Positions 1 through 64,000 of a stretch of DNA of 64,000 nt are shown here, one piece after another. Both the position numbers and the translations under genes were made by a program. The DNA is from Octopus vulgaris (lineage: Eukaryota): positions 5,642,001-5,706,000 of the forward strand of contig OX597818.1 of NCBI GenBank assembly GCA_951406725.2, in the 5' to 3' direction. Numbering within the stretch: position 1 is the stretch's first letter; every line of letters begins with the position of its first letter. Below the pieces are notes generated by a model, which saw only the letters and a list, made by a program, of their open reading frames with translations, did not search any database and was not told the origin of the DNA.

Positions 1-1033
1 AATAATGGTATATTTTAAGAGCGAGCAAATGGCAAGAAAGCACTCGCTAACCCCAATTAAGGCGAGTGATATTGTTCTCATACCTCCCTATTTGGGGCGG
101 AGGTCCGCCAAAATAAGAATCGAGGACATCCTCCAGAAATCGAAGTAAAGTGGTTGTTTCCAGCCTTACTAATAGGGCTGGAAGAAAAAATAAGTGTTAT
201 AGCGATAACAAAGATCAGGATGGAAAACTGGAGAGGTCAAACTCTTCAAGTGACAGTACAGGCGGCCCCAGAGACATTGGAGGAGGTCGCAGAAAATATC
301 AATTTCAGCGATGAAATAAATTTGCGGGTGGTGGTGGAGGGGCGAAAGCCTCAATGCTACGGATGTGGTGAGAAAGGCCACATCCGTATAGACTGCCCCA
401 CCCGCAAGAAAGAAGAAGAGAGAAAAAGGACAGAAGCAGAGGAGAAGAGGAAAAAAGAGACGGTGGAAGAGAAAACAACAGAAGAAGAAAATGCCTTCAC
501 ACTGGTGAGGCAGTAAAAAACACCAAAAAGAAAAAATGAAGACTTAAACCCACCCACCCCATGCACAAGCAAAAAGAAAAATAACACACAGGGGGGAAAA
601 TTTACCCCACCCAACCACGGTTCCCCACAAAAGAAAAAAAAAGAGAAGACCCCCCCCCCCCCAACCCAACCCGAACAACCACCCCCACCTCCCAGTGTCG
701 AACAATTCCTTCCCCTCCCAAACTACTCCCCGCCGTCCCCCCCATCGCCCCCACAAAGCCCAAAGAAAAAATGGAAGGTTTAGAGATGGTGTACATCTCA
801 ATAAACAAAGATAACGATAGGTTGGTGAAACTTATTAATGAAGCCCCAACAGCAGAAAAAATTCAAACTTACAGGGTATTGCCCAAAAATGTAGAAGTGT
901 CGACAGGTTAAATTACAACATTATACATGAGGAATACCCAAAAGACATCAGAGGTCCGCGTCTCGACTTGCACGAGTCGTTGTATAATGCGGACTTCCCC
1001 CCACGACAAACGGAAAAAAGGAAAACCAACTAA
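1..1033 (+). pseudogene. Copy A ORF1 (gag-like, zinc knuckle), disrupted and partial
   Basis: CYGCGEKGHIRIDC (CX2CX4HX4C) in ORF 154-516, then a Glu/Lys-rich and a Pro-rich (C-run) segment. C-terminus EYPKDIRGPRLD... resembles copy B. Contains internal stops and frameshifts. Confidence 0.8.
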
Positions 1034-1043
1034 AAGGTAGGTG

Positions 1044-4000
1044 ATGGCTCGTATTCATGTAGGGTGCATAAATGTGCGTGGCCTGGTGACGAACTGGAAG
1101 CAAGGGCGCCTCCTAAATGACATCAGGTCACCGGATTTAGATGTTGTTGTTGCCACAGAAACCTGGTTAAAGGGGCCAAGAGATCCGCTCCCGTTGTTCG
1201 GCGGTTACGAGAGAATTATCTCTCCGAGCCGTCTGTCCGGCGGAAGCGGGGTGTTGGTCCTGTGTAAAAAGAACCGGGTTTCTGAGAAAAAGTTGATTTT
1301 TTCAGATCCAGAAGGTAGACTGGTCGTGGTTGATTTGACGTTCAGTAGTCGTAAGACAATCAGGCTGGTTGCGGTTTACGCACCCCACAGTCAAGGGGAA
1401 CAAAGTGATTATTTTCGGAACCTTGGAAAGTTTCTGAGTACATCGCATCCTTTAGTTGTTTTAGGAGACTTCAACACAGTCTACGATGTGCGGGTAGACT
1501 CTGAGGGCTCGCGAACAGATAGGAAAGGAAATGCTTGCTTCCAGGATCTACTAAGACGTTTCGAGCTGGTAGATCCATATAGACTGGAACATCCGGACGC
1601 TCCATTGTGGACATGGTCAAACAGCGACGGATCTATCAAGTCGTACATAGACAGGATGTTAATTAGAAAAGTAGATAAGAAACTAGCTAGGAGTCCACAG
1701 CTCCACATGGTCAGCTACAGTGACCACAAGATGGTCACCTGTAGGCTAGACATAGATAAGACGAATAGAGGTCCTGGTTACTGGAAACTTAATACGTCCC
1801 TTTTGGCGATTAAGGAGCACAGTGACAGGATAAGGTTAATGATTCAGAGGGCTTTGACCGGAACCATAATTAACAACAAATGGTGGTATGCCCTCAAGCG
1901 AGCCATCAGATATGAGTCCATTAGATGTAGTATAGATCTAGTAGCTAGAGAGGCTAGAAGGGAATCAGCACTAGTTAAGGACTTAGAGGAAGCAATGCGA
2001 ACTGGCACAGCAGGCCAGGTGAAGGTCAAGAGACTGGTTTTAAACCAGCACCTCGAAGCCAAACACATGGGTTGCATTGTCAGGGCTAGACAACGTGCAA
2101 TGGGGAGCGAAGGAATTAATGCCGCGAGATGGGCCCGACTGGTGGAAGCCCAACGTGGCAACGATGCCACAATTCGATCTTTGACGAACCAACAAGGTAA
2201 GTTGATAGACGAGCCCGATGAGATGTGTGAAGCTTTTCAGGACCACTTCGCCCATCTCTTTGGGTGGAGCGGCGGACCGGATAGGAGGAGGGGCCTAACG
2301 GACCTCCTCGAAGGGCTGCCGTGCCTCTCGGAGCAGGACGCGAAGTGTAGTGAGGAGCCGATCACGCCTGGGGAAGTAATAGAGGCCATGGCTGACTGCG
2401 GCGCAGGTAAGGCGCCAGGACTGGATGGTCTACCCTACGAGCTTTATAAAAGTATGCCGGACTTGTTCGGGGACTTACTGGCGAACGTCTACGCGAACTG
2501 GCAGCAGAATGGGTTTATTCCCAGATCTGTGCGCCGGGGAGTGGTGACACTAATCGGGAAGGACCCAGACAAGGGGGATGTCATTGATAATTTTAGGCCC
2601 ATCACTCTGCTTAACGCAGAGCTGAAGATTTTAGCCAAAGTGTTATCAAACAGATTGGCGCGTGTCGCGGATGGACTAATAGGGAAGGCACAAACGTGTG
2701 CTGTACCTGGCAGGTCCATTCAGGATAATCTCCATCTAATCAGATACACTATAGAGGGAATTAATAGCGATCCCGGCAAGGGAGGGGCAGTGGTCCATTT
2801 AGACCAATCAAAAGCTTTCGATAGGGTCGACCATCATTACCTGGTGTCTGTTCTGGCTCAGTTCGGCCTGGGTCTTGGCTTCCTCAGGTGGATCATCGAA
2901 ATGTACGATAACGTCGACTTGGTAGTTCGGGTGAACGGCTTTATTTCTAAGCCGTTCAGAGTCAAATGCTCGGTTCGTCAAGGATGTCCACTCTCCCCGC
3001 TTTTGTATGTAGTGGCTCTCGAGCCGCTGCTGCGAAAACTGAGTGGCATCCCGAGGCAGCCAGGTCGTGGAATGTCGGTTTTGGCGTACGCGGATGACGT
3101 CACTATCATCGTGACTGAAGTGGACCTCCTACGTAAAGTAGGCAAGGCCATAGAGGTTTACGAGACGGTGACAGGAGCAAAAGTTAATCGCGAAAAGTCA
3201 GTCGGCTTGCAACTCGGCACCTGGAGAGGCAAGTCGATGCCTTCAGACAGCGTCGTGGGACGTTGGACGGAGGGTCCGATTAAGTTGCTAGGGGTTTGGT
3301 TTGGACCAGACAGCCAAATAGAGAAGAACTGGAGCGAGGTATCGAGCAGGGTGGCTGCAGTAGCCAAGACCTGGTCTTGGCGGTGGTTATCCCTGAAAGG
3401 TAGGGCGGAGGTAGCCAATGTGCTTATCGCATCGGTGATCACCTACCGCCTTACCGTCGTGCCTTGCCCGGATTCGTGGTTGACCAAGTTGGAAAGACAG
3501 CTCTTTCACTTTTTGTGGAAGAGCTCGAAACCACTTGTGAGACGCTCTGTTGTCAAAAACCGTTAAAGGGTGGACTAGGGATGCCGTGGCTAATGATGCG
3601 CAGAAATGCGCTGAGGTTAAGGCATATATGGCTCCATCTGGATGGTGAACGGGTGTGGTCTCCGTTGGCGAAACAGATGTTTCCCAAGTTCACCAGTTTT
3701 GGTGGACGGGAAGCCTGGTATAATCGCAGATCGAAGTTGGATACATGGTATACGGAGTGTCGCAAGGCACTCCGACTATTCCGTCGCTCGGGCAATGCTT
3801 GCGGCAGTGGTTCTACCGCTGTTTTCTATAGAGGGTTTGTAGAGGCCGGTTGCGATGATACGTTAGGGGAAACCCTAGGTTTCGACGATAATCAGCTGGC
3901 CAGTCTGTTCCAAGGTACATTTGGGCCGAGGATCCTGGATAATTTTCAGAAGTCCTTGGCTTGGCAGTGTTACCGAGGAGCCTTACCTGTTCGGGACAAA

Positions 4001-4435
4001 CTCGCAAGGCACGGTGGCCAAATCAGCCCGACCTGTCCGAGGTGTGGGCGAGACAGGGAAACCGTCTCGCACGCAGTCGTGCAGTGCTCGGAGGTGGCAG
4101 ACATGTGGATTTTTGCCAAACAACTGTTGTCAAGTGGAGGAAGAGTACAGCTATCGGCTGAATCCATTGTAAAAATTGACCCACCGGATTTCTTAACGAA
4201 AGAATGTAAGAATTGTTTTCTCTCTGTGGTTTCAATTGCGAAACAGGCAGTATGGAAGACGAGGATGAAAGGGGTGATAGCAGGCAACTTCATCTCTGGT
4301 TCTAGTCTGCTGGAATATTTTAAATTCCACCTAAAAAGACAAATAGAACTAGAGAGTAGGGGCCTGAGTAAGAAAGTGTTCGATGAAAGATGGAAGAATG
4401 TTGTGAGTAAAAGGACCCTCATGAATGCGAGGTAA
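1044..4435 (+). pseudogene. Copy A ORF2: APE endonuclease + reverse transcriptase + CCHC, with one frameshift near 3548
   Basis: Motifs NVRGL, TETW, VYAP, LGDFN, YIDR, SDH (APE); GPGYWKLN (Tx1-typical); KAPGLDG, FRPITLLN, LDQSKAFDRV, RQGCPLSP, AYADD (RT); CPRC...H...C. ORFs 1041-3566 and 3464-4435 join through an apparent 4-nt deletion relative to copy B. Confidence 0.93.
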
Positions 4436-4922
4436 GCCGGAAAAAAAAAGAAAAAAAATCCTAAGGTCAGTGTCGTGGCGGGGTTCGTGGGGTCCGTAAG
4501 CCCGCCCCACTCCATCTGTGAAATTGTTTGTGTAAAAAATGTCCTATCATCCGAATTATATAATCATTTGTAAATTTTTAATAGACCCCAACGCATATTC
4601 ATGTAAAATCATTCGTGATGTTCTGTCTTTATATGTATAACCGTATAGTGAATAAAGAAATAAGAGCTAACAATTCAATTTAATTGATTGCGTAGTGAGT
4701 TATTATATTTTCCTCTGTTATATTCTACTGTGTTTCTGATTGACTTTGTCTGTATTGTCTGTTGTTGTACAATTATTGTAATCAGCCTTCGTGCGAGGGC
4801 TTCGTGTTGGTGTTCCCCCCTCCGTGGGGGAAAAACTATCATTATTGCTGCATTTGAGGCTTTCAAAACCAAAACCGTTTTGTCGCGGTTGTGCTAAAGG
4901 CTTGTTAAGCCAGTTTTCGGAG

Positions 4923-6214
4923 ATGGACTCCCCCATCTCCTATTCACCAGTGTCAAGTGATGCAGGATCACCGGCGGTGTCGCCAAACAAAAAAGAAACC
5001 CCAGTACCAGCTAGAAAATTTTCTGAAGTAGCTGGAAAGAAAATTTAAAAAATTAACACTGAAGACCTGCAGAAATACGCAGACTGTTTGATAAAAGAGG
5101 GCACAGAAGTAACGGTGGTTACGAATGCCCAAAAGCAAGAAGAGATTGATAAAAAAAGAATAATATACAAGACTTTCAACATCACAAGTAAGTCTATACA
5201 AAGAATAGAGGAGAAAAAAAATAGAAAACTGCCTAAAGCCGATATGGGATAAGATTACGTACATCAATCGCGGGAAGAAATACGGCACAGTGGAGGTGAG
5301 ATTTGCAACAGAGGAGGTAGCCAAAAAGCTATCCATGGAACCCATGAAAGCGGAGAATATTGTTCTCCTCCCCCTGTATAGAGGAAAAAGAACCTCAAGG
5401 ATCACAATGCACAATATTCCGCCAGAAGCGGACGCCACATGTCTGGTGGCAGCAGTTATAGTAGGCCTGGAAGAAAAAATAAATATCCTCCAGGCCACAG
5501 TTGAGGAGGAAGAAAATTGGAAAGGGCAGCGTATAACGATAGCCATCCAGGCAGAGATACAAACCCTGGAAGAGATTCCGGAGACACTGAAAATCAGTGA
5601 GGAGGAACGAGTCACAGTCTTTGTAGAGGGCAGAAAGCCGAGGTGCTTCGGCTGCGGTAAGAAAGGGCATGTAAGGGCAGAATGCCAACCCAAACCGCAG
5701 GAAGCAGCTCAGCCAGGTGGAAGAACAGAAGAGGTGTCACCAGAAGTAGCGCCGGGCGGCCCAGAAGGGACGGCTGAAGGTGTGGAGGTGACAGAGGCAG
5801 CGGAACCGGCGGCGGAGGTGGCGGAGGAAACAAAGAGCGAGGAAACGAAAAATGAGGAGGGGTGGTCAAAAATCACTAGGAAAAAAAGAAAAACTGAAAG
5901 TAAACCAAAAGAAAAAAAGAGAGTCTTTGAACTCATTTATGGCCATTAAGGCCTCAAATAATAGACTCGGTAATGTGTTGGCAGCTATGGCCAAGGTAGA
6001 AAAAATTGGAAGAAAAAATGATTACATATTGTACAGAATAGGCCGGATGGATTACGGACGGATAAAATCCGAATTTCTTCATGACGTGGGCCCCCTAAGA
6101 ATGGATATATCATCACCATATATATTCGAGCGCCTGCGTCAGACTCCCCCACGAGGCCCAGAAAAAGAGGAAAAAAATGAAGAAGAGAAAGGAAAAGTCG
6201 AACCACTGATATAA
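4923..6214 (+). pseudogene. Copy B ORF1 (gag-like, zinc knuckle), frameshifted
   Basis: ATG at 4923 (MDSPIS...); YINRGKKYGTVEVRFATEEVAK; CFGCGKKGHVRAEC; split over ORFs 4791-5048, 5290-5949 and 5852-6214. Confidence 0.85.
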
Positions 6215-6222
6215 GGTAAGTC

Positions 6223-9200
6223 ATGGATTACATTTATGTTGGTTGTTTAAATGTGCGCGGCCTGGGATCAAGCTGGAAGCAAGGTCGCTTCCTTAATGAT
6301 ATCAGGTCGCGTAGTTTGGATGTTATTGTTGCTACAGAAACCCGTTTAGAGGGGCCAAGAGGTCTACTCCCGCTGTTTGACGGCTACGAGAGTTTTTTCT
6401 CTCCGGCCAGTCCTACAGGCGGGGGTGGGGTGTTGGTCCTATTAAAAAGAAACCGGGTTTTTGAGAAGAAGTTAATTTTTTCAGACCCAGAAGGCAGGCT
6501 GGTCGTCATGGATTTGACGTTCAGTAACGGTAAAGTTATCAGATTGGTTGCAATTTACGCACCCAACCAAAAGGGACAAAGTGATTATTTTCGAGAACTG
6601 GAAAACTTTCTTGGTACTTCGCATTCATTAGTTGTGCTAGGATACTTTAACACAATTTACAAAGCGGATGTAGATTGTGTTGGCTTGCGTCCAGATAGAA
6701 AAGGTAACATTGGCTTCCTAGAACTGCTAAGCCGCTTTGAGCTAGCAGATCCTTATAGGTTGGAATTTCCGAACGCTCCATTGTGGACATGGTCAAACAG
6801 CGACGGATCTTCCAGGTCATACATAGATAGGATACTAATTAGAAAAGTAGACAGAAAAATAGCTAAGTGTCCACAGTTTTACCTGGTCAGCTACAGTGAT
6901 CATAAAATGGTCACCTGTAAGCTTGACATATATAAAGTTAAAAATAGAGGCTCCGGTTACTGGAAACTTAACTTAATACGTCCCTTTTGGCGATTAAGGA
7001 GTACAGAGACCGGATTAGGACTATAATTCAGAGGGCGCTATCTGGTGCCATCATTAATAACAAATGGTGGTATGCCCTCAAGCGAGCCATCAAATTCGAG
7101 TCTATTAGATATAGCACAGGATTAGTGGCTAGAGAGGCTAGGAGGGAATCTACTCTAGTTAAGGAATTAGAGGAAGCCTTGAAAACTGGCTCTGCGGCTC
7201 AGGTGACGGCCAAGAGACTGGCGTTAAACCAGCACCTCGAGGCCAAACACATGGGCTGCATTATCAGGGCTAGGATCCGCGCAATGGGTTGTGAGGGAAT
7301 CAACGCCGTGAGATGGGCGCGAGTGGTGGAAGCTCAGCGTGGTAACGACGCCACGATTCGATCTATGACGAACCAACAGATGAGTTGATAAACGAGCCCG
7401 AGGAGATGTGTGAGGCCTTTCAGGAGCACTTCGCTCAGCTTTTCGGTGAGTGCGGCGGACTGGATAGGAGGCGAGCCTTTACGGTCCTCCTCGATGGGCT
7501 GCCGCGCTTATCGGGGTGAGATGCGGAGGGCTGTGAAGGGCCAATCACGCCTGGGGAGGTGGTTGAGGCGATGGCGGACTGCGGCGCGGGCAAGGCGCCG
7601 GGTTTAGATGGTCTACCCTATGAGTTATATAAGAGTAGGCCAGACTTGTTCGGGCACCTACTGGCGGAGGTCTATGCGAACTGGCAGCAGAACGGGTTCA
7701 TACCCAGATCTGTGCGCCGGGGAGTAGTGACACTCGTCAGAAAGGACCCGAGCAAGGGGGAGTGCATTGATAATTTCAGGCCCATCACTCTGCTACACAC
7801 AGAGTTGAAGATTTTGGCCAAAGTGTTATCGAAAAGATTGGCGCGTGTCGCGGATGATCTGATCGGCGAGGCACAGACATGTGCCGTTCCCGACAGAACC
7901 ATTCAGGATAATCTCCATCTTATGCGGTACACTATAGAGGGGCTTAATAGTGATTCTGGCAAGGGTGGGGCACTGGTCCATTTAGACTAATCTAAAGCAT
8001 TCGATAGGCTCGACCATCGCTACCTGGTATCTGCCCTGGCCCATTTCGGGCTGGGCCTTGGCTTCCTCAGGTGGATTATCCAAATTTACGACAACATCGA
8101 CTCGGTAGTTCGGGTGAACGGCTTCTTGTCGAAGCCATTCAACATCAAGCGCTCGGTTCTTCAAGGGTGTCCGCTCTCCCCGCTTTTGTACGTGATGGCT
8201 CTTGAGCCATTACTGCGAAAACTGAGCGGCATCCCGAGACAGCCAGGTTGTGGAAAATCGGTGTCAGCGTACGCGGATGACATCACCATCATCGTAACCG
8301 AAATGGATCACCTACGTAAAGTAGGCAAGGCCATAGAGGTTTACGAGACGGTGACAGGAGCAAAGATTAATCGCGAAAAGTCAGTTGGCTTGGAACTCGG
8401 CACCTGGAGAGGCAAGTCGATGCCTTCAGACAGCGTCGTGGGACGTTGGACGGAGGGTCCGATTAAGTTGCTAGGGGTTTGGTTCGGTCCAGACCACCAA
8501 ATAGAGAAGAATTGGGGCGAGGTATCGAGCAGGGTGGCTGCAGTAACCAAGACCTGGTCTTGGCGGTCGCTATCCCTGGAAGGGAGGGCGGAGGTAGCCA
8601 ATGTGTTTATCGCATCGGTTATCACCTACCGCCTTTCCGTCGTTCCTTGCCCTGATTCGTGTTTGATCAAGTTGGAAAGACAGCTCTTCTACTTCTTGTG
8701 GAAGGGCGGGAAACCACTTGTGAAACGCTCTACTTGCTGTCAACAACCGTTAAAGGGTGGGCTAGGGATGCCTTGGCTGATGATGCACAGACATGCGCTG
8801 AGGTTAAGACATCTGTGGCTCTACCTGGATGGTGAACGGGTGTGGTCTCCACTAGCAAAACTTATGTTTCCCAAGTTCACTAGTTTCGGTGGATGGGAAA
8901 CCTGGCTGAATCGTAGATCGAAACTGGGCACATGGTACACGGAATGTCGCAAGGCTCTCCTGCTATTCCGTCGCTCGGGCAACGCCTGCGGTGGGGGTTC
9001 CACCACATTCTTCTATAGAGGGTTGGTAGAGGTGGAATGTGAAGATACCTTGGGGGAAACCCTAGATCTCGACGATAATCAGCTGGCCAGTCTGTTCCGA
9101 CGTACGCTCAAGCCGAAGACACTGGACAACTTCCAGAAGTCTCTGGCATGGCAATGCTACAGAGGAGCTCTACCTGTTCGGGATAAACTCGCAAGGCACG

Positions 9201-9622
9201 GTGGCCAAGACAGTCCGATATGTCCAAGATGCGAGCGGGATAGGGAAACCGTCCCGCACGCTATTGTTCATTGTTCGGTCGTGTCTGAGGTGTGGGTTTA
9301 TTCCGAACAGCTGTTGTCAAGCACACGAAGAGTACAGCTGTCGACTGAGTCTATTACAAAAATTGACCCACCAGATTTCTTCGCGAAAGAAGGTAAGAAT
9401 TGTTTTCTCGTTGTAGTAGCAATTTCGAAAGAGGTGATATGGAAGACGAGAATGAAAGGTTTACGGTCAGGCAAGTTCATCTCCGGCCCTGGATTGATGA
9501 ATTCCTTCATCTTTCACCTGAAAAGGAAGATAGGACTGGAGAGAAAATGCCTGATTAAGAGAGTGTATGAAGAACGATGGAAAGATGTAGCACGAAAGTT
9601 GCGAGTGGATGATACCACATAA
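6223..9622 (+). pseudogene. Copy B ORF2 (APE-RT-ZnF), multiply disrupted
   Basis: Colinear with copy A ORF2. GDFN changed to GYFN, frameshifts near 6970 and 7380, stop at 7988-7990; AYADD intact in ORF 8114-9622. Confidence 0.93.
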
Positions 9623-9854
9623 ATGTAAAACTAGACGAAACCAAAGTATCAGTGGGGAGGCGGGGCTCGTGGGGTCCGAGCTAAACCCGCTCCCACTCCA
9701 TCCGTAATGTCTTCCGGTCTGTTCCCCATTCGATTTTTTCTATTTTTGTAATTTTTGAAAATTTTAAAATTCGCCTTTTTTGTAAACCCATTCGTATATC
9801 TGACCCCACATCAGATTCTATGTTCGCCCCTTGTGGGTAATAATAAAACAATTC

Positions 9855-10764
9855 AATTTTTCATTGAGTTGGTTAGTTATTTTTGTGTGAACAGTTAAAT
9901 TGAAAAAAGTTGAATCGCGTGAGGCGCTTGCCGCCACGTGTTGGAACCTTATTACAGAAGTTGCGTCGACCCTCAAGTCATTGAGACTTACGCGGGGGTC
10001 GCCTCAACGGAAAGTGATGAGCCTCTTATAGTAAGAGAAGTGTTTTTTAGAAAAGAACAATTAATGGATTATGAAAAATTCATCAAAAGGGAGGGTGACA
10101 GCGTAAAGCTGGTCCCACCTGCTGAAACGATAGAAGAGAAAAATAATAAGACTATCACGTACAGGACGCAAGACAGAATTACAAACAAATTGGTGAGAGT
10201 AACGATAGAAGAAATTGAGAAATGTCTGGGGGACATTATGAAAAAGCAACGTACGTGAACAGAGGAAAGAAATATGGTACGGTGGAGGTGAGATGCGCAA
10301 CAAAAGAAGTTGCGGCCTCGTTAGCTTCCACTGTTTTGAAAGCTGAAAACTTCACCATGTGGCCAACATATAAAGGACGAAGAGGGGTTCGGGTAAAGAT
10401 ACCAAAGGTGCCTCCAGAAATAAAAACAGAAATGCTGGCAACAGCTATCCTAGGGTCAGCAAAGGACGAAATAGAAATAGGCTCGATCAAGGAGACCAAT
10501 GTTGTGAACTGGAAGGGATTCGGAGTGGAGATATGGCTGATGGCCAAAAAAGAAGACATAGAAAGGTTTCCCTTCCAAATTGAACTTGAAAATGAGAGAA
10601 CAGTGAGCGTAATTGTAGAGGGGTGAAAGCCGAACTGCTACTTGTGTGGGTCAAGAGGACACAAAAGAAAGGAATACAAAAGAAAGGATTACAAAAGAAA
10701 GGAATACATCAGATTGTATTGTCCCCTCTACGTTCGCCCCTTGTGAGTAATAATAAAACAATTC
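9855..10764 (+). mobile_element. Tx1-like copy C: ORF1-only internally deleted derivative that keeps the 3' tail
   Basis: YVNRGKKYGTVEVRCATKEVA and VIVEG*KPNCYLCGSRGH are homologous to ORF1 of A and B. Joined after the knuckle, via three copies of ACAAAAGAAAGGA(A/T)T, to a 3' tail nearly identical to that of B. Confidence 0.85.
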
Positions 10765-10839
10765 CAGTCTGTTATATATTTTGAGTATTGTTATCACTAG
10801 CGATATCAAGATATAACTTTGTATTTTGCATTTTATGTG

Positions 10840-10934
10840 TAGATGTATATATATATATAGATGTACACATATATATATACACATATATACATGCACTAGC
10901 ACTATGACCCGGCAACGACTGGTCTTTAATGCTA

Positions 10935-10994
<60 letters not shown>

Positions 10995-11140
10995 ATGTAT
11001 ATATGCGTATGTATATATACATATATATATATGTGTGTGTATGTGTGTATATACATACATAATACATGCATACATACATATATATATATACATACATACA
11101 TACAATACATGCATACATATAAATATATATATATATATAA
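10840..11140. repeat. (TA)n / (TACA)n microsatellite
   Basis: Directly visible. Confidence 0.95.
10895..10936. mobile_element. Minimal Helitron/Helentron-end-like element
   Basis: ACTAGCA...TGCTAGT inverted ends, an internal GC hairpin (GACCCGGCAACGACTGGTC) and a terminal CTAG, sitting in TA repeats. Confidence 0.4.
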
Positions 11141-11199
11141 AATTAAATAATATAGGTAGAAATTGATGTTAATGAATTATGGCCAGTGGCTTAGCATAT

Positions 11200-12620
11200 T
11201 TAAAACTCCGAAGATTAAAAAATGTGTTCGTTGCAGCTACCAATAGCATCAATAGTCGAAATATATAAGCTGGGGAAGATACGGACGGTCATGATGCTGA
11301 GAGAATCGAAGGATATGGAAATCAGGCGTAACCCACCAGAGGTGAAAACAGCCAGGAAGTGGAAAGCAGAAGCAGAAACTGACAACATCTTGTCTTCTCT
11401 TATACACAGAGATATGGTGGGAGCAACGCAGAACCATCGGAAAGGACTTGGTTTCGGCACAGATCAGTTCAGACCGTTTGCAAGCATGATGCAGAGTGAA
11501 CGCAGATCTGTTGTTAGCAACAGCGTCAAAACAAGAGAAGCAGAGAGAAGAGAGCTTCATTTGATCCGATGTGTTCATCAAGATCAGATGACGAGATGGG
11601 AAGAACATGTTGTTGAGAGGAAGATAAGTTGGGATGAGATGTGGAAGTGGACGACATCTCGGCTGAGTTTCCTGATTCGTTCATCTTATGATGTTTTGCC
11701 ATCATCTACGAATCTAGTTAGATGAAACGTCTTAGAGAATGACATCTGCAAATGTGGAAAGGTCGGTACACTAAAACATATTCTTTCTAACTCTTATTTA
11801 GCATTGAACAGGTATACATGGAGGCACAACTTGGTCCTTAAGGTTATCTTCAATGCTATAAAGAATCAAATTCATCTCAACAACACTGAGGAAAAACCGT
11901 TAACAGTACCATCAAGAGATTTCATTACCTTCGTGCGACCAGGTCAGCGGATCCGTTTGAAGATGATCAAGAAACTTCCTGAGAAAAATGAGAAGTGGAA
12001 CGGCTAAAGGGAGGTAACTGCAGATTTACCTGGGTGCCACATTTTCTTTCCCATCCCAGTTTCGAAAAAAACAGATATTTTGATGTGGTGTGAAAGAAAG
12101 AAAGTTGTAAATATAGTTGAGCTAACGGTTCCTCATGAAATTATATGGACGCCGCTCGGGCTCGAAAATTGAACCGTTATGAAAATCTCCTCGAGAAATG
12201 TGAAGACGCAGGCTGGAAAGCGGAACATTTTCCTATCGAAGTCGGATGTAGAGGGTTTGTTGGACACAGCGTGAGACGACTGTTGTTATCGATAGGCTTA
12301 ACTCTTCGTAAAGTCAATACCACCATGACTGATATCCAATCTACAGTGGAGAAGGCTAGCCACTGGATTTGGTTAAAAAGAGACGATGAGCGATGGCTAG
12401 AAGTATATTGAGTTCTTCATAACCAGCTCATCTAGCAAGCGGGGCCTCATATCAGTGAGGGTGGGTGGGTGGTGCGCATTGATGCCGTCGAGAGGTAGGC
12501 CCCGAAGCGGCGCGCATTCTCTCTTGATGACCCCATACACTTGGTAGCTTCCGGTATACGGAGCTTTTAACTGGTAGCACTTGCATGTGCAAGTTGTTTG
12601 CAAGACATCAAAATTAATAT
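11200..12620 (+). mobile_element. 5'-truncated HERO-clade non-LTR retrotransposon (restriction-like endonuclease type), decayed
   Basis: LQLPIASIVEIYK...KTARKWKA...DMVGATQNHRKGLG; RLSFLIRSSYDVLP; CKCGKVGTLKHIL; RYTWRHN; DIL...VELTVPHE; RKLNRY; FPIEVGCRGF. Stops and frameshifts present; structured 3' UTR. Confidence 0.82.
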
Positions 12621-12713
12621 TGGATATATATGTATATATATATATACATACATATATATATATATATATATGTATGTATATATATATATGTATGTATATA
12701 TATATATGTATGT

Positions 12714-12768
<55 letters not shown>

Positions 12769-12807
12769 TATGTATATATATGTATGTATATATATATATA
12801 TATTATG

Positions 12808-12919
<112 letters not shown>

Positions 12920-13069
12920 AGTGTATATATATATATGTATATATATATGTATATATATATGTATATATATATATATATGTGTATATATATGTATATATAT
13001 ATGTGTATATATATGTGTATATATATATGTATATATATGTGTGTATATATATGTGTATATATATATATG

Positions 13070-13114
<45 letters not shown>

Positions 13115-13153
13115 TTTTATATGTATATATATATGTGTATATATATGTATATA

Positions 13154-13262
<109 letters not shown>

Positions 13263-13275
13263 GTATATATATATG

Positions 13276-13306
<31 letters not shown>

Positions 13307-13399
13307 GTATATATGTATGTATATATATGTATATATGTATGTATATATGTATATATATATATGTATATACATATATATATATATATGTATATATATATG

Positions 13400-13474
<75 letters not shown>

Positions 13475-13501
13475 ATATATATATGTGTATATATATGTAT
13501 A

Positions 13502-13552
<51 letters not shown>

Positions 13553-13665
13553 GTATATATATATATGTATATATATGTGTATATATATGTATATGTATAT
13601 ATGTATATGTATATATGTATATGTATATATGTATATGTATATATGTATATGTATATATGTATATG

Positions 13666-13713
<48 letters not shown>

Positions 13714-14276
13714 ATATATGTATATATATATATGTATATGTATATATGTATATATATATATGTATATGTATATATGTATATATATATATGTATATGTATA
13801 TATGTATATGTATATATGTATATATATATATGTATATATATATATGTATATATATATGTATATATATATATGTATATGTATATATATATGTATAAAAATA
13901 TATATATATATATATATGTATATATATGTGTATATATATGTGTATATATATGTGTATATATATATATGTGTATATATATATGTATATATATATGTATATA
14001 TATATATGTATATATATATATGCATATATATATATGTATATATATATATGCATATATATATATGCATATATATATATGTATATATATATATGCATATATA
14101 TATGTATATATATGTATATACATATGTGTTTTTATATGTATATATATATGTGTATATATATGTATATATATATATGTATATATATATGTATATATATATG
14201 TATATATATGTATATATATATGTATATATATGTATATATATATATGTATATATATGTATATATATATATGTATATA

Positions 14277-14345
<69 letters not shown>

Positions 14346-14372
14346 GTATATATATATGTATATATATAAATA

Positions 14373-14417
<45 letters not shown>

Positions 14418-14670
14418 GTGTGTATATATATATATATGTATATATATGTGTGTATATATATATGTGTATATATATATGTATATAAATATATATGTATATA
14501 TATGTGTATATATATATGTATATAAATATATATGTATATATACATATGTATATATATATGTATATATATATATGTATATATATGTGTATATATATGTATA
14601 TATATATGTATATATATGTATATATATGTGTATATGTATATGTATATATGTATATGTATATATGTATATG

Positions 14671-14715
<45 letters not shown>

Positions 14716-14881
14716 AAAGTCAAATGCGATACAATAAAATTAATTATTATCGCCGATGTTCTAGCACACGCCATATATTATTCATATATAAGTACATTAA
14801 AAAGCGAAGTGTGTACTAGATACACAAAAGCTGGATAAATTTAATGAGATGAAAATTAAAAACTTTTACAAACTTAGTTCT

Positions 14882-14954
14882 TCTTATACTGCAGTTTCGC
14901 CTATTTCAGCAATAAAAATAATATTTATTTACTCAGGTAGGCTCTTCAGTAAGA
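14882..14954 (-). ncRNA. Minimal type I hammerhead ribozyme (Penelope pLTR type)
   Basis: Minus strand: UCUUA CUGAAGA GCCUA [long AU loop] UAGGC GAAA CUGCAG UA|UAAGA. Intact core, perfect stems I and II, palindromic stem III. Confidence 0.85.
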
Positions 14955-15161
14955 TTCCTGTTATTATGGGAAGCGCAAATCAATAGAGGCACGTGCGTCT
15001 ATTAAATTGCTCTTTCTAAACTATTCAAATCACTGCGCAGACTCAGAACGTACCCGACAAAATAGGCTTTTCTGGTATATCGTCTAACGCTCAAAAATTT
15101 ATCGAGAAAATACGTAAACAATATGTATATATATATATATGTATATATATATATGTATATA

Positions 15162-15218
<57 letters not shown>

Positions 15219-15367
15219 ATATATATATGTGTATATATATATGTATATATATGTGTATATATATATATGTATATATATATATATGTATATATACATATGT
15301 ATATATATATGTATATATATATATGTATATATATGTGTATATATATGTATATGTATATATGTATATG

Positions 15368-15398
<31 letters not shown>

Positions 15399-15413
15399 GT
15401 ATATATGTATATG

Positions 15414-15520
<107 letters not shown>

Positions 15521-15938
15521 ATATATATATGTATATGTATATATGTATATATATATATGTATATATATATATGTATATATATATATGTATATATATATAT
15601 GTATATATATATATATGTATATGTATATGTATATATATATGTATAAAAATATATATATATATATATATTATATATATGTGTATATATATGTGTATATATA
15701 TATGTATATATATATGTGTATATATATATGTATATATATATGTATATATATATGTATATATATATATGCATATATATATATGTATATATATATATGCATA
15801 TATATATATGCATATATATATATGTATATATATATATGCATATATATATGTATATATATGTATATACATATGTGTTTTTATATGTATATATATATGTGTA
15901 TATATATGTATATATATATGTATATATATATGTATATA

Positions 15939-16002
<64 letters not shown>

Positions 16003-16161
16003 GTATATATATATATGTATATATATATATGTATATATATATATGTATATATATATATGTATATATATATATGTATATATATATGTATATATATGTATAT
16101 ATATATGTATATATATAAATATATATGTGTATATATATATATGTATATATATATATGTATA

Positions 16162-16194
<33 letters not shown>

Positions 16195-16417
16195 GTGTGT
16201 ATATATATATGTGTATATATATATGTATATAAATATATATGTATATATATGTGTATATATATATGTATATAAATATATATGTATATATACATATGTATAT
16301 ATATATGTATATATATATATGTATATATATGTGTATATATATGTATATATATATGTATATATATGTATATATATGTGTATATGTATATGTATATATGTAT
16401 ATGTATATATGTATATG

Positions 16418-16464
<47 letters not shown>

Positions 16465-16630
16465 AAAGTCAAATGCGATACAATAAAATTAATTATTATC
16501 GCCGATGTTCTAGCACACGCCATATATTATTCATATATAAGTACATTAAAAAGCGAAGTGTGTACTAGATACACAAAAGCTGGATAAATTTAATGAGATG
16601 AAAATTAAAAACTTTTACAAACTTAGTTCT

Positions 16631-16703
16631 TCTTATACTGCAGTTTCGCCTATTTCAGCAATAAAAATAATATTTATTTACTCAGGTAGGCTCTTCAGTA
16701 AGA
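16631..16703 (-). ncRNA. Minimal type I hammerhead ribozyme, duplicate of 14882-14954
   Basis: Identical sequence 1749 bp downstream. Confidence 0.85.
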
Positions 16704-16930
16704 TTCCTGTTATTATGGGAAGCGCAAATCAATAGAGGCACGTGCGTCTATTAAATTGCTCTTTCTAAACTATTCAAATCACTGCGCAGACTCAGAACGT
16801 ACCCGACAAAATAGGCTTTTCTGGTATATCGTCTAACGCTCAAAAATTTATCGAGAAAATACGTAAACAATATGTATATATATATATATGTATATATATG
16901 TATATGTATATGTATATATATATGTATATG

Positions 16931-16962
<32 letters not shown>

Positions 16963-16989
16963 GGTATATTATTTAGTAGTATAATAAAT

Positions 16990-17690
16990 AATATCAGTGG
17001 CTACTGAAATCGTGAACCGCGCAGATAAGTTGAAAAAATATGACGGTACTGGAAGAGTATCAGCTTTGCTAGAGAAGTTACAAGTAAAATTACTTCGGAA
17101 ACCACAAATAGCTATAATGAAAGTATAATGAAAATCTGGCAAAGAATAAAAATTTGGCTCCAACATTTGCGAAGGTCGCATAAGAAATAGCAGACGTCTT
17201 AATACTGGTTTCGAGTTCTGAATTGTATATAACCCATGCCGCGAGAGAAGTCAAATTTAAACATATACCCTTCACCATGCTTGCTTGTTAGTTTGATGGC
17301 CCTAGGCACATACGTAGACGATCCAAGTGAATAATTTATAAATAAATATAGAGGTATATTATTAATGATATAATTTATAATATTCGTGGCTATTCAAAGC
17401 GTGAACCGCGTAGGCAAGTTTTTAAAAAAAATATGATGGTACTGGAAGAGAACTAGATTTGAGATTTGCTAGAGATAGATTTCCGAAACCACATATAATT
17501 CACGAACAAACAAGCATGGTGAAAGGAATGTGTTTCAATTTGACTACTGTCGCTGTAAGCTGAATTGAAGATGGCTTAAAAATGTTTAATCTAGAACTCG
17601 AAACTGGCATTAAGCTATCTCATATTCCATCTGTGACCTTCACAAAGGTTGGAGCCTGATTTTTATTCCTTACGCGATTTTCCCCATGCT
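16990..17690. repeat. Diverged direct-plus-inverted duplication (A-B, then A-inverted B)
   Basis: ~16990-17110 resembles ~17379-17497 in direct orientation; ~17115-17289 is the reverse complement of ~17507-17690 (e.g. TTCACCATGCTTG / CAAGCATGGTGAA). Confidence 0.75.
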
Positions 17691-17753
17691 TCTTCGAAAA
17701 GGGAATGTATGACAAGTATTATCTTTGAGAGACAGAGATAATTAAATGTAAAC

Positions 17754-18110
17754 ATGGTACTACATGTAGGATCTGTCTACCTACATAATAGTTGCATTGA
17801 AGCCACTTTAATAACAGGCGAACAAGAAGGAATGCACTTCTTAGTACCCCGCATAAAACTGGCTAAAAATAACTTCCATCTTCCTTTCATTTCGGAAAGA
17901 GTTACGTTCCCTGTAAGGCTGTGCTACTCTCTTACAGTAAATAAGGCACAGAGACACATATTTAACAACATTGGAATATATTTGCCACATCATGTGTTCA
18001 GTAATGGGCAATTATATGAGGAATTTACTAGGGCCTGGAAATTATCTGATGGGGCTGGAAGAGTAGTTGAAACCAAGAGACAAGGTAAACAACAAGAAAT
18101 ATTTTGTATA
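17754..18110 (+). mobile_element. Helitron RepHel PIF1-helicase C-terminal fragment (decayed)
   Basis: IEATLITG...LVPRIKL...LPF...FPVRLCYSLTVNKAQ...GIYLPHHVFSNGQLY...TRA matches PIF1 motifs V-VI of Helitrons. Confidence 0.85.
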
Positions 18111-18440
18111 AATAAGTGCTGTGAGAGTAAATCTAGAATTTTATTCATCTCATGTATACGTATATCATTTAAGTTACATTCAGTTCAAACAGTTTGCAAA
18201 GCCTCTTCTGTGATTACATACAGTGATTTCATATACATTTAAATTTGTTCGTTTTGTATTTCTGTTTCTATATGTATCTCATACAAGGTTCGTAGAGTAC
18301 CGTTTGTGATGTAGAATGTATCTATTTCAGTAAGATCACATTTTTGTTGTTTTACGTACTTGTCATAAGCATATGAAATGTTGCTTGTATTTATTTGCTT
18401 TGTAAATATGTAATAAAATTGTAAATATTAAATATTTAAT

Positions 18441-18493
<53 letters not shown>

Positions 18494-20863
18494 AGTTTTA
18501 TCTTTTTAATTCATTTTTTCCGTGAACTATGAAATATTTGTCATAATATTTGTCAAACGTATTATAAGAAGGTGAATAATCAATACATTCGAAATTCATT
18601 TAAGGTATATTTAAAAACACCGTTTTGATTAAATGGCCTGGTATCAAAAGAATTTTTTGAAACTCCTTGTTTGTGCTTAATATACTCACTTAATGTTTTC
18701 GAATGTGCTTTGACTGTAGAATTTCCACAGGTCTCGCTAGTAGATATTATTTCAGTTCGCTTTGAATTTAAGCAGGTTTGTGTTAATAACGTTGTGTTAG
18801 CAAATATTTTCAGATACACCAATTTGACAGATATTTTATATCTGATATTTTATACCTTCTTTCTCCCCCCTCTCTCACCCTGTACATATATATACATATA
18901 TATATTATATACAGAAGATACCAAATCCTTGCATATGATGTATGTTGATTTTATTTAAGCATTTACTGATCCATATAGGCCCGGTCAATAGCACCTATAT
19001 GCGTATCGTTTATATCGAGAGTGCGTCTCCACAGTAGACCACTGAGTACTGGAGTAATGTCAATTTCATCATTTCGGATAAACCTGTGCGCTTTTACTGT
19101 AGCATATTGTACTAAACAGCGACGTTTATTGTAACCTAAGCAGATTTCTGTCTTTTGATGCAGCCCTTTTTTTATACTGATTCCCACGTCAGGTAGCAGG
19201 GGAACGGATCATGCATATGTTCTTAGCAGCGTTTTGCAATTTTGTTTCAAAATATTAAGCCTCAAAAATAAAGAAGCATTATTCTGACCAATAAACTCTG
19301 TGAACACTCGAAAGATATGTCAAAACTGAAAACATTAATTTCACAGTTACTTCAACTTTACATATCTAAACATATCTTAGTAGTACAATATTAAAAAGCG
19401 AATGTGCAGCACTCATTTACAAAGTATAATATTTTAAAAAATCACAGCATTCGATTCCTGCCTCCTTGATATGAAAAGATCTTCTTGCTTCCTCATAATC
19501 TTAGTCAATACTTCAAGTACAAGTGTGATTTTTATTCCTGTTATCGACATTGTACTAGGGATTGTTGAATAATATTCAGCCCTTCTCGAGAAAATAATTA
19601 CACAAGCATACTTGCCAATTTGGGAAACCTTTGTATCTAAGAGCAATAGCTACTTTATAAAATTGCTGAAGACATCCTCTACTTAAAGTACTCGATGGTG
19701 GGTACACTCTTTCAGAAAAACAAGAGAACAGGTGATATAATGTTAATGCTATGAAGCTTCATTCAACAACAGAGGGAAGAGTGATGTCTAGAAGTATCAA
19801 GAAATCAAATGAGCGAAATGATTATTATTGATCAAAAGTAGCAGTGCATATAAGGTTATATTTCTACGGAGGCATGTCTACACTATTACATTTCGGGTAT
19901 ATATATTCAACTAGAATAACAAATTCGATTATACCACCAACTATTTCTAGTAGTTTACAGTCATAAGTTGACAAAAGAATATAAAAGTGTAGTGAGTAGC
20001 CATCGCTTAATTATATTTAGTTGACTTAGAATGAAAATTATTTTAACTATTAATTCCTGAATTAATACAAAGAATGTATAAAAAACAACATTTCTATGTA
20101 TTAATGAAATATGTTGGGATGATCTACTTTATTCGCGCGGAAATGTTTCTCAGTTAATTAAAATCTCACTCTTAGATATAAACAGCAAGGTCTCAGGTTT
20201 TATATAGATTTTGAAGAAATGAAATCTTGGATTGCCTTTAAAAGCAAGGCACATATAATGGACGTATTTCAGTCTATACGAGATCACCCGATTCAACATT
20301 TAGCAATAATTAGCTACGACCAACTTTTCATAACCATTTACATAATGATGACATATACACTAGAGAAAATAACATACTTCAGTCAAATGCACGAACTCAA
20401 CTAAATGGAGAAATGATGCTCAAATAATCATTCACAAAAACATTCGTAGGCCGTTGAAATTTCAGTTTGTAGAATTAAACAAAATACTTAAAAGTTAGAG
20501 TTTATAAAACATGGGTAACGCAATTTTAATGAGGAAAGAATACCTTATACTTAATTGAAATGTATTGGAAAAGGGACCCCGATGTTTGGAGAGAATTTAC
20601 AAATACTGACATACATATTAGTATTTGTAAGATCCTATTTATGTAGTAAAAATAACTGAAAAATTGATAAGGTGAGAAAGAATGTTACATATTGAAAACT
20701 GTTATGAATAATATTATGTCTGTAAAATTTGTATAATAATAAAAATAAGCTAAGTGGGATTACTTGAATTATTTTTTTTAGTTATTAAATTATGTGTATT
20801 AGTTGAATTGCATTTACTAAATACATGTGAATGGGATATCTGCATATATACAATACACATAAT

Positions 20864-21054
20864 ACTTTCTACCGTGTGTACGAGGCCAGCCATTTTACGG
20901 GAAGTGGAAATTGATTAACATCGAGCCCGGCATCCAAATGGTACTTATTTTATCGCTGTCAACCTTAGTGGCATTTGAACTCAGAGCATATAAACCTGCA
21001 GAAATACTAGAATTTTGTCCGGCGCGGTAACGATTCTCAGGGCTCACTGCCTTA
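20864..21054 (-). mobile_element. Decayed tRNA-derived SINE, head related to the 55736 family
   Basis: Reverse complement gives GGCAGTGAGC...AGAATCGTTACCGCGCCGGACAAAAT...GAGTTCAAATGCC...GATAAAATAAGTACC. Confidence 0.65.
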
Positions 21055-21570
21055 AGTACAAATCTCACTCTAAGCATACTAACTTTATTTATAGGAAAGC
21101 TGTTTTAAATTTATTCCACTTAAAATATTCCTTTATAATTGTGTAAATGATTCTCACTAAATGCCATTTATAAGGGAAATATGCACGAAAAATAGCCATA
21201 AGCATAAGATCTCTATAGATAACATCAAAGGAAACATCAATAAAATACCATATTCACTGTACATTATTACGTGGAAACGGTTGTAACATATGCAGAGAGC
21301 AAAATACTTTGGAAAATATAGTAAAGGCTATCGGTGACAGTTCAAATAATAATTTATTCCTACATATGGGCACGTTTATATACGTATACAATTATATTCA
21401 GATGTTGAGAATCACTTTTGAAGGATTTTTGGAAATACAATTTCTAAATTGCGCTCGCTCCTGTACATAGAAGAGAATAAAGAAACGGAATAAGAATCAA
21501 GAGAAAAAGGAGTAAAACGATTGAGAAAGTGATAGAGAGAGTGGGAGGAATATGTAACGATACACAGAGA

Positions 21571-21642
21571 ACAAAGAGGGAAGTCGAAAAAGATACGACG
21601 CTCAGGACAAAGAGGAAAGTCGAAAAAGATACGACGCTCAGG
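21571..21642. repeat. 36-bp tandem repeat, two copies
   Basis: ACAAAGAGG(G/A)AAGTCGAAAAAGATACGACGCTCAGG twice. Confidence 0.9.
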
Positions 21643-21754
21643 CTAAACATAATTGTAACAAAGAAAAGAAATATAAACAAAAACAAAACACAAAATAATT
21701 AAAATGAAAATATAATTGCATCAGTAATAAGGTAACTCTTAATATAGATAACAC

Positions 21755-21827
<73 letters not shown>

Positions 21828-22902
21828 GCAGTAGTGGGGTTATTGAGACGTGGAAGATATAAATTGACAAATACTTGTAACCATACAGCTGACAACAATT
21901 TTATCAAGTATTACTGGCTACTCGTGCTGATTCATAAAATACTGTTTGAAATCTGGGTCAAAAATTGTACAGGGAATTGTTAAAGGGAATGATAAAAGAA
22001 CACATTTGTAACCGAAAAGGTATCGTCATGAAGAACTACTATAATCTCATACACAAAAACCCGTATACATACACACTTACTTACATACACATGTACATAC
22101 ATACACACACGGATGCACCACACGCACACACACATACACAGAGATGTATACATAATACTCGTATTATCATCTGCTAATTTCTTCACTAGATATACATATA
22201 CTTATTGTCTTAAATGTATTGAAATGTATCTGTCTGAAAACATTTTGAAATAATAATATTGTAAATGAGGTTTTAGACATTAATAGAATTTTCATCCAGT
22301 GATTCCATACGTCAAAAGTGATACATTCTTTTTACGTCGTTCAACTGATTGCTTAATCAATTATTCCGCGCGTTTATGTCAAATTCTAAATATTGTATCT
22401 ACTTGAGTGTTAGTATGTTATCTGATAACTAGTAATAATGTTTATCTTCCGACGCATTCTTACATCACGCTAAAAGTAAAGAAATACTTGTATATTCTCT
22501 CCTTTGTTTTTTAGCGTTGAATATTCTAATATCCTAATACATTATTTTATCAGTTGGTTTTCTAATGTGATTTTAAGAAGGAAATAATTTGCATTAATAC
22601 GTAATGTCTTTTAGATATGGTCTACATGTTCTCTTGAATTATGATCTACTATATATTCCATGTACTTAGTACGGGATATCATTATATTTATAATCCTAAT
22701 TTGGCAAGATAATAAGAGTTATTCTAAAGTTATCTGTATATCTAGCTATCCACTTAATGTTGCCTGTAAATATGGGGACTTATGTAATTGTATTTTCGTA
22801 TATGTTTACCATCTCTGTATGAATAACTGTTTAAGCTGATATATATAAATATATGTATACATAAATTCACATACGTATGTGTCTATGTGCGTGTGTGCGT
22901 GC

Positions 22903-22953
<51 letters not shown>

Positions 22954-23984
22954 TTATAAATTTGTGGCTGATTTAGCGAAATGCTAATGCGTAAACTAAA
23001 AATTAATATAAGCAACAAGGCGAAATGTTATATCATAAAGGAAAAATGTTGTCTTCACGAAGTTGATTAAGTATGCCAAAAAAACTACAATGCTTGAAAT
23101 AAGAGTTAAAAGCCACTTCATGCCCAAAGGAGAGCGCAATATATATACACTAGCAGGGGAAGATACAACCCCATGCTCGTGTTTATAATCACCTCACTAG
23201 ACCTAGATTAGTCTGTTCTGCCGGCCTCGTCAATAGTGACTTCCCAGTCGGTCGATGGCTTGGCAAGTTACGTCTACCAGTATATATAATTTGACCATAG
23301 AAATTTATGGCTAGTTGTGTGTAAATATCTATTTGTGCTTATAGAGTTATGCTTGTTTATTGCACCTTTGTATCATTATATTTATGTGCATATGCGTTTG
23401 CGTTTATATCTACGACCGTCTATGTGTGTATACTTATATAACTCTCCCTCTCTCTTTTCCTGTCTCTCTCTCCCTGTGTCTCTCCCTGTCTCTCTCTCTC
23501 TCTCCCTCTCTCTCCCCATATAATATCTATCTATCTGTTTGTATGTCTGTGTGTATGCGTGTTTTGGGGATTTTATGTTTTAGTTTTTCTTTCCTAAGTT
23601 TCGATTATTTTAATTTTAATTGTTTCTAAAAATTCTAATATATAATCATACTTTCACTATGTTGATAGATATTTTGTCTAGTTTTATTTGTAATTTTCCC
23701 GTATAAATGGCATTGTCTATTTGTTGGATATCGCATTAAAATAAACCATCAAAAAATGTTCCAACGTCCATTATAATTATAATATTATACAACTATTTAC
23801 GTAATATATGTATTGCATATTGAAACAGTAATATTATATGACTAGTATTATTTGTTTTATTTAGATGCATAAATGATGATTTTGAGTCAAAGCTGTAATA
23901 GTTTGAACAAAAGAACAAAAGAACCTGAAACCTCAACGTTATGTACTTATCTTTTACGCAAATAGAAACCTACAAGGTTAGTGC

Positions 23985-24057
23985 CTTCTACTAAAGTTTC
24001 GGGCCGACCAAAGTCTTGTTAGTGGAGTTGGTAGACGGAAACTGAAAGAAACCCGTC
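23985..24057 (+). mobile_element. SINE 3' fragment (second family)
   Basis: GTGGAGTTGGTAGACGGAAACTGAAAGAAACCCGTC, also seen at 61722-61856 (+), 49705-49815 (-) and 51637-51790 (-). Confidence 0.6.
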
Positions 24058-24058
24058 T

Positions 24059-24565
<507 letters not shown>

Positions 24566-25602
24566 CAGGGGTTGAACAAAATAACGGAAACGCTAGCGTA
24601 ACGAAAACACCTGAAATGTTTGCTCTATCAAGAAGTACTGTCTTGAAAGTAAATACAGCCTTTGAGAAAGAGGGAAAATCTCCTCGTCTAAACAAAACTC
24701 CGGAAGAAACCCCAAACTTTCAGATTGGGACGGTCGGACTCTTACGCGAATTGTTAGAAAGATTCCCGAAATTACAGCTCCAAAAATTAATGCAGAGCTT
24801 AATGACTACCTCGGGAACACAGTTTCCACAAAAACTGTTCGCCGGGAGCTGCACAAAGCTGGATTTCACGTTAGGGCTGCAAACAGAAAACCACTACATT
24901 CAACAACAAACGTTACAAAGCGTTTCGAGTGGAGTAAAAACCTACAGAATTGGTCCCTAGAGCAGTGGAAGAATGTTATTTTCTCAGACGAGTGATCCTT
25001 TACCTTATTTCCGACCAGCGGCCCAGTATACGTGTGATGACAGCTAAAAGTAGCACTTGACCCAGACTGGCTTTTTTTAACTGTTAAACATGTAGGGGGA
25101 TGTGTGATGAACTGGAGGGGCATATCTTGGAAATTCGCCGGCGCAATGGTTTCCATTCATGGCAGAATTAATAGTCAAGACTATTTAACCATTTTATCTG
25201 CTCAAATTTATCCTATGTTTGCAGAACTGTCAGGATGATAATGCTCCAATTCACACAGTTAAAGTTGTTTCTGAATGGCACGAGGAACATTCTAGCGAGG
25301 CTGCACATCTTATCTGGCCAGTAGAGTCCCCAGATCTCAGTATCATTGAATATTTATGGTGCATTTTAGAAAACCAAGTAAGGAAATGATATCCTCCACC
25401 ATCATTCACTGCATACATTACGGCGTGGAGACTGTTTTAGCTGATGTATGGACAAAAATTCCCTTGGAAATAATGGAAACTTTGTACAAGTCCATACATC
25501 GTAGAATTCAAGCTGTAATTACTGCCGAATGCGGTCCTACCCCACATTAAGGTAAATTTGTTTGAAATTTTAAGGTGTTTCCATTCTTTTGTCCAACCCC
25601 TC
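24566..25602 (+). mobile_element. Tc1/mariner (DD34E-type) DNA transposon, internally deleted and decayed
   Basis: TIRs CAGGGGTTGAACAAAATAACGGAAAC / GTTTCCATTCTTTTGTCCAACCCCTC flanked by TA. Transposase remnants [47 protein letters not shown]. Confidence 0.9.
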
Positions 25603-25637
<35 letters not shown>

Positions 25638-25714
25638 GCGTGTGTATGTGTGTCTGCGTGTGTGTATGTGTGTGTGTGTGTATGTGTGCGTGCGTGTCTT
25701 TGTGTCTGTCTTCG

Positions 25715-26042
25715 TCCCCCATCATGGCTTGACAACCAGTTTTGGTATGTTTGCGTCACCGTAATCTAGCGATTCGGCAAAAGTGATCAGACAGATTAAG
25801 TACCAGGCTTGGCGAAAGAAAAAAACTCTTCAAGGTGGTGCCCCAGCATGGCCGGAGTCTAATAATTGAAACAAGTAAAATATATAAAAAAAAACAGTTT
25901 GCTTCTTGTATGTGGACCGAGGTCAACATTCGTTTCATCCTTTCGGTATCGATAAAATGAGTATCAGTTGAACACTGAGGTTGAATGAAACGACTCACAC
26001 CAACCTTCGAACCTGCTAGTCCTGTTTCCAAATTTGAAATCA
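25715..26042 (+). mobile_element. Two adjacent decayed SINE fragments
   Basis: 25715-25880 resembles 50100-50290 (-); 25915-26042 contains CCGAGGTCAAC...TTTCATCCTTTCGGTATCGATAAAATGAGTA, shared with the 55736 family. Confidence 0.6.
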
Positions 26043-26869
26043 ATGTATGTAGGTGCATGCGTTTGGATTAAATTCTTACAAAAAACAATAGTGTCATGGA
26101 ACTTGAAATGAACTCAATAAAGACCAAATGCCAGCTGATCGTCCTGATAAAGCTTCAAGAATTTTAGTTCTGATGCTGGAGCAAATCTTACAAAATTACA
26201 TATTTGATGTTCTATGAAATCTAATGTCTCATGTGCACACATTTCAGGTTCTTAAAGTAAATAAATAAATAAATATATGTATTAACTGATTTTTTCATAA
26301 CACAGGACAAAGGAGACAAATATATGATCGTTAAAATTCCTTATCCAGATAATGCACACACAGCTGGTCTTTATTTGTTGTTAAAGCTGCACATGATATA
26401 GGAAGCGTAGTGGCGAGCAGAATACGATTTGCTCTGCGTATTAAATTGAAGCCACAGAAAATAACGTGGACGAGTTACCTTCATAATCATTTAGTGGCGA
26501 CTCCGGTTGCATTTACTAGATACCGCCATATTGTTAATGTCGGTGTTGGAAACAAGAACTCTGGGATAAGTAATCCTTAGTTACTTCAAGAATACGTAGT
26601 TTGCTTCAGTATTAAATGCTGCAATTTCCGATCAATTGACAAAGAATTTTTTAATGGAAACGACAGAAAATATTCAACAAGCTTAAATAATAACTTACCT
26701 CGAATATATACGAGACCGCCATAGATTTGGCAAATAATGAGAATACAACGAAAAGAAATGCCATCGGTAGTATTATACACTAACTATCCTTGAATTGGCG
26801 AATTCATCTATTTCACATTATTGCTTCTTCACTGAGTCGGAGCAACTATTTTGAAGATAAGCATATGCA

Positions 26870-27690
26870 TGTTACTCAGCTGCATGTGCATTGCGAAGCA
26901 TCAATGTGTTACTTAACAACCTCGAAGGATTAAATCGCATGCATCAGTATGTAATGAACGTAGAGCAACTTCTTTGCAGAAAAATATTAGAGGCTTCCCC
27001 GAAGGCTTTTCGACAAAGTCTGCCAGTCGTCTCTAGCGCTCAATGAAGTTCAGTAATTGAAGTATCCATGAAAATTATTCATTTTGTGTCTGAACAACTA
27101 TGATCTTTCTGTATTTAATCGGTTAAATTAATGCTACCATTTGCAAAGGTAACCTTCGAAATATTGTTAAAACTGGCACACGTTTTCCCCGATGACACTA
27201 TGATTTCACCCATACACTTCTTAATAATGAATTTCAAGGAATAACTGATTCAATTTGATTATTCAGTTTACCAGCACTCTACGAACATCAACAACAGAAG
27301 GTTGCAAGATATATTCTAACATAAAAAAAGAAGATGCTGCGTGGGTGATCAACTAACAGATGAAACTGAATAAAATTCATGAAAACGTGATTACATTGAG
27401 AGGCCTCAATTCGAAGACCGAGAATAGCAAGTGTCACTTTATTCTCAATATTCTTCAATTAACTTGATGTATTTGTTTTACTTCTTCACATCATCATATA
27501 CCAAGAGAGGAGAGTCAATAATGCTTAGATCACAGGATTGGTCACTGAAATGGTACTCCATCAACGCTATTGGCAATTTACTGACCATTTTCAACCTTGG
27601 CGGCGTTGACACTAAAATATGCCTAATAATTCCACGGATTTCTCTTGAAAATTCTGACAGAGATTTGCCTTTCACTCTATGTGGTGTCCT
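26870..27690 (+). mobile_element. Highly decayed Helitron PIF1 helicase relic
   Basis: Ordered remnants AFRQSLPVV (~GDFRQxLPV), KRGESIMLR (~KVGxPIMLLR), NGT and IIPRISLENSDRDLPF (~LIPRIxL..SD.DLPF). Confidence 0.65.
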
Positions 27691-28179
27691 TTTATTTTGT
27701 AGACAAATACAAGTGAAAACAGCTTTAAAGTTGAGTGGACTGTATCTTCGGATCACAGGACTCATACACGTATATAATTATATGTTGTTATCTTCAGAGT
27801 GGATGACCAACAAATGTAAGAATATTCGCAAAGCAAAGAAACTTTGACTGTACAACTGGAAAAGCATACCATAATGGAAATACAGGACATGCGTTAGAAA
27901 CGTTGATTAGCAAATATAAATGTTGCATAATGTTTACAAATTGCTTGTAGATTAAGAGAGGGAATGATTTTAAAAACTATTGAAGTTACCCATTAAATAT
28001 TGGAGCAATATTTATTTAACTTTCACTGAAAAAGTGAACCTAACTTTCAATTATTTCCCTAATTGAAAAGCAGCTAGTATAACACATTGTTTCTGTAAAT
28101 AAGAATAAATGTAACATTTATTAGATTTAAATCTTTTCAAAACCTCTTTGGTTTTAAACTGATTATATTTAATGTTAAA

Positions 28180-28430
28180 TGTTTACGTATAATTTATCAG
28201 ACATGCTCAACAAGGATATTACTCTATATTCAGGGCGCTCTCTCCTGCTTCCAGTTTAAAAAAATTAAGATTATCACTCCGGATTGATATCGCTTTGTGC
28301 CTTTCAAGAAGCACAAATCAGCTAGCATGCACGATTCTGCAGAGAATTCTTTAAAGCATTTAACATCTTGGGCTGAATTAAACCCGCACCATCTGCCTCC
28401 CACTTCTGAGCGCTTTCATTGCCCTATATT
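28180..28430 (-). mobile_element. Decayed RTE-like LINE RT fragment
   Basis: Minus strand AMKALRSG...GVIILIF...YRVISLLSMSDKLYV (~YRGISLLSLPGKVY). Confidence 0.55.
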
Positions 28431-31365
28431 GTCTAGAGATATGAAACTCAGAAGGCAATATCGATTCATTTAAGAAGGACTTTTGTTCACTGAGATATCT
28501 CTAAAATTACGTAGAAATTCGTTTGAGTTATTACCAAGGTATGAAGTAAATTGATAGAAATACTGTTCTTCGAATTCAGCGTATTGCAGAAAATATTTAT
28601 TCATTTACAAACCCATTAACTCCAGAGATTTCTATAGACTGCTCTTCTTTCATTCCAAGAAGAATGAGGCAAATGCATCTTTCATTTCAGATTTGCACAT
28701 ACAGTAATTAAAGTGAAAAGTAAATGCTGGTAAAACGTGGCCAATTATAGAAAATGTAGCGATATCTACATTAGTTTGTGAAACCCATCATATAAAAAAA
28801 TTATACCCTGGAAAGCTAATTATGATAATATATCACAATATACTACAGGAATCAATTTTGTAATTCTGTCAAATAATTCTGTCAAATAAACTCTGTTGCT
28901 ATATTAGAAAATTTATTCCAGTGTTATGCCATATTAATTAACATTAATTCCTTTTACGAAAGCGATATTAATTGAATTACGAAAACTCAAATGATATATT
29001 ACGACATTAATGGCTAATTTTCAGTAAGAATGATATTGATGTATCAATATAAATATTCTTGGTATTCGCGCTTGTAGATAGAACCGATTATAATTTGAGC
29101 AATTTATTAACGACTATCTGATTATCGATTGTCATTTTGTGCTTGTCATGTTAGTGAAGTTATGAAACTCACATATATAAAATGTCATAGTATCTGACCT
29201 GCTACAATTGAACTTTTGTTTTAAGTTTATAGGTTCATGTCAAGATAAGATAAATACTGCCTATCATTGTATCAGTTTTCGAGACGTGATTCTTGATTAG
29301 AAAAATATACGAATATTTAATCAGTATTAACACGCCGTAATGTATGCAGTGAATTTGAAACACAGACATGCTAGACTTTTCATATGAAAAAAACATATTC
29401 ACTTACTTGCTTGTAAATATTTGAAATAAATCAATCACATACTAAAGTTTAGAATTTTTTATTCAGATATTACCAAAATTTTAAATAAACAACGTAACAT
29501 GTATTACATGAAATTTATATTTACAAGCATATAACAAAGATTTGATACAAATCTCAGCATCATTAACCTCACTGCACAGTAATTTGGAACAAAAGAAGTT
29601 ATTCCTTCCTCGCAAAGATTTAGACACTTTTTATGACTGAAAGATTTACCGTTAAAATAAATGTACTCTTTTAACCACATTATCTACTCCATTTTAGAAT
29701 TAAGGCCTAATGTAATCGGTAATTCCATACCGAAGACGTTTAGAGCAGTAGTTATTTTACATAACTTTCCACGAATAAGTTTTAAAACCAAACCTTCTTC
29801 GTATAATGTATTGAAAAGATCATGGAAAGGAAAATATATCAAGTTTTCGATTTGGTTTGTAACTTGTTCACGAAAGTCCTTGTATATTATAGTTGTATCG
29901 TATATATATTTGTTTACATCATGTATTGGTTGATGTTTGAGACATGGGTCCTTAAAACAATCAGAGAATGCTAAGATATTGACATAGTTTTATTTCCCTT
30001 ATTATATAGACAAATTAGTGACAAAAAAAGCCTGAGTAAGTTAATTCGTTCGCTGAAAGATAGTAATAAAATATATTCGATATGCAGGGATATTATTAAT
30101 AAAACTAAACCTTATAGAAAAGGACGAAAGAGATGCGAACTTCGCGTAGAAGAAACGTACCATATTTTCAATTCCAAATTTAATCTAATAAACACAAAGC
30201 AGGAATGTATTCTAAGATGCCTTCATACGAGGAAATTTACATTTAAACAGTTTATATAACATACTACACTTTATATAACAATAAAAATATCATAGTAACA
30301 ATGGAGAATCCAAGAGCAAAATTAGCAGAATAGTAAACTTTTAATATGAATGGTAAATTCACATAAACTTGACCAATTTTTCGGAGTTGTTTCACTTCAC
30401 CAACCACATTTAGTAGGGGTGAACACTGGGTCAAGATTATAACAACTACTATCAGTGGCACCCGTACCTCCAACAAAACACTTTATTAATTCATTTTGTT
30501 AATTTCTCCAGTATTACTTAGAAACGGCAGAAGGCAGGAAGCCTGAGGAAACTGCATCGACCATGATGGTATCAAATAGTGTTCAGTCGTGGCAATCGAA
30601 GCACAGGTAACCATCTGTAAAGATGTTTAAATAACTGTTAAATGAGATTATGGATGTGAAAAAACACGCGACTTAACTACGCAAACAACGAGAGAAAAAA
30701 TTGAAAACAGGATAAGTAACAAAAAAACCCTTCATCAGTTATCGGCTGTATATCTCCTCCATTTCAAGCATTCGACGACAATATGAATCTTCTAAGACAG
30801 TTGCTCCCATGACTTACAAAATATATTTTGGCTTTTTGGGAGGGTAAAAAATGGACAGTGGAAACGAACGAACTCAAACTTTGAGTGTTCTTAGAACGAG
30901 GGTAAAATAGTGAACGCTGGAAGAAATATTTTCTTTGAAAAGAAGAAAGATAGAAGAGAGAGATAAAAGGGAGATAGATAATATTTATCCTGATGAAAAT
31001 TTACATTCTCCGCTAGGGCAATTATTCTCTAGGTTTCCAGTATTTTTTGTCATACATTCTTTTTCGAATTTCTAATCACATCCATATGGAAGCAAATTAT
31101 TATTAAAAGAATTAATTCTTTAAACTGAGTTCAATAAATGTCTTGAAGTAAAGTGAAATCAACATTATTTACATTTGACTTACATTTGTCCTCATCTTGT
31201 TTCTTGTTAACCCACTTTTTTGTTGATATACCCTCCAGCATTCAGCAGGTGTCTTGAGGGAAATTCGAACCTAGATTTTCATTCCTACGGTATTTTCGAT
31301 ATTGTTGTTGTTATTATTGTTGTTATTTTTTTATAAGCCCTAAAATTCACTCCATAATTGCCCAC

Positions 31366-31438
31366 GGGCATGTGACGTAGTGGTTGAGTGCGCGGGCTAC
31401 TAACCTCAACATTCCGAGTTCGATTCCAGGCAGTGACC
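31366..31438 (+). ncRNA. tRNA-like Pol III cassette inside the pLTR (not a functional tRNA)
   Basis: A box TGACGTAGTGG, CT-ACT-AA anticodon-like loop, B box GAGTTCGATTCC; poor acceptor stem. Confidence 0.65.
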
Positions 31439-31673
31439 TGAATAACAATAATAATAATAACATCGAGAAATAACTTAGGAATGAGAATCAAAGTTGTGTT
31501 TAACAATAATCAATATAAAGATAAATATCCGTCAAATGTAAATGATGTACATAATTCATCTCTTAATAACAGAACTGAAAATGAAGTAGATTTCTGTTAT
31601 TATATTTACGAGATGATGACTTATGTACATTATTTACACTTGAATGAAATTTGTCCTCATCTTTTTTGTTGTT

Positions 31674-31719
31674 AGCACAACGTTTCGGCTGATGTACCCT
31701 CCAGCCTTCATCAGGTGTC
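31674..31719 (-). ncRNA. Minimal type I hammerhead ribozyme
   Basis: GACAC CUGAUGA A GGCUG [10 nt] CAGCC GAAA CG UU|GUGCU; palindromic AACGUU stem III. Confidence 0.75.
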
Positions 31720-31777
31720 TTGGGGAAATTTCGAACCTGGGTTCTCATTCCTAAGGTATTTTACGATGTTGTTGCTG

Positions 31778-31950
<173 letters not shown>

Positions 31951-34900
31951 TTTCCTTCTTCAAATTTTCTTCCGTTTCTCGCCGAGTGTTTTCCGTACAC
32001 GTAGGGCAGAGAAGCTCATTGTATGCATTCCCAGATTACACACGCAAATTCGCAGGTAAAATATGTATTTAAAAAATTAATGAATAAATAACTTCATAAA
32101 TGGATGTTGTTTTCACAGCGATAATGCTCTTCTCAGTATACGTGCCGTTCCAGTTAACACGATTTTTTGTACTTCCTGTAAGCCTGGTATAATTTTCAAA
32201 TAGGTTTCAGTACGTTTTTTTTTATCATTCCTAGAGATACTACAATCACTGGTACTGTAGTCGCCTTGAGATGTCACATTTTTTTCAATTTCTATTACCA
32301 AGACTTTATATCTACTAATCTTGTCAAATTCTTTCGCCGTTATATTGTGATCGCAAGGAATACTCATGTCAATTAATAAACACATCTTTTTTTGTCTGAT
32401 CTTTTATGATAATATCCGGTTTATTAGCTTTTATAGTTCTGTCGGCATGTACGGGGAAGTCCCATAGAATCGACACATTTTCTCCCTCAATCACAGCTTC
32501 AGGATGGTGTTTATACCATCTGTCAGCGGTTTTGATTTTAGAATGCCGACATATTGTCCAGTGTAAATACTGGCCGACTCTGTCATGTCTTGCTTTATAT
32601 TCTACAGGTGCTAAGACTCTACAGCCTGAGATTAGGTGGTCTATTGTTTCAATCTCATCGTTACAGAATCGGCATTTTGGGTCAGTTCCATTTTTTATCA
32701 CATTGGCTTGGTAGTTCCGCGTTAATAAGCATTGGTCTTGAGCAGCTAATATGAAACCTTCACTCACCGCTTTCAGCCTTGAGCTTCATAACCATTGGTG
32801 CGTGTGTTTCTGGTCGACATCAGCTCGTTTGCTACGGGCCACATACTTGCCATACAGAGGTTTCTGTTCCCATCTGCTAGCTAATTTTTCGTGCGCTTTT
32901 GTCTTTGCAATCAATTATATTTTCTTTACAGCAGCAGTTGGCGCATTTCCTTCAGCCTGATCAATCTGGTAGGTATCTAAGAGATCAGTAGCGACGTTTT
33001 GCTCTCTTTCAGAATAGAGTGAAGATTTTTTTCAGTCTTTCATGTTTTTCAACATGTTTTAGCATCCAATCGTGGGTTGCTTCAAGGTATTTGGCCAAGG
33101 TATTTGTGGTGGTTTTGTACGTAAGTTCAAACTGGATCAAACCTCGTCCTACCTGAACTCTGAGAAGGTAAAAACGATCCACGCCTGCTTTTGGACGTGC
33201 ATCTTATTGCTTGTGGATTAGTCTGTCAATTTTCATCATTTCACTGGTATTCCAGTTAAGCACATTGAAGCTATAAAGAACAATTAGGACTGGTAAGAAA
33301 TTTATGGCTAACACATTATTATATGCATTCAACTCAGACTTCAAGATTGCTCGAACTCTTCGATAACATTCCTTCCCAACCTTCTCCTTCATGCTCGCAT
33401 GCTGGAAACCAGAGCCTTCATTTATTCCTAGGAACTTATAGGTTTGTTCCTGCTCAAGTTCCTTTATTACTCTTTCGACGTCTAATTCGATTGAATTAGA
33501 TGAATTGAAATTGAAATTTACCAATTGAAATTTACAAATTTACCAATTGAATTGAAATTTACCAATTTCCCTTTCTTTAAAGTGGCTTTGGCATACTTTT
33601 CAAGGCCAAACTCCATCCCGATATCATCACTGAATCCTTTCACAGTATGTAAGCGTCCTTCAAGCTCTTCATCATCTTTGCCATATAGTTTTAAGTCATC
33701 CATATAAAATAGATGGCTTATTTTCCTGTTGTCAATTTTGTAGCCATATCCAGTTCTATTCAGTTCACTTGAGAGTGGTATTAGTGCTATGCAGAAAATT
33801 AGTGGTGAAAGTGAGTCACTTTGGAAAATTCCACAGTTTATGCTAATATTATCTGAGCGCAATACTCCATTAGAATTATATAATTGGAGCTTCGTGTTCC
33901 ATAGAGACATATACTTTAAAAAATCTGAAATCACAGGAGAAATTTTGAAAATGTCCAGCGACTTCAGAATCCACGAATGGAGTATGCTGTCAAAGGCTTT
34001 TTTTTTATCAATCCATGAAGAGTTGAGGTTTCTGCGCTTGTTATGGCAGTTCTCAAGGATCATGCGATAAATTAGGAGCTGATCTTTGCATCCGTATGAG
34101 CCTTGTCTCCATCCTTTTTGTTCAGTGGGAATGAGGTTATTCTCTTCCATAAATGTATATGTTTTCTCCACTAGATAGATGTCAAAATATTATAGGTAGT
34201 AGACAAACGTGTTATAGGCCGGTAGTTGATTTTGTACTTCGTTTCGTTATTTTTGGGGAGGAGGTAAGTAATACCATTTGCCATCCAATGGGGAGTTTTT
34301 TTCGGGTCTTTCATAATACTATTAAGTATTATTGCTAAAATTTTGTGTGCGGACGAGTGTGATGAGAGCCAGAAATTTGGTACTCTGTCAATACCAGGGG
34401 ATTTACCCTTATGAGTCTTCGTTAGTGCCCTACTTAGGTCGGCGATTGAGATGTCTTCCCATACCTGTTCTTGCAAATCTTTGTAAGCATCTTGGGTGCG
34501 TTTGATCCAGTCTCCATTTTCATTGTATGGTTTCTCATCACTCCAGATCACTTTCCAAAAGTTTTCAATTTCCTCCATTAGGGGTGGATTTTCAGTGGTT
34601 ATTTTTTCTTTCCCTACTTCCCTGTAAAATGATTTGGCATTGGATTTGAACATCTTATTTTGTTTGTAGCATTTGATTCTTTTCTCAAATATGTGTATTC
34701 TCTGAGCTTTTGTCTGAACTTTTTGTTTAAGTGTTTCTTTCGCTGAGATTAGTTTTTCTCTTGTTGAGAATCCATATTTTCTCACAATCTTCCTGCCTTT
34801 TCTTGATCTTACACTATTTCCAGAAATTAGCTCAGTTAATATTGATATCTCCCTTCGCAATGATTCAATTTCAGTTTCAATTCTACTCCTCCAGTTTGAT

Positions 34901-35745
34901 TTTCTTTTCGAATTTGGTACTGTTGGCTTTTGGGATGTTAAACAGCGTCTTTCGACTGCCTTGGGAACAGAGTAAGTAATTACATTTAACTTATTAAGAT
35001 CGGGTTTTAGTTGTTGTATGATTTCTTGTGTAACGCAGTTGCCAATTTTATTTTCATTCATATTTGTATGCCCTACTGCTGCAACCTCATTCAGAACTTA
35101 CTGCTTCATTTCAATGATAGATTTTCTGTGTTGATCAGCAAATATGTGGTCTTCAAAGTCTGTTTCGACATCATTTTCCTGGCTGTTTTTTCTAGGGTCA
35201 TCATATTTTCCTTTTTCTCAGGCTCTTGAGTGGTTTCAGCATATGGTCGCCGTTCAGTCAATGCTTGTGGCCCAACATTCCTCCCCTCTGCTTCGTTATT
35301 TCCTTCCTGACTTATAATTAGGTCATTCTCTACCACTTTTTTAATAGAGGTTAATTCTGCATCTGTGAGTCTGGTATTTATGAAGATATCTCTTCTAACA
35401 TTTGCTAATCTGCTAGCTGGATTCCGACTCCTCCAAATTCTGTAGGAGTTTGCGGTGTATTTCTCTTGGGTTGGCCTTCTACAAAGTAATAAGCATATAT
35501 TACTTCTTTATATTCTTCCCGGTTCGATTTAGTCCTTTTACATTTTTTATTTTCTGGTCGTTGTGGTGGCGAACTGCCGGGGACAAATCCCGTTTAAGTG
35601 ACCTTCCAGATTCGTATTCGGGGAAGATATTTTGCCATTTGAAAATCTTTCGCCATCAGGCTGACAGTTTTCTGACAGGCGCGCTTCCTGAATAACCATT
35701 GGACAAGCGATTCGGGGTACTGTTTGAAATTTTCTTTTCAAATAA
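31951..35745 (-). mobile_element. Near full-length R4/Dong-clade non-LTR retrotransposon, disabled
   Basis: KSPGIDRVPNFW, NYRPIT, EQKG...GCKDQLLI, WIDKKKAFDS, GIFQSDSLSPL, HLFYMDDLKLY, YKFLG, AAQDQ, CRFC...H...C, RHD, NKPDI...IDMSIP (RLE). The 3' end abuts (TAA)n. Confidence 0.9.
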
Positions 35746-35789
35746 AGTTAAATTATAATTAAATTTTCATTTTTTAAAAATATTTATTT

Positions 35790-36506
35790 TATCATTAATA
35801 TTATCCTATGTTTGACTTTTGCTTTACATTTTTATAAGTTGGCTCCAAGTCTCACCCAGAGACCTCAAGAGACAACAGGTTGGAAGTTCATGTTGTTATG
35901 CCTAGTGTGCCATATATTTGGTTTGTATTTAGTGTTGTACTAGTGAATGTCTAAAGAAAACCATACGAAATTATGTTTGTTTTAAAACTTGGGATTCCAT
36001 AGAAAGTATTTTGTGTAGGATATGGGCGGTTCACATGAGCAATATCTTTTGAATGTCTGCCATTTTGGGGTTTCCTGGTATCTGAGTTAGGTAGCAATCA
36101 GCCCATTTTGCTATCATTCCCAGGGTACCTATGACAACATGTATTGTTTTAGCCTTCAGATTCCACATTTTGCTGATTTCTATTTCAAGATCTTTATACT
36201 TGCTCAGTTTTTGGTAGGTCTTGACAGATACGTTTATATCGATTGGGACAGTCATATTAATGAGGAGGCATGTTCTTTGTCTGAAGTCTTTCAATATGAT
36301 GTCTGGCCTATTTGCATCTATCTTTCTGTCAGTTTGAATGGTGAAGTTCCAGAGGAGTGAGATGTGATCATTTTCAAGCACTGGAGGTGGTTTGTGTTCC
36401 TACCAGTTTTTTTCATGGGACAAATCCAGGTTTTTGCAAATTACCCAGTGAATATATTGTGCAGCTATATCATGCCTGTTAAGATACTCTGTAGGCGCTA
36501 GCAGAC
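35790..36506 (-). mobile_element. 5'-truncated R4/Dong-like element, second subfamily
   Basis: LLWNFTIQTDRKIDANRPDII...CLLINMTVP...KLSKYKDLEIEISKMW. The 5' end joins (TAA)n. Confidence 0.85.
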
Positions 36507-36558
<52 letters not shown>

Positions 36559-36564
36559 TTTATT

Positions 36565-36640
<76 letters not shown>

Positions 36641-36695
36641 GTGTTGTTGTTGTTGTTGCTGTTGTTGTTGTTGTTGCTGCTGCTGTTGTTGTTAT
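36507..36695. repeat. (ATT)n-(GTT)n compound microsatellite
   Basis: Directly visible. Confidence 0.95.
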
Positions 36696-37041
36696 TTATG
36701 TCTGAGAAGGATTACAGGATAGGTTTCAAAACCTAGCGTCGAATTTTTTGACACAAATTTAAGTTTTCTGTAGGCAGAATAGTGACAAAGTTATTTTGCA
36801 AGCCCACATCATCCTACATTTACTTCCACCGCTGCTACATGCATGGAAGTACAATTGTGGAAGCCCCCATACGTATGTACCCAAGCATGAGTTGATATAA
36901 CGACAATGTCAGTAATAATAATTATATATATATATAATAATATATATTAAGTATGATTGAGCAAACTGTATCCTAACACTGTATCTGTAACAATAATAAT
37001 AATTAGAAAGTAACTAAATTATAATGATTTAATTAATTTAG

Positions 37042-37299
<258 letters not shown>

Positions 37300-37300
<1 letters not shown>

Positions 37301-37998
37301 CAGTGTTTTTTTTTTATATCATACTTTCACTTCACTACCGAGCGCAGCTCTGTGTGCCTTGGGTATGTGGTGTGTTTTCTTGTGATGCTCTGATGGTTAC
37401 TGTATTGAAAGTGTTTTCGTACGATGTGGGCAGTGCCCAGTAGTGCAATTTTCTGTATGTTATGTGTTTGTAAGTCCTCGTGGTTTTGTTATGTATTTGT
37501 CTTAATATTTTTTTATCATACCTAATGCATCTACTATGATAGGAATTGTTCTGTTTTTAGATTTCATATTCGAGTTACCTCTATTTCCAGGGCTTTGTAT
37601 TTTGAAAGTGTCTCCATTTCTTTTAGAGACCCGTTGTCATCTGCTGGTATTGATACATCAATTAGAAAGCATTTTTTTCTACAGGATCTCTGACAACTAT
37701 ATCTGGTCTGTTGGCCTTAATTTCTCTATCTGTGTGTATTGGCATATCCCAGAGTATGGTTGCTTTCTCATTTTCTGTGACCTTTTCTGGGGTATGCCTA
37801 TAGCATCTTTTTTCTGTTGTTATTCCATAATGTTGGCATAGTTTCCAGTGTATGAAGGTCCCAACTCTGTCGTGTCTGTGAATATATTCCTTCTTAGCCA
37901 GGACTGGGCAGCCAGAGATAATATGATTTATTGTTTCTTGTCCATCTCCACAAATTCTGCAGTTACTTGTTATATTTCTTTTCATTATATGTTTTTGG
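37300..37998 (-). mobile_element. 5'-truncated R4/Dong-like element, third subfamily
   Basis: CRICGDGQETINHIISGC...RHDRVG...ILWDMPIHTDREIKANRPDIVV. Confidence 0.87.
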
Positions 37999-38530
37999 TA
38001 CTTTCTTCTACTGGTGGTTTTACTGGAAGGAGATATTTGCGAAGTGTTGTATCAGTCTTGGAAATGCGGCCCATATAATATCAGGACATTATTCAAGAGT
38101 AATACAACATTTCGCAAATATCTTCTTCGAGCAAAACCACCAATAGAAGAGAATATGACCAAAGACTGCGTGTATTTCATCCCATGCAGCTGTGGTAGGT
38201 TATAAAAAGGCGAAACATACTACCCCCTCAAAATAAGGGTAGACAAACATAGCAAAGCTGTGACATGAGGAAATATTGATAAATCGGCTATAGATGAGCT
38301 TGTATGGAAACATGGAGACTACCTCCCCGCTGTGAGATAAAGTTAAAATAATAGACAGAGAACACTACTGGAAAATACGAAAAGTAAAAGAAGCAGCACA
38401 TATGGTAGGACACAACAAGCTCCTAAGTAGACCGAGTGCAGATATAAATAGCATATGGGAACCGGTATTAAAGAAGGATTGGAAAATATTATATTTATAA
38501 GCCCTAAAATTTCACTCCATAATTGCCCAC

Positions 38531-38603
38531 GGACATGTGGCGTAGTGGTTGAGTGCGCGGGCTACTAACCTCAATATTCCGAGTTCGATTCCGGGTAGTG
38601 ACA
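38531..38603 (+). ncRNA. tRNA-like Pol III cassette inside the Penelope pLTR
   Basis: A box TGGCGTAGTGG, B box GAGTTCGATTCC. Confidence 0.7.
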
Positions 38604-38678
38604 TGAATAAAAATAACAATAATAACAACATCGAAAAATACCTTAAGAATGAGAACCCAGATTCGAAATTTCCCCCAA

Positions 38679-38724
38679 AACACCCGGTGAAGGCTGGAGG
38701 GTATATCAGTCGAAACGTTGTGTT
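38679..38724 (+). ncRNA. Hammerhead ribozyme, core-mutated copy
   Basis: AACAC CCGGUGA A GGCUG...CAGUC GAAA CG UU|GUGUU; homologous to 31674-31719. Confidence 0.6.
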
Positions 38725-39114
38725 AACAACAATCAATATGAAGACAAATATCCGTCAAATGTAAATAACGTACATAATTCATCTCTTAAATATAGAACTG
38801 TAAAATGAAATGAAGTAGATTTTTATGTTAACGATGTACTTTTCATTTATTTAATTACCCCAGACAGCTGTTTTTGTTTACTTATCATCCAAAAAGAAAT
38901 TATATGATAATAATATGCATTTGTTTATTATGTCATGGTCTTTTTGACAGACACGGCTCTCTGGAATAATTGAATAAATGAAAACTCCATTATTAACATC
39001 AAAATCTGCTTCACTACATTTTATTTGAAGACATTTATTGAACTCCGTTTAATGATTTCATACTCACACACATAAACGATAGAATTTCACACTGTTTGCG
39101 TATAAAATTCATGC

Positions 39115-39235
39115 ACAAAGCACTGGTAGGCGTGGGGGGTATTGTAAAACATACCCACCCAAGATGCTGCATAGTTGAACTGAACCCGAAAGCATGTGCT
39201 TCAAACCGAGTTTCTTTTCTAATACAGCCAGGTCT
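39115..39235 (-). mobile_element. Decayed SINE head fragment
   Basis: Minus strand contains GGTTCAGTTCAACTATGCAGCATCTTGGGT, similar to the second SINE family. Confidence 0.4.
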
Positions 39236-42200
39236 GAGCCTAATGATCCAAATATAATTTCTCTTCCAAAAAATGTTTCTAATATTTTAAGGAAACCTAA
39301 TTCAGTTCAAAGCACTTCTATAGTATGCAATAAGATGTTTCATTGTACAAATGGATGCTCCTCCAGATGAGGCTTTCAGAACGGACAAAATTAAGAATAG
39401 TGAAAATTTTCTTTTCGATTGTTTGTAAATTTTGATCTCAAATCATTCAAGAATTCTGATCGAAATGTTTGCTTTTTGAATACTTCTTCCATTTTGTGTG
39501 TTTTAAATTTGAAGAGAACCGTATAAAGACGCAAACTATACTTTGCGCCAAATCAAGCTCGCTATTAGATTTAAATCCACATTCAACGTGTATCTTGTTC
39601 ATTTATCTTAATTCGTATGTCTCTAATAATGACGGGGTCACAGTTATAATTAAACTAAGTATCGCTATTAACAGCACACATTAAACTAGTATAATATAAG
39701 AGCAATTGCAAGGAACGATTGTTATGAATATCGACAATAGATTTACGAGGCTATGGTTTTTACCCTAATACAAAATTTGAAAATATGACAGGCCAATATT
39801 TACACATTATGAAATTAGGCTATATAATTTCGAATATTGTGGCTGAGTCTAACATAGACGAAGAATAATTAATCCACAATTATCAATGCATAAATTCCCA
39901 CCTTGACCAATACGGTTGATTTTAAGTATCAGTCGGATTCTAAACATTGTATCTTTCTTCAATGCCAGAACAGAGTTATAAAACGCTGTATGGCCTGATG
40001 TCATTGGTATGCATTGCATGATGTCTTGTAACAGAATTGAACTTATACTATCAAGGAACGGTGCAGAACAGAGTTCCTTCAATCCAACATAAACTTTCGC
40101 CTTCAAGCCTGATACACAAATTCTTGGATATATTTTCGATCCAAACATTGTCATCTTCTGCACTAGATGACGGTGAAAAGGAACAATATCAGTGATGTAT
40201 GGAAAAGAAGATCTATTAGTCGAGTTGAATGAAAAAATTATCATAATCGCATTGGTGTATGTTTGAAATTCTGGAGGAGGAGGCGCAGCCCTACAAAGGA
40301 AGATTATGGTGTAGAACTCAAAACTTTTTTTTCTCAAACTATTTCTGAGAGACTTAAAAAATACGTTCTTTTTGACTAGTCACTTAGAGGGCACCGAGGC
40401 TTAAAGCTTTTATACACCCACAAAGCTGACTTGTTCGATTATCCAAGTAGACACCATGAGGGTTGCCAAGAAAGAAAAATTACAAGAGCACTTCAGAGGA
40501 AATAAGTTAAAGTTTCACTAGTGAACCAAACACACGACCAAATGTCTAAAGACCTCGGAAGCCACGTAAGCATATTGACACAAATACTGAGTGAAAACTT
40601 GTGAAAACGTTCATACCATCTGGCCAACTCACGCAGGGCTTCACTTCTCGCCAAATGAAATAGAAATGAATGCTTCGTATATATGTAGCACTATACGGTG
40701 AGCTGGTTACTGTCAAAATTTTCTGAACAAATACCCCCCCCCCCAAAAAAAAAGAGGAATCTTCTGACAAGCAGGTGCAGTTCTTGATAAATTTCATATC
40801 AATTTTCAAACCAGTGAAGCTTCAATCAATTAAAAGAGAAACTTGATGAAATTTAAGCGTGCAACAGTGAAACGTTTAGTGACAAGACAACTGGTCTAGT
40901 TTTCTTGATGTGATTTGCTGGCAAGTTACCCCACGAATTGAAGGATAATAAAATCATTCCCTTCGGGTTAGAAAATTATACAATATACCTGTCCAATTCT
41001 AAAATGTATAATCATTTCTACATGTCTTAGCCAAGGGAATTGTAAGCCTGAGTAGCAGATTAAAATTTCAAATAACAAAAGTTCTCAGTTGCATAATGCT
41101 CCCATATTCTTTACTAAGTAGAGGTAAATACAGATACGTCGGACAGGGAATATCGTCAGAATTATTAAATATAGCCAGAAAATATAAGAATGTTCAAATG
41201 GAGAGGAGAATAATATCAACATTCAAATATTGCAAGTGCCTCGTAAACAGGGGAGGATTGTGCTCGAGGATTTTCTTAATGTTGAAAAGTGAGTATTAGA
41301 GTGTCAATGGCGTTTGGCTTAATATAAATCTATAGAGTATAAGATCAACCCATTAAAAAGCGGATTGGGGAATGAAATTATGCCACAACATCCCTAATAC
41401 ACGCAAGCAACAGTATGTGTTCTCTGACTAAAACGTCTGTATCAGATTAGACTGAAAAAGCCTATTCTAGTTGAGAAGCATATGCCGTCACTGACTGAAC
41501 TCCGTAGCTTTGTCATTATATGCCTTTAGTTCTTTATATCTACACATTTGGAACTTGCTATTTTGCATTTCCATTGCGCATATTCTCTAAATCCCAATAT
41601 GTATGAAGTATAAACTTTCACTATAACTGCACAAATGTTTAAGTTCTATATATGTATATATTTTACGCATATACGACCATCAGATACGGATAACGCGTTA
41701 ATGTTTTCCAAATCAATTTAATCACTGTTTCATATTTGTTCATTATCCATTTAAACAATATTTCAACATGTATTTTGTTTATTTTTTCAGGTACATTTTA
41801 ATTCAGAATCGTTTAAGCTTTATAACAGCAAAATTACTTTCATTTTAATTAATTGAAGTAATGTCTTTGTACTATTTCTGTTGGAAGAACGACATAGTTC
41901 ATAAATCAGCCAATGAACCATAATTGTACACTTGTAATTTCTATAGCGTTGGATTATTTGAACGTTGTTGAAACTCATTTTAGGATCAAGAAAAAATTAT
42001 GTCTCATCTTAAGCGTAGGTTTATCAACAAACGTATGTAAAATTAAACATCATTCAAAGATTTCTCGTTGTTTCAATGCGTATTGCATACGATTGTAAAA
42101 CTTTTGATAAACCTTTTCTCATCAACTCAACGCTATGTAACACAAATAAATTTTGCTGAATTTTAAATAAGCGTAGATATTAAATAGTTTGCCTTTAAAT

Positions 42201-43831
42201 ATGCAACGCGCATATGAGTAAAAATCATGATTCTATTCAATTCGGACGAAGATTTGTATGTTACATAAAATATTTCGATATTTCTTGTTTTCTGAATAAT
42301 TACTTCATAATCGTCACCAGCAAAATTTCTACAACGTAATATGTGTAAATCTAAAATTGTAATCATTTCAAATTCAAACCACAATGTATACATCTGATTA
42401 ACGATGATGAAATAATGGAGATATTTGATGCAGTACATTGACATTAATTAAACCTGGTAGAGGTAATTTGTTATTCAATTTCCGTAATTATAGAAATAAT
42501 TTTTTTAGTAATTCACATTCCACTATATTTATTTACACTTTTATGGCATTTAATTATACTTGTACATTATGTGCTCGATGGACACGTAAGTGGCTTATTA
42601 TGTCTTTTATAGTATTTCAAATCTAAATAGTGATGCCCATCAATTCTTTCCTTCAGTTTATAACTCGAAAAGAATTACAATTGAGTTGAATCTACCAACT
42701 TTTCATATACAGAAAGACATACAAATCTCGCAATGCTACATGAAAATTCTAAATATTTCAGTTCTAAAGCTACATTTGAATTGAAACACACATTTGAAAA
42801 TCTGTAACCCAAATTTTAAAGTGATACACTAATGAAACAATTGTTCCCTACTCAGTTTTTACATACACTCTGACGACAGTTTTTCAGTGTTTTCCAGTGG
42901 CATATTTCTAGTAAGTTCATAAAAATACAGATGGCGGACCATATCGACTCTTGCCCTGTATGATAAACGTTCATTTTTAAATAATAACTTACTTGCGGTG
43001 ACCCGCTCTACGCGCAGGTAAATGTGTGGTTGTTACATTCGTTTCTGTTGTTTATCGCCACATTCTCCCTCTTTGTTTCTCTCTCCTTTCTCTCTCACTT
43101 TCCCACTCTCTTACTCTTCCTTTCTCTCGGACTATCCCTCGCTTTCTCTTACTCTCTATCTTTATCTATCTCTCTCGCATCTATAAACAACAAAAGATCT
43201 TGAGTAAGTTGTGAAAGAAAATATTTTTAAAGATCAATCATAAATATTAGGCAGTGACAACGGAAAGGTCTGCTTCAAGGCAGACAACAAAACGCTAACA
43301 TTTAAAAGGGACAGACGAACTTGCGAGTTGAAACAAATAAAAAAAAATTGGAAACCAAAGTTTGAAGGGATAGAATCTGAGGATAGTAGGCTCACCATGG
43401 CAGTTTAACAGGTGGCGTAAAATGTAGACTCACCATGGCAAGCATTCAAAACTTCTTTTTATGGACGGCAACACATTGACGATTTATAGGCTGGCGCAAA
43501 TTTTTAGCTTGCTGTAACTGAGAATTCCTAAACACCTTCTCCTGTAAATTTTAATCCCCTTCCAGCCCCATTTAGACCCCTTTTCACATATTGGTTAATA
43601 TAACACGATTTCATTCGGGTCTACTCGGGCCACATTTTATAAGATGAGGAATTTTGTCCTCGAGGTCATTTGAGGAAAAAAAAATTGTTGCCATGCAAAC
43701 TCGCCAGCACTTTTAACATAGGTGTGCATATTTTCAGCTCAACCGACCACATAATGTACACATTATATATATATATATATGTATATATTATATATCTACG
43801 CATTAAATATATTTACGCACATATATACGCA

Positions 43832-43878
<47 letters not shown>

Positions 43879-44062
43879 GTGTGTGTGTGTGTGTACGCAT
43901 TATATATATACCAATGTATTCAAATTATATATATATATTGGCCTGCTCGCTTGGCCAACGGAGTGGCGTCATTTGAACGCTAAAAAACAATGCGAAGTGC
44001 ATTGTGTCCGGCGATGTGTAGCAACATCTGATAGTCTGGTCGGTCACGGTGATCACGGTGAT

Positions 44063-44093
<31 letters not shown>

Positions 44094-47000
44094 CATATGT
44101 ATATATATATACAGATATATACACTTTGTATATATACATTATATATACATATTTATATACAGAACACACACACACATATAAATTAACTCAATAATTATAG
44201 TGGTGGCGATAATAATTCTCTCTATGAATGCAGACAGAAGTAGAGAGAGAGAGAGGGGGTGGAGGATGTGGGAGAAAGAGTGAGACCGCTGGCGAAGTCG
44301 GTTGGGGAAAGATAGTTGATCTGTCACACGTCGTTATAGAAAGAATGTGAAGGGAAGGGAGGAAAGACAGAGAGACGGAGGAAGACAGGCAGATAAGAGA
44401 ATGAGAGTAGACTTGTCGTCAAAGTGTGGGTTTTTTTACCCTAGTAACCACAGCTGTTGAGATATGGATTTCTAATCAAGCCCACTCACATCCTCCCCTC
44501 ATTTTACATGTCCCTGTAAATTTTGGAGCAAATCTGACGGGATCTATTGCTCTTTAAACCGTTCCAATGCCCAAACCAGACGAACAAACAAACTTTCTCA
44601 GTCCAGATTTATAAATATTGATTTAATACTATATTCTGATGTCCTTAGAAAATTGATAATGATATATCCAAACCAAAAAATAAACAAAAAAAAAACATGA
44701 GATACTGCAATAGAATTTGATGGCGTCAGCTTTAGAACGCATATTGAAAAATGGTATAATCACAGCAATGCAGCTTATATACTACCTTGTTATTATTGTC
44801 CTTGATCAAATATAAATATATAAACATTAGAGTATATGTATTACTTCTGTTGCTCTTTATACCTATGAAACATCGCAGAATTTACGTACCGTCATAGTTA
44901 CTTAATGAAGCAACTTAAATAGTATTTGATCCTTCAAAGTGTATTTGCTAACAATTATATAATAAAAACGCTACTCAATGTGGATACTATATCGCATAGT
45001 GGGCTCTGTTGTTCATATTTTTCACGATACAATTTATTTCGCTATGGCTGCTGGGACTAGTGTTCAACCGGAGTTCTACTCTGCGTAAAAAGATATATTA
45101 ACGAAGAAAATCCGCCTGTAGTTATCTAGGTTGTGCCTGTAATTTTTATAATAATTTGCTGTAATTACCAGCGGTTAGAATGTCTATGGATATTCATGTT
45201 TACTTGATGCTAATATTTGTATTTTCCGGTATATTTTCTAGTGTTCGTCATTGCAACGGACGATATGGCAAAATGGGCTGAAGTGTAGCAGATGTGTTGA
45301 ATATAGTTGTGGCTCTATAATTTCCTGTTATCAGAGAAGCAGGTAAGTGGTTTTATTATAATCAATTCAAGAGGTTATAAGAAGAAATCAGTTAACACTC
45401 GGTTATGGATACGATATAATATATCATTTATAAAAAAATAAGTTATGAAATAGGAGGATGATTTATGAATATACGTGTGTATCACTGTATATGTGTCGTA
45501 TAAGAAGTCTTCGACTCGTACTCTCATAGCTGGTGCCTAAGTGTAAGTAGTATTGAGATTGATACCATTGGTCTATTTGAGAGATTTATTTTGCTTAATG
45601 ATATTAGCATATTATGCAATTTACCTAGCCGAAAATCAATTGCAGTCTTCAAACAGTGGTATTTGGTCTGGGAGTTTTGAGTTAACTGCGGCAGTTTGTG
45701 TTGAAATATATGTCCAAATGTCATTGCAGAAACTTTAAATCGGATTTCTGTTAAAAATGTAAAAGAACGTTGAGAGTATGCTTTTATCAATTCCCGGAAT
45801 TACTTCTTCATTTACGTGAGAGTTGCTTAAAATTGATGCTCCTTGGCATTGCTTCTATTTCACAACTGGGGTGGTTATGTGTGTTTTGTGTTTGAAAGTT
45901 CTGTGTACATCATTCAGTACAGCGCCCCATTTAACTTATTTAAGTATAGACCCTTCGTCTAACTTAGTTTTCCTTCTTAGCTAATTTAATTTAAATGTGA
46001 GTAGTTTTGTCAGAATTTTCTTAGAGATACAGTTTAAACGAATATTTTAATAGACAAACGTATGATAGTTGAAATGCTATCATGTTCTAAGAATTCTTGT
46101 GTTTAGTAATCAAGTAAACTGTCTTATTTTTAACTTAATATACTAAAACATCGATAATAATAGAAATGTGGGGGTTTGATCGGCTGTGGTTTTGAGTGCA
46201 ATGCTAAAAGCAAGTTTTTAGCAAAAGGATAATTTTCTCGTAAAACCTTCCTATTTGTGGAGTTTAAATGAATGGCGTTATTGAAATCTAGTAGAAATCT
46301 AATCAGTAGTGTAGTTAAAAACATGCATGGCATTTATATTCAATGTATATTTGGATACTCCTACTTTTCATTTTATTTTTATTGTTTCTAAAGCGCCATA
46401 CACCGGTGTGTACTGAATCGAATTAAATACGCTGTTTACAATTCCTATTAAACTTAGATTTCACCTTACGATTAAGATTGCGTTTGTCATATAACTAAAC
46501 ATCGAACATACATTTTGACTACAATACACCTGATTACACAAACCGATTCACTTACATATATACACAACATCTATGATGTACATATTTCAATCATCATCGT
46601 TCACATTACAGCGTATAGGTTTAATACTTTTCATTTCACGTTTTGCATCAAAGGAGATTATCGTAGTATATACTGATTGTAATAAAGTTTGCTCCATCCA
46701 TGTTGATCTATATCTATTCTTATTTGAAAGCACCTAACAATTTTCTTTTCACACACAGCCATTTCAACTTAAAATTCTATATAATTCTAAACGATACCGC
46801 CCAAACGTTGGAGCCTTGGGATTTTCAAATTCGATTGTTATGTTTTCAATCACATCTATATATTTGCATATTCAAATTGCTATTATTCGAATCAACGTCA
46901 TTTAGGTAAAGGGTAAATTTAGATAAGTATAGGGTGGATTATTTCACGTTTGAAGTGCTAAATATTAATATTTGTAGGGACAAAAGGAGAGGAATGAAAA

Positions 47001-48632
47001 TACCAGATAGATAATGTTAATGAGACGACAGATAGCACGAAACTAGAGTGAGCAACAAAATAATCAATGTGGCGGTTACGTTTCGTTTGAAGACAGATTT
47101 GTAACGATAATTCAGGCAATTTAGAAATAAAAGTTATTCTATGTTGCGAAGTCTATTGATCGTTTTTATGTATCACTGTTATACAAGAAAGCTTACAAGT
47201 TATTGATATTTATCTACGTTAATAGAATATCCTTATCCTGCAATTGTGTTGCTAACATATATTTTACCACTTTCCTTAATCGAGAGTCAAATACGCTATT
47301 TATATTTAAGTTTCTCCATAAAGAAATCAAATTTCATGCATTCTTTCTATTTCTTATTGCCTATTCACTTCCTTTTGTAAATTATAGAGGAGATTCAGAT
47401 TATATGCAATATTTTATGCTGCAGACCTTACAGGGTTAGTAACCATGCTATGACTTTCATTATTTCCCCTTCTACTTTGGCAGTGATTAGGGCTACAACT
47501 TAACACCAAGCACAATAACATCAATTTCGGTCTAATGTAGCTTTATTGCCATTTAAGGTTCGCTGAAAATTAGTAAACCTTATACACATAACTCAGGTTA
47601 AGCTATATGATAAAATCTGTCAAGATCATTAATTACGCCTAATTAAATGGAATGTACTCTGCTACAGCTAGCTCTCATCTTGTCCATTGGAAAATAGAAG
47701 GCTAATTCATTATATTCGAAGCGGTGTTAACAGTCATTGGTATTAAATGTCTTTCAAGCAGGAAAATGACCACTTATTCTGCAACTTCTACTATCTAATG
47801 AGAATAAAATTTAATACATATTTGTCAGAAGATATAGCTGTAGAAATTATCTCAAGCATTGAAATGCGCATCATTTCCTTGGCATTCAATTTTCAAGGGC
47901 AGTAATATTAATGTCACAAGAATCTATGACATACCTACAAAAGAGTTTGCAGGCAATGACTGTATCTCTGTATATTCAACAACGTTGCTACAATAGCAGC
48001 AAGATTTATCTGAAACTATATATTATCCTCTAAATAATGAAGGAAGTTATAAACATGAGAGTTCTGCAATGAAAGCCGAGATGTTTTCGGCTTAAATATA
48101 TCCGCTACTAACGTTATTACACCAATATTGTCTTGGAGCAGCATTAACATTAAAGAAACATGTATATATTCAGGTCTCCAATGAATTTGCGGTAAGTGAA
48201 AAATTATTTTAATATTCGTGAATGTATTTGATCTATATCTATTCTTATTTGAAATAGAAATTCGGAGAAATAAGTCCATCCACCCATTTGTTTTTTCCAT
48301 CCACAGTCCCTAGGATGGTTATGGAGGTTGCGTCCTCAATCGTATTCTGCATAGAGTACTACCAGAGTCCCCTGTCATTACAGTTTTCATCTAGATTCCC
48401 AAGCGTAACCATCTCGTCTTCAAACAAAATCAGCGTACACCTCTAAGCAATATTCTGAAGATTTCTCGAAGACCTGCCTTTGGGTGACTATCTAGTCTGT
48501 TGTGCCCCGTCCATGATGGAATCTAATCTGTTCTTGAGCTATCTTGGCTCAGCAATTTCCTATATCTCATTTCTAGACATCTAGCTTAGATTTAACGGGG
48601 ACTCTCCGAGTTTCCACAAAAGATTCCCTCTC

Positions 48633-48680
<48 letters not shown>

Positions 48681-48843
48681 CTTTTCTCTCTTTTTCTTTC
48701 TCTCTCTCTTTTAAAACATGAAACTTACTGTCGCAATGCCCAGATGTTTGTATTATAGTATTTGGTGCAATCTCGAAACACTTCATCGTGGGTGATGCTG
48801 GTCTTATTGCTATATTTTTATTATAGAACATATTGCCACATCA

Positions 48844-49125
48844 TTTTTCATAATTTTTATGAACTGGAATTACATGTACAGTTGTTGTGGAAGTAGTATC
48901 ACAATCGATGAATGAAGAATCGATCGGCCGTTATTTGCAGACGACTTGGTGCTACTTGGCTTGTGAGAAGGTGGTCTCCAGCATGCACTGAATGAGTTGC
49001 ATGCAAAGTAATACAACACAATGATTAAAATTTATGTTGGGAAGACTGAGATATCGGCTTTGCAGCTTAATGGAACACGACTATGGGAATTGGAAAAGTT
49101 TAAGTATCTCGGTCACATATTCATG
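48844..49125 (+). mobile_element. Decayed RTE-like LINE RT fragment
   Basis: FIIFMNW...LFADDLVLL...LQHALN...KTEI...EKFKYLGHIF. Confidence 0.75.
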
Positions 49126-49619
49126 CTGTAAGAGACAAAAAAAGGAAAAGTAGTAAACAAATTAACAAAATACAGAAGTCTTTCCTATTGTAGAATCTTG
49201 TGAAAGGATGTTGATATAATTTCAAAGTATTTAGCAGCAATTTACTTATAAAATTTTGACGTGTAATTTTAAAATGAAATATTGTTCATACTTAACAATG
49301 TTAAAATGAAAGATGAGCATGCATATATTCATGAAGAATATGGGTAGGTAATTATACGATAGCAATTCTTTTGACGAATATTATTGCATAATGAATTTTC
49401 AACAGCATATGAATATATTATTTGTTTCAGTCATTAGAGCACTGCCATGATGTAGCATCGTCTTGAAGAATTTTTAATCGAATTAATCAATCTCAATATT
49501 CATTTGTTTTAATCCTTGTACGTATTATCTCGGTTCTTTTAGTGAAAAAGAGATTGTGAAGCGCTGGCGGAAGATAAATACAGACACAAAGAGCACATGT
49601 CCGAACACACACACATACA

Positions 49620-49690
<71 letters not shown>

Positions 49691-49704
49691 ACGCACTTGT
49701 ATTT

Positions 49705-49815
49705 AGGACTGGCTTCTTTCAGTTTCCGTCGACTGAATTAGCTTATAAGGATTTACTTAGTCTGAAGCTATAGTAGAAGACACTTGCCCAAGGTGCCACG
49801 CTGTGGGACTGAATC
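49705..49815 (-). mobile_element. SINE fragment (second family)
   Basis: GGCTTCTTTCAGTTTCCGTC...ATAGTAGAAGACACTTGCCCAAGGTGCCACGC...GGGACTGAA. Confidence 0.65.
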
Positions 49816-50099
49816 TGAAGAGGAAATGATATCCAATGAATACTGAAAATCCCATCAAACAAATATTGAAAAGAATAAAACCTTACAACAGAAGCCTAAC
49901 ATGATGTAAAAACACAGATCTGCGAGCAGCTGAAGCAATCATTCATGCATATTCGACCCATTCAAATTTGCAACCAAGCATCACCCAAGGGTATGTTGGA
50001 TACTAAAGTTCAATAATCTTAACTAATATTTAAAAAAATGAATTTTCTATGACTGGAAGTCATTTGATAATGGATACTTGCATGTATTGGTGTTATATT

Positions 50100-50290
50100 A
50101 TATCTTTTACCTGTTTCAGTCATTAGACTGCAGCCATGCAAGGGCACAGCCCTGAAGAATATTTAGTCGCATGTATCTAACTCAGCACTTATTTATTATA
50201 AGCCTGGTACTTATTCTATTAGTCTGTTTTGCCAAAACGTTAAGTTAGGGGGGCATGAATGCACCAGCACCGGTTGTCAAGCGGTAGTGG
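50100..50290 (-). mobile_element. SINE fragment (third type)
   Basis: Reverse-complement similarity to 25715-25880. Confidence 0.55.
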
Positions 50291-50609
50291 CGTGACAACA
50301 TACACATACGTGTGCATGCACACACACATGCATATAGTTAATCCAAACATGAACAAAGAGAAAACACGACTCTAGGACGTGGAATAAGTATAGTATTATT
50401 GGACGCTCAGGGAAGGAAAGAAAGAAGGATGATTTCACGTTTTGAGTGGAGCTTTTCGACAGAAATATAGAAAAAAGGAAAAAGCCCAAAGAAGAGAAGA
50501 CGGAGAAAGAAAATCGACAACGATACACACGCGGTCACATATTGAAATGACCGGAAGGAGATGGGTGAAGAGAAAGTTATTTCAAAGACAGGAGAGTGCA
50601 AGAGAAGGA

Positions 50610-51390
50610 GGTACGTGTGTGTATGCGTTGGTATGTGCGTGTGCGAAGGTATATGTGTGTGTGTAATGATAGCACGTGTGTGTGTATGGTTGGGCTTAGT
50701 ATCGTTTAAGGTCGGTCATAGGAAGTATTTAAAGTTAGAATTTTGGTGGGAGTGGCTGCCTGTTGTGTGTCTACCTACACGTGTGCGTAGGAGAATGGTC
50801 AGTAGAAGTTACTGGTAGTTGGAAGTATGTGTGTGCGTGTATGTATATGTAGTGTGTGTGTATGTATGTGTGTGTCCGTATGTGTGTGGGGGAATATGTG
50901 TGTGGAGTAACTGTACTTTACTCTGTGTATGTGTGTATGTGTGCTTGTATGTGCTTGTGTGTTTGTACATGTATAATTTTGTGCGTGTATGTATGAGTGT
51001 GTGCTGTGTGTGTATGGGAGGTATGTGTGGGTTCATTTGCGTGTGTGTGAGTATATACGCGTGTGTGCGTGTGAATGTATGTGCGTGTGTGCATGTGTGT
51101 GTATGTGCGTGTGTGTTTGTGCCCATGTGTGTGTAATTGTGTGCGTGCCTGTATGTGTATTGTGCGTGTTGGAGGTATATGTGCGTACATGTGCTAGTGT
51201 GTGAATGTATGTGCGTGTGTGCATGTGTGTATTTGCGTGTGTGTGAGTGAACGTGGAGATGTGTGTCGGTTTATGTGTGCATTTTGTTGCATGCATGCGC
51301 GTGTGCTTGAGTTTGTGTGTGTATGTGGCTGTACGTTTATATGTGTGTGTGTATCAAGGTATGTGTGCCTGTGTGTGCGTGGAGTTGTGT
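50610..51390. repeat. Degenerate (GT)n-rich low-complexity tract
   Basis: Directly visible. Confidence 0.85.
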
Positions 51391-51397
51391 GGGATAG

Positions 51398-51627
51398 GGC
51401 GGCAAGCTGGTGGAATCGTTAGCACGCCGGGCGAAATGCTTAGCGGTATTTCGTCTGTCCTTACGTTCTGAGTTCAAATTCCACCGAGGTCAACTTTGCC
51501 TTTCATCCTTTCGGGATCGATAGTACCAGTTACGCACTGGAGTCGATGTAATCGACTTAATCCGTTTGTCTGTCCTTGTTTGTCCTCTCTATGTTTAGCT
51601 CCTTGGGGATAGTAAAGAAATAGGTAT
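51398..51627 (+). mobile_element. tRNA-derived SINE monomer (same family as the dimers)
   Basis: GGCGGCAAGCTGG head, B box GAGTTCAAATTCC, central GCCTTTCATCCTTTCGGG domain, tail ...TAGTAAAGAAATAGGTAT. Confidence 0.85.
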
Positions 51628-51636
51628 CAGTGCTTT

Positions 51637-51790
51637 GGCAGGCTTCTTTCACTTTCCGTCTACAAAATTCACTCACAAGAATTTGGTTCTGCCCGAAGCT
51701 ATAGTAGAAAACATTGGCTCAATGTGCCATTTAGTGAGACTGAACTCATAACGATGTAACTGAGAAGCAAGCTTCTTACCACGCCGTCAC
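51637..51790 (-). mobile_element. SINE (second family), tail-to-tail with the previous one
   Basis: Similar to 61722-61856 in reverse complement. Confidence 0.65.
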
Positions 51791-51797
51791 GCTTGCA

Positions 51798-51848
<51 letters not shown>

Positions 51849-52460
51849 ATATGTGTGTGTGTGTGTCTGTGTACGTGTATATCCTACACAAACATACACA
51901 CATACTCTCCCCCACATATATAAAAGTCTTCCCATCACTTGTTTCTTATATTTTCATCACCTATTCTCCCCATAAATCATATGTACAGCTTTTTGATTTC
52001 AAGATTAACAGTATGCTGCCGTCTTTTTTGCAGTCATCAACCAACATTAATTCGCAAAGTGTACACGCCACAAACTAACCTAAATTTTTTACTGCTTTAG
52101 ATATGTAAGTGTATCGTCTATGAATCCAATATATGCATACATACACATGCAAACACACACACATACATACGTGCATGCCTGCATGTATAGGCATACACAC
52201 ACACACTGACCCACACACCTACGCACAAACAAACAAAAGGGAACGAAGTGTAAATTACGAACAGAGTCAAAACTAATGAAAAGGTTACAAGACGCAACGA
52301 AAATTTTAGAAAATAAAAATAAGTAATAAGTGGAAGTTTTACCGGTGAGTCTGTTAAATAGTAAGGCACTAAAAGAGAATGACTCTCCCCAGACACAACC
52401 GAATATGCTTCAACACACGAACTCATATAAAGTATCTTGCAAACCAAATCGAGAAACGAA

Positions 52461-53625
<1,165 letters not shown>

Positions 53626-53640
53626 TAATAGAATGTATAT

Positions 53641-54007
53641 AAACAAGGACAGACAAAGGGATTAAGTCGATTACATCGACCCCAGTGCGTAACTTGTACT
53701 TAATTTATCGACCCCGAAATAATGAAAGGCAGAGTCGACCTCGGCGGAATTTGAACACAGAACGTAACGGCAGACGAAATACCTATTTCTTTACTACCCA
53801 CAAGGGGCTAAACACAGAGAGAACAAACAAGGACAGTCAAACGAATGAAGTCGATTATATCGACACCAGTGCGTAACTGGTACTTATTTAATCAACCTGG
53901 AAAGGATGAAAGGCAAAGTCGACCTCGGCGGAATTCGAACTGAGAACGTAGCGGCAGACGAAATATGGCTAAGCATTTCACCCGGCGTGCTAACGTTTCT
54001 GCGAGCT
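53641..54007 (-). mobile_element. Dimeric tRNA-derived SINE
   Basis: Reverse complement of ~55742-56109, including the same internal dimer junction. Confidence 0.9.
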
Positions 54008-54309
54008 ATATATATATAGAGTATATATTCCCGAGGCATCGATGCTGTTGCCTCGTGGAATATTTATTCCTCCTGGCTTCTTTGCCGATGAGACGGGCCA
54101 GTGGTAAATTGACTTGATTAAATTAAATTTAATTTAATTAAGCTGGTTTGCCAAAAAGTACGTCGAAACTATGCATAGTCCAAAGATGATTAGGGTAAAT
54201 GTTTTTAATTTTCCTTTGATTTCTGAATTACTACTATTTAGCGGTTTGAGTTTCGCTGCTCGTTTTAGTGAGTTGAATGGCCTATTAAGGCCATTCCTTA
54301 ATATTATTC

Positions 54310-54370
<61 letters not shown>

Positions 54371-54372
<2 letters not shown>

Positions 54373-55168
54373 AATCATATCAAAAGGAAATGGAAATTAA
54401 TAGAAATTTTCATTTCTGGTGGCCTAGCGTGTAAAATTTTAGTCCAAAGACTATGTATTAGTCATAAAATACTGTGTACATTTAAACACATAAGGAATCC
54501 ACTCTTGGGATTCAACCCGCTAGAAAGAACAGCTATGTTCTATAACCACAAAATTAGGGATACCTTAGAGTATAAGTTACTTACTTGCTAAACTAGAATC
54601 AGAAACCAATTGGTCCAGGAAATTAGATGGTAAAATGTTTTTATTTTTCCATTTCATTCCTGTCGAATTTTATCCCTAATTTTGTGGTTATAGAACCTAG
54701 CTGTTCTTTCTAGCGTGTTGAATCTCATGAGTGGATTCCCTATGTGTTTAAATGTTCACTGTATTTTATGACTAATACATAGTCTTTGGACTAAATTTTT
54801 ACACGCTAGGCCACTGGAAATGAAAATTTCTATTAATTTCCATTTCCCTTTGATATGATTAAATATTATAAGTCTTCGGATAATTTTCTGTTTTTAAAAG
54901 TTGGCATTTTTTATTGCCGGCGAAGGATTGCGCCTGCGCATTAGATTTGGAAAAAATGAATTGTATAAACAAGAGGCACATAGTTAATCGCCTCGTGTTT
55001 ATATATTTAAATCTAAAGTGTCCTTGTTGAAAACGATTTCACCCCGCGAGTATAATTTATTTACTTGCTAAATTAAAATCAGAAACCAGGAAATTAGATG
55101 ATAAAATATTTCATTCCTGTCGAATTGTATCCCATGAGTTGATTCCTTATGTGATTAAATGTACACTG

Positions 55169-55175
<7 letters not shown>
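54371..55175. mobile_element. Penelope-type direct/inverted repeat element in (TA)n
   Basis: ~54371-54562 inverted at ~54671-54862; ~54568-54765 repeated with deletions at ~55048-55173. Hammerhead half-motif GAAA CCAATTGG TC|CAGGA near 54602-54620. Confidence 0.7.
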
Positions 55176-55203
<28 letters not shown>

Positions 55204-55237
55204 CTTTATTTAAAAGTAGCAGAAATTTTATCAAAAG

Positions 55238-55278
55238 CTGTTACTCATCACAGTTTCACATTCCCGTTCATCGGATAG
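55238..55278 (-). ncRNA. Hammerhead-like motif, U4C variant, partly decayed
   Basis: CUAU CCGAUGA ACG GGAA UGU GAAA CU..AG UA|ACAG; one mismatch in stem I. Confidence 0.5.
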
Positions 55279-55735
55279 TTTTGTTAAAATAGAACCGCAA
55301 TAACGATATGATCAAAACTAGTTAAAGGATACACCTTTAAAAAGGGATCTGTTTCATTGGTCTTTTCAATAAACGGTCTTAAGAATGCAATGTACAAAAT
55401 AAACAAAATAAATTCATTCAATAAAAACTCATCCTATTATAAAAATCGCAGAAAACTTTAATTCGAAGACCGGATTCAGAATACGTATTGTAAAAATTAT
55501 ATACGAAATATAAATCAATTAATACATTAAAATTAAAATTAAAATTTTCGTGTTTCCTTACATAAATATTTTACAACAGTGTATGCGCATACTAGATTTT
55601 TTCTTGAACATAAACATTAAATATGTAGATCATATGAAATTGAGACACAGAAGATTCATATACCCATGATGAACACCGTAAACATACTAATATACAAACA
55701 AACATTCATATACTCACAGTATAAAATAACGTTAA

Positions 55736-56152
55736 GGCGGAGAGCTGGCAGAAACGTTAGCACACCGGGTGAAATGCTTAGCCGTATTTCGTCTGCCGCT
55801 ACGTTCTCAGTTCGAATTCCGCCGAGGTCGACGTTGCCTTTCATCCTTTCCGGGTTGATTAAATAAGTACCAGTTACGCACTGGTGTCGATATAATCGAC
55901 TTCATTCGTTTGACTGTCCCTGTTTGTTCTCTCTGTGTTGAGCCCCTTGTGGGTAGTAAAGAAATAGGTATTTCGTCTGCCGTTACGTTCTGTGTTCAAA
56001 TTCCGCCGAGGTCAACTCTGCCTTTCATTCTTTCGGGGTCGATAAATTAAGTACAAGTTACGCACTGGGGTCGATGTAATCGACTTAATCCCTTTGTCTG
56101 TCCTTGTTTGTCCCCTTTATGTTTAGCCCCTTGTGGGCAATAAATGAATAAG
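55736..56152 (+). mobile_element. Dimeric tRNA-derived SINE with a Tx1-like 3' tail
   Basis: Monomer 1 is 55736-55966; a 5'-shortened monomer 2 is 55967-56152. A/B boxes; a central domain recalling the Meta-SINE core (from memory, unverified); tail TGTCCCCTTTATGTTTAGCCCCTTGTGGGCAATAAA. Confidence 0.9.
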
Positions 56153-56451
56153 TATAACATAATATTATGGACACTTACGAGAAGTAAAGTCACACACTGG
56201 AAATATACGCCAAAGGCCTTCAGCTATTTTTTCAAATATACGCACACGTTGAAATCGACGGAATGGACAAAGAAAAACTGTTTTGAACTTTTTCAAAAAG
56301 AAACAATTTTTCTCTGTTCATTCCCTCGATTTCAAGAATATTAGATTGACACTCGAGAAAAATAGAAAAAAACCCTACGCTCTTGAATAGATAGGAAAAA
56401 GAGGAAATAAATAGAGAGAGAGAGAATGAAAGAAACACACACATATATGTA

Positions 56452-57245
56452 TTTATAGGGAAAATAGGAAAATAGGAATAAATTAATTGATAATTATATT
56501 TATTAACTACAAATATAGACATAGTCTCTGACAGCTGTTTCGATTCAAACTTTAAAAATTAATTAAAATAATCAAATCATGATGAAGTTGAATCTCTTCG
56601 CGGGTAGGAAAAGGATATACCATTACATTTTTGTATTTTTATGTGTTAAGTGTACGGAACATATCAGCTACCTGAGTATTGTTTTATAGAAGAACTTGAA
56701 TTAAACCTTATAAAAGGGGAGGGAAGGTAGTATATTAAGAGACATAATTATATAAATGATATAATATGCATTGGGTAAACATTAAAAGTATGAAGAGAAG
56801 GAAAATATAAAAATGAACCGTATATTTAAGTATCACATTAATATAAGGGTAAATATATTTATAAGAATTTAAGTAATATATTATATTCTGGGTAGCCATT
56901 AAAAAGTATAAAAGTAGACAATATATAGTAATTAAGCTTTTAATTAATTATAATATTATTATTAGTGTAAATATAATTATAAAAATTATAAAAATTTAAG
57001 CAAAAGTGTGACTAAATATGTAAATCAATAAAACAATACTCAGTTAGCTGATATGCTCCGTACACTTAACATATAAAAAATACAAATGTGTATCTTTTCT
57101 TCTACATCCCACGAGATTTACCTTTATAATGATTTAATTATTTCAAAGTTTGAACCGAAATAGCTGTCAGAGATTATGTCTATTTTTGTAATTAATAAAT
57201 ATAATTATTAATAGATTTATCTCTATTTTCTTATTTTCCTTAAAT
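56452..57245. mobile_element. Diverged long inverted repeat (Penelope pLTR-like) with decayed hammerheads
   Basis: ~56452-56688 versus ~57029-57245 inverted. Minus strand 56524-56604 reads GCGAAGA GAUUCAA...UUGAAUC GAAA CAGCUG UC|AGAGA. Confidence 0.65.
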
Positions 57246-57384
57246 AAATATTAACCTCAGTTTATTTATTTTCCTATGTTTTAATATTAAATCTAAAATT
57301 CTAAATAAATAATAGGTAAGTCTAGTAAATTCATTAGATATTTTAATCCCTTAATGAGGAGTATTTAATCTCCAATTGCACTTT

Positions 57385-57444
<60 letters not shown>

Positions 57445-57906
57445 TAGATATATATATAAAGAGAGAGAGAGATAAATAGATCGATTGATATATAGATAGA
57501 CAGATAGAGAGATATTTCCGGCCATTTGAGTCTTACGCGTCGTCTACAAAATTAAGCGCTTTATAGGTGCGAAATCAATGCACACTTACAGACTGGCCAT
57601 AACTGTAAACCTTATATAAATACATTATCCCGAAATTGATTCAATATAGAAATAACAAACATTTTAAAAAAATTATGTTAGCTCGCTTTCCTCGATTTCA
57701 GCACGACGTGTATCTATAGTGAATGTATATTATAAATGTGGAAATTGACGATTTAAAGTCTGTTCTCAGTATATTGGCATTGAAATAAATTTTCCATTGC
57801 CCTTGTTTATATGTTGTTTATAATTTTAACCTTTATAGGTATTTTAATATGCTACCACTTTTGATAAAATTTTTTCTGAAAAACATTTTATCCTATATTA
57901 GTAGTA

Positions 57907-57962
<56 letters not shown>

Positions 57963-58068
57963 TGTATATATATATATATATATGCGTAAAATATACAGGG
58001 TAGCGAATATCTTTAGAAATGTCACTACCAGTGGCCTAGCAGGTTAGTTGAAATATGTTCGCGACATG

Positions 58069-58202
58069 TTTCAACTGCTAAAAGACAAATACACTGCAGT
58101 TACATATTTCATTGAACGAACCGGTGTATTCACACTTTTCTATCATACGGAAGATTTATTTTGCACAGTGACTGCAGTGTATTTGCATTTTAGCAGTTGA
58201 AA
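58069..58202. mobile_element. MITE-like element with ~32-bp TIRs
   Basis: TTTCAACTGCTAAAAGACAAATACACTGCAGT / ACTGCAGTGTATTTGCATTTTAGCAGTTGAAA. Confidence 0.6.
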
Positions 58203-58676
58203 TATACCAAACATGTTTTAGATAATTAAAATTTTGCTCATACCTAAACACTGTTTTGTGCGAAAGCTTCATTGTATAAAATATTACTTTATAAGAATTT
58301 TAAATCCGAAATTAAACCAAAAATAGTCAACACACCATGCAATAAACAGTGGAAAAAGAATACTTATGACTAACTATGAAAGATAAAGGAAGAATAATTC
58401 ATGAAAACCCCAAGTCCTAAATTAAGCCGTAAATAATTAGTACTACCACTACTACAAAAATAACAAGTTCCTGTTCCATACATTAACCAAGAGAAAGTGT
58501 GTTTGAAAAGGTTAATTGAACGCGCTCATACACATTAGCAAAATATTTTTTCCGAAAGAAATTGTTGGAAAGTCTTTCATATATATATATAAAGTGTAGG
58601 TGGCATACCAGTGGGTATATATTTATAAAAAAAGTTTCAAAACACCACTGTATAAGATAAATTTTAATTTTCTTAG

Positions 58677-58728
58677 ATATTTTACATGTTTCGGTTCTTC
58701 TTGAAAAAAGGAACCTTATCAGTAATAT
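58677..58728 (-). ncRNA. Hammerhead-like motif (G8A-mutated)
   Basis: AUAUUA CUGAUAA GGUUC...GAACC GAAA CAUG UA|AAAUAU. Confidence 0.55.
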
Positions 58729-58812
58729 TGTTAAAAGTTAAGTGTAATAAAAAAGTTCATAATTTTTTTTTATTAGTCTCAACAGAGTCCGCGTGGTGGT
58801 GTTTTGTGGGAG

Positions 58813-58980
58813 AGAGCATAATGGCTGTCTTGTGCGTTGACTAGATTCGTTGGCTGTAATCGTGAAAATGACCGTTGGCCGTAAAACGGCTTCTGCTACT
58901 ACTGCAATTACGGCCAACGATAATTTTTCACGGTTACAGCCAACGAATCTAGTCAACGCACAAGACAGCCATTATCCTCT
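58813..58980. repeat. Near-perfect foldback, ~72-bp arms with a ~23-nt spacer
   Basis: ATAATGGCTGTCTTGTGCGTTGACTAGATTCGTTGGCTGTAA... paired with ...TTACAGCCAACGAATCTAGTCAACGCACAAGACAGCCATTAT. Confidence 0.92.
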
Positions 58981-60187
58981 TATAAAATTTCTTGAGTCAT
59001 ATAAAGTCATATTATGTTCTATGGTGAATCATATTGCATTACATATGTTACATGCTATGTGTTGTGGTATGTGGTGTGCTATATGTAATATTATTCCATT
59101 ATAAACCTTGTCTTGTTAGTCTGACTTCATCCTATTTTGGTGGTTACACTATTTTCCTTTCTATGATGTTCTACTCAACTGATCATATTATGCATACTTG
59201 TTGTGACTGTATGTAAGTCTCCTTTTGACTAAATTATATACCCCCTAGAAACTATAAAATCATACGATAACACATGCAATGTTACAACATATAAAATTTA
59301 TTCAGTCCTTTAACTGCCATCACTACTTCCATACATATTACACACTCTTTTCGGGTTAACTTTACCTTTTCCCTGCCTCTTATTTTAAGCCCCTATCTAT
59401 ATATGTAGGTTATATGTATTTCTTACTAATTTTAAATAAATTTTTATTATTTTGTTTTCTTATTTTGACATCCTTACTGATTAACCTCTCATCCCTTATA
59501 AACTGTTATTTTTCATGTTCTTAAATGGATATTTTCAGTTACTTAAGTTTATGCGAGATGAATGGATACTAAGCTGAATTTCTGTAATCTTCCTTTTTAA
59601 TGTTTATAATTGATATAGTCACGCCTTTTCCCTATGTTGGGTATGATATCAATCTTGGAATTCTTAAATTTTATTTTTATACAACATAACAATTTGTTTA
59701 TAAACATCCCCCATAGTGCTCCTAACAAAATTTCCTCTGTATTAACATCTTAAGTTTTTTAGCGTCTTGCTTCTTTCACTGGTAAGTAACATCATGATTT
59801 AAAGGCTACCCCTACACTACCTATTTTATAGACTGTTGCTTATACGACTCCAAATGTCTTATTTCCCCCCTGGGAAAAGGAATACATAAGATAATACTTA
59901 TGACCATACCTAACCATGAGCTGTCAACTCCCTCTTGTCCTTTATTTAAAATAGATGCAGTCTTCTACGAGGTCTTAGATTTAGTAGTTGATAAAGAAAT
60001 AAATGAATTAGAAATGAATTACAACCGTTACAATCCTATGGCCACACTATGCTCCATGCGATTCTTAGAAGTTGTAGTCTATTCCTAGCTACAGCATGAA
60101 TGTCATCCATCTTTTTACTCTGTTGAAATAGTTACGAAAAATTACATTGACGTGTCCTACTTGTTAAAATTCCTTTTATTTATTTGT

Positions 60188-60271
60188 GAAGCTGACGATA
60201 GCATTTCATATAAATTGATATAATGATTTCATTGTTCAATTAAATGGAGCAGCTTGAAACGGTCGTACTGC
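60188..60271 (+). ncRNA. Hammerhead-like motif with a long loop II
   Basis: GAAG CUGACGA UAGC...GCUU GAAA CGGUCG UA|CUGC. Intact core, single mismatches in stems I and II. Confidence 0.6.
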
Positions 60272-61721
60272 GTTGCTACCTGATGTCCTGTTGCTTATTT
60301 TGATTTTATTTTCCTTATTTCGAGCTGTGCGGATAATGCCGGACTGACTTGGTGCTTCAACTTAAGTATCTAATTCAACTGAATCTTAATTATTTCTTAT
60401 ATATATAGTTATACAAACATACATATACACTTATACATATATATGCACTATGAGAAACATCGAAGAGAGCTGTTCACTTTATTGTAAAATATTGCAAACT
60501 GGAATTAGATTAGCCAGTATAAGAATTTGGTATAATAGTTTGCATTTTGTTACAATGTATTTCGTGCAAAAATATCCAAAAATAAAAATACAAATTCTTC
60601 ATTTGTCATATTAGATATCTGTTATATGTTTGTTTGGAATATTTTCTAGATTTAATGGTCTACGATGTAATTATCAGCAGTGTTACTGTATTGTCTGATA
60701 CTACTAAAATATTCAGTTTCGGGGCTTTTACATATCATTTAGTTTTTCACTACATTAATACATTTTATAATCACTCGGGAAGAACACGAAATTTAAATTT
60801 CCCTAGAAGTTCGTATTTCAGCAATTATTTTGTATGGTTTCGTTAGTATGTTATTAGTTTCATTATCACTCCTAACCTGAATACTAACCTACCAGGGAGC
60901 CTAGAACTTCCACAAATAGGCAACAATACACCGTATAACAAAAATATAACAAAGAAAATTCCATATTAAACCAAGTAAACATTTAACATCGGTATGCAAA
61001 CAAGATATGTTGCCTGTTCCCTATTATTAAACGAGAAATTTGTATAGCATAGGGCTCAGCACATTTAAAAGTCTCATATCCAAGATATATAAAACGGGTC
61101 TATAACAAAACAGGGCTTTTATGTTAATGTAGGAGGTAAAAGTTAACGACAAAACTAAAGGCAGATGACAGGATGAAATTTCTATTCCCAGTCTCCTTTT
61201 GTAATGCTTAAATATCATAAAATGAACTTCAAAAGTAATACTATATGTAGGGTAATCAACCTAGCCAAGCCAAAGTTGCAAGAGCAAGGTGTAATCAAGA
61301 AAATGTTTTAGAAAAGTGATTTTCACAGAAAAAGTTATTTCCACATTTACATCGTAGCGCAACATTTCATAACTACAGAAATAGTCACACGGCATGAAAG
61401 AGAAGATAATCTCTGTAAATTACTCACTTATCCACCCTGAACTTGAAAGCATGAAAATATTTTGTTACGTTGTATAGTTTAGGGATATCAAATGCACTTA
61501 CTAGTAATCTACCGAATATATTCTAGCTGTTAATGGTGACTACTCAGTGCTACATGCTTGTCACCTCATCGTAGTATTACCATGTATTGACATATATTGA
61601 TGATTTACTTGTAACTGCTCTATACTCTGTTTATTATTATAGCTTTTATATAGGTTAATTTTTCCTTGTAAACTTGAAAATTCAGTTCATCTCAATGCAG
61701 TAAACGATATTCAATACCCAC

Positions 61722-61856
61722 GAGTGGTTGTGTGTGGTAAGTAGCTTGCTTACCAACCACATGGTTCAAGGTTCATTGAGTGAGACCATGGGCAAGTGTC
61801 TGTTACTATAGCCTTGTGAGTGGATTTGGTGGACGGAGACTGAAAAGAAACCCGTC
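61722..61856 (+). mobile_element. SINE (second family)
   Basis: GAGTGGTTGTGTGTGGTAAGTAGCTTGCTTACCAACCACATGGTTC...GGGCAAGTGTC...GGATTTGGTGGACGGAGACTGAAAAGAAACCCGTC. Confidence 0.7.
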
Positions 61857-61926
61857 GAATATATGAATATGTTTGTGTATCTATGTTTGTCCTCCAACGT
61901 CGTATATATGTATATGTATATACATA

Positions 61927-61964
<38 letters not shown>

Positions 61965-62829
61965 CATATAAAGAAATATATACTTACACACACATTAACA
62001 CATACACATACACATTCTCTCTCACACACACACGCACACATATGTATATAATGGACCAAAACGCAATAGAGGACAAAAATCATTCGGATAGACGATACAA
62101 ATGTGGACAGGAAAACCAAACAATTAGAGAGACGGACAAAAAAGGTCGAATCATTCGTGGCCTTCTTTCTTCAGTCATATTACCAGATTGAGACTTTCTT
62201 CCGTCATATTACTTGAGACTGTTCCGCCTGGCTGCTTCCAAAAAGGCCTAAGCTAAGAGCATCAGATATTTTGTAAGAAAGCTTGCGAATGTGTACGGCA
62301 ACAAAATAAAACGGAGAAAAAGGTACACAATTACAAATATAAACAAGAACAGGTATCTTTCGATTCATGATGCGTCAAAATGAGCTGGTGTGCATAAAGT
62401 GGAACATAGTAGATGGACATAAGAGGTTTGGGCGATCAGCAGTCAGGCCAAGAAAGAAAAATCATGACTGGCTGGTCACCGATCACGTGGGAAAAGGAGA
62501 GAGGGTCAGGGATAGCAGGATTGAAGGATTAGAAATAAATCAAAGAGACAAAGGGAAAGGTACAAGGGAGATATATATACTTATGTATGTATGTATGTAT
62601 GTATGTATGTATGTATGTATGTATGTATTATGTATGCATGTATGCATGCATGTATGTATGTATGTATGTATGTATGTATGTATATATTTATGTATGTGTA
62701 TATGTATGTATGCATATATTTTTGTATCTTCCGAACCGATTTCTCAGAAAATTTATGTTTTTTTTATATAAGTGAGTATTAGCTGAAATATCTGGTGGTG
62801 AATGGGGAAGAGGAAATTCTTTTGTTATC

Positions 62830-62864
<35 letters not shown>

Positions 62865-62899
62865 ATGTATGTGTGCATATATGTATGTGTGCATACATA

Positions 62900-62945
<46 letters not shown>

Positions 62946-64000
62946 AGTGTGTGTGTGTGTGTCCATGCTTACGTGTGTATGCATGCGGTAAATTTTTGGA
63001 AGCTTGATTAGAGATAGAAAAAAGGAAAGGAAAGACAGAAAGAAAGGAAGACATGAAGAAAGGGAGAAAGAAAGAAAGAAAGTAACAAAGGGATCTTTTA
63101 TCTGGAATGGCTGTATTGTATTCTTATGGGCAGTTGGAATTACTGATATTTCAACATGTCAATTTTGTGTCAGCTATTGTTTTGAAAGCATCGCTCTCTT
63201 TCTCTATGTGCATGCATGAATGTGTAATTATGTGTGTGGAAAATTTTTGAAGGTTTAAGCCTGTTATTACATTCCAACTCGGTTAGTGTTGCAGTAATAA
63301 TACCTATAATTCAACTCAGTGTTAATATGTACATCGCATTGACCATATAACGTGTAATTTAGGGTGATAAATTCAAAGAAAGATATAGAGAGATAAAAGA
63401 AGCATTAATAAGGCTAGATCAATTTTAATGTTGAGCCTATTCAACTTCATGACACGAATTTATAATCTCAATATCATTGGATCCTCTAAAAGTTTTACTG
63501 GCTATCACTAAAACAATGTACTTGAAAGAATAGGGCTGTACCTCACCACTTACAATAAACAGCTTAGGCTTCTGTTTTACTAATAATATGTAACTTATCC
63601 ACAATGCGAAGATGTCACTAATAATTTATAATGTTACGCCAAAACCGAACTAAGAACATGCGGTCGAAATCCAGTCGATGTTATATGCCATACAGGAAGC
63701 ACTTGAGGTCATTCCAAAGTGAATTCCTCTAAAGTTGATAGAAAATCACTTAAATTCTAGAATGTTAAACACAATTCACCCTAACGTCTCTCTCAGGAAA
63801 ACAACGAACAGAAACTAAAAGAAATTTACGCCAACAATGAAAGCCATGTAAATCGAATTTGTATCTGAGAGGAGCCAATGTAATCATAATATTCCCTAGA
63901 GACAGGGAATTCCTTAGACGGAAAAGGTTTTCAAACTGATTAAATAAACAAGATAATAGTATTGGAATGTCTTTCAGATATCGAAAATATACTGAGATAG

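What the first reader, a model, noticed from the sequence alone, without database searches (positions are those of the whole stretch)
10720..10758. Tx1 LINE 3' tail is shared with the abundant dimeric SINE: candidate LINE/SINE partner pair
Seen: C tail TGTCCCCTCTACGTT-CGCCCCTTGTGAGTAATAA; B tail TCTATGTT-CGCCCCTTGTGGGTAATAA (9817-9843); SINE tail TGTCCCCTTTATGTTTAGCCCCTTGTGGGCAATAA (from 56109), with similar tails at 55921-55966, 53783-53828 (-) and 51578-51623. A ends AATAAAGAAATAAG, like the SINE's TAAAGAAATAG. The B and SINE tails can form a GCCC-CTTGT-GGGY hairpin just before the A-rich end. Established: 'stringent' LINEs (L2, CR1, RTE) mobilise SINEs sharing a 3' stem-loop, whereas mammalian L1 needs only poly(A). 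Inference: an L1-clade element with stringent tail recognition drives this SINE.
Basis: partly seen in the sequence, partly recalled or inferred. Interest (0 to 1): 0.82.

Follow-up and report, generated by a model that had tools for sequence, protein, structure and literature searches.

The report
Tx1 LINE tail shared with SINE
In what is likely an octopus genome, an L1/Tx1-type jumping gene and a small tRNA-type parasitic repeat (SINE) end in the same 40-50-base tail, whose small predicted hairpin loop recurs in related elements from a likely squid or cuttlefish, so this jumping-gene lineage likely recognises that hairpin and likely spreads the SINE, a kind of partnership I found in print only for plant and algal L1-type elements.

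Summary
Three L1/Tx1-type LINE copies (A, B, C) lie head-to-tail, each followed by a copy of the target (AACAATTC). The B and C tails match the SINE tail (C: 83% over 41 nt, z up to 11.7); A matches weakly (z about 3). They are true LINE ends, not abutting SINE remnants. In public contigs the LINE-type tail is about as deep as ORF2, and other copies run from the B-type UTR into the C-type tail. Related LINEs (about 51% RT identity) from a squid/cuttlefish-like host end in the same C-CTYGT-G loop on a different, compensated stem. So do Sepioth-SINE1/2A (tail origin listed as unknown) and three other non-autonomous units there. Sampled RTE, R4/Dong and Hero ends lack it. Against: A and older squid copies lack the loop, C's stem is broken, the hairpin is weak by energy, CR1/L2 were not sampled, and no mobilisation was tested. 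L1-clade stem-loop pairs are published for maize and an alga, and a Tx1-driven SINE without a shared tail for crocodilians. I found no animal L1/Tx1 shared-tail pair; Repbase and Dfam could not be checked. New variant of a known kind.

The parts
1..4663 (+). LINE copy A (5' end lies outside the window): ORF1 remnant with CCHC knuckle (70-516), ORF2 1044-4435 broken by one frameshift near 3545-3566, 3' UTR 4436-4663
   Evidence: ORFs; Pfam APE, RVT_1, zf-RVT, zf-CCHC; best PDB match human L1 ORF2p E 6e-62
4619..4663 (+). A tail: diverged relative of the shared tail, ends AATAAAGAAATAA, no CTTGT hairpin
   Evidence: 59-64% to SINE tails, 54-60% to B/C tails; z 2.7-3.6
4467..4519 (+). Proximal 3' UTR GC-rich segment conserved between A and B (B: 9649-9705); absent from the SINE
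   Evidence: 82% over 57 nt; high contig depth at 9657-9707
4664..4676 (+). A/B spacer GAGCTAACAATTC, likely target-site duplication (12 of 13 letters match the target repeat)
   Evidence: sequence; loose ends of 18 contigs before 10757 end in GGGCT
4677..9846 (+). LINE copy B, full length, decayed: ORF1 pieces 5209-6214, ORF2 in four open pieces 6220-9622, 3' UTR 9623-9846
   Evidence: 80% DNA identity to A over 3.7 kb; 86% RT identity
9807..9846 (+). B tail with intact GCCC-CTTGT-GGGT hairpin (9826-9838), ending (TAA)3; lacks about 12 nt present in C
9847..9854 (+). B/C spacer AACAATTC, likely target-site duplication
9855..10756 (+). LINE copy C, internally deleted: 5' region, ORF1 piece (10219-10626), then directly the last ~50 nt of the tail
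   Evidence: tblastx to B ORF1 41% over 150 aa
10705..10756 (+). C tail (the finding); SINE-like from 10714; hairpin stem has one C-A mismatch
10757..10800 (+). AACAATTC plus the 3' remainder of an unidentified high-copy repeat into which the array inserted (extends at least to 10800)
   Evidence: contig depth 559k at 10779-10800 vs 73-135k over the ORF2 end in X1; 18 X1 contigs continue leftwards with other letters
55736..56151 (+). Dimeric tRNA-type SINE: monomer 1 55736-55967, head-truncated monomer 2 55968-56151, each ending in the shared tail; flanked by a likely 17-nt duplication (55718-55734 / 56151-56167, 14 of 17)
   Evidence: duplication p about 0.001 against random pairs in the local AT-rich region; A/B boxes read by eye, no Rfam hit
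53641..54007 (-). Second dimeric SINE copy, truncated at both ends; monomer-1 tail at about 53782-53830
   Evidence: 97.5% to the 55.7-kb copy over 367 nt
51395..51627 (+). SINE monomer (or 3'-cut dimer) with a degenerate tail hairpin
   Evidence: 84% to monomer 1
25917..25995 (+). Old SINE body fragment without tail
20908..21036 (-). Old SINE head/body fragment without tail

Best explanation
The 40-50-nt tail is the true 3' end of an L1/Tx1-type LINE family and is shared with the tRNA-type SINE, which likely took it from this lineage and is likely copied by its ORF2 protein through predicted recognition of a short stem closed by C-G around a CUYGU loop. Shown: the tail ends copies A, B and C, each directly followed by a repeat of the target; other genomic copies carry it; related LINEs in another cephalopod end in the same loop on a different, pairing stem. 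Inferred: ORF2p binds the hairpin, nicks the target and primes reverse transcription at the A-rich end just behind it (AATAAA or TAA repeats). A Pol III SINE transcript carrying the same tail is then copied in trans and leaves a 13-17-nt duplication. The LINE re-inserts at the junction of an earlier copy, giving head-to-tail arrays with target-duplication spacers (C likely oldest, A youngest).
For: Tail similarity beyond chance and terminal in position. C vs SINE monomer 2 is 76%, the same as monomer 2 vs monomer 1; A is as close to the SINE (59-64%) as to B/C (54-60%). AACAATTC follows all three tails., X1 depth: 73-135k over the ORF2 end, 84.5k on the B-tail bin, 142.5k at 10733, 213 just past B's tail; the other three runs show the same peak and drop. 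No SINE-type extra base appears among the 12 of 27 indel rows shown. Contigs join 9724 to 10708 or 10714 in X2 (3 contigs) and X7 (2 contigs). Relatives on animal-host contigs of G001/G002 form a clade with A/B (100/99 support, about 51% RT identity). Of 42 ORF2-bearing loci (overlapping, 41 from one assembly), 36 end in a CCTYGTG hairpin of 4 or more pairs plus AATAAA; the other 6 are 4 with a CTAGT loop and 2 with a 3-pair stem. The pattern gave 62+1 matches vs 0 reversed controls. Stem pairs change on both sides between families at 4 of 5 positions (86% paired; 0 of 500 shuffles; slid controls 28-43%). None of 31 RTE, R4/Dong and Hero downstream stretches holds the motif. The one SINE copy with intact ends has a 17-nt duplication starting (A)G directly after the AATAA end, like the G-initial 13-17-nt spacers of the LINE arrays. 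In L2 LINEs the loop is the specific determinant and the stem can be swapped (PMC4176376, passages).
Against: Copy A, the least decayed, lacks the loop. C's stem is broken. Three of three older G002 copies examined have another loop (TTCAT-type) or none. The hairpin is weak: z -0.3 to -1.6, and B's short tail prefers another fold. The covariation alignment was anchored on the loop and its rows are related, so its controls lean towards the structure. The same 7-mer hairpin also forms in 8 Sepioth-SINE2 heads, where it is not a tail. The SINE lacks the proximal UTR segment conserved in A and B. The LINE array sits in a specific repeat while the SINE copy does not. Contig depth is not copy number. 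CR1/L2 tails were not sampled (no C-terminal motif hit). Age concordance, insertion-site logos and mobilisation were not tested.
Confidence: 0.65

Rival explanations
1. The SINE tail comes from this lineage, but recognition is relaxed (A-rich end or poly(A) after AATAAA). The hairpin serves another purpose, such as 3'-end processing, RNA stability or binding of a host protein.
For: A and older squid copies lack the loop; an AATAAA follows the hairpin in the relatives; most L1-clade families share no tail with SINEs (PMC3472496); weak folding energy.
Against: The loop is constant while the stem is compensated between families about 49% diverged in RT and in several non-autonomous families, the pattern reported for stringent LINEs (PMC4176376).
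Confidence: 0.15
2. Another, unsampled LINE clade (CR1, L2, Nimb/I, Proto2 or similar) carries the same tail and is the real driver; the L1/Tx1 lineage shares the motif by exchange or convergence.
For: The squid SINEs with the loop end in GTAAATA or GTAAATTACTAC, not AATAAAG. CR1 covers 62 Mb in O. vulgaris vs 56 Mb for L1-Tx1 (PMC13282606 supplement). Bivalve SINE partners are CR1, CR1-Zenon, L2 and Nimb (PMC11481361).
Against: In the window nothing but B and C matches the SINE tail. The match covers about 40 nt, not only the loop. 0 of 31 RTE/R4/Hero stretches have the motif.
Confidence: 0.1
3. The direction is reversed: the B/C sub-lineage captured its tail from the abundant SINE (template switch or 3' transduction), and the SINE depends on something else.
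For: B and C match the SINE better than A does; SINEs are far more numerous than these LINEs in octopus (PMC13282606).
Against: The loop is in related LINEs of a host in whose sampled DNA this SINE gave no match (0 of 2 assemblies; only part of each is host DNA). A's UTR is collinear with B's up to the tail (66% over 178 nt) and still resembles the SINE end.
Confidence: 0.08
4. Chance similarity, or SINE remnants that merely abut the LINE copies.
For: The match is short, 40 nt or less; A's match is marginal.
Against: z up to 11.7; B and C share a 1-nt difference from all SINE tails; no SINE body lies upstream; the target repeat follows the tail; other copies show the same linkage.
Confidence: 0.02

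Closest known systems
Maize LINE1-1_ZM with ZmSINE2/ZmSINE3, and Chlamydomonas L1-1_CR with SINEX-3_CR (PMC3472496 part 1 of 3; PMC3747384 passages)
   Same: L1-clade LINE sharing a 45-80-nt 3' end with tRNA SINEs; in the monocot case a hairpin with conserved loop and compensated stem.
   Different: Plants and green alga, not animals; the loop there is UCU, with poly(A)/poly(T) ends. Here the loop is CUYGU, the ends are AATAAA or (TAA)n, and the LINE forms head-to-tail arrays. These were the only 3 L1-clade pairs among 58 in that survey.
Crocodilian Tx1-Mar and SINEU (PMC4494074 parts 1-3 of 5)
   Same: A Tx1 group inferred to mobilise SINEs; insertion into another repeat; tandem copies sandwiching a target duplication.
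   Different: That partnership rests on shared targets and ages. No LINE matched the SINEU 3' half, SINEU heads are U1/U2 and they end in poly(A). Here the link is a shared 3' sequence and hairpin with a tRNA-type SINE.
Stringent L2 LINEs ZfL2-1, ZfL2-2, UnaL2 (PMC4176376 passages)
   Same: Working model: the loop is read specifically and the stem as a structure, by the region between EN and RT.
   Different: L2 clade, shown by assay; nothing of the kind is shown here.
Sepioth-SINE1/2A of squid and cuttlefish (PMC5786205 passages and supplement passages)
   Same: Their 3' part, labelled 'unknown3'' there, holds TGAC-CTTGT-GTCA, the same loop and closing pair; copies occur beside the related LINE arrays.
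   Different: Different head and body from the window SINE (no match). Only the 7-nt core and the two-hairpin layout are shared with the squid LINE tails, not 40 nt.
Octopus OK/OR1/OR2 tRNA SINEs (Ohshima and Okada 1994; not read, seen only as citations in PMC4824008 and PMC4758252)
   Same: Likely the family group to which the window SINE belongs (recalled lead).
   Different: No sequence was available to test it; I saw no partner LINE named for them in the passages read.

Membership tests
L1 clade (including Tx1) | ORF2 with N-terminal AP endonuclease, RT and C-terminal CCHC (zf-RVT) | tested here: met
   Pfam; full-length best match to L1 ORF2p E 6e-62 vs R2 8e-25. The PDB holds no CR1/RTE/L2 ORF2, so that ranking is not a full clade test.
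L1 clade (including Tx1) | Separate ORF1 upstream of ORF2 | tested here: met
   ORF1 remnants in A, B, C; zf-CCHC in A
Tx1 clade proper | RT phylogeny groups with reference Tx1/Keno/Kibi/Dewa | not testable with these tools
   No named Tx1 reference was returned by the homolog searches; the tree has only unnamed relatives. A zinc-knuckle ORF1 as a Tx1 trait is recalled.
Tx1 clade proper | Target preference with target-site duplications | tested here: inconclusive
   Three insertions at one site in a high-copy repeat. Squid-side arrays use different spacers in different contigs, so this is re-insertion at a site rather than one fixed target.
Stringent LINE/SINE partner pair | SINE 3' end homologous to LINE 3' end, both terminal | tested here: met
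Stringent LINE/SINE partner pair | Conserved 3' stem-loop with compensatory changes | tested here: inconclusive
   Met across families but absent in A, broken in C and weak by energy
Stringent LINE/SINE partner pair | Matching insertion signature and overlapping ages | tested here: inconclusive
   One SINE copy with a 17-nt duplication; no genome held, so no logos or age profiles
Stringent LINE/SINE partner pair | Tail required for retrotransposition; trans-mobilisation of the SINE | not testable with these tools
   needs a cell assay
tRNA-derived SINE (SINE2) | [quoted passage not shown] | tested here: inconclusive
   A-box-like and B-box-like strings by eye at 55745-55820; no Rfam match at E up to 5
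Octopus OR1/OR2 (CORE) SINE | Sequence match to the published consensus | not testable with these tools
   Consensus not found in the supplements that could be searched (file 1 of each was not searchable)

The most novel reading that the evidence does not exclude
One L1/Tx1-type lineage with stringent recognition of a C(CUYGU)G hairpin has driven major SINE families on both sides of the octopus/squid split. These would be the window's dimeric SINE in octopods and, in decapodiforms, Sepioth-SINE1/2A (tail origin so far unknown), a 145-nt tRNA SINE and 286/388-nt tandem units. That would be the first stem-loop-dependent L1-clade partnership in animals and a living counterpart of the proposed stringent ancestor of L1.
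Probability: 0.35. Interest if true: 0.75.

Novelty: new variant of a known kind. Interest (0 to 1): 0.58.

Why it matters
L1-clade elements are the standing exception to the rule that SINEs borrow a LINE's structured 3' tail: only 3 such SINEs were found among more than 800 L1-clade families, all in plants or algae (PMC3472496). Whether the ancestral L1 was stringent or relaxed is left open there. An animal L1/Tx1 lineage with a short conserved loop, intact open ORF2 copies in a related host (1,158 aa) and natural SINE passengers makes that question directly testable with the assays used for L2. It would also name a likely driver for octopus SINEs, which cover 11.7% of the O. vulgaris genome and are mostly unclassified (PMC13282606), and possibly for the unassigned tail of Sepioth-SINE1/2A.

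Tried and rejected
No genome is held for the window, so no family consensus, age profile or site logo could be made. DNA pattern scans of viral contigs and metagenome contigs gave 0 matches; the metagenome protein scan gave 3 distant loci that were not useful. Five look-ups in earlier findings returned nothing. Rfam found no snRNA, tRNA or spliced-leader target in 1-12000 (only microsatellite-driven miRNA noise below gathering score) or in host loci; ARAGORN found 0 genes in 13 loci. A Keno/Dewa-type RNA-gene target therefore has no support. The high-copy target repeat has no second copy in the window and stays unidentified. No RNA holder was on record (X14 is only guessed to be RNA), which says nothing on expression. 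R4/Dong, RTE and Hero were rejected as tail donors on the copies sampled (some of the 31 stretches do not reach a true 3' end). A near-match of the C tail in a scallop SINE supplement lay in one decayed copy's tRNA-derived head and was dropped as chance. CCTTGTG in BivaV-SINE3 lies in the body, not the tail. 'TX1' in PMC4176376 is a mutant name, not the element. Folding energy gave no support for the hairpin. The ESM Atlas gave no result for ORF1. The Albertin 2015 paper is not held, a word search for a recalled family name found 0 papers, and one search was uninformative.

Full report
Observation. The quoted strings are present at the given coordinates. The C tail aligns to the 56104-56143 SINE tail at 83% over 41 columns, and B and C are 36 of 38 identical. 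Against 1,000 dinucleotide shuffles the z-scores were 7.2-11.7 (C), 3.2-7.4 (B) and 2.7-3.6 (A) for four SINE tails. Three R4/Dong 3' UTRs of the same window gave -1.2 to 1.5. Among 1,020 tiles of the window the best non-SINE tile was a B or C tail for all four SINE tails. The hairpin GCCC-CTTGT-GGGY is intact in B and three of four SINE tails, mismatched in C, degenerate in the 51.6-kb SINE and missing in A. Its energy is not unusual (z -0.3 to -1.6).

Anatomy. Bases 1-10756 are three LINE copies head to tail. A has an ORF1 remnant with a CCHC knuckle and an ORF2 (AP endonuclease, RT, zf-RVT) with one frameshift. B is full length with ORF2 in four open pieces, 80% identical to A. C is internally deleted and joins an ORF1 piece to the last ~50 nt of the tail. 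The best solved relative is human L1 ORF2p over the whole length (E 6e-62). The only homologue named to species is from the octopod Argonauta hians (46%); with the repeat landscape, this makes an octopus host likely (inference). AACAATTC follows each tail. In one search the stretch from 10757 has far higher contig depth (559k in X1), and 18 contigs continue leftwards from it with other letters ending GGGCT. The A/B spacer GAGCTAACAATTC matches that target at 12 of 13 letters. I read this as three successive insertions at one site in a high-copy repeat, each leaving a duplication, so the tail was part of the copied RNA. The SINE is a dimer whose second unit lacks the first ~50 nt of the head. 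The one copy with intact ends has a 17-nt flanking near-repeat (14 of 17, p about 0.001). The two dimers are 97.5% alike and inverted 1.7 kb apart, so they may not be independent, and abundance was not measured.

Is the tail the family's own? I laid Logan contigs of four runs (three species labels) on 9300-10800 at 80% likeness (one call, so A's tail was not covered). In X1, depth was 73-135k over the ORF2 end, 125k on the conserved UTR segment, 7-13k on the variable UTR, 84.5k on the B-tail bin, 142.5k at 10733 in the C tail, and 213 just beyond B's tail. X2, X7 and X14 show the same peak and drop. The SINE-type extra base is not among the 12 of 27 indel rows shown, which suggests the laid tails are mostly LINE-type. 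Contigs in X2 (3) and X7 (2) run from the B-type UTR at 9724 on into the C-type tail at 10708 or 10714, with unknown letters between. Depth here is a sum over contigs, not a copy number, and the tables were cut, but the pattern is what a family 3' end gives and not what chance neighbours give.

Relatives. A scan of GTDB contigs returned 45 loci; 44 lie on animal-host DNA mis-binned into two MAGs (G001, G002). That DNA holds Sepioth-SINE1/2A matching the consensus in the supplement of PMC5786205, so the host is likely a squid or cuttlefish, and it gave no match to the window's SINE. The LINEs there form a clade with A and B (100/99; about 51% RT identity, 29 rows, short hits left out). They are often intact and also form head-to-tail arrays with G-initial spacers of about 15-17 nt that differ between arrays. 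They end in a pyrimidine tract, AAGGC-CTYGT-GCCTT, a second hairpin and AATAAA. Of 42 overlapping loci 36 met the test (CCTYGTG, at least 4 pairs, AATAAA behind); the other six were four with loop CTAGT and two with a 3-pair stem. The pattern matched 62 and 1 times against 0 for reversed controls. These are one lineage in at most two hosts, not 42 independent cases. Three older G002 copies have a TTCAT-type loop or none.

The loop in other passengers. In the same host DNA the loop with its C-G closing pair sits near the 3' end of Sepioth-SINE1/2A (TGAC/GTCA stem; tail labelled unknown in PMC5786205), of a 145-nt tRNA-type SINE (TGGC/GCCA), and of 286-nt and 388-nt units that are themselves arranged head to tail with duplication-like spacers. 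In 494,862 bases, about half bacterial, 29 such hairpins were found: 11 Sepioth tails, 3 third-SINE tails, 1 LINE tail, 8 Sepioth-SINE2 heads, 5 in bacterial DNA and 1 unassigned. The heads show that the motif can arise where it is no tail. Across 22 selected rows, 4 of 5 stem pairs change on both sides and 86% of cells pair, against 61% in shuffles and 28-43% in slid controls; the rows were anchored on the loop and are related, so this leans towards the structure. None of 31 stretches behind RTE, R4/Dong and Hero ORF ends held the motif; CR1/L2 ends were not found to test. The squid SINEs share only the core and layout with the LINE and end differently, so that link is weaker than the 40-nt octopus match.

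Mechanism. Most likely (0.65) the SINE took its tail from this lineage and is copied by its ORF2p, which would read the CUYGU loop and the stem shape, as shown for L2 elements (PMC4176376), then nick and prime at the A-rich end. Shown: shared terminal sequence, family membership of the tail, duplications, and loop conservation with stem change. Inferred: direction of transfer (about 0.85), actual mobilisation (about 0.7) and hairpin dependence (about 0.6). The main results against it are copy A's lack of the loop, C's broken stem, the altered loops in old squid copies, weak energy, and the untested CR1/L2 clades.

Comparison and novelty. Shared tails are the usual LINE/SINE rule (58 pairs), but only three L1-clade cases were listed, in maize/sorghum and Chlamydomonas (PMC3472496, part 1 of 3 read; PMC3747384, passages). 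Crocodilian SINEU is assigned to Tx1-Mar by shared targets, without a shared tail (PMC4494074, parts 1-3 of 5). Bivalve partners are CR1, CR1-Zenon, L2 and Nimb (PMC11481361, PMC4824008, PMC4758252; passages). The O. vulgaris annotation (PMC13282606, parts 1-2 of 3 and the supplement), PMC8967140 and PMC10294476 (passages) name no partner in what I read. Ten full-text searches showed no octopus or other animal L1/Tx1 shared-tail pair. Repbase, Dfam, Ohshima and Okada 1994, Akasaki 2010, Albertin 2015 and file 1 of two supplements could not be seen and may already note it. Verdict: real, a new variant of a known kind, interest 0.58.

Noticed in passing
window 10757-10800 and loose ends at 10757: An unidentified high-copy repeat is the insertion target of the three-copy array; contig depth is about five times that of the LINE ORF2 end.
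   Followed up: partly
G001 contigs C3-C19 (L004-L046); G002 C16 from about 258 kb: Two GTDB MAGs (Arenicella, Rhodospirillales) contain cephalopod-like host DNA. In G001 whole contigs are head-to-tail arrays of intact L1/Tx1-type elements (period about 6.4-6.8 kb, up to about ten units), each array with its own spacer.
   Followed up: partly
L024:7080-7100 vs window 4657-4677: The spacer of the G001 C6/C10 arrays (AGAATAAGCCTACAATTCA) resembles the window's A/B junction (GAAATAAGAGCTAACAATTCA); a shared target or chance.
   Followed up: no
L087:17520-18900: Tandem non-coding units of 286 nt (x2) and 388 nt (x2), GC-rich, with duplication-like spacers and tails ending in the CTTGT hairpin, a second hairpin and AAATA; likely non-autonomous passengers of the same machinery.
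   Followed up: partly
L108, L109, L111, L112 (minus strand): A 145-nt tRNA-type SINE (head plus tail only) with TGGC-CTTGT-GCCA, a second hairpin and a TAAATTACTAC end; not identified.
   Followed up: partly
window 31940-38050 (-): At least three different R4/Dong-type LINE copies, one near full length (about 31940-35500), all ending in TAA/CAA microsatellites; by recall the clade is R4/Dong.
   Followed up: partly
window 11219-12420 (+): Fragment of a restriction-like-endonuclease LINE (Hero/NeSL-like by recall).
   Followed up: no
window 31640-31760 (-): CTGATGA...GAAAC motif with a short stem, resembling a Penelope-type hammerhead remnant (recalled pattern, not tested).
   Followed up: no
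window 52480-53070, 54350-54870, 53641-56151: Several local inverted duplications, including the two 97.5%-identical SINE dimers in opposite orientation.
   Followed up: no
window 17742-18242 (+): ORF resembling the C-terminus of a Pif1-like Helitron helicase (by eye), near about 4 kb of (TA)n-type satellite at 12400-16500 with repeated flanks.
   Followed up: no
window 51628-51790 (-): A different SINE-like repeat on the minus strand abuts the 3' end of the 51395-51627 SINE.
   Followed up: no
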